DNA from: an uncultured delta proteobacterium | Lineage (GTDB): Bacteria; Desulfobacterota; Syntrophorhabdia; Syntrophorhabdales; WCHB1-27 | Length of the DNA stretch: 64,000 bases | Assembly (NCBI GenBank): GCA_963729685.1 | Contig: CAVSOX010000018.1 | Location: forward strand, 80,521 to 144,520 | Direction of reading: 5' to 3' | Shown here: in pieces, positions 1 to 64,000 of the stretch | Numbering within the stretch: the stretch's first letter is position 1 | Layout of the letters: the number at the start of each line of letters is the position of its first letter | The notes under the pieces: generated by a model | Told to the model about the DNA's origin: nothing | What the model saw: only the letters and a program-made list of their open reading frames with translations | Database searches by the model: none | Made by a program: the position numbers and the translations under genes

Positions 1-170
1 GCGCGTATCTCTCCGCTTGGGCCCAGCACGTCCCGGTTCCTCACGAGGACCACCCTTGCCTTCTCCTCGGCCTCAGCCCTGGAGGGCGGCCCCGCGCCGA
101 TGGCCGTGGCCGCGAGAAGTCCTGCCGTGCCTTTCAAGAAATCCCGACGGGTGAGCGCGTGTCGCTTCAT
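1..170 (-). CDS. N-terminal fragment of a Tat-exported protein (continues off the window; possibly DUF362-type)
   Basis: Own translation from ATG at 170-168: MKRHALTRRDFLKGTAGLLAATAIGAGPPSRAEAEEKARVVLVRNRDVL. Twin-arginine motif TRRDFLK. ATGA overlap with the stop of the upstream gene (167-169). Too short for the ORF track. Confidence 0.5.
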   Translation of the reverse strand, partial: MKRHALTRRDFLKGTAGLLAATAIGAGPPSRAEAEEKARVVLVRNRDVLGPSGEIR

Positions 171-1141
171 GGCGCCTCCTTTAATCTCATCTTCGTTGCG
201 TCGATCAAATGCCTCACCACCTCCGCGGCCGGTGCATGAAGAATGACGACGATGGTGGGGCCTTCCGCCTCCGCGTAGGTAAACGCGCCGTCCTCTTCCC
301 GTGCCAGGCCCCCGGCGTCCAGCCTGTAGGCTTTCCTGAACGCGGTAAGCGCGGATCCGGCGGCTGCCGCGCCAGGATAGCCGACGAGGAGCACGAAGGT
401 CCGCTCTTTTCCAAAGTCGTACCGGGCAAAGACAGCTTCCGTCTCCGCGTCTAACCCAAGGATGTTCTCACGTGAGATGAAGCACCGCTGGTTGAGCAGC
501 ACGTGGCTCCTCACGAACTTGACGCTCCCCTCCACCTGCTTTTCCGCGGGCAGGGCACGCAAGAGCCGGGGAGGCTCCCCTGTCCCGGCAATCGACGAGG
601 CAAGCTCCCGACCGATCGCGAGGACGGCCTGCTCCTGCTCGGCTCCCTCACCCTCCCCGTAGATGCTCACGAAATGGCTGCCCTTCCAGAACCTGAGCAT
701 GCCGCCTCCGAATTCAGATCCCTGGCCGATGGACGCTTCGGGGTCCTGCCTGTCGAAGGAGAAGACACCGAAGGCGTCCGCTGGTGTTCCCATCTCGTAA
801 ACTTCCGCGATCAGTGCCGGATGGGCCTGCCTTTCGAAGCGGCGGACGACGAGCTGCCTGAAGTTGTACGCCAGGTAGACCTCGCCGGCGCCGTCCATGT
901 AATCGAAAATCGTCCGCCCCCGGTAGCGGACAGCCTCACCTGTCGCCTTCCAGCCCCCCGCCCCGGAGGGCCACTTGATTGTCTCGTCCATCGCTCCCTT
1001 CCCGACAGTCGCACCGGGCATAAGCCAGAGGCAGAGGGCTATCATCACGACGAAGGCCGCTTTCGTTCTCCCCGAACGCACTACCCGCCACCCCCGCCCT
1101 CTTCGTCGGCCTCGGAAGGCCCGGTCGCTCACACCACGCAT
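167..1141 (-). CDS. hypothetical exported protein (basic N-terminus plus hydrophobic signal/anchor)
   Basis: ORF 167..1237. Internal ATG at 1141 precedes MRGVSDRAFRGRRRGRGWRVVRSGRTKAAFVVMIALCLWLMPG. The rest has globular composition. No family recognised. Confidence 0.6.
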   Translation of the reverse strand: MRGVSDRAFRGRRRGRGWRVVRSGRTKAAFVVMIALCLWLMPGATVGKGAMDETIKWPSGAGGWKATGEAVRYRGRTIFDYMDGAGEVYLAYNFRQLVVRRFERQAHPALIAEVYEMGTPADAFGVFSFDRQDPEASIGQGSEFGGGMLRFWKGSHFVSIYGEGEGAEQEQAVLAIGRELASSIAGTGEPPRLLRALPAEKQVEGSVKFVRSHVLLNQRCFISRENILGLDAETEAVFARYDFGKERTFVLLVGYPGAAAAGSALTAFRKAYRLDAGGLAREEDGAFTYAEAEGPTIVVILHAPAAEVVRHLIDATKMRLKEAP

Positions 1142-1187
1142 CTTCAGTTTGTCATATCCCGGCCCGCCGCGACCACCCATTTTTCGA

Positions 1188-2517
1188 TTATAACACCGAT
1201 AGCGGGGCAGCGGAAGAGCTTGGAAAGAGAGGGGCATGAAGCGGTGATAATTCTTGCAAGGGAGACTTTAAAGCGCCGATGCCGGCTTTGGAAGCCCATT
1301 CCTCGATGCGGTCGAAGGCGTCGTTGATCTCCTCTTCGGTCCCCCCGAAGGAGAAGCGGATATGGCCCTCCCCGGTCGGCCCGAAGCCGCTGCCGGGGAC
1401 GCTGATCACCTTCGCCTCGTAAAGGAGCCGGAGGGCAAGGTCCATCGACGCGATGCCCGGCGGTACGATCCTGGGAAAAACATAGTAGGCGCCCTGGGGT
1501 TTCTGGTAAGAGAAGAGGGTAGGCAGCCTGTCCAGCCGCGTGCAGGTCAACCGCCTCCGGCCGTCGAGGGCCGCGACCAGTTTTCCGATGAACCTGTCTC
1601 CCTCTCCGTCGCGTCCGTTAGTGGCCCTGAGGGCCGCGAGGGCGCCATACTGCGACACGGTGGGGGCGCAGATGGCGAAGGCGTCGTGGACCTTGAGGAC
1701 CTGGTCGATGATGCGTGTTGGGGCATAGAGATAGCCTACCCGCCAGCCGGTCATGCAGTACATCTTGGAGAAGCTGAAGGCGGCGATCAGGCGGCTCTTC
1801 AGCGCGGGTATCGTGGCGAGGCTGGCGTGACGCAAGGGGGGGTAGACGAGGAAGTCATAGGCCTCGTCGGCGATGACGAAAAGGTCCCGCTCGATCGCGA
1901 GCTCGGCTATGGCCCCGGCCTCCTCATAGGAAAGGGCGGCCCCTGTAGGGTTCATGGGGTTGCAGACGAGAATGGCCCTGGTGCGGGGGGTGAGCGCTTT
2001 TCTCATCCCCGCGATATCGATCCGCCATCCTTCCTCTTCGAGCAGGGGGACGAAGACCGGCACGCCCTCGGCGAAGAGGATCTGTTCGATGTGGGAGGCA
2101 TAGTTGGGAGAGGGGACAAGCACCTCGTCTCCCCTATCCACAAGGGTGCAGATGGCCCCCGCGAGGGCTTCCATGGACCCGCAGCTCACGAAGATCTCCG
2201 TCTCGGGGTCGATCGATATGCCTTTGGTCCGGCGAAGATGGGCGCCGATCTCTTGCTTTCAGCTCCGGCATGCCGGGCTGCAGGGAGTATTTGCCGATGC
2301 TGCCGTCCTCCCTCAAGGCACGGATGACCGCATTTGTCACGAAGGGGGGTGTCGCGAAGGAGGGGATGCCCTGGCCCAAAGAGACGGCGCCCGCCACTTT
2401 GCTCGCCAGCACCGGCATCTGCTTGATGGCGGAGACGGTGATAGCGGCGACCCGCTTCGAGATGCGGCTCAGGTCCTCTTCTCTTCCGAGGCTCTTATAG
2501 ACCGACCGGTCGTCCAT
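1188..2517 (-). CDS. class I/II (aspartate-type) pyridoxal-phosphate aminotransferase, frameshifted in this assembly near 2257
   Basis: ORFs 2134..2769 (from MDDRSVYKSLG at 2517) and 1188..2189 join into one aminotransferase. Motifs: GQGIPSF, NPMNPTG, SFSKMYCMTGWRVGY, IRFSF. The frame break is at an AAA run (ctgaaagcaagagatc); removing one A restores PELKQEIGAHL. Confidence 0.8.
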
Positions 2518-2555
2518 CACACCATCCGGATGCCTTGTGGCCGGCACGCATCCCT

Positions 2556-3674
2556 TCAGTCGAAAAAATCGATCGATTGCTTCCCGTATCCCATGCGCTC
2601 GTCCATCCGCACCATGAACCTGGTGAAGAGGTCCCGCTCCGCAAAATACTTGACTGCCCGGTGGAACATGGTATCCGGCTTGTTCCAGGGGCAGACGCGG
2701 ACGCAGACCGAGCAGTGCGACCCGTTCTTTGCCCACCAATCGAGACACTTCATGGCGTGCACGGGCCATTTCAACATGCCCCTGTTATTCGATTCGTCCC
2801 AGGGTTCCCCCGTGCGCGGACCCGACGTGATCGCGCCGCTCGGGCAGTGCTCGGCGCAGCGCTCGCATTTCTCACAAAAGGCCTGAACGCCTATGTCGAT
2901 GGGCCGGTCAACCTCCAGGGGGAGGTCGGTGAAAACCTTGCCGATCCTGCAGCGGGGCCCGAATTCCCTGGTCATGAGCAATCCCATCCGCCCCATTTCG
3001 CCCAGTCCCGCATCGACGGCAAACGCGATGTCGATACCAAGCTCGTTGACGGAAGGTATCGCGTGAAAGCCGATCTCGCTGATATAGGTGGCGAGGGAGC
3101 AGGAGGTGAAGCCCATCCGCGCATAAATAAGGTCCGTGTCCGCCTCGACCGCCGGCGACCGCTTCACCATGTCGTAGCCCATCTCCTGGGCAAGCACGAT
3201 GACGTACTGGTATCTCTCCGGGATCTCGATCGGGTCTCCGGCCTCCGCGGCCCCCGAATAATAGGCGTTCTGGTCCCCCCAGTGACTGTAGACCCAGGAC
3301 CGGTTCAGTCCGGCAACCCCCACCAGGTCCGCGCCCAGCCAGGAAGCCACGCGCTTGATGGTCCGGGTAAGCTCTGCCGGGGTCAGGTCCTCCGCCTTGA
3401 ATTCGCGGTTGAACTGGGCCACGGTCTCCCTCCCGTACTGGGTCCGCCGCATCACATAGTCGACCGTGCGGGCGGCGGCCCAGAGGCCGTGATCGAGAAC
3501 GGTCTTGCCCTTGACGTTCTTCCGGATGTTTTCCACGCTTCTCTGGTGCATCTTGTCGTACTTGCTTCCGCCGGAGGCGTTTCGGCCCCGGCTGAATCCC
3601 CCCTTTCGGTCGTCGAACCGTTCGATGGGACCCGTGATGAACTTCTTATACGTCGGCTCTTTCACAATCTTCAT
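2556..3674 (-). CDS. reductive dehalogenase (RdhA)-like Fe-S protein without a Tat signal
   Basis: ORF 2556..3674. RdhA-like stretch KRVASWLGADLVGVAGLNRSWVYSHW. Two ferredoxin-type Cys motifs, CEKCERCAEHCP and CSVCVRVCPW. The N-terminus MKIVKEPTYKKF has no RR motif. Confidence 0.7.
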   Translation of the reverse strand: MKIVKEPTYKKFITGPIERFDDRKGGFSRGRNASGGSKYDKMHQRSVENIRKNVKGKTVLDHGLWAAARTVDYVMRRTQYGRETVAQFNREFKAEDLTPAELTRTIKRVASWLGADLVGVAGLNRSWVYSHWGDQNAYYSGAAEAGDPIEIPERYQYVIVLAQEMGYDMVKRSPAVEADTDLIYARMGFTSCSLATYISEIGFHAIPSVNELGIDIAFAVDAGLGEMGRMGLLMTREFGPRCRIGKVFTDLPLEVDRPIDIGVQAFCEKCERCAEHCPSGAITSGPRTGEPWDESNNRGMLKWPVHAMKCLDWWAKNGSHCSVCVRVCPWNKPDTMFHRAVKYFAERDLFTRFMVRMDERMGYGKQSIDFFD

Positions 3675-3782
3675 ATCATACTCTCGCTCGTGCGACGTTT
3701 AGTGTAGGGAATATACTACACGGTATGGCGCCCGTAGTACAGTGCCTCAAGCGGCTTTAAGCCGAGGCTCGTTTTGCTTTTC

Positions 3783-4490
3783 TCATATCCCCAGGTAAGC
3801 CTTCTTCAGGTGCTCGTCTTTTAACAGGTCCTTTCCCGCGCCGGCCAGCACGATCCGGCCGTTTTCGATGACATAGGCACGGTCGGACATATTCAGGGCG
3901 TTGAAGACGTTCTGCTCGGAGAGGAGGATTGTCACGTTCTCCTTGTTGATGTGTTCCAGGATCTGGAAGGTTTTTTGCACGAGCATGGGCGCGAGCCCCA
4001 GGGAGGGCTCGTCCACCGAGAGGAGGGTCGGTCGGGCCATCAGGCCCCTCGCAATCGCGAGCATCTGCTGCTCGCCCCCGCTTAAGGAACCGGCGAGCTG
4101 GTCGCGGTGCTGGTAAAGCTGGGGGAAAAGCTCATATAACCCTTCCAGGGACCGGCGCAGGTCTTTGCGGGACTTTCTGCAGGTATAGGCGCCCACCTCC
4201 AGGTTCTCCCGGACGCTGAGGAGCGGAAAGACGTGCCTGCCCTCCGGGATGTGGACGATGCCGCTTTCGACGACCTCGAAGGGGGGTTTTCCGACGAGCT
4301 GCTTCCCCTGAAACTCGATGGAGCCGGACGTCTTCTTCAGGAGGCCGGAAATCGCGCGCAGGAGGGTGCTTTTGCCCGCGGCGTTGGCGCCGACAATGGA
4401 GACGAACTCCCCCTCATGAATTTCCAGGTCGATGTCGAAAAGGACCTGGACATCGCCGTAGGAGACGTTCAACCCGCTAACCTTGAGCAA
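3783..4490 (-). CDS. livF: branched-chain amino acid ABC transporter ATP-binding protein LivF
   Basis: ORF 3783..4490 (TTG start). Walker A GANAAGKST, signature LSGGEQQ, C-terminus KKAYLGI. Confidence 0.9.
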   Translation of the reverse strand: MLKVSGLNVSYGDVQVLFDIDLEIHEGEFVSIVGANAAGKSTLLRAISGLLKKTSGSIEFQGKQLVGKPPFEVVESGIVHIPEGRHVFPLLSVRENLEVGAYTCRKSRKDLRRSLEGLYELFPQLYQHRDQLAGSLSGGEQQMLAIARGLMARPTLLSVDEPSLGLAPMLVQKTFQILEHINKENVTILLSEQNVFNALNMSDRAYVIENGRIVLAGAGKDLLKDEHLKKAYLGI

Positions 4491-5223
4491 TCAGGTATTC
4501 CTCCCCCAGGTAGGCCTTGATAACCTCTCTATCCGACGCAATCTGTGCAGGCTCCCCTTCCGCGATCTTTTCCCCGTGGTTCAGCACGATGATCCTGTGG
4601 GAGAGCCCCATGATCACGGCCATGATGTGCTCTATGACGAAGAGGGCTATGCCGCGCTCGGCGATCTGTCTCACCAGCTTGATCATCTCGCCCACCTCGG
4701 CCGGATTGAGCCCGGCCATCACTTCGTCGAGGAGGAAAAGCTTCGGCGATGTGGCCAGACCCCTGGCAATCTCCAGTCGCTTGCGGTCCGCGATGGTCAG
4801 GTTTCTCCCGAGCAGGCTCTTTCGATCGTATAGGCGGACGAACTCCAGGATCTCTTCCGCCTTCTTTTCGGCCTTCCTGACGCTCTTCTCCCGGTTGAGC
4901 GCCCCTATCATGACGTTCTTGATGACGGATATGTTGCTGAACGGCCTGGTGATCTGGAAGGTCCGGCAGAGTCCGAGGCCGCAGATCGCTTCCGGGCTCA
5001 ATCGGCCAATATCCGTGTCGTCGAACCCGATGTACCCTGTCTTTGTCCTGTAGAACCCGCTGATGACGTTAAAAACCGTGGTCTTCCCCGCACCGTTGGG
5101 GCCTATGAGTCCCACCACTTCCCCGGGGCGAATGGAGAAGCTGAGATCGGAGAGGACGGCATTGCCGCCGAACCACTTGCTTATATTGTGCGCTTCCAGC
5201 ATGGGACGTCTCTCCGTACTCAT
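4477..5223 (-). CDS. livG: branched-chain amino acid ABC transporter ATP-binding protein LivG
   Basis: C-terminal 248 aa of ORF 4477..6210, starting MSTERRPMLEAHNISKWFGG at ATG 5223. Walker A GPNGAGKTT. ATGA overlap with the livM stop. Confidence 0.9.
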   Translation of the reverse strand: MSTERRPMLEAHNISKWFGGNAVLSDLSFSIRPGEVVGLIGPNGAGKTTVFNVISGFYRTKTGYIGFDDTDIGRLSPEAICGLGLCRTFQITRPFSNISVIKNVMIGALNREKSVRKAEKKAEEILEFVRLYDRKSLLGRNLTIADRKRLEIARGLATSPKLFLLDEVMAGLNPAEVGEMIKLVRQIAERGIALFVIEHIMAVIMGLSHRIIVLNHGEKIAEGEPAQIASDREVIKAYLGEEYLIAQG

Positions 5224-6210
5224 ATCTTTCTCAGCAAGGGTATCTTCTCCTTCAGTTTCGGCCCGATCCCTTGCGGCATATACAAAAGCACAAGCACCAG
5301 GATGACCCCGTAGATGATCATGTGAAGGCCCGGCAGGGAGGTCCCCATCTTCGCGCGCAGCAGCATGGCGATGGGAACGAATATCATGGCGCCGATGGCC
5401 GGACCGCACGCGGTGCCGATGCCTCCTACGATGGCAAAGAGGGCTACCTGGACAGAGATCTGGATGCGCATGACGCTGCTCGGGTCGATGAAGACGACAT
5501 ACTGGGCATAGAAGGTCCCCATGATGGCCGAAAGGAAGGAGCTGAGCACCATGGCGATCAGTCGCACCCGACCGGTCCTCACGCCGAGGGCACGGGCGGC
5601 GTTCTCGTTCTCCCTGAATGCAGTCAGGTAATACCCGAGCCGTGAATGCTCGATGGCATAAGAGATGGCGATGACGGCGAGAAAAAAGAAGAGGCCGATA
5701 TAGACATAGGGGAGCTTGCCGGCAAAGGAAAAGAGCATCAGGCCCGGCCGGATGGGCAGCGCCGAGCCCCTCGGATCCGCCGGTAAGGGACCGTAAATTG
5801 ACGGCGCAAATATAGCCGACCTCACCGAAGGCCAGGGTCGCCAGGGCGAAATAATGGCTCCTCAACCGAAAGCAGATGACGCCGAGGATCAGGCCGATAG
5901 CCGACGCGAACAGGCCGCCTGCCAGCATCCCGATCCATGGGGAGAGACCGAAATGGAGGAGGAGCAGGGTAGAGGTGTAGGCCCCGATCCCGAAGAAGGC
6001 GCTATGCCCGAGGGACATCATCCCCGCGTATCCCGCAAGGATATTCCACGCCCCTGCAAAGGCCCCCCAGAGAAAGATCAGGATGAGGGCGTCGAGATAG
6101 AAGTCATTCCTGATCAGGAGGGGAAGAACGCAGAGCGCAAGCACGGCAATCCATGGGACGGCCTTCAGTAATGCCCTGGTGTTTCCCGACCGGTCAATCG
6201 ATGGTCTCAA
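5220..6210 (-). CDS. livM: branched-chain amino acid ABC transporter permease LivM, frameshifted near 5758
   Basis: The N-terminal part lies in the frame of ORF 4477..6210 (...ATLAFGEVGYICAVNLRSLTGGSEGLG). The remainder lies in ORF 5220..5825 (ALPIRPGLMLFSFAGKLPYVY...PQGIGPKLKEKI). The junction is at ggcgctgccc. Confidence 0.8.
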
Positions 6211-7121
6211 TGTGCTCCAGCTCCTCCTCTTCCTTCAGTCCGAAAAGGCCGGAAGGCCGTACGACCAGGATGGCGATGAATACGAGGAAATAGATGACCT
6301 GCTTATTTTCCTGGCCTATCCAGTAACTCGAAAAGACCTCCACCACGCCGATGATGAGGCCGGCGATCATGGCGCCGACCACGCTGCCCATGCCCCCGAG
6401 AACGACTACCACAAACATGATGAGGACGAAATCGAACCCCACAAAAGGATGGACGGAGTAGACGGGCAGGACCAGCCCCCCTGCCAACCCCACCAGTACA
6501 ATGCCGATAGCGAACGTCAGCCTGTATATCCTGTCGGTATTGATACCCATCAGGAGGGCAGCGGAACGGTCCTGCGCCGTGGCCCTGATGATCTTGCCCG
6601 TGTAGGAGAGCTTCAAGAACAGATAAAAGGCGATCGACAGGAGGATCGCGAGGACAAAGGCGATGAGGCGCGCGGGGCTGACCATGATCTCCCCGATGTG
6701 GAGGGCGGGGAAAGGGCCCGAGGACGAGGGATTCGGTCGCATAACCGAGGGAGATGCTCCTGAAATCGGCAGACCAGAAGAGAAGCACCAGGTTCTGGAT
6801 GATCGTGGAGAGGCCGACGGTCACGAAAATCTGGGCGAGCACCGATGACGACAGGGTGGGCCGTATGAACAGGTAGTAGGTGACGATGCCTATCAGGAAG
6901 ACCACCGGCACCAGGATGAGCGTCGATAGGTAGGGATCGATATGGAAGTAATGGACAACCCAATAGGTGAGGTACATGGCGACCATGAAGAATTCGCCAT
7001 GGGCAAAATTGACGATCTTCATCACGCCGAATATCAGGGTGAGCCCGATGCTGGCCAGGGCGTAAATGCCCCCGAGGAGAATGCCGGAGATGAGTAACTG
7101 GGTGAAGAGGGTCGGGTCCAT
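6194..7121 (-). CDS. livH: branched-chain amino acid ABC transporter permease LivH, frameshifted near 6712
   Basis: ORF 6303..7121 (MDPTLFTQLLISGILLGGIYAL...) continues in ORF 6194..6742 (...ARLIAFVLAILLSIAFYLF...). The break is inside the run gggccctttcccc, which reads GPFP in both frames. Confidence 0.85.
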
Positions 7122-7152
7122 GCCGATACCGGTTCTTTTATGCGTCCTTGAC

Positions 7153-7191
7153 GAAAAGCAGGCAGGAACCGCTCTCTCCTGCCTGCTTTTC
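7153..7191 (-). terminator. 15-bp perfect stem-loop between livK and livH (attenuator or mRNA-stabilising hairpin)
   Basis: gaaaagcaggcagga / accgctctc / tcctgcctgcttttc, read directly. Lies 22 nt after the livK stop. Confidence 0.5.
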
Positions 7192-7212
7192 GCGTCATCC
7201 AGGATTTTTTAG

Positions 7213-8460
7213 CTACCTGACCAATTTGAAATCCGCCGAAGCGACCTCTTTCGGATAGATCAGCTTCAGCTCGCCGTTCTGCCACTGGTTGAGACCGGCC
7301 GATGCGTACACGTTCTGTCCGGCGTTCTTTTCTTCCGGTTTTGCGAATTTTACGCCCCAGTTCAGCACGCCTTTGCCCCGGGGGATATCGAGACTGAGCG
7401 CCGCCGCCCGCAGCTTGTCCGCATCGAGGCTCCCGGCCTTCGGCAGGATAAACTTGTACAATATCCATGCGCCTGCAAACCCGACAAAAGAGGTGGGGTT
7501 GGGGTATTCACCGCTATGGATCGCCTTGTACCGCTTCACGAATTCGTCGGCATCCTTCTTCTGCTGGGCCGTGAGCCTGTGGACGGAAATCTCCGATGGG
7601 ATGCCTCCTGCCATCACCCCGTCGGCATCCTTGCCGAGGGCCTGCACGAAGTCGGGGTTGCCCTGGCCCGCGGTGGTCCCGATGACGATCGTGTGCAGCT
7701 TCAATTCCTTCATTTGCCGGTGGAAGAGGATCGAATCGTTGATATACTGGGCTGCCAGGACGATGTCCGGTTTGGCCTGTTTCAGCTTCATCACGAGCCC
7801 CGAAAGATCGACCGTTTTGGCGCTGTAGACCTCCGTTGCAACCACGTTCAGGTGCCGGGCCTTTGCCCTATCCAACAAGCCCTTTCCCGTGGAGGTGCCG
7901 AACCCCCCGTCTTCCTGGACAACGGCCAGACGCAGGCTGCCGGCGTCCTTCTTGATCTTCGGGGCTATGACGTCGGCCGCGAAATCGATCATCTGATAGG
8001 CCATCATATCGCTGTCAAAGGTTGTCCTGAACGTATACTTGAAGCCACGGCTCGTGATGCCGGCGGAAATGCCCTCGTTCTCCAGGTAGAAGACTTTTGC
8101 CTTCTCCGCAACCACGGTGGCGGCCATGGAGAGGGTGGACGCCTGCGTCCCTATGATGGCGGTGATCTTCTCGTTCGTGATAAGACGGTTCGCCTCGCTC
8201 GCCGCGGCCTGGGGGTCCGGCGCATCGGCGCTGACCAGGACAACCTTCTTTCCGAGGACCCCACCCTGGTCATTGATCATGTCGGTGGCGATCTTTACCC
8301 CGTCGAAGTTCTTGATCCCGTTCTTGGCAAGGGGTCCGGTCAGGGGGAGGATCGTCCCGATGCGCCACGCATTTTCCTGTCCGTAGACCAGGCTCCCCAT
8401 CAAAAACAGGCCGGTCGCGAAAAAGACCGTGGCCCATGCGGATATCGAACGTGTTTTCAT
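7213..8460 (-). CDS. livK: branched-chain amino acid ABC transporter substrate-binding protein
   Basis: ORF 7213..8514. ATG at 8460 is preceded by GGAGGG and gives the signal peptide MKTRSISAWATVFFATGLFLMGSLVYG. Type I periplasmic binding protein composition. Confidence 0.9.
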   Translation of the reverse strand: MKTRSISAWATVFFATGLFLMGSLVYGQENAWRIGTILPLTGPLAKNGIKNFDGVKIATDMINDQGGVLGKKVVLVSADAPDPQAAASEANRLITNEKITAIIGTQASTLSMAATVVAEKAKVFYLENEGISAGITSRGFKYTFRTTFDSDMMAYQMIDFAADVIAPKIKKDAGSLRLAVVQEDGGFGTSTGKGLLDRAKARHLNVVATEVYSAKTVDLSGLVMKLKQAKPDIVLAAQYINDSILFHRQMKELKLHTIVIGTTAGQGNPDFVQALGKDADGVMAGGIPSEISVHRLTAQQKKDADEFVKRYKAIHSGEYPNPTSFVGFAGAWILYKFILPKAGSLDADKLRAAALSLDIPRGKGVLNWGVKFAKPEEKNAGQNVYASAGLNQWQNGELKLIYPKEVASADFKLVR

Positions 8461-8663
8461 AGTAACCCTCCGTTGATAAGTTTTTTCCCGAATTCCCTTG
8501 CATCCAGCGTGCATCGTTCATCACGGCGTCACGGCCTTAGGCCCTGAGGCCCTTGATGCCCCTTTTAGCCATTTCCGGCTTCTTCCGCAGGAGATAGTAT
8601 ATAAGAGTTAGGCGGTATGCACAAGGTTTGTGTCAAGGGCATGCAGGGAGAGTTCAATTTGTC

Positions 8664-8692
8664 TTGATAAGTACCGTCTTTTAGGCTAAAAA
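8664..8692 (+). promoter_or_regulatory. sigma70-like promoter candidate for the hut cluster
   Basis: TTGATA (8664-8669), 17-nt spacer, TAAAAA (8687-8692), in the divergent livK/hutU intergenic region. Confidence 0.35.
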
Positions 8693-8730
8693 TGTGGTAT
8701 GCCGATGTCGTTTCGCATGGAGGCGAAAGT

Positions 8731-10778
8731 ATGTTGAGCAATGACCGAATCGCCGAGGCTATGACTATCAGACTGGATGCAGTCGTCGAGAGTCTCCCCG
8801 CCCCGCCGCCGTTTGTCGAGGGGATACGAAGGGCGCCGAAGAGGAAGTTCACCCTGAGCCGGGCCGAGACCGTCCTTGCCCTCAAGAACGCCCTGCGCTA
8901 TGTGCCCGAGCGCTGGCACGGCCGGCTCGCCCCCGAGTTTCTCGACGAGCTCCTCACGATGGGCCGGATCTATGCCTACCGGTTCAGACCCTCGGGGCCG
9001 ATCAAGGGCGACCCCATCGAGAGGTACCCCGGCAATTGCATCGAGGGCAGGGCCTGCCAGGTGATGATCGACAACAACCTCGATTTCGACGTGGCCCTCT
9101 ATCCTTATGAGCTGGTCACCTACGGCGAGACGGGCCAGGTGTGCCAGAACTGGATGCAGTACCGCTTGCTGAAGGCGTACCTCGGGGCCGTGACCGAGGA
9201 GCAGACCCTCGTCGTCGAATCGGGCCACCCGGTCGGCCTTTTCGCCTCCCGCCGGGCCGCCCCCCGGGTGATCGTGACCAACGCGCTCATGGTGGGCTGC
9301 TTTGACGACCAGGAGAACTGGCACAGGGCCGCGGCCCTCGGGGTGGCGAACTACGGCCAGATGACGGCAGGCGGCTGGATGTATATCGGTCCCCAGGGCA
9401 TCGTCCACGGCACGTACAGCACGATCCTCAATGCGGCCCGCAGGCGCCTCGACCTTCCGCCCGGCGCGAACGTGGCAGGACACCTCTTCGTCTCCTCCGG
9501 ACTGGGCGGTATGAGCGGCGCCCAGGGCAAGGCGATCGAGATCGCAGGCGGCGTCGGGATCATCGCCGAGGTCGACCCCTCCCGTATCGAGACCAGGCGG
9601 TCTCAAGGGTGGGTCAGCCTGGTAGCCGCTTCCCCCGTCGAGGCCTTCCGGCTGGCGCACGACTTCGTGTCGCGAAAAAAATCGGTTTCCATCGCCTTTT
9701 ACGGCAATATCGTCGACCTCCTGGAATACGCGGTGGACAACGACATCCCCCTGGAGCTCCTCTCCGACCAGACGTCGTGCCACGCCCCTTACGACGGGGG
9801 CTACTGCCCTCAGATGCTCACCTACGACGAGCGGACGCAGCTTCTGAAGACGGACCCTTCCCTCTTCCGCGAGCTGGTAAATAAGTCGCTCAGGCGCCAC
9901 TTCGAGCTGATCAGGACCCTCGTGGGCCGGGGCACGTACTTCTTCGATTACGGCAACAGCTTTATGAAGGCCGTCTTCGACGCGGGCGTCACCGAGATAT
10001 GCACGAACGGCCGCGACCCCATCGACGGGTTCATCTTCCCCTCGTACGTCGAGGACATGATGGGGCCGCTTCTCTTCGATTACGGGTACGGTCCTTTCCG
10101 CTGGGTCTGCCTGAGCGGCAAGCCCGAAGACCTGCGGAAGACGGACCAGGCGGTCATGGAGTCGCATCGACCCGAACAGGAGCCTCCAGGACCGGGACAA
10201 CTACGCGTGGATCAGGGACGCGGGGAAGAACAGGCTCGTCGTGGGGACGCAGGCCCGGATCCTGTACCAGGACGCGGAAGGAAGGACGCGCATCGCGCTG
10301 AAGTTCAACGAGATGGTGAGGAAGCGGCGAGATCGGCCCCGTGATGCTGGGACGCGACCATCACGACGCGGGCGGCGTCGATTCGCCCTTCAGGGAGACC
10401 GCCAACATCAAGGACGGGAGTAACGTCATGGCGGAAATGGCGGTCCAGTGCTTTGCCGGCAACGTGGCCCGGGGGATGAGCCTGGCGGTGCTCAGCAACG
10501 GCGGCGGCGTGGGCATCGGCAAGGCTATCAACGGCGGCTACGGCCTGGTGCTCGACGGGAGCGCCAGGGTCGATGAGATCATTCGCAGGGCCGTGCCGTG
10601 GGATGTGATGGGAGGGGTGGCCCGGAGGGCCTGGGCGCGGAACGAGGGCGCTCTCGAGACGGGGATCAGGTACAACGAGGCCCACCGGGGCGGCGAGCAT
10701 ATCACCCTCCCTTATCTCGCGGACGGCGACGCCCTCATCGAGCTGGTCGATAAGGCCTTCACGGAAGGCTTGCCCTAA
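8731..10778 (+). CDS. hutU: urocanate hydratase, long (about 680 aa, UROC1-like) form; two frameshifts near 10165 and 10322
   Basis: ORFs 8692..10344, 10241..10423 and 10341..10778 read consecutively. Motifs: GIRRAPKRKF, YELVTYGETGQVCQNW, GQMTAGGWMYIGPQGIVHGT, then IDPNRSLQDRDNYAWIRDAGKNRLVVGTQARILY, then GEIGPVMLGRDHHDAGGVDSPFRETANI. ATG at 8731 has GGAGG 7 nt upstream. Confidence 0.85.
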
Positions 10779-10826
10779 AAAGCGGACGGCTGATCGACTA
10801 AAAGGGGCCGGGAGGCAGGATAAGGC

Positions 10827-11724
10827 ATGGAAAAACTCTTCGAGACAGTACCCAATTTCTCGGAAGGCAGGGACCGGGCAAAAATAGAAGAGATCCTCGG
10901 GGCTTTTCGCGGCCGCAAGGGGGTGAGGCTGATAGACTTTGAGGCCGACCCGGACCACAACAGGCTGGTCGTCACGGCCGTCGGCGCGGCAGGGCCCCTT
11001 AAAGGAGCGGTGCTCGCGGCCGTCGGCGCGGCGGTCCGGCTGATAGATATGCGGCTGCATCGGGGGCAGCACCCGAGGATGGGCGCGGTCGACGTGATCC
11101 CCTTCGTCCCGCTAAAGAACGCGGGGATGGCGGAAGCCGTCGGGCTCTCGCGGGAGGTGGCCCGGGAAGTGGCCGAGACCTACGGCATCCCCGTCTTCCT
11201 GTATGAGGAGTCGGCCCGCGAGCCTGCCCGGAAGAACCTCGCGGACATCAGGAAGGGAGAGGTCGAGGGCATGGCCGAGAAGCTGAAAGACCCCGGATGG
11301 AAACCCGACTTCGGGCGCCCGGCGCCCCATCCCACCGCGGGCGTGGTCGCGGTCGGCGCCCGGATGCCGCTCGTCGCCTTCAACGTCAACCTGGCCACCG
11401 ACAGCATGGAGGTGGCCGAGGCGGCGGCGAAGGCGGTCCGTCACTCAAGCGGCGGGCTGCGCTTCTGCAAGGCCATCGCGGTCGAGTCTGAAAGGGCGCG
11501 GCATCGTGCAGGTCTCCATGAATATGACCGATTTTACGAGGACCCCGCTCTACCGGGCCCTGGAGCTTATACGGCTGGAGGCAAAGCGGTACGGGGTCGC
11601 CATCATAGGGAGCGAGATCGTCGGGGTGGTACCGATGGCGGCCCTCGTCGACGCTGCCGCGTACTACATGGGGCTCGAGCACTTCGGCATCGACCAGGTC
11701 CTCGAACAGCGGCTGATGGAATAG
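10827..11724 (+). CDS. ftcD: glutamate formimidoyltransferase (FTCD N-terminal domain type), frameshifted near 11487
   Basis: ORF 10827..11891 starts MEKLFETVPNFSEGRD. It continues in ORF 11506..11724 (VQVSMNMTDFTRTPLYRALELIRLEAKRYG). The break is at gag-t-ctg. Confidence 0.85.
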
Positions 11725-11736
11725 GGCGGGGAGGAG

Positions 11737-13006
11737 ATGAGCGGCAACCTGATCATCAAAGACGCCTCGGAGCTGGTCACGGTGAGCGGCTTCGAGGCCA
11801 AAAAGGGTCCTGCGATGGCGGAGATCTCTCTCATCCCCGGCGGCTCGGTGGTGATCGAGCAGGGGCTCATCACGCGCGTGGGCCCGACTAATGAGGTGCT
11901 GGCCGGCCTCGACGAGTCGGCCTTCACCGTCATCGACGCGGCAGGGAAGGCGGTCCTGCCGGGCTTTGTCGATGCCCACACGCACTTTGTCTTCGGCGGC
12001 TACCGGGCCGAGGAATTTTCATTCAGGCTGCGCGGCATGAGCTATATGGAGATCATGCAGAGGGGCGGCGGCATCGCGGCTACGGTGGAGGCGACTAGAC
12101 GCGCCACGGAGGAGGAGCTGGCTACTCTCGGCCGAAAAAGGCTCGACAGGATGCTCTCCTTCGGTGTGACCACCGTGGAGGGGAAGAGCGGCTACGGCCT
12201 CGACCTGGAGACGGAGTTGAAGCAGCTCCGGGTGATGAAGGAATTGAACGGCTCTCATCCCGTCGACGTGGTGTCGACGTTCCTCGGCGCCCACGCGGTG
12301 CCGGCGGCCTACCTCGGGGACCCAGGCGCGTACATCGACTACATCGACAGAGAGGTGCTCCCCGAGGTAGGCCGGCTGCACCTCGCCGAATTCTGCGATA
12401 TCTTCTGCGAGGCGGGCGTCTTCGACCTCGCCCAATCGAGGCGGCTCCTGGAGCGCGCCAGGTCGTTCGGCTTACGCGTGAAGCTGCACGCCGACGAGCT
12501 CGACGAGGCTCGGGGGCGCCGAGCTTGCCGCTTCCCTTTCGGCGGTCTCGGCCGACCACCTGCTCCATGCGTCGGAGGAGGGCATTGCACGGATGGCGGC
12601 GCGGGGCGTGATCGCCGTGCTTCTCCCTGCCACCGCGTTCAGCCTGAAGGAGCCGTACGCCCCGGCGCGCTCCATGATCGATCACGGCTGCGCCGTGGCG
12701 CTGGCCACGGATTTCAACCCGGGGAGCTGTTTTACCGAGTCGGTCCCCCTGGTCTTCGCCCTGGCGACCCTCTACATGGGCATGACGCCCGCGGAGGCGG
12801 TGACGGCCTGCACCCTCAACGGCGCCGCGGCACTGGGCCGCGCGAAGAGCGTCGGCAGCCTCGATGCGGGGAAACTGGGTGACGCCGTCATCCTCGAGTT
12901 TCCGTCCCACCTCTTCATCCCTTACCATATAGGAGTCAACTGCGTGGAGAAGGTGATAAAAAGGGGCGAAGTCGTCTTTGACGCCGCGGCGGAAGACCGG
13001 GAATAG
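11737..13006 (+). CDS. hutI: imidazolonepropionase, frameshifted near 12508
   Basis: ORF 11737..12882 (LPGFVDAHTHFVFGG, KLHADEL) continues in the frame of ORF 12593..13006 (LGGAELAASLSAVSADHLLHASEEGI...ATDFNPGS). Confidence 0.9.
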
Positions 13007-13019
13007 GGAGGCTAAAAGC

Positions 13020-13656
13020 ATGTTCGGAGACCTGGCGGTGAGGGAGTTTATAGAACGGGTGGCTTCGGGCGAGCCGGTCCCCGGGGGCGGCTCGGTCGCC
13101 GCGCTTACGGCGAGTCTTGCGGCAGGACTCGCAGAGATGGTTGCCCGGCTCACGATAGGCCGCGGGGGCGCCCCGGGCCGCGATGACGCGATGGCCGGGC
13201 TCATCGGGCGGGCAGCCGTGTTGAGGGCGCGACTTCTGGCTGGCCGCGGATGAGGACTCCGAGGCTTACGAGAGGGTGCTTGGCGCGTACCGCATGGCAA
13301 AGGAGACCGGCGACGAGAAAGAGGCAAGGGCAGGTGCGGTCCGGGAGGCGCTGAAAGGTGCGGCTCGGGTGCCGTTATCGGTGGCGCAGATGGCCATGGA
13401 GCTTCTCGGCATCTTAAGCACGGCCATCAACGAAGGCAACGAGAACGCCGTCACCGACGGGCTCGTAGGTGCGCTCCTGGCCCGCTCTGCCCTGCTCGGG
13501 GCCGTGGCCAACGTGAGGATCAACCTGCGGGCTATCGACGAAGACGCGTTCAGGCGGGAGATGGGCGCACAGGCCGATGGACTGGAAAGCGACGCGGAGG
13601 CCGCGGAAGCGCACCTCAGGTCTGCCGCTCGATCGAAGCTGGCGAAAGGCCGGTAA
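13020..13656 (+). CDS. formiminotetrahydrofolate cyclodeaminase-family protein, frameshifted near 13239
   Basis: ATG at 13020 (GGGAGG upstream) gives MFGDLAVREFIERVASGEPVPGGGSVAALTASLAAGL. Continues in ORF 13276..13656 (ADEDSEAYERVLGAYRM...). Confidence 0.8.
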
Positions 13657-13715
13657 CCGCCTTCGCAGCTTTTTTAGGGCGATCGCCAAAAACCCGTGCG
13701 ACGGGCCTTTCCGTG

Positions 13716-13904
13716 CTATTTCTCGTCGATAGCCAGCATGCCTGCCACCGCCATATCTTCCTTCTTTTTCTCGAAGAGGTGTATCCGTACCGTCTCCGGT
13801 TTCACGCCCAGACTCTTGACGACCGCGTCGGTCAGGTTTGCCACGAGCGTCCTCTTCTGCTCCAACGTCCTTCCTTCAAACATATAGACCTGCATGACCG
13901 GCAT
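13716..13904 (-). CDS. 4-oxalocrotonate tautomerase family protein
   Basis: 62-aa ORF beginning MPVMQVYMFEGRTLEQKRTLVANLTDAV, with Pro at position 2. Confidence 0.8.
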   Translation of the reverse strand: MPVMQVYMFEGRTLEQKRTLVANLTDAVVKSLGVKPETVRIHLFEKKKEDMAVAGMLAIDEK

Positions 13905-13991
13905 AGAACCTCCTGTTCAGGCAAGAGAATGCTGCGATTATAGCACATGGGAGCGGCGGCGCGCTATATAATCCCGCCGTCTTCGCGGTCC

Positions 13992-14657
13992 TTAGCCGCC
14001 TTCTTCCTTGTGATGTTTTATCACCCGGCCCTCGACCATGAATATCACGTCTTCGCCCACATTGGTCGAGAGGTCGGCGATGCGCTCCAGGCTCCTCGCA
14101 ATATTGAGGAGATGGATGGAGCGCTCGATGGTAGAGGGGTCGGCGCTCATGAAGGCGACCAGCTCTTTGATTATCTGCTCCTTGAGCCTGTCGACGACGC
14201 TGTCCCGCTCGCATACGCCCTTTGCGAGCCCTGCATCTTCCGTCAGGAAGGAGCGGATGCTGTCCCGCACCATCCCCGTCACCTCTTCGGCCATCCGGGG
14301 GATGTCGACGAGCGGCTTCACCTGCGGCCTGTCGATCAGGTAGAGACCGTCTTCCGCGAGGTTGACGGCGTGGTCGGCCATCCTCTCCAGGTCTTTGTTC
14401 ATCCCCAGCGCCATGAGTATCGTCCGGAGGTCCCGTGCCCTCGGCTGGTACTTGGCAATCATCGTGAGGCACAGCTTATCGAGCTTGATCTCATAGCTAT
14501 TGGCTTTAGGCTCGTCTTCCTCCACGACCTCCACGAGCATGTCCCTGTTATTCCTGAGGAGTCCCTGGATGCTTTTCCCGATCATATGCTCGACGAAGCC
14601 GGCATACTCGGCCAGCTGACGCTTGAGATCGACCATCGGCTCATCGAACATGGTCAT
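13992..14657 (-). CDS. phoU: phosphate signalling complex protein PhoU
   Basis: ORF 13992..14657. Duplicated PhoU repeat with DLERMADHAVNLAE and SLERIADLSTNVGE. Last gene of the pst operon. Confidence 0.9.
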   Translation of the reverse strand: MTMFDEPMVDLKRQLAEYAGFVEHMIGKSIQGLLRNNRDMLVEVVEEDEPKANSYEIKLDKLCLTMIAKYQPRARDLRTILMALGMNKDLERMADHAVNLAEDGLYLIDRPQVKPLVDIPRMAEEVTGMVRDSIRSFLTEDAGLAKGVCERDSVVDRLKEQIIKELVAFMSADPSTIERSIHLLNIARSLERIADLSTNVGEDVIFMVEGRVIKHHKEEGG

Positions 14658-14662
14658 ACTCC

Positions 14663-14810
14663 TATCCGAACTTACCCGTCAGGTACTGTTCGGTCCTCTT
14701 GGCTATCCTTGGGGTTCAGCACCCCCTCCATGAGCAAGCTCATGGAGCCTCCCCGCTCACCCACGACTGCTTATCCGAACTTACCCGTCAGGTACTGTTC
14801 GGTCCTCTTG
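14663..14810. repeat. 39-nt direct duplication (14663-14701 and 14772-14810) of the pstB 3' end, flanking a REP-like element
   Basis: tatccgaacttacccgtcaggtactgttcggtcctcttg occurs twice, identical. On the minus strand it encodes KRTEQYLTGKFG plus a stop. Confidence 0.9.
14709..14760 (-). repeat. REP-like palindromic element, copy 1 (inverted relative to the nuo copies)
   Basis: The reverse complement reads gtgagcggggaggctccatgagcttgctcatggagggggtgctgaaccccaa, matching 37842-37893 and 39881-39933. Confidence 0.85.
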
Positions 14811-15529
14811 TCCTGGGGCACGGTGAAGAGCTTCTCGGTCGGCCCGAACTCGACCAGGCTGCCCAGGTAGATGAAGGCGGTGAAATCAGAGATACGGGCG
14901 GCCTGGGGGATGTTGTGCGTCACCTGGATGATGGTCACCGTCCTTTTCAGCTCTACCACCAGCTCCTCTATGTGGGCCGTGGCCTTCGGGTCGAGGGCGG
15001 ACGTGGGCTCGTCGAGCAGGAGTATCTCCGGGTGCATGGCAAGGGCGCGGGCGATGCAGAGCCTCTGCTGCTGTCCGCCGGAGAGGAACGTGCCCTTTCT
15101 GTGGAGGAAGTCTTTCACCTCGTCCCAGAGGGCGGCCTTCTCCAGGGATTCTTCCGCTATCCGGTCCCTGTCGCCCTTGGATATCCGTAAACCGTTGAGG
15201 TTGTAACCGGCGACCACATTGTCGTAGATGCTCATCGTGGGAAAGGGGTTGGGCCTCTGGAAGACCATCCCTATCTTCCTCCGCACGATGATGGGGTCCA
15301 TCTCGAAGATGTTCTCGTTATCGAGGAGGATTTTTCCCGAAAAGATCGCATTGGGCGCAAGCTCGTGCATGCGGTTGATACATCTGATCAGGGTCGTTTT
15401 TCCGCAGCCCGAGGGTCCCATGATCGCCGTGATCTTGTTTTCGGCGATGGAAAGGTTTATGTCGTTGACTACCATTTGTCCGTCAAAGCCGGCGCTGACG
15501 CCCTCGATTTTCAGAACTGTACTTTCCAT
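14771..15529 (-). CDS. pstB: phosphate ABC transporter ATP-binding protein PstB
   Basis: ORF 14771..15616; ATG at 15529 gives MESTVLKIEGVSAGFDGQ. Walker A GPSGCGKTT, signature LSGGQQQRLCIARA. Confidence 0.9.
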   Translation of the reverse strand: MESTVLKIEGVSAGFDGQMVVNDINLSIAENKITAIMGPSGCGKTTLIRCINRMHELAPNAIFSGKILLDNENIFEMDPIIVRRKIGMVFQRPNPFPTMSIYDNVVAGYNLNGLRISKGDRDRIAEESLEKAALWDEVKDFLHRKGTFLSGGQQQRLCIARALAMHPEILLLDEPTSALDPKATAHIEELVVELKRTVTIIQVTHNIPQAARISDFTAFIYLGSLVEFGPTEKLFTVPQDKRTEQYLTGKFG

Positions 15530-16359
15530 CTGCGGGTCACCATTTTCGCGAAGATATTCAATGACAGAATGAAGACGACCAATACGAAAGACGCGCCCCA
15601 GGCAAGGGTGTGCCATGCAGGGTAGGGGCTTGTGGCATAGTTGAAGACGAGCAGGGGCAGCGAGTTGACGGGCTTGAAGATGTCCAGGCTCATGAAGGGG
15701 CTGCCGAAGGCGGTGAAGAGGAGGGGGGCTGTTTCGCCCCCGATCCTCGCGATGCCGAGGATCACGCCGGTCCCTATCCCGCTCAAGCCCGCAGGCAGGA
15801 TTACCTTCAGGATAGTGCGGGGATAGGGGACGCCGAGGGCCAGGGAAGCCTCTTTGAGAGGGTCGGGGATCAGCTTCAGGGTCTCCTCGGTGGACATGAC
15901 GATGACCGGAAGCATCATGATGCCGAGGGCCACGCCGCCTGAAAGGGCAGAGAAGGAACCCATGGGCAGGACGATCCAGATGTAGGCGATGATGCCGATG
16001 ACTATCGATGGTATGCCCTGGAGTATTTCAACGGAGAGTCTCGAAAAATAGGCGAACCGGACTTTCCTGTATTCGGAGAGATAGATGCCCGCGAGAATGC
16101 CGAGGGGTATGGAGACGAGGGAGGCGATGAAGACAAGGATCGCGCTGCCGGCAAGGGCGTTTGAAATGCCCCCTCCGGTTTCGCCCATGGGCTTGGGGAG
16201 GTTGACGAGAAAGCCCCAATTTATCACGGAGATGCCGTTCTTCACGATGAAAAGGAGGATGAGGAACATGGGGAGCATGCAGATAAAGGCAAGGACGATG
16301 ATGAGCCCCCTGAAGAGCTTATCGGCCACTATCCTTCTTTGCAGACGCTCGTCCTTCAT
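15511..16359 (-). CDS. pstA: phosphate ABC transporter permease PstA
   Basis: ORF 15511..16359 with GAGGTGG upstream. Multi-pass membrane composition and position in the pst operon. Confidence 0.9.
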   Translation of the reverse strand: MKDERLQRRIVADKLFRGLIIVLAFICMLPMFLILLFIVKNGISVINWGFLVNLPKPMGETGGGISNALAGSAILVFIASLVSIPLGILAGIYLSEYRKVRFAYFSRLSVEILQGIPSIVIGIIAYIWIVLPMGSFSALSGGVALGIMMLPVIVMSTEETLKLIPDPLKEASLALGVPYPRTILKVILPAGLSGIGTGVILGIARIGGETAPLLFTAFGSPFMSLDIFKPVNSLPLLVFNYATSPYPAWHTLAWGASFVLVVFILSLNIFAKMVTRRWKVQF

Positions 16360-16369
16360 GTTACCACCT

Positions 16370-16444
16370 CAAGTGCCGAGTGCAGAGTGCCGAGTGGGAA
16401 AAAACTACTATTCCCTAAACTCATCACTCTGCACTCGGCACTTC
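16370..16444. repeat. 19-bp perfect inverted repeat (long hairpin) between pstC and pstA
   Basis: aagtgccgagtgcagagtg (16370-16388) pairs with cactctgcactcggcactt (16426-16444); the loop is 37 nt. Confidence 0.7.
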
Positions 16445-16460
16445 GTTAACTTTCTTCATC

Positions 16461-17459
16461 TCACCTCTCCACGCTCATCCTGATGATGACGATCTTCCCG
16501 GCGACGTTGATGAGGGCCGTGACCACGAAGAGCACGAGGGCTATCTCGGTGAGGCTCGCGAGATAGATCTTGCCCGTCGCTTCCGTAAACTCGTTGGCGA
16601 TGATGCTCGCCATGGTATTGGCGGGTGAAAAAATGCTTTTCGGGAGCATATTCGAATTGCCTATCACCATGGTGACCGCCATGGTTTCTCCGAGGGCCCG
16701 CCCCAGGGCGAGCAGGACGCCGGCGAGAATACCCGAGCGGGCATAGGGGAGGATGATCTTTCTGATGACCTCGAATCTCGTCGCCCCCAGGGAGAAGGCC
16801 GCCTCTTTCAGGTCCGCCGGCACCAGACCGATCACCTCCCTGCCGAGGGAGGCCGAAAAGGGGATGATCATGATGGAGAGCACCAGCGAGGAGGTCAGGA
16901 TGCCGACGCCATAGGGGGCAACGCCGAGGTGCATCTCCACCCATCTGACCACCGGCACGAAAAAGAACAATGCCCAGAACCCGTAGATAACCGAAGGGAT
17001 GCCCGCGAGCAGCTCGACGGCGGTCTTGATGGAGGAAGACATGATCCCGGCGCGGAAATATTCGCCGAGGAAGATGGAAACGGCCAGGGAGAAGACGAGC
17101 GAGATCAGGAGGGCGAGGAACGAGGTCAGGAGCGTGCCCACCAGGAAGGGGAGCGCCCCGAACTCGCCGGCCACGGGGTCCCATACCATGCCGATGAGGA
17201 AGCCGAACCCGTGATGTTTCATGGCCGGGACCGATGCGATGAAGAGGGAGACAAAGACAGCCGAAAGCAGAAGAAGGAGGCTTATCCCGGAAAGGTAAAG
17301 GATGCGCCTGAAGACCGGCTCCGACAGCACGGTCCTCGATCCGTACGAGGCGCCGGAGCGCACCCATGCCGTCTCCTTCGCGGGCAGGGCGTCGCCGTGG
17401 GCGCGCGCCGGCGCGGAGATGCGCAGCTTACCGGTCCTCACCTCGTCTGTCGGGTTCAT
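16461..17459 (-). CDS. pstC: phosphate ABC transporter permease PstC
   Basis: ORF 16461..17459. ATGA overlap with the pstS stop. Permease composition with the EAA-like region LKEAAFSLGATRFEVIRKIILP. Confidence 0.9.
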   Translation of the reverse strand: MNPTDEVRTGKLRISAPARAHGDALPAKETAWVRSGASYGSRTVLSEPVFRRILYLSGISLLLLLSAVFVSLFIASVPAMKHHGFGFLIGMVWDPVAGEFGALPFLVGTLLTSFLALLISLVFSLAVSIFLGEYFRAGIMSSSIKTAVELLAGIPSVIYGFWALFFFVPVVRWVEMHLGVAPYGVGILTSSLVLSIMIIPFSASLGREVIGLVPADLKEAAFSLGATRFEVIRKIILPYARSGILAGVLLALGRALGETMAVTMVIGNSNMLPKSIFSPANTMASIIANEFTEATGKIYLASLTEIALVLFVVTALINVAGKIVIIRMSVER

Positions 17460-18499
17460 TTAAGGATGTTCTTGCCTTTGTAGGTGATCGACTTGATCAG
17501 GGCTTCCGCTTTCTCCACCGCCTTTTTCGACAGAGGGGCATACTGCATCGGCTCGGCGTATTTCTGGCCCTCATGGGTCATCCACCTGAGGAGCCGCACG
17601 AGCTCCTTTGCCTTTGCCTCGCTATGGCCCCGGTAGGCCTGTTCCTTATACACCAGGATCCAGGTCAGCCCGGCCAGGGGATAACCGTCGGGGGCATCCG
17701 TATCGGTGAGGCTCACCTTCATGTCGTCCGGCAGGCTCACGTTCATGGCAGTGCTGGTGGATTGAAGCGTGGGTCTCACGAATGTGCCCTTCTTGTTCCT
17801 GACGGCCGCGTAAGGCATCTTGTTCTGGAGGGCGTAGATCAGCTCCACGTAGCCGGCGCTGCCGGGGGTCTGGCTGACGAGTCCGGCCACGCCGGGATTA
17901 CCTTTTGCGCCGAGACCCGTGGGCCAGTTGAGGGAGGTGCCCGTGCCGACCTTCTCCTTCCACTCTTTGCTCACCTTTGCCAGATAATCGCTGAAAATAT
18001 TGGTGGTGCCGCTCCCGTCCGAGCGGTGGACGACGGTGATCGGCATATCGGGGATTTTGGCCCCCTTGTTGATGGCGACGATCCGCGGGTCATTCCATTT
18101 TGTCACTTTGCCGAGAAAGACGTCTGCCACGAGATCGGGTGTCAGCGAGATGCCGGGGACGCCGGGGAGATTATAGGTGATGACGACCGAGCCCGCACAC
18201 GTGGGGACGTGGAGGACCGGTGCGCCCGCGGCCCTGATATCCTCGTCGCTCATGATCGCGTCGCTGCCCCCGAAATCGACCGTTTTGTTGATGAGCTGGC
18301 GTATGCCGCCCCCGGAGCCTATGGCCTGATAGTTCACCCTGACCCCATACTCCTTGCTGTAGACGTCGAACATCTTCGAGTAGAGCGGATAGGGAAAGGT
18401 GGCGCCTGCGCCTGTAAGCTCCTGCTGCTGGGCGGCGGCCGCCCCTGAAATGCACAGAACGATCATACACACAAGGGAATAGATGATCGGTTTCCGCAC
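17456..18499 (-). CDS. pstS: phosphate ABC transporter substrate-binding protein PstS
   Basis: ORF 17456..18538 (TTG). GTG at 18499 has AAGGAGG 6 nt upstream and gives the signal peptide VRKPIIYSLVCMIVLCISGAAAA. Also GAGATFPYPLY and HRSDGSGTT. Confidence 0.85.
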   Translation of the reverse strand: MRKPIIYSLVCMIVLCISGAAAAQQQELTGAGATFPYPLYSKMFDVYSKEYGVRVNYQAIGSGGGIRQLINKTVDFGGSDAIMSDEDIRAAGAPVLHVPTCAGSVVITYNLPGVPGISLTPDLVADVFLGKVTKWNDPRIVAINKGAKIPDMPITVVHRSDGSGTTNIFSDYLAKVSKEWKEKVGTGTSLNWPTGLGAKGNPGVAGLVSQTPGSAGYVELIYALQNKMPYAAVRNKKGTFVRPTLQSTSTAMNVSLPDDMKVSLTDTDAPDGYPLAGLTWILVYKEQAYRGHSEAKAKELVRLLRWMTHEGQKYAEPMQYAPLSKKAVEKAEALIKSITYKGKNILK

Positions 18500-18529
18500 G
18501 ATACGCCTCCTTTGGGATTTCTCTTGCGT

Positions 18530-18580
18530 GGTATACAATATTACTTGCTATAAGTTAAGCATTGGTGAAGGATTTGTTAA
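18530..18580 (-). promoter_or_regulatory. Pho-box-like direct repeats overlapping a promoter for pstS
   Basis: The minus strand reads TTAACA-aatcc-TTCACC-aatgc-TTAACT (18580-18553), an 11-bp period. The last hexamer serves as -35; 17-nt spacer; TATACC (18535-18530). Confidence 0.5.
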
Positions 18581-20373
18581 GAGACGGTTAATTCTGTCCC
18601 TGGCCCCGCCAGATCCGGGCCGGTCGCGTCCTGCTTTCCCGGTCCGGGCCGGACCGGCAGCCTGATGCGGAAATGGCTGCCTGCTCCCGGCGAGCTTTCC
18701 ACGCTCACCTCGCCCCCATGGAGGAGCGCGATATGTTTGACGATGGAGAGGCCGAGGCCCGTGCCCCCCGTCTTTCTCGACCTGGACTTGTCGACCACGT
18801 AGAAGCGCTCGAAGATGCGGGAGAGCTTCTCCCTCGGCATGCCTATGCCCGTATCGTTCACGCTGATGGTCACATCCTGATCGGCGTAGCCCAGCACCAG
18901 GCTGACCTCTCCTTTATCGGTGTACTTGATCGCATTGTCGAGGAGATTGATCAGCACCTGCTCGATCTTGAAAGGGTCCGCGTGCACGAGCGGTAAGTCG
19001 GCGGGACTTTCAAGCCCGAGGGCGAGGTTTTTCTCTTTGGCCTGGGCGTCGAATATGCGCATCGTCTGCTCCGCGAGGGCCTTCAGGTCGACCTCCTCGA
19101 TCTGCAATTCGGCGCCTTTTTCCTCGAGCTGGGCGAGCAGGAGGAGGTCACGGACTATATTGATGAGCCTGTCCGTATTTCTCTTGATGATCTCCACGTA
19201 ATGCCTGTTCTTCCCCTCCACCTCCTCTTCAAGGGTTTCGGCGAAGCCCTTTATCGAGGTGAGGGGGGTGCGCAGCTCGTGGGAGACACTCGACACCAGG
19301 TCCCGTTTGATCTTTTCGACCTCTTTCATGCTGGTAATATCGTGGAGGACGAGGACCATTTCATCCTCGGACTCGACATGGGTGGCGCTGCATAAAAACG
19401 TCCTCCCCTCGATCTCCACCTCTTCGACGGGGCTGAGGCTGCCGCCCCGCGCCTTCTCCATCAGCTCGATGAACTGGGATTGTCCGAGGGCCTCCCAATA
19501 GAGCTGCCCCTCCAGGGCGGAGCCTCGCCCCAGGATGGCCTTCAGGCTCTCATTGCAGTAAATGATGGCGCCTTTCTTGCTGACGACCAGAAGACCCTCC
19601 CGGAGAGAGTCGACAATGCCCTTCAATTCCGCCTTCTGCCGTTTCAGCTCTTCGAATGCGCCGTTAAGCTCCCGGCTCATGGAATTGAAGGTGTCAGCCA
19701 ACGCCCGGAACTCATCGTTCCGCTTCATAAAGACGCGGGTGTTAAAGTCTCCCGAGGCGAGTTTTCGCGCTGCCCCGGTCAGCTCGCCGATGGGCTTCGA
19801 GATGCTCCTTGAGACGATCAGGGTCGCGATGAGGGCGAGCAGGGAAAAGAGCGCCAACATCTCGATCATGCGACCCATCAACCGTGGCGGGATGTTGATA
19901 TCGGTGGCGAAGCGGCTCGTCCTTACCACGCCTTCGATTTTGCCGTCTTTTTCCAGGGGGAGGGCAACGTAGAGCGCCTCCTGGGTGGTGGTGCTGCTGA
20001 AGCGTCTGGACGTCCCGGTCTTGCCGGTGAGGGCCTCGATAACCTCGGGCCTGTTCCGGTGGTTCTCCATGGACCGGGGGTCTTCGATGGAATCGGCGAC
20101 GACGGTGCCCTGGCTGTCGATCACCGTGATCCTTGTCTTCAGTTGTCGCCCCAGTCTCTTTGCCACGGCGTCAAGGCGGCCGTACGTGCCTTCCTCGATC
20201 GCATCCGCGGCATCGGCCTTGAGCGTGATGGCGAGGGTCGTGAGGGTCTCGATGACGGACTGGTTGTAGAGTCCCCTGAAGGTGTCGGAAAAAGCGAGCA
20301 GGCTCGCCCCTGAGAGCGCGAGGATAATGACCAGGTACCCGATGAATATACGCGCGAAAAACGAGCTCTTCAT
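18577..20373 (-). CDS. phoR: PhoR-like sensor histidine kinase (TM, HAMP, PAS, HisKA, HATPase)
   Basis: ORF 18577..20373. H-box SHELRTPLTSI, N-box LLDNAIKYT, G-box DTGIGMP / GGTGLGLSIV. 4-nt overlap with the upstream response regulator. Confidence 0.85.
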   Translation of the reverse strand: MKSSFFARIFIGYLVIILALSGASLLAFSDTFRGLYNQSVIETLTTLAITLKADAADAIEEGTYGRLDAVAKRLGRQLKTRITVIDSQGTVVADSIEDPRSMENHRNRPEVIEALTGKTGTSRRFSSTTTQEALYVALPLEKDGKIEGVVRTSRFATDINIPPRLMGRMIEMLALFSLLALIATLIVSRSISKPIGELTGAARKLASGDFNTRVFMKRNDEFRALADTFNSMSRELNGAFEELKRQKAELKGIVDSLREGLLVVSKKGAIIYCNESLKAILGRGSALEGQLYWEALGQSQFIELMEKARGGSLSPVEEVEIEGRTFLCSATHVESEDEMVLVLHDITSMKEVEKIKRDLVSSVSHELRTPLTSIKGFAETLEEEVEGKNRHYVEIIKRNTDRLINIVRDLLLLAQLEEKGAELQIEEVDLKALAEQTMRIFDAQAKEKNLALGLESPADLPLVHADPFKIEQVLINLLDNAIKYTDKGEVSLVLGYADQDVTISVNDTGIGMPREKLSRIFERFYVVDKSRSRKTGGTGLGLSIVKHIALLHGGEVSVESSPGAGSHFRIRLPVRPGPGKQDATGPDLAGPGTELTVS

Positions 20374-21107
20374 GCTTCCAGCTTGTAGCCGGCCCCCCGG
20401 ACGTTCTTGAGGAGTCCGGACGCCTTGCCGAGCTTTTCTCTCAGGTGCCTGACGTGCACGTCGACGGTGCGGTCCGAGACGATCTTGTCATGGCCCCACA
20501 GGAAGTCGAGTATCTTCTCTCTGGAGAATACCCAGCCTGTTTTTGACGCGAGGAATTCGAGGATGCGGAACTCAACGGACGTGACCTCCACGGGCCGCCC
20601 TTCAACCGCGACCTGGTGCGTCTGCATGTCTATGGTCAGGAGGCCGCCGATCTCCACCCGCCGCGTGTGGGGTGCCTGGGGTCCCGTCCTCCTCAGGACC
20701 GCCTTGGCCCGCGCCACAAGCTCCTTGGGGGAAAATGGCTTTGTCACGTAATCATCCGCCCCTAGCTCCAGCCCGAGGACCCGGTCCACTTCGTCTGCCT
20801 TCGCGGTCAGCATGATCACCGGCACGGCGGAGAGCCGCTCGTCCCTCCGCAGGAATTTGCACACCTCCACACCATCGGCGTCGGGCAGCATCAGGTCGAG
20901 AAGCACCAGGTCGGGTACGTCCTGCCTTAAGAAACGGTAGAAAGACTCGGCATCGAGGAACTCCCTCACCTTCATCCCCGTCTTTTTCAAATGGACCGCG
21001 ACAAGCTCGATGATGTCGGGATCGTCGTCCACGACCGCGACGAGGGGCACCTTCCCTGGGACCGGCGGCGTTATCTCGTATTCCACCTCTTCCTCCGCAT
21101 CCTTCAT
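20370..21107 (-). CDS. phoB: OmpR/PhoB-family response regulator
   Basis: ORF 20370..21107. Receiver DLVLLDLMLPDADG and winged-helix C-terminus RGAGYKLE. Confidence 0.85.
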   Translation of the reverse strand: MKDAEEEVEYEITPPVPGKVPLVAVVDDDPDIIELVAVHLKKTGMKVREFLDAESFYRFLRQDVPDLVLLDLMLPDADGVEVCKFLRRDERLSAVPVIMLTAKADEVDRVLGLELGADDYVTKPFSPKELVARAKAVLRRTGPQAPHTRRVEIGGLLTIDMQTHQVAVEGRPVEVTSVEFRILEFLASKTGWVFSREKILDFLWGHDKIVSDRTVDVHVRHLREKLGKASGLLKNVRGAGYKLEA

Positions 21108-21202
21108 ACTACGTTATTTATAGTATATTATCACATGAAGCACGACGTTGCCGCATATCTTTCTCGCGGCCGGCAAAAAACGGGCGTGCCGCGTCTTATT
21201 GG

Positions 21203-21692
21203 CTAATACTCTTTCACGGGCATCATATTGAGGACGCGCCGGAGCGCGACGAGCTCTCCCACGTGAAAGGCGTTATGGTCGGCAACGAGGAGTATCTCCC
21301 GGAATATGACGTACTCTTTTGCGTGGGGGATGGGGGCGAACAGGTCGGCCCGCGGGTTCTTGACGATCTGCTGCACTGCCGCCAGATCGGCGCGGAAGGC
21401 CTCGACGCTCTTTTCCCACTCCGCCCGCGTTGCCTGCTTGCCGGGCGTGGGCCAGTAGCCCCCGGGAAAGTCCGGGGACACGTGGCGGGGGTCCCTCACG
21501 GAACTCGAGGATATCCCACTGGGCAATCCTCATATGGTCGAGGAGGTGCCAGACCGTATAGTTGCCGTGGGGCACCTTCCTGTTGATATCCGCCATGGGA
21601 AACCCGGAAACGGCGTCGTCGAAGGTCATGTGCGCATTGCCGCCCCGCAAGAGTGCGAGCAGTTCCTTTCGCATTATTTTGTCGGTATTCAT
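21203..21692 (-). CDS. DinB-family protein, frameshifted near 21501
   Basis: ATG at 21692 (GGAGGG upstream) gives MNTDKIMRKELLALLRGGNAHMTFDDAV...WHLLDHMRIAQWDILEF. Continues in ORF 21203..21526 (VRDPRHVSPDFPGGYWP...HNAFHVGELV). Confidence 0.75.
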
Positions 21693-21830
21693 CGGTATTC
21701 CCTCCTGGTGAAAAATATAAGCCCTCTTTCTGCTCGCGTGCACGGCCCCGCGCGGGAAGGCCGTTTTGGAAGCCGCCTGCGCACTTTCAGCGGCCTTCGC
21801 CAATATTTTTTTGTGATCTCGAAAAAAGAC

Positions 21831-21859
21831 TTGACATATGTATTACAAAGTAGTACATT
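21831..21859 (+). promoter_or_regulatory. sigma70-like promoter candidate
   Basis: TTGACA (21831-21836), 17-nt spacer, TACATT (21854-21859). It would start transcription at about the ATG at 21867. Confidence 0.3.
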
Positions 21860-21866
21860 GGAAGAG

Positions 21867-21983
21867 ATGAAACCACGACACAGAGAATCTCCTCGGCCAT
21901 CCCCCTCCTTTTCGACCCTCACCTTGCTTCTCTCCGGTCTATTCGGCCTCGTTGCCATGAAAGGAAGGAGACACGAAGCGTAA
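21867..21983 (+). CDS. 38-aa small ORF consisting almost only of a PEP-CTERM-like anchor
   Basis: Own translation: MKPRHRESPRPSPSFSTLTLLLSGLFGLVAMKGRRHEA. PSP, then a 16-residue hydrophobic stretch, then KGRR resembles the PEP-CTERM sorting motif. Upstream in-frame sequence is antisense to the DinB gene. Confidence 0.3.
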   Translation: MKPRHRESPRPSPSFSTLTLLLSGLFGLVAMKGRRHEA

Positions 21984-22015
21984 TCTCCGCGGGTGCGCTT
22001 GAGGCCCGCCGAGCT

Positions 22016-22048
22016 TTCCGGCCGCCGCTTCCCCGGCGGCGGCCGGAA
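22016..22048 (+). terminator. GC-rich 12-13 bp hairpin downstream of the small ORF
   Basis: ttccggccgccg / cttccccgg / cggcggccggaa. No clear T-tract follows. Confidence 0.35.
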
Positions 22049-22206
22049 GGGCCGGTCGGTTCCTAAAGACGTTCGCAGTTCTCCCTCAGCTTATGGCTAT
22101 GGCCGACAGCTATGGTCAGTAGTTATGTCGCCAGCAGTTATTGCGCGGCGGCTGTTTCATGTGGTAATACTTTGCGGAGAACTTTTCCGCGGGAACGGTC
22201 GACGAC

Positions 22207-23046
22207 ATGTCTACGCCGGGTCGAAAGACGGTAACCTTTGAAACCAAGTGCTACGAGAACGATTGGGAGTACCTGCTGAAGGCCGGACGGCTGGAAAAGG
22301 CCGTGGGCTTGTGCCGCTACCCTTTCGACCGGGTGGTCCTCCACATCAACAACGTGAAGGACCCGGATAAGGTTGCGGCCTACGCGTCGAGACTTCTCCA
22401 TTCCGGCGTCATCAGCGATGTCGTGCGGGTCTCTGACTATGCCGGGCAGGTGCTCGATGCTTTCGGCTGCGACGCTGAAAGCTTCAAGGGGGGCTACTAC
22501 TACTCCATCGCTGAAATGACCGCGATCTACCTTTGCAAGACGGACTATCTGCTCCATTTTTCCAGCGATACCATAATGGCGAACAGAGAAGAATGGATAG
22601 GGTCCGCCATCGGGCGGATGGAGGAAAACCCGGAAATACTCGTCGCCAACCCGACCTGGAACGATAAATTCCACAGGGCCAGGGAGGGATCGATCACCGA
22701 GGACGACGCATTTTATACAGGCCACGGTTTCTCGGACCAGTGCTATCTCATCGCGCCGGCCCGTTTCCGGTCGCCGATCTACAATGAAAGACACCCGGTC
22801 AGCCAGAGGGATTTTCCCCCGTACGGAGGCGAGTCCTTCGAGAAAAGGGTCGACGCCTATATGAGAAATCACGGTTATTTAAGGATCACGAGCAAGAGGG
22901 CGTCGTACCGCCACCAGAATTTCCCTCGGAACAGGCTGGCGAAGCTGGCGGCCGTCTCGTTGGCGAAGGCGCGCTCCCTCCTTGCCGGTGCGTCCGTCTC
23001 GCGCGAAAAAGCGACGCCGCGGCCGAAGGGCCATATTCTCTCTTGA
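22207..23046 (+). CDS. hypothetical protein (family not recognised)
   Basis: ORF 22207..23046 with balanced, protein-like composition. The overlapping minus-strand ORF 22138..22872 is R/G/V-rich, typical of an antisense frame. Confidence 0.6.
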   Translation: MSTPGRKTVTFETKCYENDWEYLLKAGRLEKAVGLCRYPFDRVVLHINNVKDPDKVAAYASRLLHSGVISDVVRVSDYAGQVLDAFGCDAESFKGGYYYSIAEMTAIYLCKTDYLLHFSSDTIMANREEWIGSAIGRMEENPEILVANPTWNDKFHRAREGSITEDDAFYTGHGFSDQCYLIAPARFRSPIYNERHPVSQRDFPPYGGESFEKRVDAYMRNHGYLRITSKRASYRHQNFPRNRLAKLAAVSLAKARSLLAGASVSREKATPRPKGHILS

Positions 23047-23076
23047 AATTTGGGCGGGATAGCGGGAAAATGAGGG

Positions 23077-23796
23077 ATGCTCGCGAGCGGGCCCCCCAGG
23101 AACCGGCTCACACCACTGCGGAGATTCCTCAAGCTCTTCCATCCCGAGGGTATTCCCCTGCCCGGCGCATTTCTCTACGACCGGATAAGCGCGACAGGCG
23201 TATTTCAGGACCTTTACGAGCGCGTCAGCCGGCACATACTCACCTTTTGCCCTCAAGGGTATCTGCTCGACGTCGGCACGGGACCGGGCCGGCTGCTCGT
23301 GAGGCTTCACGATGCCGCCCCGGATATGCGGCTGGCCGGGATAGACATTTCAGCCGCCATGGTCCGGAGGGCCGCTAAGAACATGGAGTCATCGGGGCTG
23401 CGCGGCGTCATAGATATAAGAGAAGGCGGCGCTGCCACGATCCCCTTTCCCGACAACACCTTCGATATTGTCGTCAGCACCGGAACGATCCATCACTGGA
23501 AGGACCCGATAGCGGCGTTACACGAGATCTATCGCGTGCTCAAAGACGGAAGATATGCCCTTATGTACGATGTGGTGAGCGATACGCCGTCGTACGTCTT
23601 ACAGCAGATGGCGCGCAAATTCGGAAGGCTGAAAACGACCTTCTTCTGGATACATGCCTTCGAAGAGCCCTTCTACAGTCTCTCTGCGTTCGAGCGGCTT
23701 GCCGATGACACCCCTTTCGCCAATGAAGGGACGCGGTTTGTGGGTATCCTCTGCTGCCTGATCCTGAAGAAGGAGATTCCGGACATAGTTGCGTGA
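23077..23796 (+). CDS. class I SAM-dependent methyltransferase
   Basis: Motif I LLDVGTGPGRL. Also FDIVVSTGTIHHWKDP. Confidence 0.8.
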   Translation: MLASGPPRNRLTPLRRFLKLFHPEGIPLPGAFLYDRISATGVFQDLYERVSRHILTFCPQGYLLDVGTGPGRLLVRLHDAAPDMRLAGIDISAAMVRRAAKNMESSGLRGVIDIREGGAATIPFPDNTFDIVVSTGTIHHWKDPIAALHEIYRVLKDGRYALMYDVVSDTPSYVLQQMARKFGRLKTTFFWIHAFEEPFYSLSAFERLADDTPFANEGTRFVGILCCLILKKEIPDIVA

Positions 23797-23835
23797 AGGG
23801 AAACGCATTCTGTTTGCGGCAGCCCTTTTAGTCCT

Positions 23836-24558
23836 TCAAATCGGGTAGAACCGGCATTCGGCCTTCTTGCATTCCTTGTTCAGGTGATGGAACTCGCATC
23901 GCACCACGTCCGGACTCGCTCCCAGCTCCACCTGGAACTCTTCTTTTACAAAGCGAAGGGCCTCCAGTATGGCGAGAAAGGAATTTCTCTTGCAGCAGCG
24001 AGGCCCGCCGGCGAGAGCGATGGTGCGGAGGCTCTCCGCGGTCATCAGGTTGGAGAGCCTCCATTCTCTTTCGGATAAGGGCGTTGCGCCCGTCATGACG
24101 CTCATGAATATGCCCGTTCCGACGGCGGCGCCGCAGTCGCCATAAAAGCCGCAGAAGCCTCCGAGGACCTTCTCTGCGCGCTGCCGGGCTTTCCTGATCC
24201 GCGCCTCTTTCTCCCCGGGCTCGGCCTTCACGTTGTAAAAGGCCGAGAGCAGGACGGCAGGGACGAGGAAATGATGCTCGGGGCCGTGCATCTTCACGCC
24301 GGGACTCTTCATCAGCGTAATCGCCATGTCGAGCGGGTCTTTCGAGGCGCTCGCTATCGTGAAACGTTCAATGAGGTCGTCGGCCGGCAAAGAATGGCAG
24401 GCGTCGCAGACAAAATGATCGTCCACACACTTCGCCTGGGTGCTGAAGACGCCGTGACAGAATACGCACCGGAGCTCCTCGGGTTGGTCGACGTAGTGAA
24501 GCTCTTTGCCGCAAAAGGCACAGCCGCTCTTGTGTTCCACCGGTACCTCCCCATACAT
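23836..24558 (-). CDS. cysteine-rich protein with N-terminal zinc-ribbon-like CxxC pairs (DUF5714-like, from memory)
   Basis: ORF 23836..24558. Contains CAFCGKE...CVFCHG...CDAC, then GFCGFYGDCGAAVG and GGPRCCKR. Confidence 0.55.
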   Translation of the reverse strand: MYGEVPVEHKSGCAFCGKELHYVDQPEELRCVFCHGVFSTQAKCVDDHFVCDACHSLPADDLIERFTIASASKDPLDMAITLMKSPGVKMHGPEHHFLVPAVLLSAFYNVKAEPGEKEARIRKARQRAEKVLGGFCGFYGDCGAAVGTGIFMSVMTGATPLSEREWRLSNLMTAESLRTIALAGGPRCCKRNSFLAILEALRFVKEEFQVELGASPDVVRCEFHHLNKECKKAECRFYPI

Positions 24559-24624
24559 GCACGCCAGGAAACAATCTCCCTGCCGCCCTTCTTGACGCGG
24601 ACGATGCGCTTGCTTGTCCGGCCT

Positions 24625-24960
24625 TCAATAGATGCATGCATCGAGTATCGACAGAGCCGTATCGAGCACGTCATCGGAGGCCTTTCCGATCTGCTTTGCT
24701 TTGCGTGCACGAAAATCGATGGACTTTACCTGCTCGACCATAACAAATCCACTTACATGGGGGTTATCCGTTACGGGTACGTGAAACGGATAACCCCGAT
24801 CAGTCGTGGTTAAGGGACACACAATCACAAGGCCGGTTTGCTCGTTAAACAGGGTGTTGCTTACTACGAGGGCAGGCCGGCGGCCTTTCTGCTCATGGCC
24901 GGACTGGGGGTCGAAGGTAACGGCGATGAAATCCCCTTTTCTGGGAGCATAGGGTTTCAC
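24625..24960 (-). CDS. mazF: type II toxin MazF/PemK family endoribonuclease
   Basis: GTG start at 24960. KGDFIAVTFDPQSGHEQKGRRPALVVS and VCPLTT motifs. Immediately follows mazE. Confidence 0.85.
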   Translation of the reverse strand: MKPYAPRKGDFIAVTFDPQSGHEQKGRRPALVVSNTLFNEQTGLVIVCPLTTTDRGYPFHVPVTDNPHVSGFVMVEQVKSIDFRARKAKQIGKASDDVLDTALSILDACIY

Positions 24961-25209
24961 TTACCATACCTCTTTGCCGACCGGCTTACCCCAATCGGTC
25001 TCTTCGGGCCCGTAGTCTTCGGGTATCCGCGACACCAGTTCTCGTAAGCTCTGTTTGCCGCGGATACGCCTCACCGGAGCAATGACAATCATGCCGTCCC
25101 GGGCGACTACGTCGACATCGTCACCAACCGCAATGCGTGCATCCTCAAGCACCTGCCTCGCGATACGCAAACCTTGGCTGTTCCCCCATCTCTGAACCTT
25201 CGTGACCAT
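24961..25209 (-). CDS. mazE: type II antitoxin MazE (AbrB/SpoVT fold)
   Basis: ATG at 25209 (GGAGG upstream) gives MVTKVQRWGNSQGLRIARQVLEDA. Confidence 0.8.
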   Translation of the reverse strand: MVTKVQRWGNSQGLRIARQVLEDARIAVGDDVDVVARDGMIVIAPVRRIRGKQSLRELVSRIPEDYGPEETDWGKPVGKEVW

Positions 25210-25566
25210 ACTCTCGCCTCCTATGGATATCCTAAGTATATCCCGCAGAAATGCCCACGTCAAGTCGGGCCAAGCCGGCCCTCTAGTCCACCCCTGGCCG
25301 CTCTGAGCAGCTTTCGATTATTGTTCGTTATGAATAGCGATCTGATAGACGGAACTACGTCCACGAAGTCGTCCTATGCAGCTTATTGCGCCGGACATTT
25401 TATTTGAAAAATCACTCGTCTCCCGTCATAATTGTGGAAAGCACTCACGATCTCCTTTGACTACAGTGAAAGCATATAAAGATCAGGAACTTTTTCATGG
25501 AAAAAGGGAATTTCTCCCTTAATATGGCACGAGGCGTCCCGAGAAAGTCGACAAGGAGGTAATGCC

Positions 25567-26403
25567 ATGGCCTTTGATGCCGGACAATACAAGAAGGTGG
25601 AGCGTGAAGTCTACAGCATGACTGCGGCAAGTTATGAGAAATACGGCGGAGAGACCTTTCGGGCGTATGCACAGAGGTTACTGGACGGAGCCGGGTTAAA
25701 GCCGGGTCAGCATGTGCTTGACGTGGCGTGCGGCCCCGGCATCCCTTCCCTTATGGTTGCTCCGCTCGTTGGCAGGGACGGAGCGGTGGTGGGGATCGAC
25801 CTCGCTCCCGGAATGGTCGAACTGGCAAAGAAAAAGGCTGAAGAAGCCGGCCTCACCAACATGACTTTCCGCGAAGCGGATGCAGAGGAGCTTCCTTTCC
25901 CGGATGACTCCTTCGACGTGGTTCTGTGCAACCACGGTCTCGTACATACCACCGACCGCGTGAAAGCGCTGCGAGAAATGTGGCGGGTCTTGAAAAGGGG
26001 CGGAAGCATAGCGATTTCCACGTGGAGTACCCCGGAACGATCGCTGACGATCAGTATGGTCGCGAAGGCGATACGAGAGCATTTTCCGGCAGCAATTGTG
26101 CCGGGAGCACCCATGTGGTTCGACTTCGGACCGGAAGGCGTCCTGCAGAAGGCGCTATCCGACGCGGGCTTTGATAAGATAAGGCTGGCGCGACACACCA
26201 TTAGCCAACAGATGCAAAACGGAGAAGAATACTGGGCTGCCGTGGTGGGAATAAGCGGCCGCCTGCAAATGCTGCTGCAAAATATTCCACCCGAGGTCGC
26301 ATCAAATATCAAGGGGGACGTCATAAAAGCAGCCGAGAATTTGCGTGCGGGAGGAGTCGTCGAGATTCCTTGTGAGGAGTTGATAGCGTGGGCGAAGAGG
26401 TAG
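25567..26403 (+). CDS. class I SAM-dependent methyltransferase (UbiE/COQ5-like)
   Basis: VLDVACGPGIPS, ELPFPDDSFDVVLC, LKRGGSIAIS. AGGAGG upstream. Confidence 0.85.
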   Translation: MAFDAGQYKKVEREVYSMTAASYEKYGGETFRAYAQRLLDGAGLKPGQHVLDVACGPGIPSLMVAPLVGRDGAVVGIDLAPGMVELAKKKAEEAGLTNMTFREADAEELPFPDDSFDVVLCNHGLVHTTDRVKALREMWRVLKRGGSIAISTWSTPERSLTISMVAKAIREHFPAAIVPGAPMWFDFGPEGVLQKALSDAGFDKIRLARHTISQQMQNGEEYWAAVVGISGRLQMLLQNIPPEVASNIKGDVIKAAENLRAGGVVEIPCEELIAWAKR

Positions 26404-26404
26404 A

Positions 26405-26860
26405 TTACCCCAGCAGCCTTGCCACCCCCTTCCCATACTCCTGCCCCGCCCTCATGCCGTCCGGGCTGTTGACGACATCTTCCTTCACGTCGAAGGGGCC
26501 GAGCTCCGTCATCTTCATCCCGAGCGCCGATTCCATGATATCGAAAACGCGCTCTGCTGCCCCGCCGTCGCCGCTGCTCGGGTGGGAGCGGGTGCTGAAT
26601 GCGCCTCCTGCCTTTCCCTGCAAGCCGGCTTTTCCGGCGGCATCGAGGAGGGATGCGAAAGATTCGGGCATATCGAGGTGGTACGTGGGACACCCGAAGA
26701 TATAGGCATCATACCCGGCCAGATCCTGAGCACGTGCGATCTCGGAAGTCTTCCTGACATCCGCCTGATGACCGGCTATCCGCACCCCTTCCGCGACGTA
26801 GTCGGCCATCCGCCCGGTCGTGCCCGAGTTGCTGAAATAGACCACCAATATCTTTGCCAT
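26405..26860 (-). CDS. flavodoxin-family protein
   Basis: MAKILVVYFSNSGTTGRMA N-terminus and YIFGCPTY. Confidence 0.8.
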   Translation of the reverse strand: MAKILVVYFSNSGTTGRMADYVAEGVRIAGHQADVRKTSEIARAQDLAGYDAYIFGCPTYHLDMPESFASLLDAAGKAGLQGKAGGAFSTRSHPSSGDGGAAERVFDIMESALGMKMTELGPFDVKEDVVNSPDGMRAGQEYGKGVARLLG

Positions 26861-27009
26861 GGGTTGACCTCCCGAAAGAAACCTGTTTCTCAGTGAGAAT
26901 ATAATGTCTCGATCGGGCCTCCGGCAAGGAGGAGGGGGCCGCGGCCGGACCCGGTGTGATACGGAAGGGGCTGACTATCATGGTGAGGGAGAGACGGGGG
27001 TTAAAAAAG

Positions 27010-27084
27010 CGTCCCCAAGGGGATTTGAACCCCTGTCGCCGGCTTGAAAGGCCGGTGTCCTGGGCCAGGCTAGACGATGGGGAC
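27010..27084 (-). tRNA. tRNA-Glu (anticodon UUC)
   Basis: The reverse complement GTCCCCATCGTCTAGCCTGGCCCAGGACACCGGCCTTTCAAGCCGGCGACAGGGGTTCAAATCCCCTTGGGGACG folds as a cloverleaf. Anticodon loop CTTTCAA. CCA not encoded. Confidence 0.9.
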
Positions 27085-27086
27085 AA

Positions 27087-27159
27087 TGGGCCGTGCAAGA
27101 TTTGAACTTGCGACTCTCTGCTTAAAAGGCAGATACTCTGCCACCTGAGTTAACGGCCC
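27087..27159 (-). tRNA. tRNA-Lys (anticodon UUU)
   Basis: The reverse complement GGGCCGTTAACTCAGGTGGCAGAGTATCTGCCTTTTAAGCAGAGAGTCGCAAGTTCAAATCTTGCACGGCCCA folds as a cloverleaf. Anticodon loop CTTTTAA. Lies 2 nt upstream of tRNA-Glu. Confidence 0.9.
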
Positions 27160-27172
27160 TCGGAAGACAACA

Positions 27173-27200
27173 AAATATAGCAATTTGGCCCAATTGTCAA
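27173..27200 (-). promoter_or_regulatory. promoter candidate for the tRNA pair
   Basis: The minus strand reads TTGACA (27200-27195), 15-16 nt spacer, TATATT/ATATTT (27179-27173). Confidence 0.4.
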
Positions 27201-27483
27201 GCTTATTCAGGGTTTGGGCGGCCCGGTCGATTTCGCGCTCTGGATCAAAAATCGCCCCGGCCGTCTAAACATTCTCCGTTGCCGCCCCTTCTGCGTAAAT
27301 TTAAGCCCCCGCCGAAATGATTTCAACAGCCGAAAAGGGCCGCGCCCGGCTTAGGTGTGGGCGGCGCAAAAAGATAATGCTTTTGCCGTACCGTATGCTT
27401 ATATTTTATTCGAAGCTAAAGACGGCTCCATTAGCGCGGTTTCCCGCGGCCTGGTGATTTTTTATAATGACAGGGGGATTCTT

Positions 27484-29925
27484 ATGACGGTAAAACTCGG
27501 ACCCGACGACCTTTACAAAACGTGCGACCCTGAGCAGTTCAGTTTCACCACTACCGACGACGTAGCGACGCAGGTCGGAATAATAGGGCAGGAAAAGGCC
27601 CTGAGGTCCCTCGATTTCGGCCTCGATATCGATGCGAAAGGGTTCAATATCTTTGCGCTCGGGGAAACCGGCACCGGGAAAACGACGACCATCACCGCGA
27701 TGCTGAAGGAAAAGGCGGAAGGCGAAACAGTGCCGCCGGACTGGTGCTATGTCTATAACTTCAAGGACCCGGACCTCCCCACCGCAGTCTCGCTTGAGCC
27801 GGGAAGGGGCAGGGTCCTGCGGAAAGATATGGAGGAGCTGATCAAGGCGCTGAGGGTGGACATACCAAAGGCCTTCGAATCGAAAGAATATGAAAAGCAG
27901 AAGAACCAGATAGTGGAAGAGTTTCAGCGGAAGCAGAGCGAGCTCTTCTCAAAGCTGGAGGAGGAGGCGAAGCAAAAGGGGTTTTCGATAAAGAGAGGGG
28001 TTTCCGGGATCATGATCCTTCCGCTGAAGGATGAGACCGAGGCCCTTACACCGGAGGAGTACGGCAAGCTCGACGAGAAGACGAAGAAGGAGATGGAGAA
28101 GGCCGGCAGGCTCTTGCAGGAGAGGCTGAACGAGGTCTTCAGGGCAATGAGGGACACGGAGAAGTTTGTCCAGGAAATGCTCAACAAGCTGGAGCGCGCC
28201 ATTGCCTTCGACGCGCTGCACGCGCCCATAGAGAACCTGAAGGGCAAGTATAAGGGGAACGAGAAGATCCTCGCCTACCTGGAGAACGTGCGGGAGGATA
28301 TCCTGAGCCATCTTGACGAGTTCAAAGCGCAGGAGGAGCAGCCGTCCCCTCTGCCTTTCCTCAAGATGCCGAAACAGGAGGCATCCTTTACGAGGTTTGT
28401 CGTCAACGTGATCGTCGACAACACGGACACCAAAGGCGCGCCCGTCGTCTTCGAAAGCAACCCCACCTACCTGAACCTCTTCGGAAGAATAGAGAACAGG
28501 ATCATGTACGGGATGGCCGTCACCGATTTTTCGATGATCAAGGCCGGCTCGGTCCACAGGGCGAACGGCGGCTACCTTATCGTCGACGCCCTCGACCTGC
28601 TGCGAAACCAGTTCTCCTATGAAGCCCTGAAAAGGGCGATCAAGAACCAGGAAATAAAGATCGAGGACGTGCTGGAGCAGTACCGGTTCTTCAGCACGAC
28701 CACCATCAAGCCCGAATCGATACCTCTGGCCACCAAGGTTGTCGTCAAGGGCCCCCCCAACATCTATTACCTGCTCTATAACCTCGACCCGGAATACAGC
28801 GAGCTGTTCAAGGTGAAGGCCGACTTCGACAGCAGGATGGACAGGACGCCCGAGAACGTGCGGAAGTATGCCCAGGCAATCGCCGAGTGCCAGAAGGCGG
28901 ACAAGCTCATGCCCTTCGACCGGTCGGGTGTTGCCAGGCTGATCGAGCAGGGGTCGAGGCTCGCCGACCATCAGGGGAAGCTGACGACGCGGCTTTCCAG
29001 CCTTACCGATCTCATGAAAGAGGCGAACTACTGGGCGCGGAAGGACGGCGCGAATTTCGTGAGGGCCGACCATGTGACCCAGGCGATCAATGAGTATGTC
29101 TATCGCGCCAACAGGATCGAAGAGAGGCTGAGGGAGGCGACGCTGGAGGACACGCTCATTATCGATACGACGGGGGAAAAGGTGGGGCAGGTGAACGGCC
29201 TCGCCGTGCTCGACATGGGCGACTACAGCTTCGGCAAACCCTCGCGCATCACGACGAGGACGTACGTGGGGAAGGCGGGCATCGTCAACATAGAGCGCGA
29301 GACGAAGATGAGCGGCAAGATCCACGAAAAGGCCATATTCATCATCACGAGCTACCTTGGGGCCAAGTATGCTGCAAGCAAGCCCATCAGCTTGTCTGCG
29401 TGGATCACCTTCGAGCAGCTTTACGACATGATAGAGGGCGACAGCGCGACATGCGCCGAGATGTACACCCTGCTTTCCAGCATTTCCGGCGTCCCCCTGA
29501 AGCAAAGCTTCGCCGTGACCGGCTCCATGGACCAGAACGGCGACGTGCAGCCCATCGGGGGGGTCAATCAAAAGATCGAAGGGTTCTTCGACCTCTGCAA
29601 GAGCAGGGGGCTGGACGGAAGCCACGGGGTGATCATCCCGCAGAGAAATGTGAAACACCTGATGCTCAAGCATGAGGTGGTCGATGCGCTCAAGGACGGC
29701 CTCTTCACGATCTTCTCCATAGACATGATGGAAGAGGGGCTGGAGATACTGACCGGCATGTCCGCGGGCGCCCCGGGGCCCGACGGGACGTATCCGGAGA
29801 ATACCATCAACAACCTGATCATGAAAAGGCTTACCGAGATATCGCAGGCCCTCGAAGCCAAGAAGGAGAAAGAAGAGGAGCCCTCGGGGATCGAGCCTAA
29901 GTCGGGCCGCGACGCGAAGGAATAG
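27484..29925 (+). CDS. Lon-like (LonC-type) AAA+ protease with a coiled-coil insertion
   Basis: ATG at 27484 within ORF 27355..29925. Walker A GETGTGKTT. Long K/E-rich helical insert. C-terminal Lon protease domain with GDSATCAEM (Ser) and GGVNQKIEG (Lys). Confidence 0.8.
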   Translation: MTVKLGPDDLYKTCDPEQFSFTTTDDVATQVGIIGQEKALRSLDFGLDIDAKGFNIFALGETGTGKTTTITAMLKEKAEGETVPPDWCYVYNFKDPDLPTAVSLEPGRGRVLRKDMEELIKALRVDIPKAFESKEYEKQKNQIVEEFQRKQSELFSKLEEEAKQKGFSIKRGVSGIMILPLKDETEALTPEEYGKLDEKTKKEMEKAGRLLQERLNEVFRAMRDTEKFVQEMLNKLERAIAFDALHAPIENLKGKYKGNEKILAYLENVREDILSHLDEFKAQEEQPSPLPFLKMPKQEASFTRFVVNVIVDNTDTKGAPVVFESNPTYLNLFGRIENRIMYGMAVTDFSMIKAGSVHRANGGYLIVDALDLLRNQFSYEALKRAIKNQEIKIEDVLEQYRFFSTTTIKPESIPLATKVVVKGPPNIYYLLYNLDPEYSELFKVKADFDSRMDRTPENVRKYAQAIAECQKADKLMPFDRSGVARLIEQGSRLADHQGKLTTRLSSLTDLMKEANYWARKDGANFVRADHVTQAINEYVYRANRIEERLREATLEDTLIIDTTGEKVGQVNGLAVLDMGDYSFGKPSRITTRTYVGKAGIVNIERETKMSGKIHEKAIFIITSYLGAKYAASKPISLSAWITFEQLYDMIEGDSATCAEMYTLLSSISGVPLKQSFAVTGSMDQNGDVQPIGGVNQKIEGFFDLCKSRGLDGSHGVIIPQRNVKHLMLKHEVVDALKDGLFTIFSIDMMEEGLEILTGMSAGAPGPDGTYPENTINNLIMKRLTEISQALEAKKEKEEEPSGIEPKSGRDAKE

Positions 29926-29998
29926 CACAAGGTCTCTCGCCTCTCCACCGTGGAATGGGAAATCATGAAGCTCCACGGATAGGGTCCTTATCGCGCTT

Positions 29999-30610
29999 TC
30001 AAAGCTGCGCCCCCTTCACTATCCCGGAGAGGAACCGTGAGGCGTCCCTGAACTCGCCCGTCCATAAGAAGAACCGCTCAGCCGACCCGGGGCCGCTAGC
30101 CTTTACCGCCATAAACATCGGCGTGCCCGGTATGGCGATGCCTTTCGTGATGCTCCTCCCCTTATCCGCAAACAGGGGAAAAGGCACGTGGAACCGCTCT
30201 TTGAACGATCGTACTTCGGAAAGGCTGTCTCCCACGCCGATGCCGATTATCTTTATCCGCCCGCGGAGGTCCGCCCGCCCTTCTATCTCGTTATATACCT
30301 CCTTCATCCTGGGGGCCATAGCCCGGCAATGGGAGCAAGAGAAGTCAAAGAACTCGATGATAAGGACGGGGGCGTCGATGTCGGTGGTCTTGAAGGCGCC
30401 TCCCCCGGTGACGCCGAGGTAGCTCCTGTCCGATGCGGCATCAGGCGCGGGAAGGCTGAGGGCCGGCATGCTCAGGCGCTCGGTCGAAGGCTGGGCGGGT
30501 TTTCCGGAAAAACCGCCGGGCAGGAACGCGCGCATGAGCAAGCCGCCCAGGAGGAGCAGGACCAGGAGGGAGAGGAGAACGACCAGCTTTACTGTCTCTT
30601 TTTTCATCAC
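29999..30610 (-). CDS. thioredoxin-fold (TlpA/redoxin-like) exported thiol-disulfide oxidoreductase
   Basis: Signal/anchor MMKKETVKLVVLLSLLVLLLLGG. CxxC motif FDFSCSHC. GTPMFM cis-Pro region. Confidence 0.75.
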   Translation of the reverse strand: MMKKETVKLVVLLSLLVLLLLGGLLMRAFLPGGFSGKPAQPSTERLSMPALSLPAPDAASDRSYLGVTGGGAFKTTDIDAPVLIIEFFDFSCSHCRAMAPRMKEVYNEIEGRADLRGRIKIIGIGVGDSLSEVRSFKERFHVPFPLFADKGRSITKGIAIPGTPMFMAVKASGPGSAERFFLWTGEFRDASRFLSGIVKGAQL

Positions 30611-30773
30611 CTGTTTCCCTGAAAGCGCCGGCTACGTCTTGCAACGCCTCAACAATATAACCCTGCGGCCTCACCGGGGCAACCCCCAAACCGGCTCGTG
30701 AGCACGCCGGGGGCTTTACTACCGGGGCACGATTGGGTTAACCTTAAAGAAAAAAGAAAGGTACCCGGACTAT

Positions 30774-32849
30774 ATGGACCATAGAGACATGGAGAAGATG
30801 TTTTTTCCGGAAAGCGTTGTCGTGTGCGGCGTTTCCGAAGGCGCCGGCAATCTCGGAAGGGAGATCCTGAAGAACCTGAACCGCTTCGCCTACACCGGGC
30901 GGGTGTACGGGCTCGGACGCGCTGCCATGGAGCTGGAGGGGGTGAGGATCTTTACGGCCCTGGAAGAGATCCCCGAGGTACCGGAGCTTGCCGTGGTTCT
31001 CGTCCCTGCGGGGGCGGTTGTCGCCCTCCTCGACGCGTGCGGGAGGATCGGCATACGCAGCGTGGTGATACAGACAGGCGGTTTTTCCGAATTCGGGGCA
31101 GAGGGGAAAGGCGTGGAGGACGAGATCAGGCGGGTGGCCCGGGAGAGGGACATCACCTGCATGGGTCCCAACTGCGTCGGCATCATCAACATGGAAAACG
31201 GCCTGATCATGCCGTTTTTCGCTTTCAGCCCGGCGGAGATAACGAGGGGCGCCAACTCTTTCATTTCCCAGAGCGGCGGGCTCATCCACGAGCTGATGCG
31301 GCGGTGCCTGTCGGAGAACGTAGGGATCAGCAAGCTCGTCAGCATAGGGAACAAGCTGATGGTGGACGGGAACGACGTCCTCGATTTCCTCATCGCAGAC
31401 CCGGAGACAAGGGCGATCGGGATCTATCTCGAAGACGCGAAGAACGGAAGGCGTCTCATGGACCTCGCGTCAGGGTGTGAAAAACCCGTCATCGTGCTCA
31501 AGGGCAATACGAGCCCGGCGAGCACGCAGGTTGCCTCGTTCCACACCGCGGCCCTCCTCGGAGACGTTGGGGTCCTCCACGCGGCCTTGATGCAGGCGGG
31601 GATCCACCGGGTCGAGAACCTGCGGGAGATGGTCGATTGTTTCAAGATCTTCAGCCTCCCCCCGATGAGAGGCCCGAACCTCGTCGCCATGTCGCGCTCG
31701 GGCGGCCAGGCCGTCACGCTCGCGGACGAGGCGTACCGGCACGGGTTCACGCTGCCGGCCCTGCCGCCCGCTTTCTCCCGGCGCATCCGGGAAGAGGCCA
31801 AGGCAGGGGTCATCAGGAACACGAACCCTCTCGACCTGGGAGATGTGTTCAACGAGCTTTTTTTCCTGGAAGTGGCCGAGATGGCGCTGAAAGAGCCCTC
31901 CGTGGACGGACTCGTCTTCTTCTATGACTACGCCTTCGACAAGCCGGGGACCTACGATATGATCACGGGCATGGAGCGTCTCTCCCATGCCTACGAAAAG
32001 CCTGCGCTCCTCTGCATGGTACCCGACAGGGTCGACTGGTTCGCGCTGAAGTACTTTGCGCCCTTCCCGTGGTTCTCCGAGCCGGAGCGCGCCTTGTCCG
32101 CCCTTCGGCGTTCCCTGGCCCATTACATGAAGAAGGCGGGGGAGGGCCGGGCCGTATCGTTCGCTCCGATCGACGGAGCACCCGCCTCCGATGCGACCGG
32201 CCCTTCCCGCATCGCGTCCGCGGCGGAGACGCTCGGCCTCATGCGGGCCTACGGCGTGCCGGTCGGCCGGCAGGAGCTGGTGACCGACCGGGCACAGGGC
32301 AACGAAGCTGCCCGCAGGATAGGATACCCTGTTGCCCTGAAGGCCGCCGAACCCTTCATCCTCCATAAGACGGAGGCGGGCGCCGTCCGGCTGCATATCG
32401 GGAGCGACGAGGAGCTGGGCAAAGCCTTCGACGCCGTGGCGGCCGAGGTCTATCTGGTCCAGGCCATGGCCGGCGACGGCGTGGAAACGATCATCGGGGC
32501 GAAGAGGGACCCCGAGTTCGGTCCGGTCATCCTCTTCGGTCTCGGCGGCATCTTCGTCGAGGTCCTGAAGGATGTGACGATGCGGGTGGCGCCCATAGAC
32601 GAAGCGGAAGCACGCCGGATGATCGGCGAGATAAAAGGCGCGCCCCTGCTTGCGGGGGCGCGTGGGACTGCGCCCGCGGACAGGGAGGCCATCGTCGATG
32701 CCCTCGTCGGCGTCTCGCGGCTCCTTGTCGACCATGCGGAAATCCTGAGCCTCGATATCAACCCGTTCCGCGTTTTCACGGAAGGGAAAGGCGGCGCGGC
32801 CCTTGACGTGAAGATAGAGTGCGCCGGGGCAGCGCCGGGAGTTTCATGA
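30774..32849 (+). CDS. ADP-forming acetyl/acyl-CoA synthetase, fused alpha-beta form
   Basis: 691-aa ORF. CoA-binding N-terminus SVVVCGVSEGAGNLG, GPNCVGI, SQSGG. C-terminal ATP-grasp GYPVALKAAEPFILHKTEAGAV. Confidence 0.85.
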   Translation: MDHRDMEKMFFPESVVVCGVSEGAGNLGREILKNLNRFAYTGRVYGLGRAAMELEGVRIFTALEEIPEVPELAVVLVPAGAVVALLDACGRIGIRSVVIQTGGFSEFGAEGKGVEDEIRRVARERDITCMGPNCVGIINMENGLIMPFFAFSPAEITRGANSFISQSGGLIHELMRRCLSENVGISKLVSIGNKLMVDGNDVLDFLIADPETRAIGIYLEDAKNGRRLMDLASGCEKPVIVLKGNTSPASTQVASFHTAALLGDVGVLHAALMQAGIHRVENLREMVDCFKIFSLPPMRGPNLVAMSRSGGQAVTLADEAYRHGFTLPALPPAFSRRIREEAKAGVIRNTNPLDLGDVFNELFFLEVAEMALKEPSVDGLVFFYDYAFDKPGTYDMITGMERLSHAYEKPALLCMVPDRVDWFALKYFAPFPWFSEPERALSALRRSLAHYMKKAGEGRAVSFAPIDGAPASDATGPSRIASAAETLGLMRAYGVPVGRQELVTDRAQGNEAARRIGYPVALKAAEPFILHKTEAGAVRLHIGSDEELGKAFDAVAAEVYLVQAMAGDGVETIIGAKRDPEFGPVILFGLGGIFVEVLKDVTMRVAPIDEAEARRMIGEIKGAPLLAGARGTAPADREAIVDALVGVSRLLVDHAEILSLDINPFRVFTEGKGGAALDVKIECAGAAPGVS

Positions 32850-34999
32850 AAAGAAGGCGGATCCCTCTCTACCTCTTCGGTCTCGTGGTGCTCTCCCTGC
32901 TCTTCGTGGGGGTGGGCTTCTACGTCTTCCTCATCACGGAGATCCCTTCCGTCAAGGCCCTGAAGGACCTGACGAATAAGCCGGTGAGCAGCATTTACGG
33001 CATAAACGATCAGGTTGTCTACGTGGTGGTGCCCGATAACAAGATATCCGTGCCCTACAACAAGATCCCCAGGCACGTGCGGGAGGCCTTCCTCGCCGCC
33101 GAGGACGCGGAGTTTTTCACGCACACGGGCGTGGAGATCAAGAGCATTGTCAGGGCCCTCGTGATGAACGTGATCCACGGGAGGGTCGTTCAGGGCGGCA
33201 GCACGATCACGCAGCAGGTGATCAAGGCCCTGATACTCGGGCCGGAAAAGAGCATGATGAGGAAGGTGCGGGAGGCCATCCTTGCCCACAGGCTGGAGAC
33301 GTACCTGACGAAACAGGAGATCCTGAACGTCTATCTCAACAATATCTACATGGGGCAGGGGGTGTACGGGGTAGAAGCGGCGTCCCAGGTCTATTTCGGG
33401 CGGCACGTGTGGGAGATCAGCAGGTCGGAAGCGGCGCTTTTGGCGGGCATCGTGCAGGCCCCCGCGCGGTACACGCCCCGACGCCACCCGGGGCTCGCGA
33501 GGATGCGGCAGGTCTACGTGATAGACCAGTTGTGGAAAAAAGGCTTCATCGATCAAAAGAAGAAAGAGGCCATGCTGAAGGAGAGGACGCATTTGACCGA
33601 GGATGACGGCATATTCGCCGACACCTATTTCAAGAGCGCCGTCGTCAAGTACGTGGAAGAGAAGTACGGCCGGGGTATTTTCTCGAGGAAGGCCCTGAAG
33701 ATATATGCGACCGTCGATCCCGCGCTCCAGCGCGCCGCGGAGGTCGCGGTGAAAAAGGGGCTCGCGGCCTACGATGAGAGAGAGGGCGACTACAACGTCT
33801 CTTACCGCCTCGACAGGAAGAAGTGGGAAAGCTTCACGAAGTCGGCCGAGAGGGACCTCGCCCTCACCCCTTTAAGCCCTGGTCTGGCTTACAACCTCCT
33901 CGTTTCCGAGAGGGTCGCCGGGGGATACGCGGTCTACGCCGGCACGCACAAGGGCCTCATGAAAATGTCCGACTTCCCCTTCAAGCCGGGCGACGTGGTA
34001 AAGGCGCTATACGACGGGACCGACAAGAAGAAGACGCCCCTCTTTTCTCCTGTCAGGACCTCGGGCATCGAGGGCGCCCTCGTCTGCATGGACGTGAACA
34101 CGGGGTATCTCTATGCGGTGGTCGGGGGGCGGGAGTTCGAGAAGAGCCCTTACAACCGGGCCCTATCGGCAAAAGTGCAGCCGGGCTCCGCCTTCAAGCC
34201 CTTCATCTACCTGGCTGCCCTCGAAAAGGGCTATGACGTCAATTCGGTTATCCTGGACGAGCCGAAGACGTACGAGGGGGGCAATGGGAAGACATGGGTG
34301 CCGAAGAACTACGACGGCACGTACGCCGGCCCGATTACCCTGGCCGATGCCATCGCCCATTCGAAGAACGCGGCAACCGTGCGCCTCCTCGAAGAGGTGG
34401 GCGTCGCCCCGGTCAAGAGGGTCCTTTCGGACCTGGGCATCGACGAAGAGGTGGGAAACGACCTGTCGATCGCCCTCGGCACGTCGAACGTCACCCTCCT
34501 CGATCTCGTCAAAGGCTTCTCGGCCTTCGCGAACGGGGGTTTCAGGCTGAAACCGCTCATGCTGAGACGGATCGAGGACGGGCAGGGGAGCGTGCTGGAA
34601 GAGCACGGGCCGGAGAAGGTGGGCGTCATCGACGGTACTGTCGCGTACAAGATGAATCTCCTGTTGAAGGGGGTGACGACCTACGGCACCGGGAAGGCGG
34701 CGAGCAGGCTCGGATATCCCGTGGCGGGAAAAACGGGCACGACCAATAGCTTCTATGACGCCCTTTTCGTCGGGTATTCGCCCCATCTCTGCACGGGCGT
34801 CTGGGCGGGGTTCGACCAGCGCACATCCCTGGGCAAGGCGGAGAGCGGGGGCAGGGTGGCCCTCCCCATATGGATGAGGTTCATGGGATTAGCCCTGCAA
34901 AGGTTCCCCCCCGATGATTTTGCGCCGCCCGCCCCTCCCGCACCCGCACCGCCCCCCGAAACGCCCGCGCCCGCGCCGGGTGCGGGGCTCGACCTCTAG
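32846..34999 (+). CDS. mrcA: penicillin-binding protein 1A (bifunctional transglycosylase/transpeptidase)
   Basis: ATG at 32846 (ATGA overlap with the previous stop). GT51 motifs EDAEFFTHTG, GGSTITQQ, RKVRE. Transpeptidase SAFKP, SKN, KTGTT. Confidence 0.9.
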   Translation: MKRRRIPLYLFGLVVLSLLFVGVGFYVFLITEIPSVKALKDLTNKPVSSIYGINDQVVYVVVPDNKISVPYNKIPRHVREAFLAAEDAEFFTHTGVEIKSIVRALVMNVIHGRVVQGGSTITQQVIKALILGPEKSMMRKVREAILAHRLETYLTKQEILNVYLNNIYMGQGVYGVEAASQVYFGRHVWEISRSEAALLAGIVQAPARYTPRRHPGLARMRQVYVIDQLWKKGFIDQKKKEAMLKERTHLTEDDGIFADTYFKSAVVKYVEEKYGRGIFSRKALKIYATVDPALQRAAEVAVKKGLAAYDEREGDYNVSYRLDRKKWESFTKSAERDLALTPLSPGLAYNLLVSERVAGGYAVYAGTHKGLMKMSDFPFKPGDVVKALYDGTDKKKTPLFSPVRTSGIEGALVCMDVNTGYLYAVVGGREFEKSPYNRALSAKVQPGSAFKPFIYLAALEKGYDVNSVILDEPKTYEGGNGKTWVPKNYDGTYAGPITLADAIAHSKNAATVRLLEEVGVAPVKRVLSDLGIDEEVGNDLSIALGTSNVTLLDLVKGFSAFANGGFRLKPLMLRRIEDGQGSVLEEHGPEKVGVIDGTVAYKMNLLLKGVTTYGTGKAASRLGYPVAGKTGTTNSFYDALFVGYSPHLCTGVWAGFDQRTSLGKAESGGRVALPIWMRFMGLALQRFPPDDFAPPAPPAPAPPPETPAPAPGAGLDL

Positions 35000-35078
35000 G
35001 CCGGTCCCGCGCAAAAGGGCCGCCGGGTGCGGCGCTCACCGCTGCCTGTCCGTTTTCTATGGCGAACAAACGATGGGG

Positions 35079-35103
35079 AAAAGCAGCCGCCTGCTTTTTT
35101 TTC
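35079..35103 (+). terminator. rho-independent terminator after mrcA
   Basis: aaaagcag / ccgc / ctgctttt followed by a T run. A TTGACG hexamer (35104) follows, upstream of nuoA. Confidence 0.6.
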
Positions 35104-35174
35104 TTGACGGACGGAAAGAGGATGGGCGAAAATAGGCTTTCTCACATCGCTTCACGCTTGAGGGAATAAAAGAC

Positions 35175-35528
35175 GTGATCGAATATGTCGGGGTCCTGAT
35201 CATGGTCGGGTTTGCGGCGTTTATCGCCGTATTCATCGTCGGCGCGTCGTACATCCTGGGCAACAGGACCCGGGCAGCCGTGAAGCTCTCCCCTTACGAG
35301 TGCGGCATGGTGAGCAGGGGGCCGGCAAGGACGAGGATGACGATCCGCTACTATATCGTCGCCATGCTCTTTCTCGTTTTCGACCTGGAGATACTCTTTC
35401 TCTATCCCTGGGCGGTGACGACGAAGCGCCTCGGTCTCTTCGGTTTCGGTGAGATGGTCGTCTTCATGGCGATCCTCTTCATCGGCTACGTCTACGTATG
35501 GAAGAAAGGGGCCCTCGAATGGGAATAG
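35175..35528 (+). CDS. nuoA: NADH-quinone oxidoreductase subunit A
   Basis: ORF 35175..35528 (GTG). PYECG motif, three TM segments. Confidence 0.9.
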
Positions 35529-36019
35529 AGCGGAACGTCCTCGTCACTACCGTCGATGACGTGGTCAACTGGGCCAGGAAGAACTCCCTGTGGCCGGTAA
35601 CGTTCGGCCTCGCCTGCTGCGCCCTGGAGATGATCATCGCCACGTCCGCCACCCACGACATGGCGCGGTTCGGGGCCGAGGTCTTCAGACCTTCCCCGCG
35701 CCAGGCCGACCTGATGATCGTGGCGGGGACGGTGACACGGAAGATGGCGCCCGTGGTGCGGAGGATCTACGAGCAGATGCCCGAGCCCAAGTGGGTGATC
35801 GCTTACGGCGCGTGCGCCACGAGCGGCGGCATATTCAAGACATACAGCGTGGTGCAGGGCGTGGACCGGATCGTGCCGGTCGACGTCTACATCCCCGGAT
35901 GTCCTCCCCGGCCGGAGAGCCTCATCGCCGGCCTGATAAAGCTCCAGGAAAAGATCGGGAAAGAGAGCATGCTGGACGAAGGCAGAAGGCTCGTCACCAT
36001 GCCGGGAAGCAAGGCATGA
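35519..36019 (+). CDS. nuoB: NADH-quinone oxidoreductase subunit B
   Basis: ATG at 35519 within ORF 35498..36019. [26 protein letters not shown] (N2 cluster ligands). Confidence 0.9.
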
Positions 36020-36537
36020 GCGTGCCGGGTCCGACAATCGAGAAGCTCACCGCGACGTTCGGCGCCTCCCTCTCTTTCGAGCAGGCCGGCGGCAATCTTG
36101 TCGTCATCGCCGGCAAGGCCGTGCTGCGGGATGTCCTCCTTTTCCTGAAAACGGATGAAGGGCTGGGCTACACCATGATGACGGACCTTTTCGCCGTCGA
36201 TTGCTACGGCAGCGAACCCCGGTTCGAGGTGGTCTACCTCCTCAACTCCTTGCACCTGAAGGAGCGCCTCGTCGTCAAGGTGCGGGTGGCTGAGGGCGAG
36301 CCCGTCCCGACGGTGAGCGACCTGTGGCGGGCCGCGGACTGGCTTGAGCGGGAGGCTTTCGACATGTTCGGGGTGCGCTTCGAGAACCATCCCGACCTGC
36401 GCCGGATCCTCAGCGTGGAAGACTTCGAAGGCTACCCCTTGCGCAAGGATTTCCCCACCGAAGGCTACGGGTTCGAGGAGCCCTTCGTGGTCAAGCTCGA
36501 AGAAGAAGACTTACCGCCGAGGAAGGCTGATCGATAA
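36016..36537 (+). CDS. nuoC: NADH-quinone oxidoreductase subunit C
   Basis: ATG at 36016 (ATGA overlap). [24 protein letters not shown]. Confidence 0.9.
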
Positions 36538-37712
36538 TGGCTGAAGGCAAGAAATATATGACCATCAACATGGGTCCCCAGCACCCTGCCACGCACGGGG
36601 TGCTCAGGATCCTGCTTGAGTTGGACGGCGAGATCATCGTCAAGGCCACGCCCTTCATAGGGTACCTCCATCGCGGCGTGGAGAAGCTCGCCGAGGCCAG
36701 GACGTACCACCAGGCGCTCACCCTCACCGACAGGCTCGATTACACGAACGGCCTTTCGAACAACCTCGCTTACTGTCTCGCGGCCGAGAAGTTGTGCGGC
36801 TTGACAGTGCCGAAGCGCGGCCGGTATCTGCGCGTGATCCTCGCGGAATTGCAGCGGATCGCGGCCCACCTCATATGGATAGGCACGCACGCCCTCGACG
36901 TGGGGGCCATGACGCTGCTGTTCTATGCATTCCGCGAGCGCGAGACCATCCTGGACATCGTCGAGCACGTGACGGGCGCGCGGCTCACCCCGAGCTTCAT
37001 CAGGATAGGCGGCCTCGCCAAAGATATGCCGCCCGAGTTCGAGGGGATGGTCAAGGCCTTTGTCCGGGACTTCCCCCGGAGGGTGGACGAGTACGAGACG
37101 CTCCTCACGGATAATATCATCTGGCGCAAACGGACGACGAACGTTGCGCGCCTGTCGAAAGAAGACGCGATAAGCTACGGGGTGACGGGGCCGGTGCTCC
37201 GGGCCTCCGGCGTCTATTACGACGTGCGCAAGGCTTACCCCTATTCTTCGTACGAAGATTTCGAGTTCGAAGTCCCCATGGGTGAGAACGGCGACGTGTT
37301 CGACCGGTACGATGTGCGGGTGAGGGAGATGCGCCAGTCGAACCGGATCATCGCATCCGCCATCGACCGGCTGCCCGACGGGCCCATCAACGCGGACGCC
37401 CCCGCAATTGTGCCGCCGGAGAAGGACGAGGTGGAGCACGACATGGCCGCACTCATTCGCCATTTCAAGCTGATGGAAGAGGGGTTCCGCCCGCCCATCG
37501 GCGAGGCGTACGGGGCCGTGGAGTCGCCCAAGGGCGAGCTCGGTTTTTATCTCGTGAGCGACGGGACGAACAAGCCCCATCGGTTCCGCATACGCCCGCC
37601 TTCGTTTTTGAACCTCGGGGCCGTGCCGCGGATGATCGAGGGGCAGATGGTGGCGGATGTGATCGCGGCGATCGGGAGCGTCGACATCGTCCTCGGCGAG
37701 ATAGACAGGTAA
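36537..37712 (+). CDS. nuoD: NADH-quinone oxidoreductase subunit D
   Basis: ORF 36537..37712. NMGPQHPATHGVLR, GYLHRGVEKL, SVDIVLGEIDR. Confidence 0.9.
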   Translation: MAEGKKYMTINMGPQHPATHGVLRILLELDGEIIVKATPFIGYLHRGVEKLAEARTYHQALTLTDRLDYTNGLSNNLAYCLAAEKLCGLTVPKRGRYLRVILAELQRIAAHLIWIGTHALDVGAMTLLFYAFRERETILDIVEHVTGARLTPSFIRIGGLAKDMPPEFEGMVKAFVRDFPRRVDEYETLLTDNIIWRKRTTNVARLSKEDAISYGVTGPVLRASGVYYDVRKAYPYSSYEDFEFEVPMGENGDVFDRYDVRVREMRQSNRIIASAIDRLPDGPINADAPAIVPPEKDEVEHDMAALIRHFKLMEEGFRPPIGEAYGAVESPKGELGFYLVSDGTNKPHRFRIRPPSFLNLGAVPRMIEGQMVADVIAAIGSVDIVLGEIDR

Positions 37713-37714
37713 TG

Positions 37715-37811
37715 GCGAGCGTATGCGAAGCGCTGAGCGGGGAGGCCGGGGCACCCGCACCCGTTGGGTGTGGGTCGTAGCTTTGCTCATGGAGGGGGCG
37801 CTGAGCCCCAA
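37715..37811 (+). repeat. REP-like element, copy 2 (long form with a 32-nt internal insertion carrying its own hairpin)
   Basis: gcgagcgtatgcgaagcgctgagcggggaggc + cggggcacccgcacccgttgggtgtgggtcgt + agctttgctcatggagggggcgctgagccccaa. Confidence 0.8.
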
Positions 37812-37823
37812 TGAGTGCAGAAA

Positions 37824-37893
37824 GCGAGCGCATGCGAAGCGCTGAGCGGGGAGGCTCCATGAGCTTTGCTCATGGAGGGGGTGTTGAACCCCA
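37824..37893 (+). repeat. REP-like element, copy 3 (with the 18-nt leader gcgagcgcatgcgaagcg)
   Basis: gcgagcgcatgcgaagcgctgagcggggaggctccatgagctttgctcatggagggggtgttgaaccccaa. The stem is ctccatgagc/gctcatggag. Confidence 0.85.
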
Positions 37894-37915
37894 ATAATTG
37901 ACAGGTAGGAGACGC

Positions 37916-39871
37916 ATGGCAGGCATCCTATTTTCCGCATGGCAGGGAGAAGTGGTCGACAACAGGGGTAAGTCGGACGGCGATTACGCCGTCCCCCTGA
38001 AGCTCGCCGTCCCCGAAGAGTTCGCCTACGAGTCGATAAGGGCGTTCATGGGCTGGGACGGCCTGGTCCTCCGGGACCCGTCCGTCGACGTGGTCGAGAT
38101 GTGCATGCGGTATATAGAGGCGGTCCAGAACGAGTCGTGCGGCAGGTGCGTCCCCTGCCGTGTGGGCACCCGTATCATCCTCGACGTGATGAACAGGATA
38201 GCGGCAGGGCAGGGGAACAAGGCGGACCTCGACAGGATCGCGGGCCTCGCAGGGTATATCAGGGAAGGGTCGAAGTGCCAGATAGGGCAGACCGGCCTCA
38301 ACCCGCTCCTTTCGGCGCTCGAATATTTCAGGGAGGCCTTCGACGCTGCCGTGGAGGAGGGGGTGAAGGGGAGCACCGCCCGCTACCGCGTCTCCGTCAC
38401 CGCGCCGTGCATGAGCGCCTGCCCCACGAAGCTGCGAATACCGGAATATATCGAAGAGATCGCGGAAGAGATGCCCCAGGCCGCCCTCGCCACCATCAGG
38501 AAGGACACCTGCCTGGCGGGCACCCTCGGCCGGGTCTGCGTGAGGCCCTGCGAGTCGAATTGCAGGCGCGCGAACATGGACGAGGCGATCTCGATCAAAT
38601 ACCTGAAGCGGTTTGCCGCGGACTACGAGCTGGAGAAGCAGAGGACGCGCAAAAACCGGCCGGTCGCAGGGCCGCGCGAGCCGGGCAAGAAAGTCGCCGT
38701 CCTGGGCGCGGGCCCCGCGGGCTTGTCGGTGGCCTATTACCTCGCCCAGATGGGCTACGGCGTCACGATATTCGAGCGGCTGCCCGAGCCCGGCGGCATG
38801 GCTGCCGTGGGCATCCCCGACTATCGTCTCCCCAGGGCCGTACTCGGCGGAGAGGTCGATCTCGTGGCCGACTTAGGCGTCGAGATCAGGTACAACACCA
38901 TGGTCGGCAAAGACGTGGCCTTCTCCACCCTCACCGAGGAGTTCGACGCCGTCTTTATCGGCGTGGGCGCTCACCAGAGCACGCCCATGGGCGTCGACGG
39001 CGAAGACAAGGGCTATGCCGGCTTCATTTCGGGCGTCAGCTACCTGCTCGACGTCAACATGGGCAAAGACCCCTATCCTGAAGGGAAAAAGGTGGTCGTC
39101 GTGGGCGGCGGGAACGTCGCCATGGACTGCGTGCGCTCCTCGTTCCGGATCGGGAAGCCCGACGTCAACCTCGTCTACAGGAGGACAAAGGCGGAGATGC
39201 CGGCGGACCCCGTCGAGATACACGACGCGGAGGAAGAGGGCGTCAACTTCCACTACCTCTGCAACCCGAGCCGCATCATCGCGGAGGGCGGCAAGGTCGT
39301 GGCGGTCGAATGCATCAGGATGGAGCTGGGCGAGCCCGACAAGAGCGGCAGGAGAAGACCGGTGCCCGTGCCCGGCTCGGAGTTCGTGATAGAGACGGAC
39401 ATCCTCATCCCCGCCATAGGCCAGGCGGTCGACCTGTCGTTTCTGGACGAGCGGCTCGGGGTGCAGGCGACGAAGTGGCGCACCGTGCTGGTGAACCAGG
39501 AGACCTTCGAGACGTCCCGTCCCGGCGTATTTGCCGCCGGCGACTGCGAGACCGGCCCCGACGTGCTGGTGCGCGCCTGCGGGAACGGGAAGAAGGCGGC
39601 CTACCGGATCGACCAGTACCTGCGCGGCGAGGGGCGGGAGCCTTCCGAGAAGGAGCGCTTCGACGACTTTTTCGCGAAGGTAAAGGTATATAGGAAGGAC
39701 GAGGAGATAGGCATCGCGGGCGGGCAGCCGAGGCTGCACCTGCGCATGCTCGACCCTTCGATAAGGAAATGGACCTTCGACGAGGTGGAGGAAGGGTTCC
39801 GGACGGACGAGGCGATAAGTGAAGCCATGCGGTGCCTGCGCTGCTGGCGCATCGGCATGGTAGCGGTGTAG
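37916..39871 (+). CDS. fusion of the NuoF C-terminal 4Fe-4S domain with a GltD/NfnB-like FAD/NAD(P)H oxidoreductase (SfrB-like), occupying the nuoE/nuoF slot
   Basis: ATG at 37916 (GGAG upstream) in ORF 37898..39871. ESCGRCVPCRVGT...SKCQIGQTG; APCMSACP and RVCVRPCESNCRR; VAVLGAGPAGLS; VVVVGGGNVAMDC; FAAGDC. No NuoF FMN/NADH domain seen. Confidence 0.8.
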   Translation: MAGILFSAWQGEVVDNRGKSDGDYAVPLKLAVPEEFAYESIRAFMGWDGLVLRDPSVDVVEMCMRYIEAVQNESCGRCVPCRVGTRIILDVMNRIAAGQGNKADLDRIAGLAGYIREGSKCQIGQTGLNPLLSALEYFREAFDAAVEEGVKGSTARYRVSVTAPCMSACPTKLRIPEYIEEIAEEMPQAALATIRKDTCLAGTLGRVCVRPCESNCRRANMDEAISIKYLKRFAADYELEKQRTRKNRPVAGPREPGKKVAVLGAGPAGLSVAYYLAQMGYGVTIFERLPEPGGMAAVGIPDYRLPRAVLGGEVDLVADLGVEIRYNTMVGKDVAFSTLTEEFDAVFIGVGAHQSTPMGVDGEDKGYAGFISGVSYLLDVNMGKDPYPEGKKVVVVGGGNVAMDCVRSSFRIGKPDVNLVYRRTKAEMPADPVEIHDAEEEGVNFHYLCNPSRIIAEGGKVVAVECIRMELGEPDKSGRRRPVPVPGSEFVIETDILIPAIGQAVDLSFLDERLGVQATKWRTVLVNQETFETSRPGVFAAGDCETGPDVLVRACGNGKKAAYRIDQYLRGEGREPSEKERFDDFFAKVKVYRKDEEIGIAGGQPRLHLRMLDPSIRKWTFDEVEEGFRTDEAISEAMRCLRCWRIGMVAV

Positions 39872-39880
39872 AAGGCTTTT

Positions 39881-39933
39881 GTGAGCGGGGAGGCTCCATC
39901 AGCTTAGCTGATGGAGGGGGTGCTGAACCCCAA
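39881..39933 (+). repeat. REP-like element, copy 4
   Basis: gtgagcggggaggctccatcagcttagctgatggagggggtgctgaaccccaa. The stem is ctccatcagc/gctgatggag, differing from copy 3 by a paired G-to-C and C-to-G change. Confidence 0.85.
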
Positions 39934-39947
39934 TCTAGAGGGCGTAA

Positions 39948-42332
39948 ATGGTACGGTTGACGATAGACGGAAACGCGATAGAGACGGCCGAAGGCAGGAC
40001 GATCCTGGAGGCGGCCAGGGAGCACGGGATCTATATCCCCACCCTCTGCTACCACGCAAACCTCCTCTCCATCGGCTCCTGCCGTATCTGTCTCGTCGAG
40101 GTGGAGGGGTACGGCCTGCCCATGGTCTCATGCGCCACCGCCGTGCAGGAAGGCATGTCCGTCACCACGCAGTCTGCGAGGCTCGTCTCGATGAGGCGGG
40201 ATTATCTGAAGCTGATCCTCGCCTACCATCCCCTCGACTGCCCCATCTGCGACGCGGGCGGGGAGTGCGACCTCCAGGACCTGGTCTTCGAGCACGCGAT
40301 CGAGAAGGCCGACTATCAGGTGGCGCGCGAGCAGCGGATCGAGGGCTACGCGACACCCCTGATCAGGTACTTCGAAAACCGCTGCGTCCTCTGCCTGCGC
40401 TGCATCCGCGCGTGCAGGGAGATATCGGGCCGCATCGTCCTCGACCTCGTGGGGACCGGGATAGATGCCCGGATGGCGCCCACGAACGCGAAGAACTGCA
40501 TCTCCTGCGGCGAGTGCCTCTCCGTCTGCCCCGTGGGGGCCCTCACCGAGAACCTGAGCCCCGTGAAGGCGCGGCTGTGGCAGGTGGAGCGCCATCTCAC
40601 CACGTGCCCCCACTGCGGCTTCGGCTGCACCTTCGCCCTCGACGTGACGGCCAAGGGGTACGTGACGGACGTGATCCAGGACGTCAAGAACATGCCGAAC
40701 CGAGGCTCCCTGTGCGTCATGGGCAGGTTCGGGTACGACTTCGTGAACCATGAGGCCCGCATCCGGCGAAGGGACGGAACAACGGCGCCGGGATCGGCCT
40801 TGCCGAGGCCGCGTCCGTCGCGGTCGAGCGCATGACCGCCCTCGACAGGGAAGGGAAGACCATAGGGTTTGTCGTCTCCCCCAGGGCCACGAACGAAGAG
40901 ATCTTCATGCTGAAAGAGATCGCCGGCCGTCTCAAAAAGGTCGCTCTTCGCCACCTCCGGCTTCTACCACACGGGCAGGGTCCTGGAGGCATACCGCCGC
41001 ATGGGCCTCTCCTACCCCTACGAGTACGACCGGCTCCTCGATGCCGACCTGATCATCGTCGCGGGGGCCAACCTGCTCTCGAACAACCATCTGCTGGGCG
41101 ACAGGGTGCGGGATGCCTACAAGCTGCGGGGCAGCCGGATCATGGTGGTCGACCCTGCGCCGACGGCGCTCATCCGCCATCGCGGATGCGCACCTTTCGG
41201 TCCTCCCGGGGAGCGACGCCGCCCTCTTCGACGCCCTCAAGGGGGCCCTCCGGGGCCTCAAACGAAAAGGTCGGCTTCGATGCGGCCTGCGAGAGGTGCG
41301 GGATCGCAGCCGGACGACGCTCGGGCGCGCAGCCGCGCTTGTCAGCAAGGCGGCCAATATCGCGGTCATCTTCGGCTCCGGGATATCCGCGTGCGGCGAG
41401 AGCTTGATGAGCCTCCTCGACTTCTGCGCGGCCGCAGGATCGGATAAGAAAGGGCTCGTCATGCCCGTCGCAAGGGCGGCCAACGCGGTCGGCGCCGCCT
41501 CCATCCTCGGCGCCGCCCTCGCGCCCGATGAGCTTATGGCAAACCCGGACGTCAAAGGCCTCTTCTTCTATGAGGAGGACCCCTTCCACTACATGAGCGG
41601 GGAAGCGGTCATGAGTCTCCTTCAGGGGAAGGAGTTCGTCCTTGCCGCCGATGCCTTTCCAACCGGTGTGACGATTCGTGCCGACCTGGTCGTGCCCACG
41701 GGCGTCTTCACCGAGAAAGAAGGCACATTCTTTGCGGGCGACGGCGGTGTCAGGTACCTCTCGATGGCGGTCGACTGCGGCCAGGGCCCGGTACGCGGGC
41801 TTTGCCTTCCTCTCAGGCGTGCTCGCGGGCTTAGGCGGCGCGTCGTTTTCCGCCCCCCATGACGTGACCGCGTACATGCGGTCAAAGGGGCTGATCCGGC
41901 GCGTCGACGGCAGGGAAGAGCCGGGGTCCGACAGCGACCGCGCGGCGGGACCGGCATCATCCGGCGGCACGGCCGTCATCCCTTCGGCAGGCGGCTACAT
42001 CCTGATCGTGAGGGACGTATTCAGCAACCATCACCTGGCGGGCGCCGAGGCCTATTCGAAAGGGGTCTCGACCGTCTATCGCCACCCGGGTTTTCCGGTC
42101 TCCGAGGATAAGCTCTTTTTTTCGGCGGCCGACGCCGCAGGCCATGGGTCTCGCGGAAGGCGACGTGGTCCGACTTACATCGAAAAGCGGCGCCCTCGAC
42201 AAGCCGCTCTCCATAAAGGAGGGCTTGAGGCCCGGCGTGCTCGAATATATCGTGTTCAGGGACCGGCCGGATGTGCTCGGCCTCATGGAAGCTCCGGCGA
42301 AATGGATCGAGGTAAAGGTGGAGAAAGGGTGA
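39948..42332 (+). CDS. nuoG: NuoG / SfrA-like (molybdopterin-oxidoreductase-fold) Fe-S subunit; at least 5 frameshifts in this assembly
   Basis: ORFs 39948..40835, 40832..41407, 41001..41447, 41113..41862, 41678..42337 and 42144..42332 read consecutively. 2Fe-2S CYHANLLSIGSCRICLVEV, HPLDCPICDAGGEC, CVLCLRCIRAC, CISCGECLSVCP, CPHCGFGCTF, then TIGFVVSPRATNEE, DLIIVAGANL, VLAADAFPT, MGLAEGDVVRLTS. Breaks lie near 40777, 40938, 41170, 41788 and 42138, possibly more at 41265-41330. Confidence 0.8.
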
Positions 42333-42333
42333 G

Positions 42334-43339
42334 ATGATGGAGACGCTATTCTTTCCCATAGAAGCCCTGGTGAAGACCATCGTCGTCGTCTCGGTCCTCA
42401 TGCTCTTCGTTGCCTACCTGACCCTGGCGGAGAGAAAGGTGCTGGGCAGGCTCCAGGTCCGGTTCGGGCCGAACAGGGTCGGTCCTTACGGGCTCCTCCA
42501 GCCCATAGCCGACGGCATAAAGTCGTTCACGAAGGAAGATATCATCCCGGCGAATGCGGACAAGCCCCTCTTCGTCCTCGCGCCCATGATCGCCCTGTTT
42601 TCCGCCCTCTCCCTGTTCGCGGTCATCCCCTTCGGCGGCACGATCCACGTTTTCGGGCGGGCCGTCAAGCTGGTCATCGGGGACGTCGATATAGGCCTGC
42701 TCTACGTCTTTGCCTTTGCCACCCTCGGCGAGTACGGCATCGTCCTGGGCGGCTGGTCCTCGGGCAATAAATACGGCGTCCTCGGCTCTTTGCGGGCCGC
42801 GGCGCAGATGATAAGCTACGAGGTCTCCCTCGGCCTCATCGTGATGGGCACGCTCATCCTCGCGGGTTCCTTGAGGCTGACGGATATCGTCGAGGCGCAG
42901 AGGCAGCATGTGGTTCGTGGTCTACCAGCCCTTCGCGTTCTTTCTCTACCTCGTTGCGGGCCTCGCCGAGATCAACAGGACGCCCTTCGACATGCCCGAG
43001 GCGGAGAGCGAGCTGGCGTGCGGCTTCAATATCGAGTACAGCAGCATGAAATTCGCCCTTTTCTTCATGGCGGAATACGCCCATATGGTGGCTGTCGCGG
43101 CCCTTGCGACCACGCTTTTCCTGGGCGGCTGGCTCGGACCCTTTTCTTCAACTCTGCCCGGCCTCGGCCCTTTATGGTTCTTTATCAAGGTGTGCGTGCT
43201 GGTATTCTTTTTCATCTGGGAGAGGGGCACGTTCCCACGGCTCCGGTACGACCAGATCATGCAGTTCGGCTGGAAGGTGCTCTTCCCGCTCGCCCTGGCG
43301 AATGTGGTCGTCACGGCGCTCGTGGTGGCGTTGAGGTGA
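42334..43339 (+). CDS. nuoH: NADH-quinone oxidoreductase subunit H, frameshifted near 42906
   Basis: ORF 42334..43350 ([31 protein letters not shown]) continues in ORF 42908..43339 ([18 protein letters not shown]). Confidence 0.85.
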
Positions 43340-43346
43340 TGAGCGT

Positions 43347-43760
43347 ATGATCATACCCCTTCTGAAAGGTCTTCGTCTGACGCTGTCGCGCTTCTTTTCG
43401 CGGCCCATCACCATCCAGTACCCGGAAGAGAAGCGCACCCCCCCGCCCAGGTGGAGGGGCATGCACTATTTCCGGAAAGACGCATCCGGCAACACCACCT
43501 GCGTTGCCTGCGGCCTCTGCGTCGCCGTCTGCCCCTCCCGGTGCATCTCCCTGGAGATAGGCGAGGCCGAGGACGGGCGGAGGTACCCGAGGCACTACGA
43601 GATAGACGAGCTCCGGTGCATCTTCTGCGGGTATTGCCAGGAGGCGTGCCCGGTCAACGCCATCAAGCTCGGAGGCGGCTTCGAATACGTGAAATACCAG
43701 AGGTCCGATTTCATCCTGACGACGGAGAAGCTGCTTGCCATGTACGAGGGGAAGGAATGA
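43347..43760 (+). CDS. nuoI: NADH-quinone oxidoreductase subunit I
   Basis: Two ferredoxin motifs, CVACGLCVAVCP and CIFCGYCQEACP. Confidence 0.9.
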   Translation: MIIPLLKGLRLTLSRFFSRPITIQYPEEKRTPPPRWRGMHYFRKDASGNTTCVACGLCVAVCPSRCISLEIGEAEDGRRYPRHYEIDELRCIFCGYCQEACPVNAIKLGGGFEYVKYQRSDFILTTEKLLAMYEGKE

Positions 43761-44292
43761 GCGACATCGGTTTCATCAATCCCTTGTTCCAGTGGGCCGT
43801 CTTCCTCGTCGCCGGCCTCGCTTTGCCTCGTCGCGTCCCTCATGATGGTGACGCGCCGGAACCCGATACACAGCGCCCTCTGGCTGATCGTCGCCTTTTT
43901 CTCCCTGGCGGTCATCTACCTGACCCTGAACGCCCAGTTCATCGCGGTGGCACAGGTCATCGTCTACTCGGGCGCCATCATGATGCTCATCATCTTCGTC
44001 ATCATGCTGATCCACCTGGAAAGCGAGTTCGTCCGGAAGAGGAAGCTGTCCGGGCCGAAGGCCATCGGCGCGTTCATTACCGCGATCCTCTTCCTGGAGA
44101 TTGCGGCGGTTGTCCTCTCATTCGGCGGCAGGACGGCCAAGGCAGGGGCGGGGGCGAGCGCTGACGGGCAGCGTGGCCGAGGTGGGGGCCTCCCTCTACG
44201 GCAAATACCTCTTCCCCTTCGAGATCGCCTCCATCCTGCTTTTGATCGGCATCGTGGGGGCCGTGGTGCTCGCCCGGCGGGGGAAGGATTAG
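43757..44292 (+). CDS. nuoJ: NADH-quinone oxidoreductase subunit J, frameshifted near 43825 and 44155
   Basis: [22 protein letters not shown] (ATGA overlap with nuoI), then [20 protein letters not shown]...[18 protein letters not shown], then [26 protein letters not shown], in three frames. Confidence 0.8.
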
Positions 44293-44300
44293 GAGAGCCT

Positions 44301-44612
44301 ATGCTGCACGGGATACCGACCGGTTTCTATTTCGCGCTCTCCGGCGCACTTTTCACCATAGGTGCGATCGGCGTCATCACCAGGCGGAACGCGATCGTCG
44401 TCTTCATGTGCATCGAGCTTATGCTGAACGGCGTCAACCTGACTTTCATCGCGGCGGGGAACATGCTCAATTCGATAGACGGCATGATCTTCGTCTTTTT
44501 CATCATGACGGTGGCGGCCGCGGAGGCCGCGATAGGACTCGCCATATTCGTGCTCCTCTTCAGGCTTAAAGGGACCGTCAACGTGGACGAGATCAATCTG
44601 CTCAAGGGTTAG
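44301..44612 (+). CDS. nuoK: NADH-quinone oxidoreductase subunit K
   Basis: ATG at 44301 gives [47 protein letters not shown]. Confidence 0.9.
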
Positions 44613-46595
44613 GTGATGGCTGATTATATCTGGCTCATACCGGTATTTCCCGCAATCGGCTTCCTCGTCAACGGCTTTATTGGGCGCAAGCTGCCGAAGG
44701 CCCTTGTCTCGTGGATCGCCTGCCTCGCCCTGTTTGCGTCGTTCGTGGTCTCGGCCCTGATCTTCATCGAGTTCTTGAAGCTCCCCCCGGAGGCGAGGCT
44801 TTTCGAGAAGAACGTCTACACCTGGATCGCATCCGGTGAGTTCGCGGCCAGCGTCGGTTTCAGGATCGATTCGCTCTCCATCGTCATGTGCCTCGTCGTC
44901 TCGGGCGTCGGCTTCCTCATCCACGTCTACTCCGCCGGCTACATGCACGACGATGAAGGCTTCGCCCGGTATTTCACCTACCTGAACCTGTTCGTCTTCA
45001 TGATGCTCACCCTCGTGACGGCGAATAACCTGCTCCTCATGTTTGTCGGCTGGGAAGGGGTGGGCCTGTGCTCCTACCTGCTCATCGGTTTCTGGTACAA
45101 GAAGGACAGCGCGGCCAACGCGGGGAAGAAGGCGTTCATCGTCAACAGGATAGGCGACTTCGGCTTTCTCCTCGGCATCTTCTTCCTGCTCACGAGCCTC
45201 GGCAGCCACGGCGTCTGGACCCTCGACTTCGGCGAGCTGCAGAAGAACGCCCATCTCCTGACAGGCGCCGCGGCAACGGTGATCACCCTCTTGTTCTTCG
45301 TGGGCGCGACGGGGAAATCCGCGCAGCTCCCCCTCTATGTCTGGCTCCCCGACGCCATGGAAGGCCCCACGCCCGTCAGCTCGCTGATCCACGCGGCCAC
45401 GATGGTCACGGCAGGGGTCTACATGATCGCGAGGCTCAATTTCCTCTATGTCATGGCCCCCACCACCATGTTCGTCGTCACATTGGTCGGCGTGCTCACC
45501 GCCCTGTTCGCGGCGACCATCGGCTGCGCCCAGTATGACATCAAGAGGGTGCTCGCCTATTCGACGGTAAGCCAGTTGGGCTACATGTTCGTCGGCGTCG
45601 GCGCGGGCGCTTTCGCGGCGGGCATCTTCCACCTCATGACCCATGCCTTCTTCAAGGGGCTCCTCTTCCTCGCCGCGGGCAGCGTGATGCACGCCATGAG
45701 CGGCGAGCTCGACATGAGGAAGATGGGGGGCTTGCGGAAGCGGACGCCGGTCACCTACTGGACCTTTCTGGCCGGCTGCATCGCCATCGCCGGCGTGCCC
45801 GGCTTCTCCGGGTTTTTCAGCAAGGACGAGATCATGTGGAAGGTCTTCGCCAACTACGGCGGCAGCCTCGTCTTCTGGGGGATCGGGGCGCTGACCGCGG
45901 GGCTCACCGCCTTCTACATGTTCAGGATGTTCTTCACGACCTTCCACGGCGAATGCCGGGCGCCGGAAGAGGTGAAGCACCATATCCACGAGTCCCCGCC
46001 CGTCATGACCATACCGCTCGTCATCCTGGCCGTGCTCTCGGTGGTGGGCGGCTGGGTCGGCGTGCCCCACATACTGGGAGGGGCGAACAGGTTCGAGCAG
46101 TGGCTCGAGCCGGTCTTCGGCCCCGGGAAAGAGGCAGCGGCGCCTGCGCTCAACCTCGTCACCCCCGCCTTCGCGGAAGGCGCGCGCGGCGCATGCGTCG
46201 TCACCCGAGGGCATGCTCATGGCCGCCGCCGTGATCATCGCCTTCGCGGGCATCTTCATCGCCTACTACTTCTACATCAAGCACCCGGAGATCCCCGTCA
46301 ACTTCGTGCGGGCCTTTCCGGGGGTCTTCAGGACGGTGAACAACAAGTACTACGTGGACGAGCTCTACCAGGCGGTCTTCGTGCGGGGGCTTTTCGCCCT
46401 CGGCCGCTTTTTCAAAGGGGTGGTCGACGAGGTCGCTCATCGACGGCACAATAAACGGGCTCGCGTGGCTCATTCGGCGGCATCGGCAGTCTCATCAGGC
46501 TCTTCCAGACGGGATACGTGCAGGGCTATGCCTTCGCCATGATCATCGGCGCGATCGCCGTGCTCGGCTATCTTATTATGAAGGTTATCTTGTAG
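44613..46595 (+). CDS. nuoL: NADH-quinone oxidoreductase subunit L; C-terminal region frameshifted near 46185, 46437 and 46480
   Basis: ORF 44613..46454 (GTG at 44613 or ATG at 44616) with WEGVGLCSYLLIGFW and LIHAATMVTAGVY. The tail is recovered from ORF 46213..46542 and a third frame ending GYAFAMIIGAIAVLGYLIMKVIL, with stop at 46593-46595. Confidence 0.85.
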
Positions 46596-46634
46596 GTGCT
46601 ATGAACAGCGTCTGAATTTCCGATCTTAAGCACG

Positions 46635-48215
46635 TTGATCTACCTTCCCCTCCTCGGCGCGGTGCTGCTCCTCTTCGTGAACAGGAGACACGAGCTGTTC
46701 ATCAAGGTCTTCACCCTCGTCTTCACCCTCGTCGAGTTCGGCGTCTCCCTGCCCCTCTTCTTCCTCTTCAACGAGAAGGCGCAGGGCATGCAGTTCGTCG
46801 AAAAGGCGGCGTGGTTCCCCGAATGGGGCATGAGCTATTTTCTGGGCATCGACGGCATCAGCCTGCTCCTCGTGCTCCTCACCACGTTCCTCACGGTCCT
46901 TTGCGTGCTCGTCTCCTGGAAGGCGATAGAGGCCAGGGTGAAGGAATACTACATCACCTTCCTCTTTCTGGAGACGGCCATGATCGGGACCTTGTGCGCC
47001 CTCGACCTGGTCCTCTTCTATATCTTCTGGGAGCTGATGCTCATCCCCATGTACCTCCTCATCGGCATCTGGGGCGGCCCGAGGAGGATATACGCGGCCA
47101 TCAAGTTCTTCCTCTTCACCATGGTCGGGAGCGTCCTGATGCTGCTCGCGATCTTCGTCCTCTATTTCCATTACGCGAAGACGACCGGCGTCGCCACCTT
47201 CAACGTCCTCGACCTCTACCACGCGACCGTGCCTGTCGGCCTCCAGTACTGGCTGTTTGCCGCCTTCGCCCTCTCTTTCGCCATCAAGGTGCCCATGTTC
47301 CCGGTCCACACGTGGCTCCCCGACGCGCATACCGAGGCGCCCACCGCGGGCAGCGTCATCCTCGCAGGCGTGCTCCTGAAGATGGGGACCTACGGGTTCT
47401 TGCGGTTCGCGATACCGCTCTTTCCGAAGGCAGCGATCGACGCGATCCCCCTGATCTCGATCCTCGCCGTCATCGGCATCATCTACGGCGCGATCGTGAG
47501 CATGATGCAGCCCGACCTGAAGCGGCTCATCGCCTTCTCCAGCGTGAGCCACCTGGGCTACGTGATGCTCGGCATGTTCGCGTTCAATATGCAGGGCCTC
47601 CAGGGGTCCATCTACCAGATGCTCAACCACGGCATCAGCACGGGCGGGCTGTTTCTTTTGGTCGGCATGGTCTACGAGAGGCGCCACACGAGGATGATCG
47701 CCGATTTCGGCGGGCTGTCGGCCTCGATGCCCCTCTTCGCCATCTTTTTCATGATCGTGACCCTCTCCTCCATCGCCTTACCCGGCACGAACGGCTTCGT
47801 CGGCGAATTCCTCATACTCCTCGGCGCCTTCAAGTCGGTCAAGCTGTACGGCATCCTCGGCACCATAGGGGTGGTGCTGGGCGCGGTCTACATGCTCTGG
47901 ATGTTCCAGCGGGTCATGTTCGGCGAGATCACGAAGGAGGAGAACAGGAAGGTGAAGGACCTGGGCGGAAGAGAGGTGCTGATCCTCTGCTCCGTGGTCT
48001 TCTTCATCGTCCTCATGGGCGTCTATCCCCGGATGTTCTTCAAGAAGATGGATACGTCCGTCGAGGGGTTCCTGAAGTTCGTGAAAGAGAGGAACGCCTA
48101 TTACGAGACCATGGAAAAGGCGCCGGCCGCCCATGCCGGCCGCTACGGGTTGTCGGGCGCCGCCGCCGCGGCCTATCCGGCTGATCCCGGCCGGCGGTCG
48201 CGAGAGGTCGAATGA
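46635..48215 (+). CDS. nuoM: NADH-quinone oxidoreductase subunit M
   Basis: ORF 46635..48215 (TTG). An ATG at 46601 (MNSV) is one base out of frame, so the true N-terminus may be MNS..FPILSTLIYLPLLG with a further indel near 46610. Confidence 0.9.
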   Translation: MIYLPLLGAVLLLFVNRRHELFIKVFTLVFTLVEFGVSLPLFFLFNEKAQGMQFVEKAAWFPEWGMSYFLGIDGISLLLVLLTTFLTVLCVLVSWKAIEARVKEYYITFLFLETAMIGTLCALDLVLFYIFWELMLIPMYLLIGIWGGPRRIYAAIKFFLFTMVGSVLMLLAIFVLYFHYAKTTGVATFNVLDLYHATVPVGLQYWLFAAFALSFAIKVPMFPVHTWLPDAHTEAPTAGSVILAGVLLKMGTYGFLRFAIPLFPKAAIDAIPLISILAVIGIIYGAIVSMMQPDLKRLIAFSSVSHLGYVMLGMFAFNMQGLQGSIYQMLNHGISTGGLFLLVGMVYERRHTRMIADFGGLSASMPLFAIFFMIVTLSSIALPGTNGFVGEFLILLGAFKSVKLYGILGTIGVVLGAVYMLWMFQRVMFGEITKEENRKVKDLGGREVLILCSVVFFIVLMGVYPRMFFKKMDTSVEGFLKFVKERNAYYETMEKAPAAHAGRYGLSGAAAAAYPADPGRRSREVE

Positions 48216-49674
48216 TGAACATTGCGCTGTCCGCTTTCAGATTTCGAATGGATCCTCCCCGAGATCACCGTCACCGTCTTCGGGCTCCTCATCCTCCTCG
48301 TGGACGCGTTCAGGAGAAAGAAGACACCGTCCGTCTCAGGGTGCGTGCTCACCCTCGTAGGGAGCGGCACTCGCCTTCTTTTTCGCGATGCACCTCTGGG
48401 GCGTGCGGACAAGCCTCTTTGCCGGCCTCTACCTGATCGACGGCTTCGGCACCTTCTTCAAGGGCATATTCCTCCTGATCCTCTTCATGGTCGCCGTGAT
48501 CTCCCTCCGCTACACGAGGCGCGAGGAGATCGTCGCGGGCGAGTACTATGCGCTCCTCCTTTTCGCCGCCCTCGGCATGATGGTGATGGTCTCGTCGACG
48601 AGCTTCGTGACCATCTTCATCGGCCTGGAGGTGATGTCGCTCTCCATCTACATCCTCTGCGGGCTCCTGAAAGGGCAGGCCCGCGCCGTCGAATCGTCCC
48701 TCAAGTATTTCCTCCTCGGCGCCTTTGCCACCGCCTTTTTCCTTTACGGCATAGCCCTGGTCTACGCATCATCCGGGGCCATCGACATCAGGATGGTGCG
48801 CATCGTGGCCTCGGCGAGGAACCTGGGCCATGACCCGGTCTTCCTGACGGGTATGGCGCTCCTCATCGTCGGCTTCGGCTTCAAGACCGCGTCGGTCCCC
48901 TTCCATATGTGGACGCCCGACGTCTACGAAGGCGCGCCGACGCCGGTCACGGTCTTCATGGCGACGGGCGTGAAGGCGGCCGCCTTCGCCGCCTTCTTGC
49001 GGGTCTTCTACACCGCCTTCTATCCCTTCATCGGCAGTTGGTCGAGCGTCTTGTGGTTCATCGCCGTGCTCACCATGTGCGTGGGGAACATCACCGCCCT
49101 GGTGCAGAACAACATGAAGCGCCTCCTCGCCTATTCGAGCATCGCCCACGCGGGCTATATCCTGGTCGCCTTCGTCACGGGCGATAAGATCCTCTCGTCG
49201 AGCATCCTCTACTATCTGCTCGCCTACACCTTCATGAACCTGGGGGCCTTCACCGTGGTGATCCTCCTCGGGAGGAAAGGCGAGGCCCATGAGGATATAG
49301 ACAGCTACGCGGGCCTGGCCGGCCGCCACCCCTTCGTCAGCCTCTGCATGACCATCTTCCTTCTGTCCTTGACGGGCATCCCGCCGCTCGCGGGCTTCAC
49401 CGGAAAGTTCTACATCTTCAGCGACGCCATAAAGGGGCAGTACTACTGGCTCGCCGTCATAGGCGTCCTCAACAGCGCCGTTGCCGCTTACTACTACCTG
49501 CGCGTGCTCATGTACATGTACTTCAAGGAGCCGGTAAAGGAGCTGGGCGGGGTAGACATGTCGCCCGGCTACGTGGTGGTGATGCTGGTGAGCGTGGGCA
49601 TGCTGTTCTATCTGGGGATGTGGCCGAGGGAGGTGCTGCTGCTGGCCCAAAAGTCGGTCGCCATATTCCAGTAG
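48212..49674 (+). CDS. nuoN: NADH-quinone oxidoreductase subunit N, frameshifted near 48230 and 48363
   Basis: ATG at 48212 (ATGA overlap with nuoM) gives MMNIAL, then LSDFEWILPEITVTVFGLLILLVDAF (ORF 48222 frame), then ALAFFFAMHLWGV... (ORF 48388..49674). Confidence 0.85.
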
Positions 49675-49942
49675 TGGGCCGGCCGGGTTAATTTCGCGCC
49701 TGGCGTGGGCGTCGCCGGCGCCGTGACTCCTCACATACACACAAAGTATGCTCCTCGCCCCGCCGCCGGCGACTACGCACCATCCATCAAAATTCCTCCG
49801 GCCGGAAAAGAAGCTTACCCTCACATGTCACTCGTGTGCTCAATCAAGCGCTGAAACGCGATATGCGACATTAAGAAGCAGCGATAAGGCAGTAATAAGT
49901 TGCGGCTTGATCGTAGTGGGGTTGAATAAAGATGGGTTGCTC

Positions 49943-49986
49943 GCCCGATAAGCGGGCCGGGGGTTCGAATCCCTCTCCCTCCGCCA
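49943..49986 (+). other. tRNA-like 3' fragment (variable-arm-like hairpin, T-arm, acceptor 3' strand, G discriminator, encoded CCA) with no matching 5' half
   Basis: gcccg-ataag-cgggc c GGGGG-TTCGAAT-CCCTC TCCCTCC G CCA. No GGAGGGA (or G-U variant) acceptor partner and no foldable anticodon arm in the preceding 350 nt. Confidence 0.45.
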
Positions 49987-50162
49987 TAATTCCCGCATAA
50001 AATCAAGGGTCATGGGTGGCGTGTTGGTGGCGTGTCGCAGGAACCGTAGAAAATAGCACGAGGAATATGCTCGAAGGCTGGACAGATATAAGCGTTAAAG
50101 GCGTCCGGCGCTCCACCAAATCCAAGGTTTCAATTTGCATCTTCACTGGCCGCCGACGTTGT

Positions 50163-51176
50163 CTAATCCACCAAATCTTTATGTATCCAACCGATCTTTC
50201 CCGAACTTAATTGCACTTTATACCACATTCCTTTTTCGTCACTTCTCATTAAGATATCGCCTTTCTTAACTCTTGTTATTACTTTGCTATTTGTCCCCGG
50301 TTCCGACCTAATATTGCATGATGACCGAACAACCCTCAGGTATTTGGGAGGGTCAACTCTTGCTTCGCCTTCGACTGATTGGCTCTTTTCTTGCGAGGAC
50401 GTCTTTAGTTCTTCTCCGTTAGGAGCGATATCGGGTGCCGATTGGAGGAGTGCGATGAGATTCTCAGTAATGCGGCGAGGTAACTTCCAATCGACTATTA
50501 TGGGACCATTCATAAATCCTTCTGTTTCGGAGAACGTAATTGGCTGGTCGTCCACAACACGGTTACCTGTCGCTACGCTGAAAACTATAAAATTTACAGT
50601 CATTGTGCGTGTTCGGGTCTCTGTCGGAGTACACGGCCCGGTTTTCTCTTGAACCTGAAGTTGCGCCACACCTCCAAGAGATATTTTTTTGTTAACCGGT
50701 ACGTAAGGCTTTGAAGTAACAGAGTCAGCCGTTAACCTCGCTATTACAACATGAGACGCGTTCATTCGGGTTGCGACATCGAGAATACGTTTAATATTGC
50801 CAGCCGGGAAAGACAGGTTTCTTATCCTACCCTTAGCACCGTACTCAACAACTGGCAACGATCCAATTGACTTAGACTCTTCAACAACAGTCTTATCATC
50901 TAATACGATAACTCCCTTCTCTCTCCATCCTTTGAACCCCTCAAGAAGCCATTCGTAAAACGTGCTTGCCATAACTTCTTTCACTAAGGGTTGAACGTCC
51001 TGAAAAGGCAACGAAACAAAAACAATCAGATTTAAAGCAGCATCCGGGCGTCCTTTTGTTGCTGGCACCGTTGTGCAGGACGAGAAAAACATAAATAGGC
51101 AAAAGGCAAGGGTGTAGGCCCATACGGTGCTTCGGCAGGCACAAAATAGCCTTATGTTAAGTAGTTTTTGCTTCAT
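50163..51176 (-). CDS. lipoprotein with a C-terminal bacterial SH3 domain
   Basis: ORF 50163..51176. Lipobox-like FMFFSSC. C-terminus RVVRSSCNIRSEPGTNSKVITRVKKGDILMRSDEKGMWYKVQLSSGKIGWIHKDLV fits SH3b. 4-nt overlap with the upstream gene. Confidence 0.7.
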   Translation of the reverse strand: MKQKLLNIRLFCACRSTVWAYTLAFCLFMFFSSCTTVPATKGRPDAALNLIVFVSLPFQDVQPLVKEVMASTFYEWLLEGFKGWREKGVIVLDDKTVVEESKSIGSLPVVEYGAKGRIRNLSFPAGNIKRILDVATRMNASHVVIARLTADSVTSKPYVPVNKKISLGGVAQLQVQEKTGPCTPTETRTRTMTVNFIVFSVATGNRVVDDQPITFSETEGFMNGPIIVDWKLPRRITENLIALLQSAPDIAPNGEELKTSSQEKSQSVEGEARVDPPKYLRVVRSSCNIRSEPGTNSKVITRVKKGDILMRSDEKGMWYKVQLSSGKIGWIHKDLVD

Positions 51177-52702
51177 TTGCCTTGCGCCTTATTCTTTATT
51201 TCATCCGTAATCTTAGAATCTACTATATTCTTCGATAGGTCTGCGGCTGCATTTCCTACACGTTCCGGATTACTTAAAAATGTATCCACGTACTTCGGTG
51301 GTCGACCAACTATTCCTTCCGAACCAGCTACCCCCTCCAAAACCTTCCCTGTTCCCTTGTCCACAGCTTCGTCTAATGCTGCCTGTGCACCGGCCCTAAC
51401 CAGGCCACCCTTTAACCCATGTTCGCTGACCTCCACGGCAGCATTGCTTAGATCCTTAGTAGCCTTCCAGGGTATCTCAGCCCCCGGGACGACTTTTGAA
51501 ATAGTATCGCCTGCAATATAGCTTCCCTGTCTTATGTTATCAACCGACTTATTCAGTTGATCAAGACCTTGGACCTGGAGACCTGTAGCCGTACTGATAT
51601 TTTCATTCGCTGCTTTCATGTACGCCTGGGCATCTTTGAAGTATCGATCTGCATCTTTTGCATTGCCTGCGCTTAGTGCGTCTTTCGCACTTTGTATATA
51701 CTTAGCAGCCTGATTTTGTGATTGCACACCCATGTCATATACTTTCTGCAAGTCTTGGGCTCCCGTAATGTTTGTCTTGTAAACCCATCCTCCCCACCCG
51801 GATGTGTCTTTCGGGCCTGCGGGTAAAGGCGCCTTGGCAAGTTTTTCCCAGGCGTTAAGCTGCTCCATCGAAACTGCTGATGAAGCAGCTGGTGAAGATG
51901 TTTTCCCTGACCCTGCTTGAGCAGCCTGGGTCTGGCCACGTTGCTGCTCGGCTTTCTGCTGGGCCTGTTGCTGTTGAACACTCGTAGCCGATGAATGTTG
52001 TTGCTGGTCAGGTTTTAGACCCGCACTCTGTTGCGGCTGTTGCGTCTTTTGCTTGGCCTGTTGCTTCTGGGTCTGTTGCTGTTGGTTACGTTCTTGCTGG
52101 GCGCGCTGTTGCTGCTCAAACTGTTCTTGGCGGCGTTGCTGCTCGGCCTTCTGCTGAGCCTGCTGCTGTTGTCTTTGCTGCTCAGCCTTCTGCTGAGCCT
52201 GTTGCTGGGCTCTCTGCTGAGCTTGCTGCTGGGCCTGTTGCTGTTGTCTTTGCTGCTCAGCCTTCTGCTGTGCCTTCTGCTGCTGTGCCTGTTGCTTCTC
52301 TCGTTGCTGCTCAGCCTTCTGCTGTGCCCTCTGCTGCTGGGCCTGTTGCTGACGTTGCTGCTCAGCCCTCTGCTGCTGGGCCTGTTGTGCCCTCTGCTGC
52401 TGGGCCTGTTGTTCCCTCTGCTGCTGGGCCTGTTGCTGACGTTGCTGCTCAGCCCTCTGCTGCTGGGCCTGTTGTTCCCTCTGCTGCTCAGCCCTCTGCT
52501 GCTGGGCCTGTTGTTCCCTCTGCTGCTCAGCCCTCTGCTGCTGGGCCTGTTGTTCCCTCTGCTGCTGGGCCTGTTGCTGACGTTGCTGCTCAGCCCTCTG
52601 CTGCTGGGCCTGTTGTTCCCTCTGCCCTGCATGTAGGTAAGGAGTTTGAAAAGCGCAGGCCACAGTCAGCAGAATTGCCACAACCACGATTCTCGTTGAC
52701 AT
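51173..52702 (-). CDS. secreted glutamine-rich tandem-repeat protein with an unrecognised C-terminal domain of about 230 aa
   Basis: ORF 51173..52708 (GTG). ATG at 52702 has GAGGGG upstream. Signal peptide MSTRIVVVAILLTVACAFQTPYLHA, then about 200 aa of QQAQQQRAEQQRE-type 13-aa repeats, then a non-repetitive domain. Confidence 0.7.
   Translation of the reverse strand: MSTRIVVVAILLTVACAFQTPYLHAGQREQQAQQQRAEQQRQQQAQQQREQQAQQQRAEQQREQQAQQQRAEQQREQQAQQQRAEQQRQQQAQQQREQQAQQQRAQQAQQQRAEQQRQQQAQQQRAQQKAEQQREKQQAQQQKAQQKAEQQRQQQQAQQQAQQRAQQQAQQKAEQQRQQQQAQQKAEQQRRQEQFEQQQRAQQERNQQQQTQKQQAKQKTQQPQQSAGLKPDQQQHSSATSVQQQQAQQKAEQQRGQTQAAQAGSGKTSSPAASSAVSMEQLNAWEKLAKAPLPAGPKDTSGWGGWVYKTNITGAQDLQKVYDMGVQSQNQAAKYIQSAKDALSAGNAKDADRYFKDAQAYMKAANENISTATGLQVQGLDQLNKSVDNIRQGSYIAGDTISKVVPGAEIPWKATKDLSNAAVEVSEHGLKGGLVRAGAQAALDEAVDKGTGKVLEGVAGSEGIVGRPPKYVDTFLSNPERVGNAAADLSKNIVDSKITDEIKNKAQGK
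52030..52630. repeat. coding tandem repeat array, 39-bp unit with nested longer periodicity
   Basis: ctgctgctcagccctctgctgctgggcctgttgttccct occurs back to back at 52442-52480 (first base t), 52481-52519 and 52520-52558. Diverged copies run across about 600 bp. Confidence 0.85.
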
Positions 52703-53140
52703 ATTCACCCCTCAAAGCGCCTTAACCTGTCCAACGCTTTAAAATTAGTCATGGACCCGCACACACGTCTCTATTTGATTCTGGCGGCTGGCTGTCTGGC
52801 TGGTGAACGAACCATGCTGAGTGTCCGAGACCCTCAAGCTTTCCGTCGCACCCTCGCGGATGTTTTGGTTTTTTTCAGATTCAAGCAATCTTATAAAGAG
52901 GGCGGCCGAATGTCAAGAAAAAATATGCGGGATTATTCACTTCACGCCGGGAGACGGCGATTTCTTCCCCAAAGCAAGCGACGAAACCCCATGAATAAGA
53001 AGAGATTCTATCAGGTCTGCGTCGTATTCCTGATTATGTTCTCTCTTTGTCGCATGGGCAGAAAGGGCGCATAAAGGGGGACGTCCGTAAATAAGTGATT
53101 CCTGAGAAGAAAGTACCCTTTCTGAAGGGATCAATCGCCA

Positions 53141-53716
53141 TCATCGTTGTGTTACCACCATCGTGAAGATGAACTTCTTAGCCAAGGACACGCTGACCAT
53201 TTCGGCCAAGAATACCTTCACGCGAATACAAATAGCCGACAAGCAGCCTTCCAGGAGCCTCTTCAGGGCCGAATGGGCCTTGGCCCATCTCTTTATGTTG
53301 CAAGCTATCAGTTTGCATGCCAGGGCAAAGCATACTTTTGCCAGCCGGCGCACGCGAAGCCTGCCGATCCCGTGAGATCGCTTCAATTCGGAGTTCGTCG
53401 CCTCGATCCCTGCGCGTATCTTGTACCGGTCCTTCCATTCACGCGTCTGCTGGAGGGAATACATCTGATCCCGCAGGCGAAGCTCGGCAGTGATCTCCAG
53501 ACGGAAGTCCCCGACCGTGTCACGGGCCTTGCAGCCTTGATCGCGATGGTTGGGAACTCGCACCGGACACTGACCGAGCATCGTGCATGATCGACAAAGT
53601 CTTCCGTCGAAGATCGCATGGAGGGAACGGCTCGTCGTGTTGTGAGCGCTCAATTCGCGATGGTCTATGGGCTTGTGGCCCATTGGACATTGGAGGAGGT
53701 AGGGACGTTGTTTCAT
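53141..53716 (-). mobile_element. truncated DDE transposase remnant (C-terminal part, IS1182/IS5-like from memory)
   Basis: ORF 53141..53716 contains YKIRAGIEATNSELKRSHGIGRLRVRRLAKVCFALACKLIACNIKRW. No N-terminal catalytic region and no inverted repeats found. Confidence 0.65.
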
Positions 53717-53895
53717 TCGTTGCCTTCTGAGGCAACGCTCCCAACTCCTGTTCCTACGTCATTATTACCATTTCCATTCCAGATGTTCAAGAAGGTTCGC
53801 GTGGTCGCCCTTTGACCGAGGACGGGGATTTTGGAAAAGACCTATCATATCGCTTTATTTTTTGCCATATTCGCCTGTATCACTCGTGCTGCCTG

Positions 53896-54159
53896 TTATG
53901 AAAAGAATTTCTCGTATTCATGGTGCCCGCCAATCCAGAACCACGTTACTATGTCATCGTCAAGAATGCCGAGGGCTCGATAGCCAAGGGTTATCCTGAC
54001 GGACCAGATGTTCTCTGTTGTATTGATGCATTTGAAATGGAGAGACGGATGAAAGGGATTCTGCTCCCAGAGCCGATAGGATTTGCGAGCGCCTTTTTTG
54101 ATGCTTTCAGGGAGAGGTTTGTATGCAGTCCAGAATGAAGGTACTGTGGCCGACTTCAC
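53896..54159 (-). CDS. RelE/ParE-superfamily type II toxin
   Basis: 87 aa with NPFHPSLHFKCI...IWSVRITLGYRALGILDDDIVTWFWIGGHHEYEKF. 4-nt overlap with the upstream small gene. Confidence 0.7.
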   Translation of the reverse strand: MKSATVPSFWTAYKPLPESIKKGARKSYRLWEQNPFHPSLHFKCINTTENIWSVRITLGYRALGILDDDIVTWFWIGGHHEYEKFFS

Positions 54160-54386
54160 AAGTCTCTATGGTTTAAGGGTTTTGCTTTGCCATTGCCAAT
54201 TTCTCTTTTCGCGCGGCGGGCCGCGGCTATGAGCTGCGGCTGGGTCTTCTTGAACGAATTGGCCCACTTTGAATCGTCCCTCATCTCTTCCAGATACTCG
54301 CGCAGATGCTCCGCCACTTGTTCTTGAGCGTCTTCCGGCAAAGACTCGATCATCTTTAGTACGGTAGCAATCGCTGTGGATGCCAT
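54156..54386 (-). CDS. cognate antitoxin (small acidic protein)
   Basis: 76 aa, MASTAIATVLKMIESLPEDAQEQVAEHLREYLEEM. GGAG upstream. Overlaps the toxin start. Confidence 0.6.
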   Translation of the reverse strand: MASTAIATVLKMIESLPEDAQEQVAEHLREYLEEMRDDSKWANSFKKTQPQLIAAARRAKREIGNGKAKPLNHRDL

Positions 54387-54592
54387 GCTCTATTCTCCTT
54401 TAGAAGCTGTGCACACGTGTTACTATTCTATCATGCTTTGCCGAGTGTTTCCATTTCTGCTTTCTGGGGGCGGAGGGCGGTGTGGGGGCCGTCAGGGACG
54501 GCCATTAAATTATTAAATTCTCGGGCCGTCAGCGAGTCACGGGGTCGAGCCATTGACCGAGGACAGGGCATGCCCATAACTTAGTAGGGCAA

Positions 54593-54823
54593 TCATACCT
54601 GCAACTCGCAGTCCACAGTTTCCGGACTGAAATCTTGTTCATGCGGCCACATAATGCCACCAAAGGCGGGCCTGACGGAACGGAAATAGGTTGGTTCCTT
54701 TAATTCTTTGAATACCCCTTTATCGATACATGGAGAGACATCAAAGACACCTTTCCTGCCGTTTGATAGTTCGATTTTGAGTTTATAGTCACCCATGGGT
54801 TCTACAGATATCACTTTTACCAT
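54593..54823 (-). CDS. DUF2442-domain protein
   Basis: VISVEPMGDYKLKIELSNGRKGVFDVSP...GGIMWPHEQDFSPETV, the characteristic DUF2442 pattern (from memory). Confidence 0.65.
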   Translation of the reverse strand: MVKVISVEPMGDYKLKIELSNGRKGVFDVSPCIDKGVFKELKEPTYFRSVRPAFGGIMWPHEQDFSPETVDCELQV

Positions 54824-54851
54824 AGATCCACCTTATTTCAGGTTTTCCCCG

Positions 54852-55148
54852 TCATACATAAAGCGCTTCGTCATCGATTCGCTTTTTGAGGAACGTGTTC
54901 ATACCACGCCAGTAGCGCACCACGTCAACTTTTCTTCGGAAGGACGATTCCAATTCCGCCTTGAGACGTGCCCGCTTCATAAGGTCCGGCCGCATCTCCA
55001 CGACGACATCCACATCACTATCGTCCTGCGCTTCATTCCGTGCCAGGGAGCCAAAAATCCCGATCTTTGTCACCCCGTAGATGCGCTCAAAGCGGGGCTT
55101 GAGGCTCCGTATTTCCTGAAGCACCGCGTCACGGTCTGTCCTGCTCAT
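54852..55148 (-). CDS. nucleotidyltransferase-domain (MNT-like) protein
   Basis: GIFGSLARNEAQDDSDVDVVVE (GS...DxD motif). Confidence 0.75.
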   Translation of the reverse strand: MSRTDRDAVLQEIRSLKPRFERIYGVTKIGIFGSLARNEAQDDSDVDVVVEMRPDLMKRARLKAELESSFRRKVDVVRYWRGMNTFLKKRIDDEALYV

Positions 55149-55383
55149 ATGCTCACCTCTACGATCTTCTCTCCCTGGGGCATGTTCAGTTCTATTCTGA
55201 CACCCCGTCGCGACAACGTCAATAAGATTCTATCAGCTATCACTGAGCCCGTGGGCGTGGCTACCGTGACTTATTCTCTCTCCTCTGCATGGTCCTCGCA
55301 TTATAGCACGGAGTGTTATAGAATATGTGATACAGATACGGCGAAAGCTTTGAAGGAAGGCGAAGTGGAGGAGGTAAGTTACG

Positions 55384-55704
55384 ATGATGAAAAAGAGATA
55401 TAGGACTGATGCTTTAGCTGCCGCGCACAGGACGGCGGCCGGACTCCATCGGATTGGATTGGTAGACGCGAAGACGATGCGAGATTTCGATGCATCCTGC
55501 CTGACGCCCGTGGAGAAACTTTCTCCGGAGGAAATCGTCGAGGTGAGAAAGCGGACCGGTGTCAGTCAAGCCGTATTTGCAAGCTACCTGAACGTGACGG
55601 TCAGTGTGGTGAGCCAATGGGAAAGAGGCGAAAAACACCCACAGGGGCCTTCTCTTAAACTCCTGACGCTGGTGCGGAAAAAGGGCCTGGATGCTATCGC
55701 TTGA
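55384..55704 (+). CDS. XRE-family helix-turn-helix protein of the HigA/MqsA-like antitoxin type, no intact toxin upstream
   Basis: LSPEEIVEVRKRTGVSQAVFASYLNVTVSVVSQWERGEKHPQGPSLKLLTLV. Confidence 0.7.
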   Translation: MMKKRYRTDALAAAHRTAAGLHRIGLVDAKTMRDFDASCLTPVEKLSPEEIVEVRKRTGVSQAVFASYLNVTVSVVSQWERGEKHPQGPSLKLLTLVRKKGLDAIA

Positions 55705-55757
55705 TGGGCATATCCTGCGCCGATCTTCGTCGATAATTTCAATGCTTCGCGCGATAC

Positions 55758-56084
55758 TCAAGCTGCGAGGCGGACATATTCAACCTCCGCGAGTATGTGC
55801 GGACCGATGTAAGGGCTCAACGATTCTCTTGTGACGATATCCACTTTTCGCTGTAACAGTTCATCCAGAAAGAAAGATAACGCCATAAAGTTGTCGAATG
55901 TCTTCTTTCCTGGCTCAAACTCCACAAGAAAATCGATGTCGCTCGCAGGCTGTTGGTCCCCTCGCACGAACGATCCGAAGAGTCCGATTCGTTTCAGGCC
56001 GAAGCTACGCAGACGGGCGGCGTTCTTACCCAGCAAACGCGTTATCTCTTTCTTCGTTGGTTCCTTCAATTCAAGCATTGGCAT
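55758..56084 (-). CDS. nucleotidyltransferase (MNT antitoxin-type), no intact HEPN partner
   Basis: IGLFGSFVRGDQQPASDIDFLVEF. Confidence 0.8.
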   Translation of the reverse strand: MPMLELKEPTKKEITRLLGKNAARLRSFGLKRIGLFGSFVRGDQQPASDIDFLVEFEPGKKTFDNFMALSFFLDELLQRKVDIVTRESLSPYIGPHILAEVEYVRLAA

Positions 56085-56411
56085 GTTAAATTATAATACA
56101 AGACTGAACGAATCAACGCAAGAGATCAGTGGCCCTTGATCATAAGTCTTTAATGTTCAATGACTTTACGGACGGTAGGGACGTTGCTTCATTCCGTATC
56201 TTCTCATCCCGCCCTGTCGCTCTTTATGTTGCTATCCGCTGTCTTTCATTATTGGAGAAATGCCGCAAGATTGCAACAATTATTCAGGCTTTCTTTAGAG
56301 AGACTCTATTCACGGGCACCGGGTGAGAAACCGTCTTTCGGGAAGAACTCCCTGGTTAGCTCCCCATCACTGACCGCCCAGTTTTTTGAGAAAAGCGGGC
56401 GAACGGGCATT

Positions 56412-56475
56412 TTGTCACTCCTGGTTATCACTTCTCCTTGTCACTCCTGGTTGTCGCCCCTCCTTGTCACTTTGA
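56412..56475 (+). repeat. 2.4 tandem copies of a 26-nt unit (iteron-like)
   Basis: ttgtcactcctggttatcacttctcc (56412-56437), ttgtcactcctggttgtcgcccctcc (56438-56463), ttgtcactttga (56464-56475). Confidence 0.8.
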
Positions 56476-56667
56476 CGGGAGAGCATAAAACAGAGAGAAT
56501 AGTGTGACCGGGCAGTCATCTTGCGAGGCCCTGAAGAGATGATATAGCCCGGCCCTTTCGAGCCGGCGTCAGAGCTTTCCGCAAACCGGCGCCGTTCTTT
56601 GACAACTGAAGCTGCAGCCGTGGCCTTAGAAGGGTCCTCTTCCGTTTCGCGATTCGCGTTAACGTCA

Positions 56668-56681
56668 CCCCCCCCCCCCCC
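56668..56681 (+). repeat. homopolymer C14 (G14 on the minus strand), intergenic
   Basis: Counted directly: gtca + 14 C + gaaacc. Confidence 0.85.
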
Positions 56682-57024
56682 GAAACCGTAAACTTTCGTG
56701 CACAATCGTCAACCCCCCTTTAGGAAAGGGTTGCAAGAGAAGGGGATCTAAAGAGTGGAGGTGAGACGGCTCTGTAGAAAATGTGCACTCAAGAGGGTAA
56801 AAAGTGGTTAAAAACGGTGAAAAACGGCAGGAATGACCTGTTTTTGCGCTTGTTTGTGCACAATGCGTCCGGGGCACTTGAGGGCCGCCCGTTAAATCAT
56901 CACTTTTCTAGGGGGCACTGGCACTCGAAGACGCCGGCACGGGTTCTTCTTGACAACCTCGTGATGCGCGGTATAACACAAAAAGACACTTTGAGAAAGC
57001 CAAGTTTGTCCCCTTCTTCTGCTT

Positions 57025-57705
57025 TCAGCTTTTCTTGAGCGTGACGAGAAAGAGCTTCTTTGGAAGGTCACTCTCCTCGAACTCTTCGACACTCACAACC
57101 TCATACCCTCCGGCCAGATGCTCTACTTTCTCCGCGCTGAAGAAGTGGACGATGAATCCGCCTCCGATCTCCCACATATCGTCCCCCCGGTCTATCCCCG
57201 TCCGATAATGAGGGTCTGCGGTATGACGAACCGTGTAGATGTTAAGGCCGCCGGGTTTGAGTACACGCCGTACTTCCTGTGAGAGGAACTCAAGCTCGGG
57301 GGTGGTGAGGGCCATGCAGTAAAGCATGTGCGAGTAACACCCGTCAAAGAGATTGTCGTCGAAGGGGAGGCGCCGGCGCACATCGTGGCGAACCGTCGTC
57401 AGAGAAGAGGCGAGCCCGATTGCATCCGCCTTCTTCTCTATTGCTTGTAAGCCTTCGTCACTATAGTCGAGCGCGTAGACCCGAAAACCCTGCCGCGCAA
57501 AGAACAGTGTATCTCGTCCCTGGCCGCTTCCAAGCTCCAGAATCTTCTTTGCGCCCCCCTTCCCAAAAATCTCGACGGCCTTGAGGGCAGGATAACTCGG
57601 CTCCCTCCCGAACATATCGACATTCTCGGTGTACATCTTTTCCCAGTGACGCTGCTGGCCGTTCAATACTTCTCTCTCTATGTCCTGATTGTTCACGACA
57701 TCCAC
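57025..57705 (-). CDS. class I SAM-dependent methyltransferase
   Basis: ILELGSGQGRDTLFFARQGFRVYALDYS and LKPGGLNIY. Confidence 0.8.
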   Translation of the reverse strand: MDVVNNQDIEREVLNGQQRHWEKMYTENVDMFGREPSYPALKAVEIFGKGGAKKILELGSGQGRDTLFFARQGFRVYALDYSDEGLQAIEKKADAIGLASSLTTVRHDVRRRLPFDDNLFDGCYSHMLYCMALTTPELEFLSQEVRRVLKPGGLNIYTVRHTADPHYRTGIDRGDDMWEIGGGFIVHFFSAEKVEHLAGGYEVVSVEEFEESDLPKKLFLVTLKKS

Positions 57706-57725
57706 CCTACCGGACGCTTCTCTTG

Positions 57726-58151
57726 TCAGATTGATTGAGGAGTAATCTCCTCCACGGCAAAAATAGTGCCTGTTTCGAAGAATATCTCACGCGGCGCGTC
57801 CGGACCTGTCTCGCTAAGCTGTCTTATGCGGGTGAGGTTCGCGTCTTTCTCTCCGTGTGTTACCTCGGGGTTATCAAAAACCCAGCGGGGAAAACCGGCG
57901 AAACTTGTTACCTGCATGCTGTTGAGATTGACAACCTGGACCACAATAGTTCCTGTTTCTTCGTACCATCCGACCATGACGACGTTCGGAGCCACTTCAC
58001 GGCTCTTGGTGACCTGATAGGCCCTCCTGCTGCCGAAGGGTCCACTCACGACCTCGTAGCTTATGTTCTCCTCGCTCTCATAGGTGACGTGGTATTCCCA
58101 TCCGTGTTCGTACCGGTACTTGATCTTCTTGCCGACCAGGGCGTGTGGCAT
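57726..58151 (-). CDS. phenolic acid decarboxylase (PadC)-like lipocalin-fold protein
   Basis: ATG at 58151 (GGGAGG upstream) gives MPHALVGKKIKYRYEHGWEYHVTYESEENISYEVVSG...VGWYEETGTIVVQVVNLNS...FPRWVFDNPEVT. Resembles PadC from memory. Confidence 0.65.
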   Translation of the reverse strand: MPHALVGKKIKYRYEHGWEYHVTYESEENISYEVVSGPFGSRRAYQVTKSREVAPNVVMVGWYEETGTIVVQVVNLNSMQVTSFAGFPRWVFDNPEVTHGEKDANLTRIRQLSETGPDAPREIFFETGTIFAVEEITPQSI

Positions 58152-58279
58152 AATTGTTTCCTCCCTCTTTGCTGCCGGCTCATACGTCACGGTTCCGCAA
58201 TCACCGATTGTAACACATGCTATCGGCTCCGTCGAGCAGAAGAAACGTTGGGGACGGCAAGCAAGCCGGAAGGCCCGTT

Positions 58280-58928
58280 CTAGGCGACCTTGATACGCGC
58301 GTCGCAGACGGCGACCCCGTCCGATGAGACGAATACGGGGTTCAGGTCCATTTCTATGATGGAAGGACACCTTTCCGCGAGCTTCGAGACCTGAAGAAGC
58401 AGCACTTCGACGGCGGCGACATCGACCTTCTGGCCCCTCGGCCGCGAGAGGACGGCCGACCCCTTGAGGTCCTCCATCATCTCCTTCGCGTCCCAGGGCG
58501 CCAGCGGGATCAGCCTGAAGGAGACCTCAGCCAGCGCCTCCACGAAGATGCCGCCCAGACCGAACATGAGCACCTGTCCGAATTGTGGGTCCTCCATGGT
58601 GCCGACGATGAGCTCGATTCCCGACCCTTGCCGCTGCACGATCACGCCGTCCAGCCTATCTCTCCGGGTATCGGGAGGAAAAGGAGGCGACGATGTCCGC
58701 GAAGGCGTCCCTCACCTCTTTTTCGTCCTTCAGGAGCGTCCTTATGCCCCCGGTCTCCGTCTTGTGAACCACGTCGGGGGAGGAGACCTTCAAGGCCACG
58801 GGGAAGCCGATCTCGCGGGCGGCCTCCGCGGCGTGGTCGGCGTCCACGGCCAGGGTATTTCGGAGCACGGGTAGTCCCTCGCGGGCGAGAAAATCGAGAG
58901 CGTCCATTCCGAGTAACAGTTTTTCCAC
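58280..58928 (-). CDS. ADP-forming acetyl-CoA synthetase beta subunit (ATP-grasp), frameshifted near 58660
   Basis: GTG at 58928 gives VEKLLLGMDALDFLAREGLPVL...IGFPVALKVSSPDVVHKTETGGI (ORF 58656..58928). Continues DRLDGVIVQRQGSGIELIVGTMEDPQFG (ORF 58280..58645). Confidence 0.75.
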
Positions 58929-58931
58929 GAT

Positions 58932-60333
58932 TTACCTCGGCTGGAGAGAGAGCACATGTGCCCCCCACAGGTTGCGCATCGCCTTCGCGGCCCGTTCCGG
59001 GGTGGGAAGGACCGCGAGACCCTTTTTCCTGTCCAGCTTCCTGACGTGCTTCGTCCCAAATACCCGGCGGAGCACTGAAGATAACGACGACGGGTTTCTT
59101 AAAAGGCTTGCTCTCCCTCATGTACTCTTCCATCGCGGCTGCCAGTCCCAGGTTTGCCGACGCGTAAATGGCGAGGAAGAGCACGCCGTCCGTTGCCTCG
59201 TCGTCAACCACCGCGTTCAGGATCTCAATCATGTTCTTCGGGTTGTACCAGGCAGGGCCCATGTCGACCGGGTTCGTGCGGATGGCGACAGGGGGAAGGA
59301 TGGCGTTGATCCTTTCCTGGGTGGCCGGGCAGAAGCGGGCAAGCGAGAGACCCTCGGCTTCGAGGGCGTCCGCTGCGATTATCCCCGGGCCCGCCTGGCC
59401 CGAGAGGACGGCGATGCGCCCGCCTTCGGCCAGGGCGCACGAGTCGAGCACCTTGGCCGTATCGATCATTTCCTCCACGGATGTGACCTCGAGGATGCGC
59501 GATTGGCGGAGCGCCCCTCTCCAGACCGGATGGCTCCCGGCGAGAGATCCCGTATGGAACCGACTCGCGCTGTCGCCCTTCTCGCTCCGACCCGCCTTAT
59601 ATGCGATGATGGGCTTTTTCCCGCTCAATGAGCGCGCAAGGTCAAGGAGCCTCCTCGGCTCTGCGACGCCCTCGATGTAGAGGGCTATGACCCTCGTCGC
59701 CCCGTCCTCTTCGGCGAAGAACCGGAGGGCCTCAGCGAAGCCCACATTGACGCGGTTCCCGAGGCTCATGAGGGCGGAGACGCCCACCCTCTGTTCGATG
59801 GCCAAGAAACCGCACAAATGGCAGACGCCGCCGCTCTGGCTTATGAGCGCGACGCCACCCTTTTCGAGGAGCGAGAACTCCGAGGTGAACGAGGCGTTCA
59901 CTCCGCCTGTAAGGTTAACGAAGCCGAAGGTGTTCGGGCCGATGATCGGCATCTCGTAAAGGCCGGCGATGCCCGTGATCTCATTCTGCAGGTCCTCGCC
60001 GCTCGCGTCCTCTATCTCCTTAAAACCGGCGGTGATGAGGACGACGCCCTTGACCCCCTTTCTCCCGCAGCGGTGGAGCGTCTCAGGGACTTGCGCCGCG
60101 GGTACCACGACGACGGCCAGGTCCACCTCCCCGGATATGTCGTCGAGGGAAGGGTACGCCTCTATGTCCCAGATCTTTGCGGCCTTGGGGTTTACGGGAT
60201 ATATCCGGACCGACGAAGGGCTGCCCACGAGGCTCTTCATCACGTGGTAGCCGAGCTTGTCGAAGTTGTCGGAGGCTCCGATGACCGCGACGGATGCAGG
60301 ATAGAAAAGGTGCTTCAGCTTTTCCGCTATCAT
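58932..60333 (-). CDS. ADP-forming acetyl-CoA synthetase alpha subunit (CoA-binding/ligase-CoA), frameshifted near 59047
   Basis: ATG at 60333 gives MIAEKLKHLFYPASVAVIGAS...GPNTFGF...SQSGG...HTGSLAG in ORF 58642..60381. After GIWDEA the frame shifts to RKLDRKKGLAVLPTPERAAKAMRNLWG, ending at TAA 58932-58934. Confidence 0.8.
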
Positions 60334-60412
60334 CCTCCCCCTTTTTCCAGCCCGCTTCAAGTGTAGCAGTAGACTTCGCAAAAATCCAGCGCGATCTTGC
60401 CCTTCCTTATCA

Positions 60413-60444
60413 AGGCCCCCGCCGGTAATGGCCGGCGGGGGCCT
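60413..60444. terminator. 13-bp GC-rich hairpin between the PNPOx gene and acdA
   Basis: aggcccccgccgg / taatgg / ccggcgggggcct. The T-tract (tctttt) is only on the plus strand. Confidence 0.4.
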
Positions 60445-60511
60445 GGTCTTTTGACCGTTTGGGCGCTCTTCAAGGTTCGCTGGGTCTTTCCGGTCTTTGA
60501 AGAAGGTGGGT

Positions 60512-60949
60512 TCAGGGCACCCACACCTCGGCCGGTGAACGGTCCATTTTGCAATATTCGATCCGGTATGGGGTAAACCTGCAGACGACGTAATTCGGGT
60601 CGTCGGGACCGGAAAAGATGTTTTTCAGGTAGTCGGTCCACACGGCCTTCTTGGCTGCGGCGTCCGTCAGGATCTCCGCCCTGGCCTGGACCTGCAGATA
60701 GGACTCGGCGGTTTCCATATCCTTGGCGCCGGTCGTCAGGTGAACTTCAGGGTTCTTGCGGATTTCCCCCACTTTGCGGAAACCGGCAAAGGTAGCGCCC
60801 CATATGGTCAGGTGCTCATCCGCAGATAGTATCATGTAGCGTACCCATGGTTTACCCTCCTCGGTTACGGTCGCCACGGCACACAGGGTAGGGCCGGTCA
60901 GTTTAGCCAGAATCTTTTCTTTGAGTCCCTTGGGTGATGAGTCGGTCAT
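60512..60949 (-). CDS. pyridoxamine 5'-phosphate oxidase family (FMN-binding split-barrel) protein
   Basis: ORF 60512..60949. CAVATVTEEGKPWVRYM pattern. AAGGAGGAG upstream. Confidence 0.75.
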   Translation of the reverse strand: MTDSSPKGLKEKILAKLTGPTLCAVATVTEEGKPWVRYMILSADEHLTIWGATFAGFRKVGEIRKNPEVHLTTGAKDMETAESYLQVQARAEILTDAAAKKAVWTDYLKNIFSGPDDPNYVVCRFTPYRIEYCKMDRSPAEVWVP

Positions 60950-61025
60950 TTGTCTCCTCCTTGTTTGTTATGGTGTAGCAGTGACTTCGAACAAGTTCTC
61001 CTATGGGCGACGGTCATCACCGGGC

Positions 61026-61045
61026 AATAGACCGGTCTACTATTT
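61026..61045. promoter_or_regulatory. operator-like site (palindromic core tagaccggtcta), downstream of tetR and upstream of the PNPOx gene
   Basis: The reverse complement aaatagtagaccggtctatt shares its first 16 nt with 61717-61736. Confidence 0.4.
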
Positions 61046-61091
61046 AACCGTCAACAATGCGCAGATGCCTCACCTCCTTCGCGTGCTTTCA

Positions 61092-61673
61092 TCACTGTTT
61101 CAATACATGATCAAATATGAATCTGATGTGATTCTCAAGCGGTTCCGAGGCCTTTACTGCCTTCATGTGGATAAGTGCTCCGTGCCAGCTTGAAACGATA
61201 AAGCGGGCGGTGTCATGGATATCCAGGTCCCGGGGGATTTCCCCCGCCTCTTGCGCGAGCGCGAGCGCATCGGCATAGATGTTCACCAACGAATCGAGTG
61301 CGTACTTCAGCTTTTCCCGAAAGGCGGGACTTAAGTCACCCATTTCCTGAGACAGGTTGCCTATCGGGCAGCCGTACCCGTAGCCCTTTGCCTTGAAGAG
61401 TTCAATGAATCCGGTCAGCAATTTTCTGATCCTTTCCAACGGCGGCACCGAGTGATCGCCCAGAACCCCTCCAGCCACGAGGGCCATGTAATCCACAAAG
61501 TAGTCAATGACCTGTAGTCCGAAATCTTCCTTGCTCTCGAAGTAGTTGTAGAACGAACCCTTTGGCACCTGTGCGGCATGGAGTATCTCCTTGATGCCGG
61601 TGTTGTTGAACCCCTTCAGATGTATGATCTCGGCGCCGATCTCGATGAGTCTGCTCTTGGTGTTATCCCGCAT
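61092..61673 (-). CDS. TetR/AcrR-family transcriptional regulator
   Basis: N-terminal HTH RLIEIGAEIIHLKGFNNTGIKEILHAAQVPKGSFYNYFESKE. Confidence 0.85.
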   Translation of the reverse strand: MRDNTKSRLIEIGAEIIHLKGFNNTGIKEILHAAQVPKGSFYNYFESKEDFGLQVIDYFVDYMALVAGGVLGDHSVPPLERIRKLLTGFIELFKAKGYGYGCPIGNLSQEMGDLSPAFREKLKYALDSLVNIYADALALAQEAGEIPRDLDIHDTARFIVSSWHGALIHMKAVKASEPLENHIRFIFDHVLKQ

Positions 61674-61716
61674 ATGACATCCCTTTAGGTGTTGTTGATC
61701 AGTCGGATGGTTGCCA

Positions 61717-61736
61717 AATAGTAGACCGGTCGTCTC
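61717..61736. promoter_or_regulatory. operator-like site upstream of tetR
   Basis: aaatagtagaccggtcgtct, 44 nt upstream of the tetR start. Confidence 0.4.
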
Positions 61737-61881
61737 ATCGTGTCAAGTAAAAAAATCATTCTGAAAGGGAGCGTTGATTTACGCAGTTTCGGCCAAGGGG
61801 CGTGCCGATCCGGACCCAACAAAGATCGAGAAGATCTTCAGTTCTTCAGTTTTGAGCAAGGCGTGAGGATCTCATCAGAGA

Positions 61882-62217
61882 CTATTTGTTTCGGAAAAAC
61901 TCGTATGCCTGGATGATTGCTTTAGTTTTCCTCTCCGCGATTTCTTGAAATTCTATTCCCAGGTGCTGCACCTTGTCCGGGTGATATTTCGCGAGGAGAT
62001 CCTTATATTTCTTCCTGATAGCCGCCGGGCTATCTTTGTCCGTGACCCCTAAAATCCGTCGACACTCCTCTTCTGTCGTCACGTTGTCCCGGTTGTGGTC
62101 CTGCCAGCCGCCTCTTCCACTTCTTCGATATATCTCTTCCTTGAGCATTCTTTTGATGTAATGGAAGATGAAGTAGCCCACTACGATAAGGATGAGGGAT
62201 GTCGCAAAACGCATCAT
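61882..62217 (-). CDS. membrane-anchored J-domain (DnaJ-like) protein
   Basis: N-terminal TM SLILIVVGYFIFHYI. J-domain ILGVTDKDSPAAIRKKYKDLLAKYHPDK. Confidence 0.8.
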   Translation of the reverse strand: MMRFATSLILIVVGYFIFHYIKRMLKEEIYRRSGRGGWQDHNRDNVTTEEECRRILGVTDKDSPAAIRKKYKDLLAKYHPDKVQHLGIEFQEIAERKTKAIIQAYEFFRNK

Positions 62218-62339
62218 CGGCCTTTTCCCGAAATGGTTACACCGTTTCTGTCAATCCAACGAATAATGACGTGGTGCCGGGCGGGAGATTTCGCGTCGCC
62301 TTCGGGAAAAGCGGGAGAACGCGACGGAAGAGCCTCGGT

Positions 62340-62849
62340 TTATCCATCGAGAGAGTGGCCACCCGTCATGAACATCCACGATGCAGGGTCGGTCAGGTAT
62401 TCAATCGAGTCGAGGAGCGTGAGCGCATGCCCTCTCTCCTCGTAGGAAAGGGCCAGGTAAAAGCGTTTCTCGAAGCGGTCGCTCGTGTCCGCGGCAAGGC
62501 TTTCGTAGTATTCGATGCTCTTGTTCTCCATTTCAAGACCGAATTCGAGCGCCTTTAGATCGTCCTTGGATGCTTTCGCCTTCTTCACAAGGCCTTCCTT
62601 GAAGACTTTCTCGATCTTCCCTGACGGCCCGATCTCCGTCACCCATCGTATCAAAGGCCTATCTGCCTGGAGGTCGTCACAGATCTTCCTGATCACGTCG
62701 ATGTGCTTGTCCTCAGCGGCAGCAAGCTCTTCGAAGATCTTTTTCGCGAGTGTGCTCGCTACTTTTTGCGCCGACTCGATATAGAACTGTTTCCCTTCCC
62801 TCTCCATCTCGATTGCCCGCAATAAGGCATCTTTACCCTTTGTCTCCAT
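62340..62849 (-). CDS. rubrerythrin/ferritin-like diiron-motif protein
   Basis: Paired E...ExxH motifs: EMEREG...AAAEDKH and LEMENKS...SYEERGH. Confidence 0.7.
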   Translation of the reverse strand: METKGKDALLRAIEMEREGKQFYIESAQKVASTLAKKIFEELAAAEDKHIDVIRKICDDLQADRPLIRWVTEIGPSGKIEKVFKEGLVKKAKASKDDLKALEFGLEMENKSIEYYESLAADTSDRFEKRFYLALSYEERGHALTLLDSIEYLTDPASWMFMTGGHSLDG

Positions 62850-63034
62850 ACGCCCCCTTCTCTCTATTTTTCAGTCTTCCGGTCTCAGATAGAGCGTCAT
62901 CTGATTCATTAAATTATAGCCGGCGCATTTTGTCAATATCTTTGCAGGTCCCGGTGGAGGTGTGACTTGGGTCCTGGAAAGGGACGAGCCATTCCTGTCC
63001 CGGCTCTTGGGGGACGGTAGAGACGGAAAATTCC

Positions 63035-63406
63035 GTGATTATTACTTTGACGAAAAGTGAGGAAGATCGTATGCTACGGATTGAAAAAAGGTCACATGAA
63101 CGAAGGAGAAGCAAAATGAATAAAGCCGACGAATCTTCTATTAGATCGGAAATGATAAAAGGCGTCGTTCTATCTCAGTTAGCCATAATAAAAACCCTGA
63201 TGGGCGCAGGGATAATATCGAAGAAAGATATACACAGTGCATTAGGTGCCTTCATAGATTCGATAGTCGAGAATTACCCTGACGCCATTATGATCTTAGA
63301 GCCGATAAGAGCATTGCAGGATGGCGTTTCTCTATTGTGGGACGACGATACCGCTTCATTCCTTAATAGCGATGTGTGGCTTTCCGATTTCATCGGGAGG
63401 GCTTAA
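63035..63406 (+). CDS. hypothetical protein (start uncertain; ATG at 63117 also possible)
   Basis: ORF track only. No family recognised. Confidence 0.4.
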   Translation: MIITLTKSEEDRMLRIEKRSHERRRSKMNKADESSIRSEMIKGVVLSQLAIIKTLMGAGIISKKDIHSALGAFIDSIVENYPDAIMILEPIRALQDGVSLLWDDDTASFLNSDVWLSDFIGRA

Positions 63407-63497
63407 GTAAGCGATACTCACTGCAGGAGGGGTCTTTTTCGATCAGGACGACAGGACCGATTTGTCCCGTTCCAGGGGCAAACAGCGAGGAGGAGGC

Positions 63498-64000
63498 ATG
63501 AGCCGTTGTCCCTGGCCGGGTAATGACCGGTTGATGATCTCGTACCACGACTCGGAGTGGGGCGCTCCGCTTCACGATGACCGGGCCTTGTTTGAATTCC
63601 TCGTGCTCGACGGCTTTCAGGCCGGGTTAAGCTGGAAAAGCGTGCTTCACAAAAGGGACGCCTTGCGTCGTGCTTTCGGCGGGTTCGACCCGGAGATCGT
63701 GGTCCGCTTTTCGGAAGGTCACCTTGAGCTGCTGCTGCAAGACCCGGAGATCATCAGGAACCGGGCCAAGGTGCGGGCCGCCGTGACCAACGCCAGGGCG
63801 TTTCTGGAAGTTCGCGACGAGTTTGGCAGCTTCGATCGCTTTATCTGGAGGTTTACCGGCGGCAGACCGCTCATCAACCGATGGGAGACTCTGTCGCAAG
63901 TGCCCGCCCGCTCGGAGGAGTCCGAGCGCATGGCCGGAGAGCTCGTGCAACGGCGTTTCAAGTTTGTGGGCGGCGTGATCTGCTACGCTTTTATGCAGGC
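63498..64000 (+). CDS. tag: DNA-3-methyladenine glycosylase I (Tag), 3' end beyond the window
   Basis: Own translation from ATG at 63498 (AGGAGG upstream): MSRCPWPGNDRLMISYHDSEWGAPLHDDRALFEFLVLDGFQAGLSWKSVLHKRDALRRAF...FKFVGGVICYAFMQ. Not in the ORF track because it is open-ended. Confidence 0.85.
   Translation, partial: MSRCPWPGNDRLMISYHDSEWGAPLHDDRALFEFLVLDGFQAGLSWKSVLHKRDALRRAFGGFDPEIVVRFSEGHLELLLQDPEIIRNRAKVRAAVTNARAFLEVRDEFGSFDRFIWRFTGGRPLINRWETLSQVPARSEESERMAGELVQRRFKFVGGVICYAFMQ

Follow-up and report, generated by a model that had tools for sequence, protein, structure and literature searches.

A complex I operon with a predicted NADPH-type flavoprotein and a formate dehydrogenase-like subunit in the place of NuoEFG

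Which donor supplies electrons to complex I-like enzymes without NuoEF(G) is recognised as an open question (PMC3144371; PMC11238625). Within the 64-kb stretch of DNA that was analysed (the window), positions 35175-49674 hold an operon of 13 genes, all on the plus strand, in which nuoABCD is followed by a 651-aa ORF (X), a NuoG-like gene (G), and then nuoHIJKLMN. This order had been given in a preliminary description of the sequence and is borne out by the coordinates below; those of X also stand, although its length is 651 aa plus a stop codon and not 652 aa. Two related loci are named in the list, L001 (a 306-kb metagenome contig) and L003.

35104..35133, plus strand: promoter-like site upstream of nuoA, TTGACG-18-GAAAAT, weak and not above chance
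35175..35528, plus strand: nuoA, 84% identity to the NuoA of L001
35519..36019, plus strand: nuoB, NF005012 at 255 bits (cut-off 116), N2 ligands in a tandem CC, GACA and GCPP
36016..36537, plus strand: nuoC, ATGA overlap with nuoB
36537..37712, plus strand: nuoD, TIGR01962 at 564 bits (cut-off 459)
37735..37895, plus strand: two REP-like hairpin repeats that fill the nuoD-X gap, without counterpart in L003
37916..39871, plus strand: X, flavoprotein, 651 aa plus stop
39883..39934, plus strand: REP-like hairpin repeat in the X-G gap
39948..42332, plus strand: G, NuoG-like or degenerate FdhA-like Fe-S subunit, with about 13 indels that are not multiples of three
42334..43339, plus strand: nuoH, 1-nt insertion near 42906
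43347..43760, plus strand: nuoI, two CxxCxxCxxxCP motifs
43757..44292, plus strand: nuoJ, insertions near 43820 and 44156
44301..44612, plus strand: nuoK, 90% identity to L001
44613..46595, plus strand: nuoL, above its NCBIfam cut-off, insertions near 46184, 46431 and 46473
~46601..48215, plus strand: nuoM, small indels close to the gene start
48212..49674, plus strand: nuoN, insertions near 48233 and 48368

The 11 genes of the Q- and P-modules (nuoA, B, C, D, H, I, J, K, L, M and N) are clustered in their usual order, and the core subunits are genuine Nuo proteins: NuoB, NuoD, and NuoL score above the NCBIfam cut-offs, and the residues of N2 and of the quinone site are in place. The NuoD translation has the quinone-site His (PATHGV) and Tyr (DRLDY) and a C-terminal GEIDR, and is devoid of the NiFe cysteines. 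The ATGA overlaps remarked on previously are found at the B/C, I/J, and M/N junctions, while C and D share 1 nt and G and H lie 1 nt apart; the coding junctions of orthologous operons are likewise tight or overlapping. A promoter scan of the region upstream of nuoA found one site against 3.4 expected from shuffles.

The NADH-oxidising N-module, composed of the NuoE 2Fe-2S protein and the FMN/NADH domain of NuoF, was not recognised in the window. A six-frame motif scan of the 64 kb found neither the NuoF FMN loop nor the NuoE 2Fe-2S motif, and a tblastn search of the window, for which an authentic NuoF FMN domain and the NuoE-like protein of the related locus L043 served as queries, gave nothing better than E = 0.3, in keeping with the earlier remark that no ORF resembles NuoE or the FMN part of NuoF. 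Examination of 82 related loci showed that nuoE and nuoF are absent inside every one of the operons, and that the NuoF FMN loop occurs in only two of these loci, both times in a separate divergent cluster. Canonical nuoEF genes could be located elsewhere in the source genome, outside the visible 64 kb.

What occupies the nuoE/F slot is X, in which a Pfam search recognised NADH_4Fe-4S (aa 62-144, 87 bits), Fer4_20 (153-242), and Pyr_redox_2 (258-556) and did not match the FMN domain Complex1_51K, so that its portrayal as the C-terminal 4Fe-4S region of NuoF joined to a GltD-type module, with the FMN domain missing, agrees with the domain assignments. The protein is predicted to consist of the N3-type [4Fe-4S] domain of the NuoF C-terminus and a permuted module of the GltD/StnC type, which would hold two [4Fe-4S] clusters and FAD and has a Rossmann motif of the NADPH type (GGGNVAMD...YRR). 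Among 52 orthologues of X the residues C75/78/81/121, six cysteines of the Fer4_20 region, C640/C643, GGGNVAMD, and YRR are invariant. Residues ~30-148 are similar to the C-termini of NuoF, HydB, and HoxF, and residues 156-644 match the Thermococcus NfnABC 'NfnA', the Caldicellulosiruptor NfnABC, and the Sporomusa StnC at 40-43% identity (E from 1e-116 to 1e-106), a match that takes in the NADPH loop (GxGxxA) and the C-terminal RCxxC. A full NuoF::GltD fusion is collinear with X over its residues 269-801 (45% identity). Judged from motif similarity alone, NADPH rather than NADH would be the substrate of X. An AF2 monomer of X reached a mediocre mean pLDDT of 67, with values below 50 in the Fe-S and C-terminal regions.

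About 80 related genomes have an operon of this design, the loci coming from MAGs labelled Syntrophorhabdales, Syntrophales, and Syntrophobacterales, and no cultured organism is among the matches listed (240 overlapping homologue rows). In all 76 related loci that include nuoD, X lies no more than 400 nt downstream of that gene, and G is in its slot in 63 of the 76; in the orthologous operons X sits between nuoD and either G or nuoH with gaps of 5-10 nt. The nuoD-X order is not due to chance.

The second gene of the slot, G, encodes the full set of NuoG-type Fe-S motifs, for a 2Fe-2S cluster, a His-Cys3 4Fe-4S cluster, two further 4Fe-4S clusters, and an N7-type 4Fe-4S cluster. It matches the NuoG model TIGR01973 from end to end at 316 bits, below the equivalog cut-off of 470, and a catalytic FdhA outscores it on this very model (409 bits). 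G is best described as a degenerate FdsA/FdhA-type alpha subunit. Against PDB entries it reaches 245 bits with formate dehydrogenase alpha subunits and 143-180 bits with canonical NuoGs. At 40983-40988, where the Sec/Cys-His molybdenum ligand is expected, G encodes Leu-Glu, as does its counterpart in L003; such a non-catalytic subunit, comparable to NuoG, fits a wire rather than an enzyme. A catalytic Sec/Cys FdhA occupies the slot in three relatives (L062, L068, and L081) and lies beside the operon in others. Because G is without the molybdenum ligand while relatives have a catalytic FdhA at this position or at the operon edge, X and G look like an FdhB/FdhA pair of the NADP type that was recruited to replace nuoEFG. 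X keeps its position even where the FdhA-type partner has moved outside the operon, and its retention in relatives with a catalytic FdhA as partner indicates that X belongs both with nuo and with an FdhA-type partner.

It is thus probable, in our estimation, that the operon specifies a 13-subunit complex I whose input module is a pair descended from an NADP-type formate dehydrogenase and not NuoEFG, the best reading of its sequence being a reversible, proton-translocating NADPH:menaquinone oxidoreductase. The preliminary description had proposed that X and the NuoG-like subunit, as an NAD(P)H/FAD module, take the place of NuoEF in feeding the Q-module and membrane arm, and this proposal gains support from the synteny after nuoD, the lack of nuoE/F in the operons, the likeness of X to NADPH-entry modules, the invariant N3-type ligands and C-terminal CxxC in the 52 orthologues, and the catalytic FdhA partners in relatives. 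In such an enzyme NADPH would be bound by the FdhB/SfrB-like X at its GltD/StnC-type FAD site, and electrons would pass singly via the two [4Fe-4S] clusters of X to the N3-type cluster in the retained NuoF C-terminal domain, by which X would dock onto the N-terminal Fe-S domain of G as NuoF does onto NuoG. Lacking the Sec/Cys molybdenum ligand, G would serve as a pure wire (N1b/N4/N5-type clusters) to NuoI and on to N2 in NuoB, from where electrons would reach the canonical NuoD/NuoH quinone site, and NuoH and NuoJ-N would link the reduction of menaquinone to proton translocation. The net reaction, NADPH + MK + nH+(in) <-> NADP+ + MKH2 + nH+(out), would be reversible, and in a syntroph the proton-motive force could drive reverse electron transport from menaquinol to NADP+. 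The sequences themselves show which genes are present, how domains and ligands are conserved, the synteny, and the homology to NADPH-entry modules; that X and G physically assemble with the core, that NADPH is the specific substrate, which quinone is used, and which way the electrons run are features that we infer.

One alternative is that X is a second, auxiliary entry to a complex that takes another donor too, whether ferredoxin, entering at G or NuoI, or a NuoEF-like module whose genes lie elsewhere, perhaps with confurcation or branching (NADPH plus Fd to MK) instead of acting as a plain linear NADPH dehydrogenase. This is improbable, as the closest structural relatives of X (StnC and the NfnABC 'NfnA') are of the non-bifurcating type, although GltD/NfnB-type flavins do bifurcate in NfnAB (PMC10482914). 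A Fd+NADH-confurcating 'Nuo-Bfu' has been proposed by Schut et al. for feasible menaquinone-linked pumping (PMC9304861), but a BfuB/BfuC-type FMN subunit is missing from the operon and from 80 of the 82 loci, and the sequence shows no second route by which electrons could leave the FAD. Clusters of NuoE, NuoF::GltD, and FdhA adjoin the operon in L027 and L043, and several donors are thought to be accepted by eleven-subunit complexes (PMC11238625), observations that would suit an additional entry.

Somewhat less probable again is the view that X and G form a separate soluble NADPH oxidoreductase of the SfrAB kind, merely co-transcribed with an eleven-subunit, ferredoxin-dependent complex I-like enzyme. 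Complexes of eleven subunits without NuoG do exist (PMC3144371), X is annotated in the sources as 'formate dehydrogenase (NADP+) beta subunit', and G is nearer to formate dehydrogenase alpha subunits than to NuoG in its PDB matches. Nevertheless, an independent enzyme does not account well for the placement of X exactly in the E/F slot at all 76 loci with such short gaps in the orthologues, for its persistence there after the FdhA-type partner left the operon, or for the loss of catalysis in G, as in NuoG.

The reading frames of the operon call for a further comment. G is split over at least four frames in the window, as had been reported, and we find that nuoH, J, L, M, and N, which had gone unnoted, are frameshifted as well, which brings the total to six of the 13 genes. 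These frameshifts look like assembly errors, because L003 and other orthologues are intact, dN/dS against L003 is 0.05-0.37 for every gene, the L003 frame contains no in-frame stop, and unrelated genes of the window (hutI-like, livH/M-like, and a second acyl-CoA synthetase) are frameshifted too; moreover, the source is a 483-kb metagenomic contig, and nuoL is also split in the metagenome contig L001. On the same evidence a dead operon, with G and nuoH, J, L, M, and N as true pseudogenes decaying in the source genome, is very unlikely, even though the indels are unevenly spread, with ~22-25 frame-breaking ones within 39938-49674 and none in nuoA-D and X.

Returning to a 13-subunit complex I with an input pair of formate dehydrogenase descent, one conceivable, if tentative, history is that the operon family arose when a soluble formate dehydrogenase of the NADP type (the FdhB-like X and FdhA) was independently recruited onto the 11-subunit core, parallel to the origin of NuoEFG. 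FdhA is still catalytic (Sec/Cys) in Syntrophobacterales and many Syntrophales, which would yield a proton-translocating formate/NADPH:menaquinone oxidoreductase, and the formate dehydrogenase site would have decayed in the Syntrophorhabdales lineage of the window to leave a dedicated NADPH-linked complex I. If this is true, the enzyme operating in reverse would provide syntrophs with a cytoplasmic machine for reverse electron transport, in which menaquinol is used to produce formate or NADPH. The series that runs from a catalytic FdhA in the slot, through one alongside the operon, to a NuoG-like subunit in degenerate form also offers living intermediates for how complex I may have gained its N-module from a soluble dehydrogenase.

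A search of the open-access literature found no published description of this arrangement. Its significance lies in a donor module that the operon itself encodes and that three orders of anaerobes have conserved, and that provides a concrete, testable case of NADPH, and in relatives formate, as the substrate of a proton-pumping complex I. NADPH is thermodynamically better suited than NADH to menaquinone-linked pumping, and in reverse the enzyme would let a syntroph raise electrons of its menaquinol pool to the level of NADPH or formate; this reverse electron transport is the limiting step when fatty and aromatic acids are oxidised syntrophically.

With the canonical 14-subunit complex I (NuoA-N) the operon shares all 11 subunits of the Q- and P-modules, in the customary order, the residues of N2, N6a/b, and the quinone site, a NuoG-like Fe-S subunit in the G slot, and the N3-type cluster domain; it differs by the lack of NuoE and of the NuoF FMN/NADH domain, by a flavin that is FAD, in a GltD-type module to which two additional [4Fe-4S] clusters belong, and by NADPH as predicted substrate. 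The Geobacter SfrAB and the Moorella NADP-dependent FdhAB are stand-alone soluble enzymes, which we take to be two-gene modules with a beta subunit that combines Fe-S clusters and a GltD-like NADPH/FAD module and an alpha subunit that combines a NuoG-like N-terminus and a molybdopterin domain, a likeness to SfrAB being suggested by names in the sources. Here, the pair lies in the position of nuoEFG, flanked by nuoD and nuoH, and the catalytic Mo/W-bisPGD site (Sec/Cys-His) of the alpha subunit is absent from the window and L003 but retained in the three relatives with FdhA in the slot. The 12-subunit complex I of Campylobacter and Helicobacter resembles the present operon in having a NuoG-type subunit, a substitute for NuoE/F in their slot, and a donor other than NADH; there, however, two small unrelated proteins fill the slot and flavodoxin donates the electrons (PMC3144371), an architecture distinct from an Fe-S flavoprotein of 651 aa that has a nucleotide site of its own. 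In Fpo, the F420H2 dehydrogenase, a single flavoprotein input (FpoF) similarly replaces the N-module on an 11-subunit core, but FpoF is an FrhB-type F420 flavoprotein, there is no NuoG-type subunit, and the host lineage is archaeal. The predicted 'Nuo-Bfu' (Schut et al. 2022, PMC9304861) is likewise menaquinone-linked, found in anaerobes, and served by a non-canonical input in the E-F-G slot, with the same rationale that a lower-potential donor makes menaquinone-linked pumping feasible; it keeps the FMN-containing bifurcating core of the Bfu family, BfuB/BfuC (NuoF/NuoE-like), whereas X has neither. The nearest parallel to X itself is in the Bfu-type transhydrogenases StnABC and NfnABC (PDB 8oh5, 9bov, 9n5u), whose GltD-like NADPH/FAD module, with its two [4Fe-4S] clusters, FAD, and permuted C-terminal CxxC, has all of its hallmarks in X and feeds linearly into a NuoG-like cluster chain with an inactive formate dehydrogenase-like domain, the StnC module being a non-bifurcating NADPH entry into that chain (PMC10482914). 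In those soluble enzymes the module is inserted within the NuoG-like polypeptide and accompanied by NuoE/F-like bifurcating subunits, whereas X is a separate subunit, fused to the NuoF C-terminal domain and encoded inside a membrane complex I operon.

The complex I operon runs on the plus strand as nuoABCD-X-G-nuoHIJKLMN, where X encodes the Fe-S flavoprotein proposed as input subunit and G is a NuoG-like gene. This order and orientation, as given in the preliminary description, were obtained again by listing ORFs and by tblastn searches that used orthologous proteins as queries:

35175-35528, plus strand, nuoA
35519-36019, plus strand, nuoB
36016-36537, plus strand, nuoC
36537-37712, plus strand, nuoD
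37916-39871, plus strand, X, 651 aa
39948-42332, plus strand, G, NuoG-like
ending at 49674, plus strand, nuoH, I, J, K, L, M and N, in that order

The B/C, I/J and M/N junctions are ATGA start/stop overlaps. NuoB, NuoD and NuoL pass their NCBIfam cut-offs, and in translation NuoB carries the tandem-Cys N2 motif and NuoD the quinone-site His (PATHGV) and Tyr (DRLDY) without NiFe cysteines, so that the Q- and P-modules are those of a quinone-reducing complex I. None of the neighbours is related to nuo: upstream are a Lon-like protease, an ADP-forming acyl-CoA synthetase and a class A PBP, and downstream is an SH3 protein. A promoter and terminator scan returned nothing exceeding chance. Two adjoining tRNA genes (27010-27159, minus strand) lie upstream of the Lon-like protease gene.

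The operon was said to lack NuoE and the FMN part of NuoF, and this held throughout the 64-kb window, where nothing came up in a six-frame motif scan for both or in tblastn searches queried with a NuoE-like protein and a genuine NuoF FMN domain. X itself matches the Pfam families NADH_4Fe-4S (aa 62-144), Fer4_20 (153-242) and Pyr_redox_2 (258-556) and has no Pfam match to Complex1_51K, so that the architecture first ascribed to this ORF stands and its length is corrected from 652 to 651 aa. A PDB sequence search likened residues ~30-148 to the C-terminal N3 domain of NuoF/HydB/HoxF, the N3-type domain being where NuoF faces NuoG in complex I. Residues 156-644 match the ‘NfnA’ of Thermococcus NfnABC, its Caldicellulosiruptor NfnABC equivalent and Sporomusa StnC (E 1e-116 to 1e-106), and such NfnA/StnC-type matches outscore NfnB and GltD. 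Foldseek gave the same ranking with an AF2 monomer model of mediocre quality (mean pLDDT 67), in which the Fe-S and C-terminal regions are of low confidence. At the residue level, X shares with the NfnA/StnC NADPH-binding modules the NADPH-type loop VVVVGGGNVAMD...VYRRTKAEMPA, and its C-terminal EAMRCLRC aligns with their RCxxC; this motif has the appearance of the GltD Fe-S motif's first half, shifted to the C-terminus. Among 52 X orthologues the N3-type cysteines (C75/C78/C81/C121), C165/C169/C199/C208/C212/C216, C640/C643 and the FAD and NADPH glycine motifs are all invariant.

Among the 80 related genome loci surveyed, a NuoF FMN loop occurs within 10 kb in only two, L027 and L043, in both within a separate divergent cluster of formate dehydrogenase (FDH) type. 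These clusters (L043:632-6300 and L027:870-7000, both minus strand) lie upstream of the nuo operon and comprise a NuoE-like protein, an 829-aa NuoF(FMN+SLBB+4Fe-4S)::GltD fusion and a selenocysteine-containing formate dehydrogenase alpha subunit (Sec-FdhA), which in L043 adjoins the fusion. X is collinear with aa 269-801 of the L043 fusion at 45% identity and thus looks like this protein minus its FMN/NADH part; the cluster is possibly an ancestor type of X.

In G, the first 295 aa are intact, with 2Fe-2S, His-Cys3, two 4Fe-4S and N7-type motifs. The orthologue in L003, an intact close relative of the window, has 800 aa, is matched end to end by the NuoG model but below its cut-off (316 against 470 bits), scores weakly for molybdopterin domains and finds its best PDB match in the N-terminal half of Rhodobacter FdsA. 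At the position of FdsA Cys386-His387 the L003 protein has Leu-Glu, and the window reads GRVLEAY (Leu-Glu at 40983-40988), a substitution that marks G as a putative non-catalytic Fe-S wire, like NuoG. The same Leu-Glu rules out both a functional formate dehydrogenase and a selenocysteine in the window's G.

In the window, G, nuoH, J, L, M and N lack a continuous reading frame. Alignment with L003 (91% DNA identity) places ~22-25 indels of lengths not divisible by three at 39938-49674, most of them 1-nt insertions in the window, and no frame-breaking indel in nuoA-D or X. A dead operon, the outcome that the preliminary description had allowed for, is ruled out as the main reading by operon genes that are all intact in L003 and also in L002, a further related locus, by a dN/dS of 0.05-0.37 in each gene between window and L003, by the absence of in-frame stops in the L003 frame, and by frameshifts in unrelated genes. 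The latter, namely livH/livM-like permeases (4480-7199, minus strand), a hutI-like amidohydrolase (11725-13003, plus strand) and a second ADP-forming acyl-CoA synthetase (58283-60498, minus strand), are likewise split across frames and indicate that patchy indel errors are not confined to the nuo operon. Moreover, in L001, a related 306-kb metagenome contig, nuoL (16597-18578) is split into pieces of 540 and 124 aa, which is the same sort of indel artefact. On these grounds, and given the metagenomic origin of the 483-kb source contig, we read the frameshifts in G, nuoH, J, L, M and N as patchy assembly errors. Programmed frameshifting in G is ruled out, as the 1-nt insertions are scattered and share no recurrent motif.

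The arrangement recurs across genomes. The closest X proteins among the matches listed (64-90% identity) belong to MAGs labelled Syntrophorhabdales, Syntrophorhabdaceae, Syntrophales and Syntrophobacterales, with no cultured strain among the listed homologues, and a frequent source label is ‘formate dehydrogenase (NADP+) beta subunit’. Within the survey set of 80 loci, X lies at most 400 nt downstream of nuoD in all 76 that include nuoD; a G-sized gene separates X from nuoH in 63 of the 76 that show nuoH, and in 13 nuoH follows X directly. Judged from its sequence, the gene in the G slot is a catalytic-type formate dehydrogenase alpha subunit in three loci, and elsewhere FdhA lies at the operon's edge:

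L062:11954-14698, in-slot FdhA, TGA-Sec at HCARL[U/C]H
L068:6961-9663, in-slot FdhA, Cys at HCARL[U/C]H
L081 (~7086), in-slot FdhA, TGA-Sec at HCARL[U/C]H
L059:4409-7081, and L032, L046, L053, L060, L069, L071, L075 and L077, edge FdhA on the operon's strand, slot empty

The 900-aa L068 protein scores 918 bits with TIGR01591 (cut-off 666), matches FdsA over its full length (E 8e-233) and has the active site HCARLCHAS. That of L062 and L081 is HCARL-TGA-HSS, followed by a hairpin with apical loop GGUCU, which we take to resemble the E. coli fdhF SECIS. Each of the nine loci that lack an in-slot G and have sufficient flank carries a same-strand Sec-FdhA whose N-terminal domain is NuoG-like; in L032 it follows nuoN, and in the other eight it stands immediately upstream of nuoA. 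Nine further loci combine a degenerate in-slot G with an upstream Sec-FdhA. An end-to-end alignment of window-type G with the L068 FdhA gives 29% identity overall and ~55% within the Fe-S domain, and shows large deletions in the pterin domain. The simplest reading of these sequences is that X and G would derive from an NADP-type FdhB/FdhA pair put into the nuoEFG slot, whose FDH site would have been lost later, in the Syntrophorhabdales lineage. The in-slot and edge FdhA relatives suggest formate-linked complex I variants.

REP-like hairpin repeats, found in this genome only, bracket X and fill the nuoD-X and X-G gaps:

37735-37812, 37844-37895 and 39883-39934, plus strand, REP-like repeats
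14708-14755, minus strand, further copy

This dispersed repeat of ~52 nt consists of a 10-bp hairpin and a GGGGU..ACCCC hairpin, two copies differ by a compensatory G:C to C:G swap, no Rfam family matches it, and L003 lacks it. Beyond nuoN, GC falls to 0.47-0.54 over 50-57 kb against ~0.60, in what may be an acquired island. This stretch includes a c-di-GMP-I riboswitch (52780-52879, minus strand; 41 bits against a gathering score of 35) upstream of a 511-aa ORF without Pfam match (51173-52708, minus strand), after which comes the SH3-domain protein (50163-51176, minus strand).

The driving force for menaquinone reduction is greater from NADPH than from NADH, as judged from redox potentials. 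Schut et al. made a similar argument for their predicted ‘Nuo-Bfu’ (PMC9304861). Bfu-type bifurcation is unsupported for an X/G complex, as no FMN subunit is present. Cryo-EM work on StnABC places NADPH binding in the GltD-like module of StnC, at an FAD that does not bifurcate, and electrons flow linearly through two [4Fe-4S] clusters to a NuoG-like chain with an inactive FDH-like domain (PMC10482914). X has the same GltD-like module and, unlike the StnC module, adds the N3-type domain. By analogy, electrons would pass within X from NADPH to FAD, two [4Fe-4S] clusters and the N3-type cluster, and then through the clusters of G to NuoI, NuoB (N2) and menaquinone, with accompanying proton translocation; the reaction should be reversible. 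A UbiE/COQ5-family methyltransferase (25567-26403, plus strand) is possibly a demethylmenaquinone methyltransferase, which would fit a menaquinone-using organism.

Searches of an open-access library on the X/G arrangement yielded no account of nuoD-[NuoF-FeS::GltD]-nuoG/fdhA. Known complex I variants include the 11-subunit, Campylobacter 12-subunit and FpoF types (PMC3144371), the NUO12-14 and mbx-like operons with a GltD-like protein in place of NuoI (PMC4758237) and the predicted Nuo-Bfu (PMC9304861); clade surveys have demanded all 14 subunits (PMC4453560), and the electron donor of the 11-subunit enzymes is an open question (PMC11238625). In these five papers, neither an FMN-less NuoF-FeS::GltD protein nor FdhA is reported to stand in the slot.
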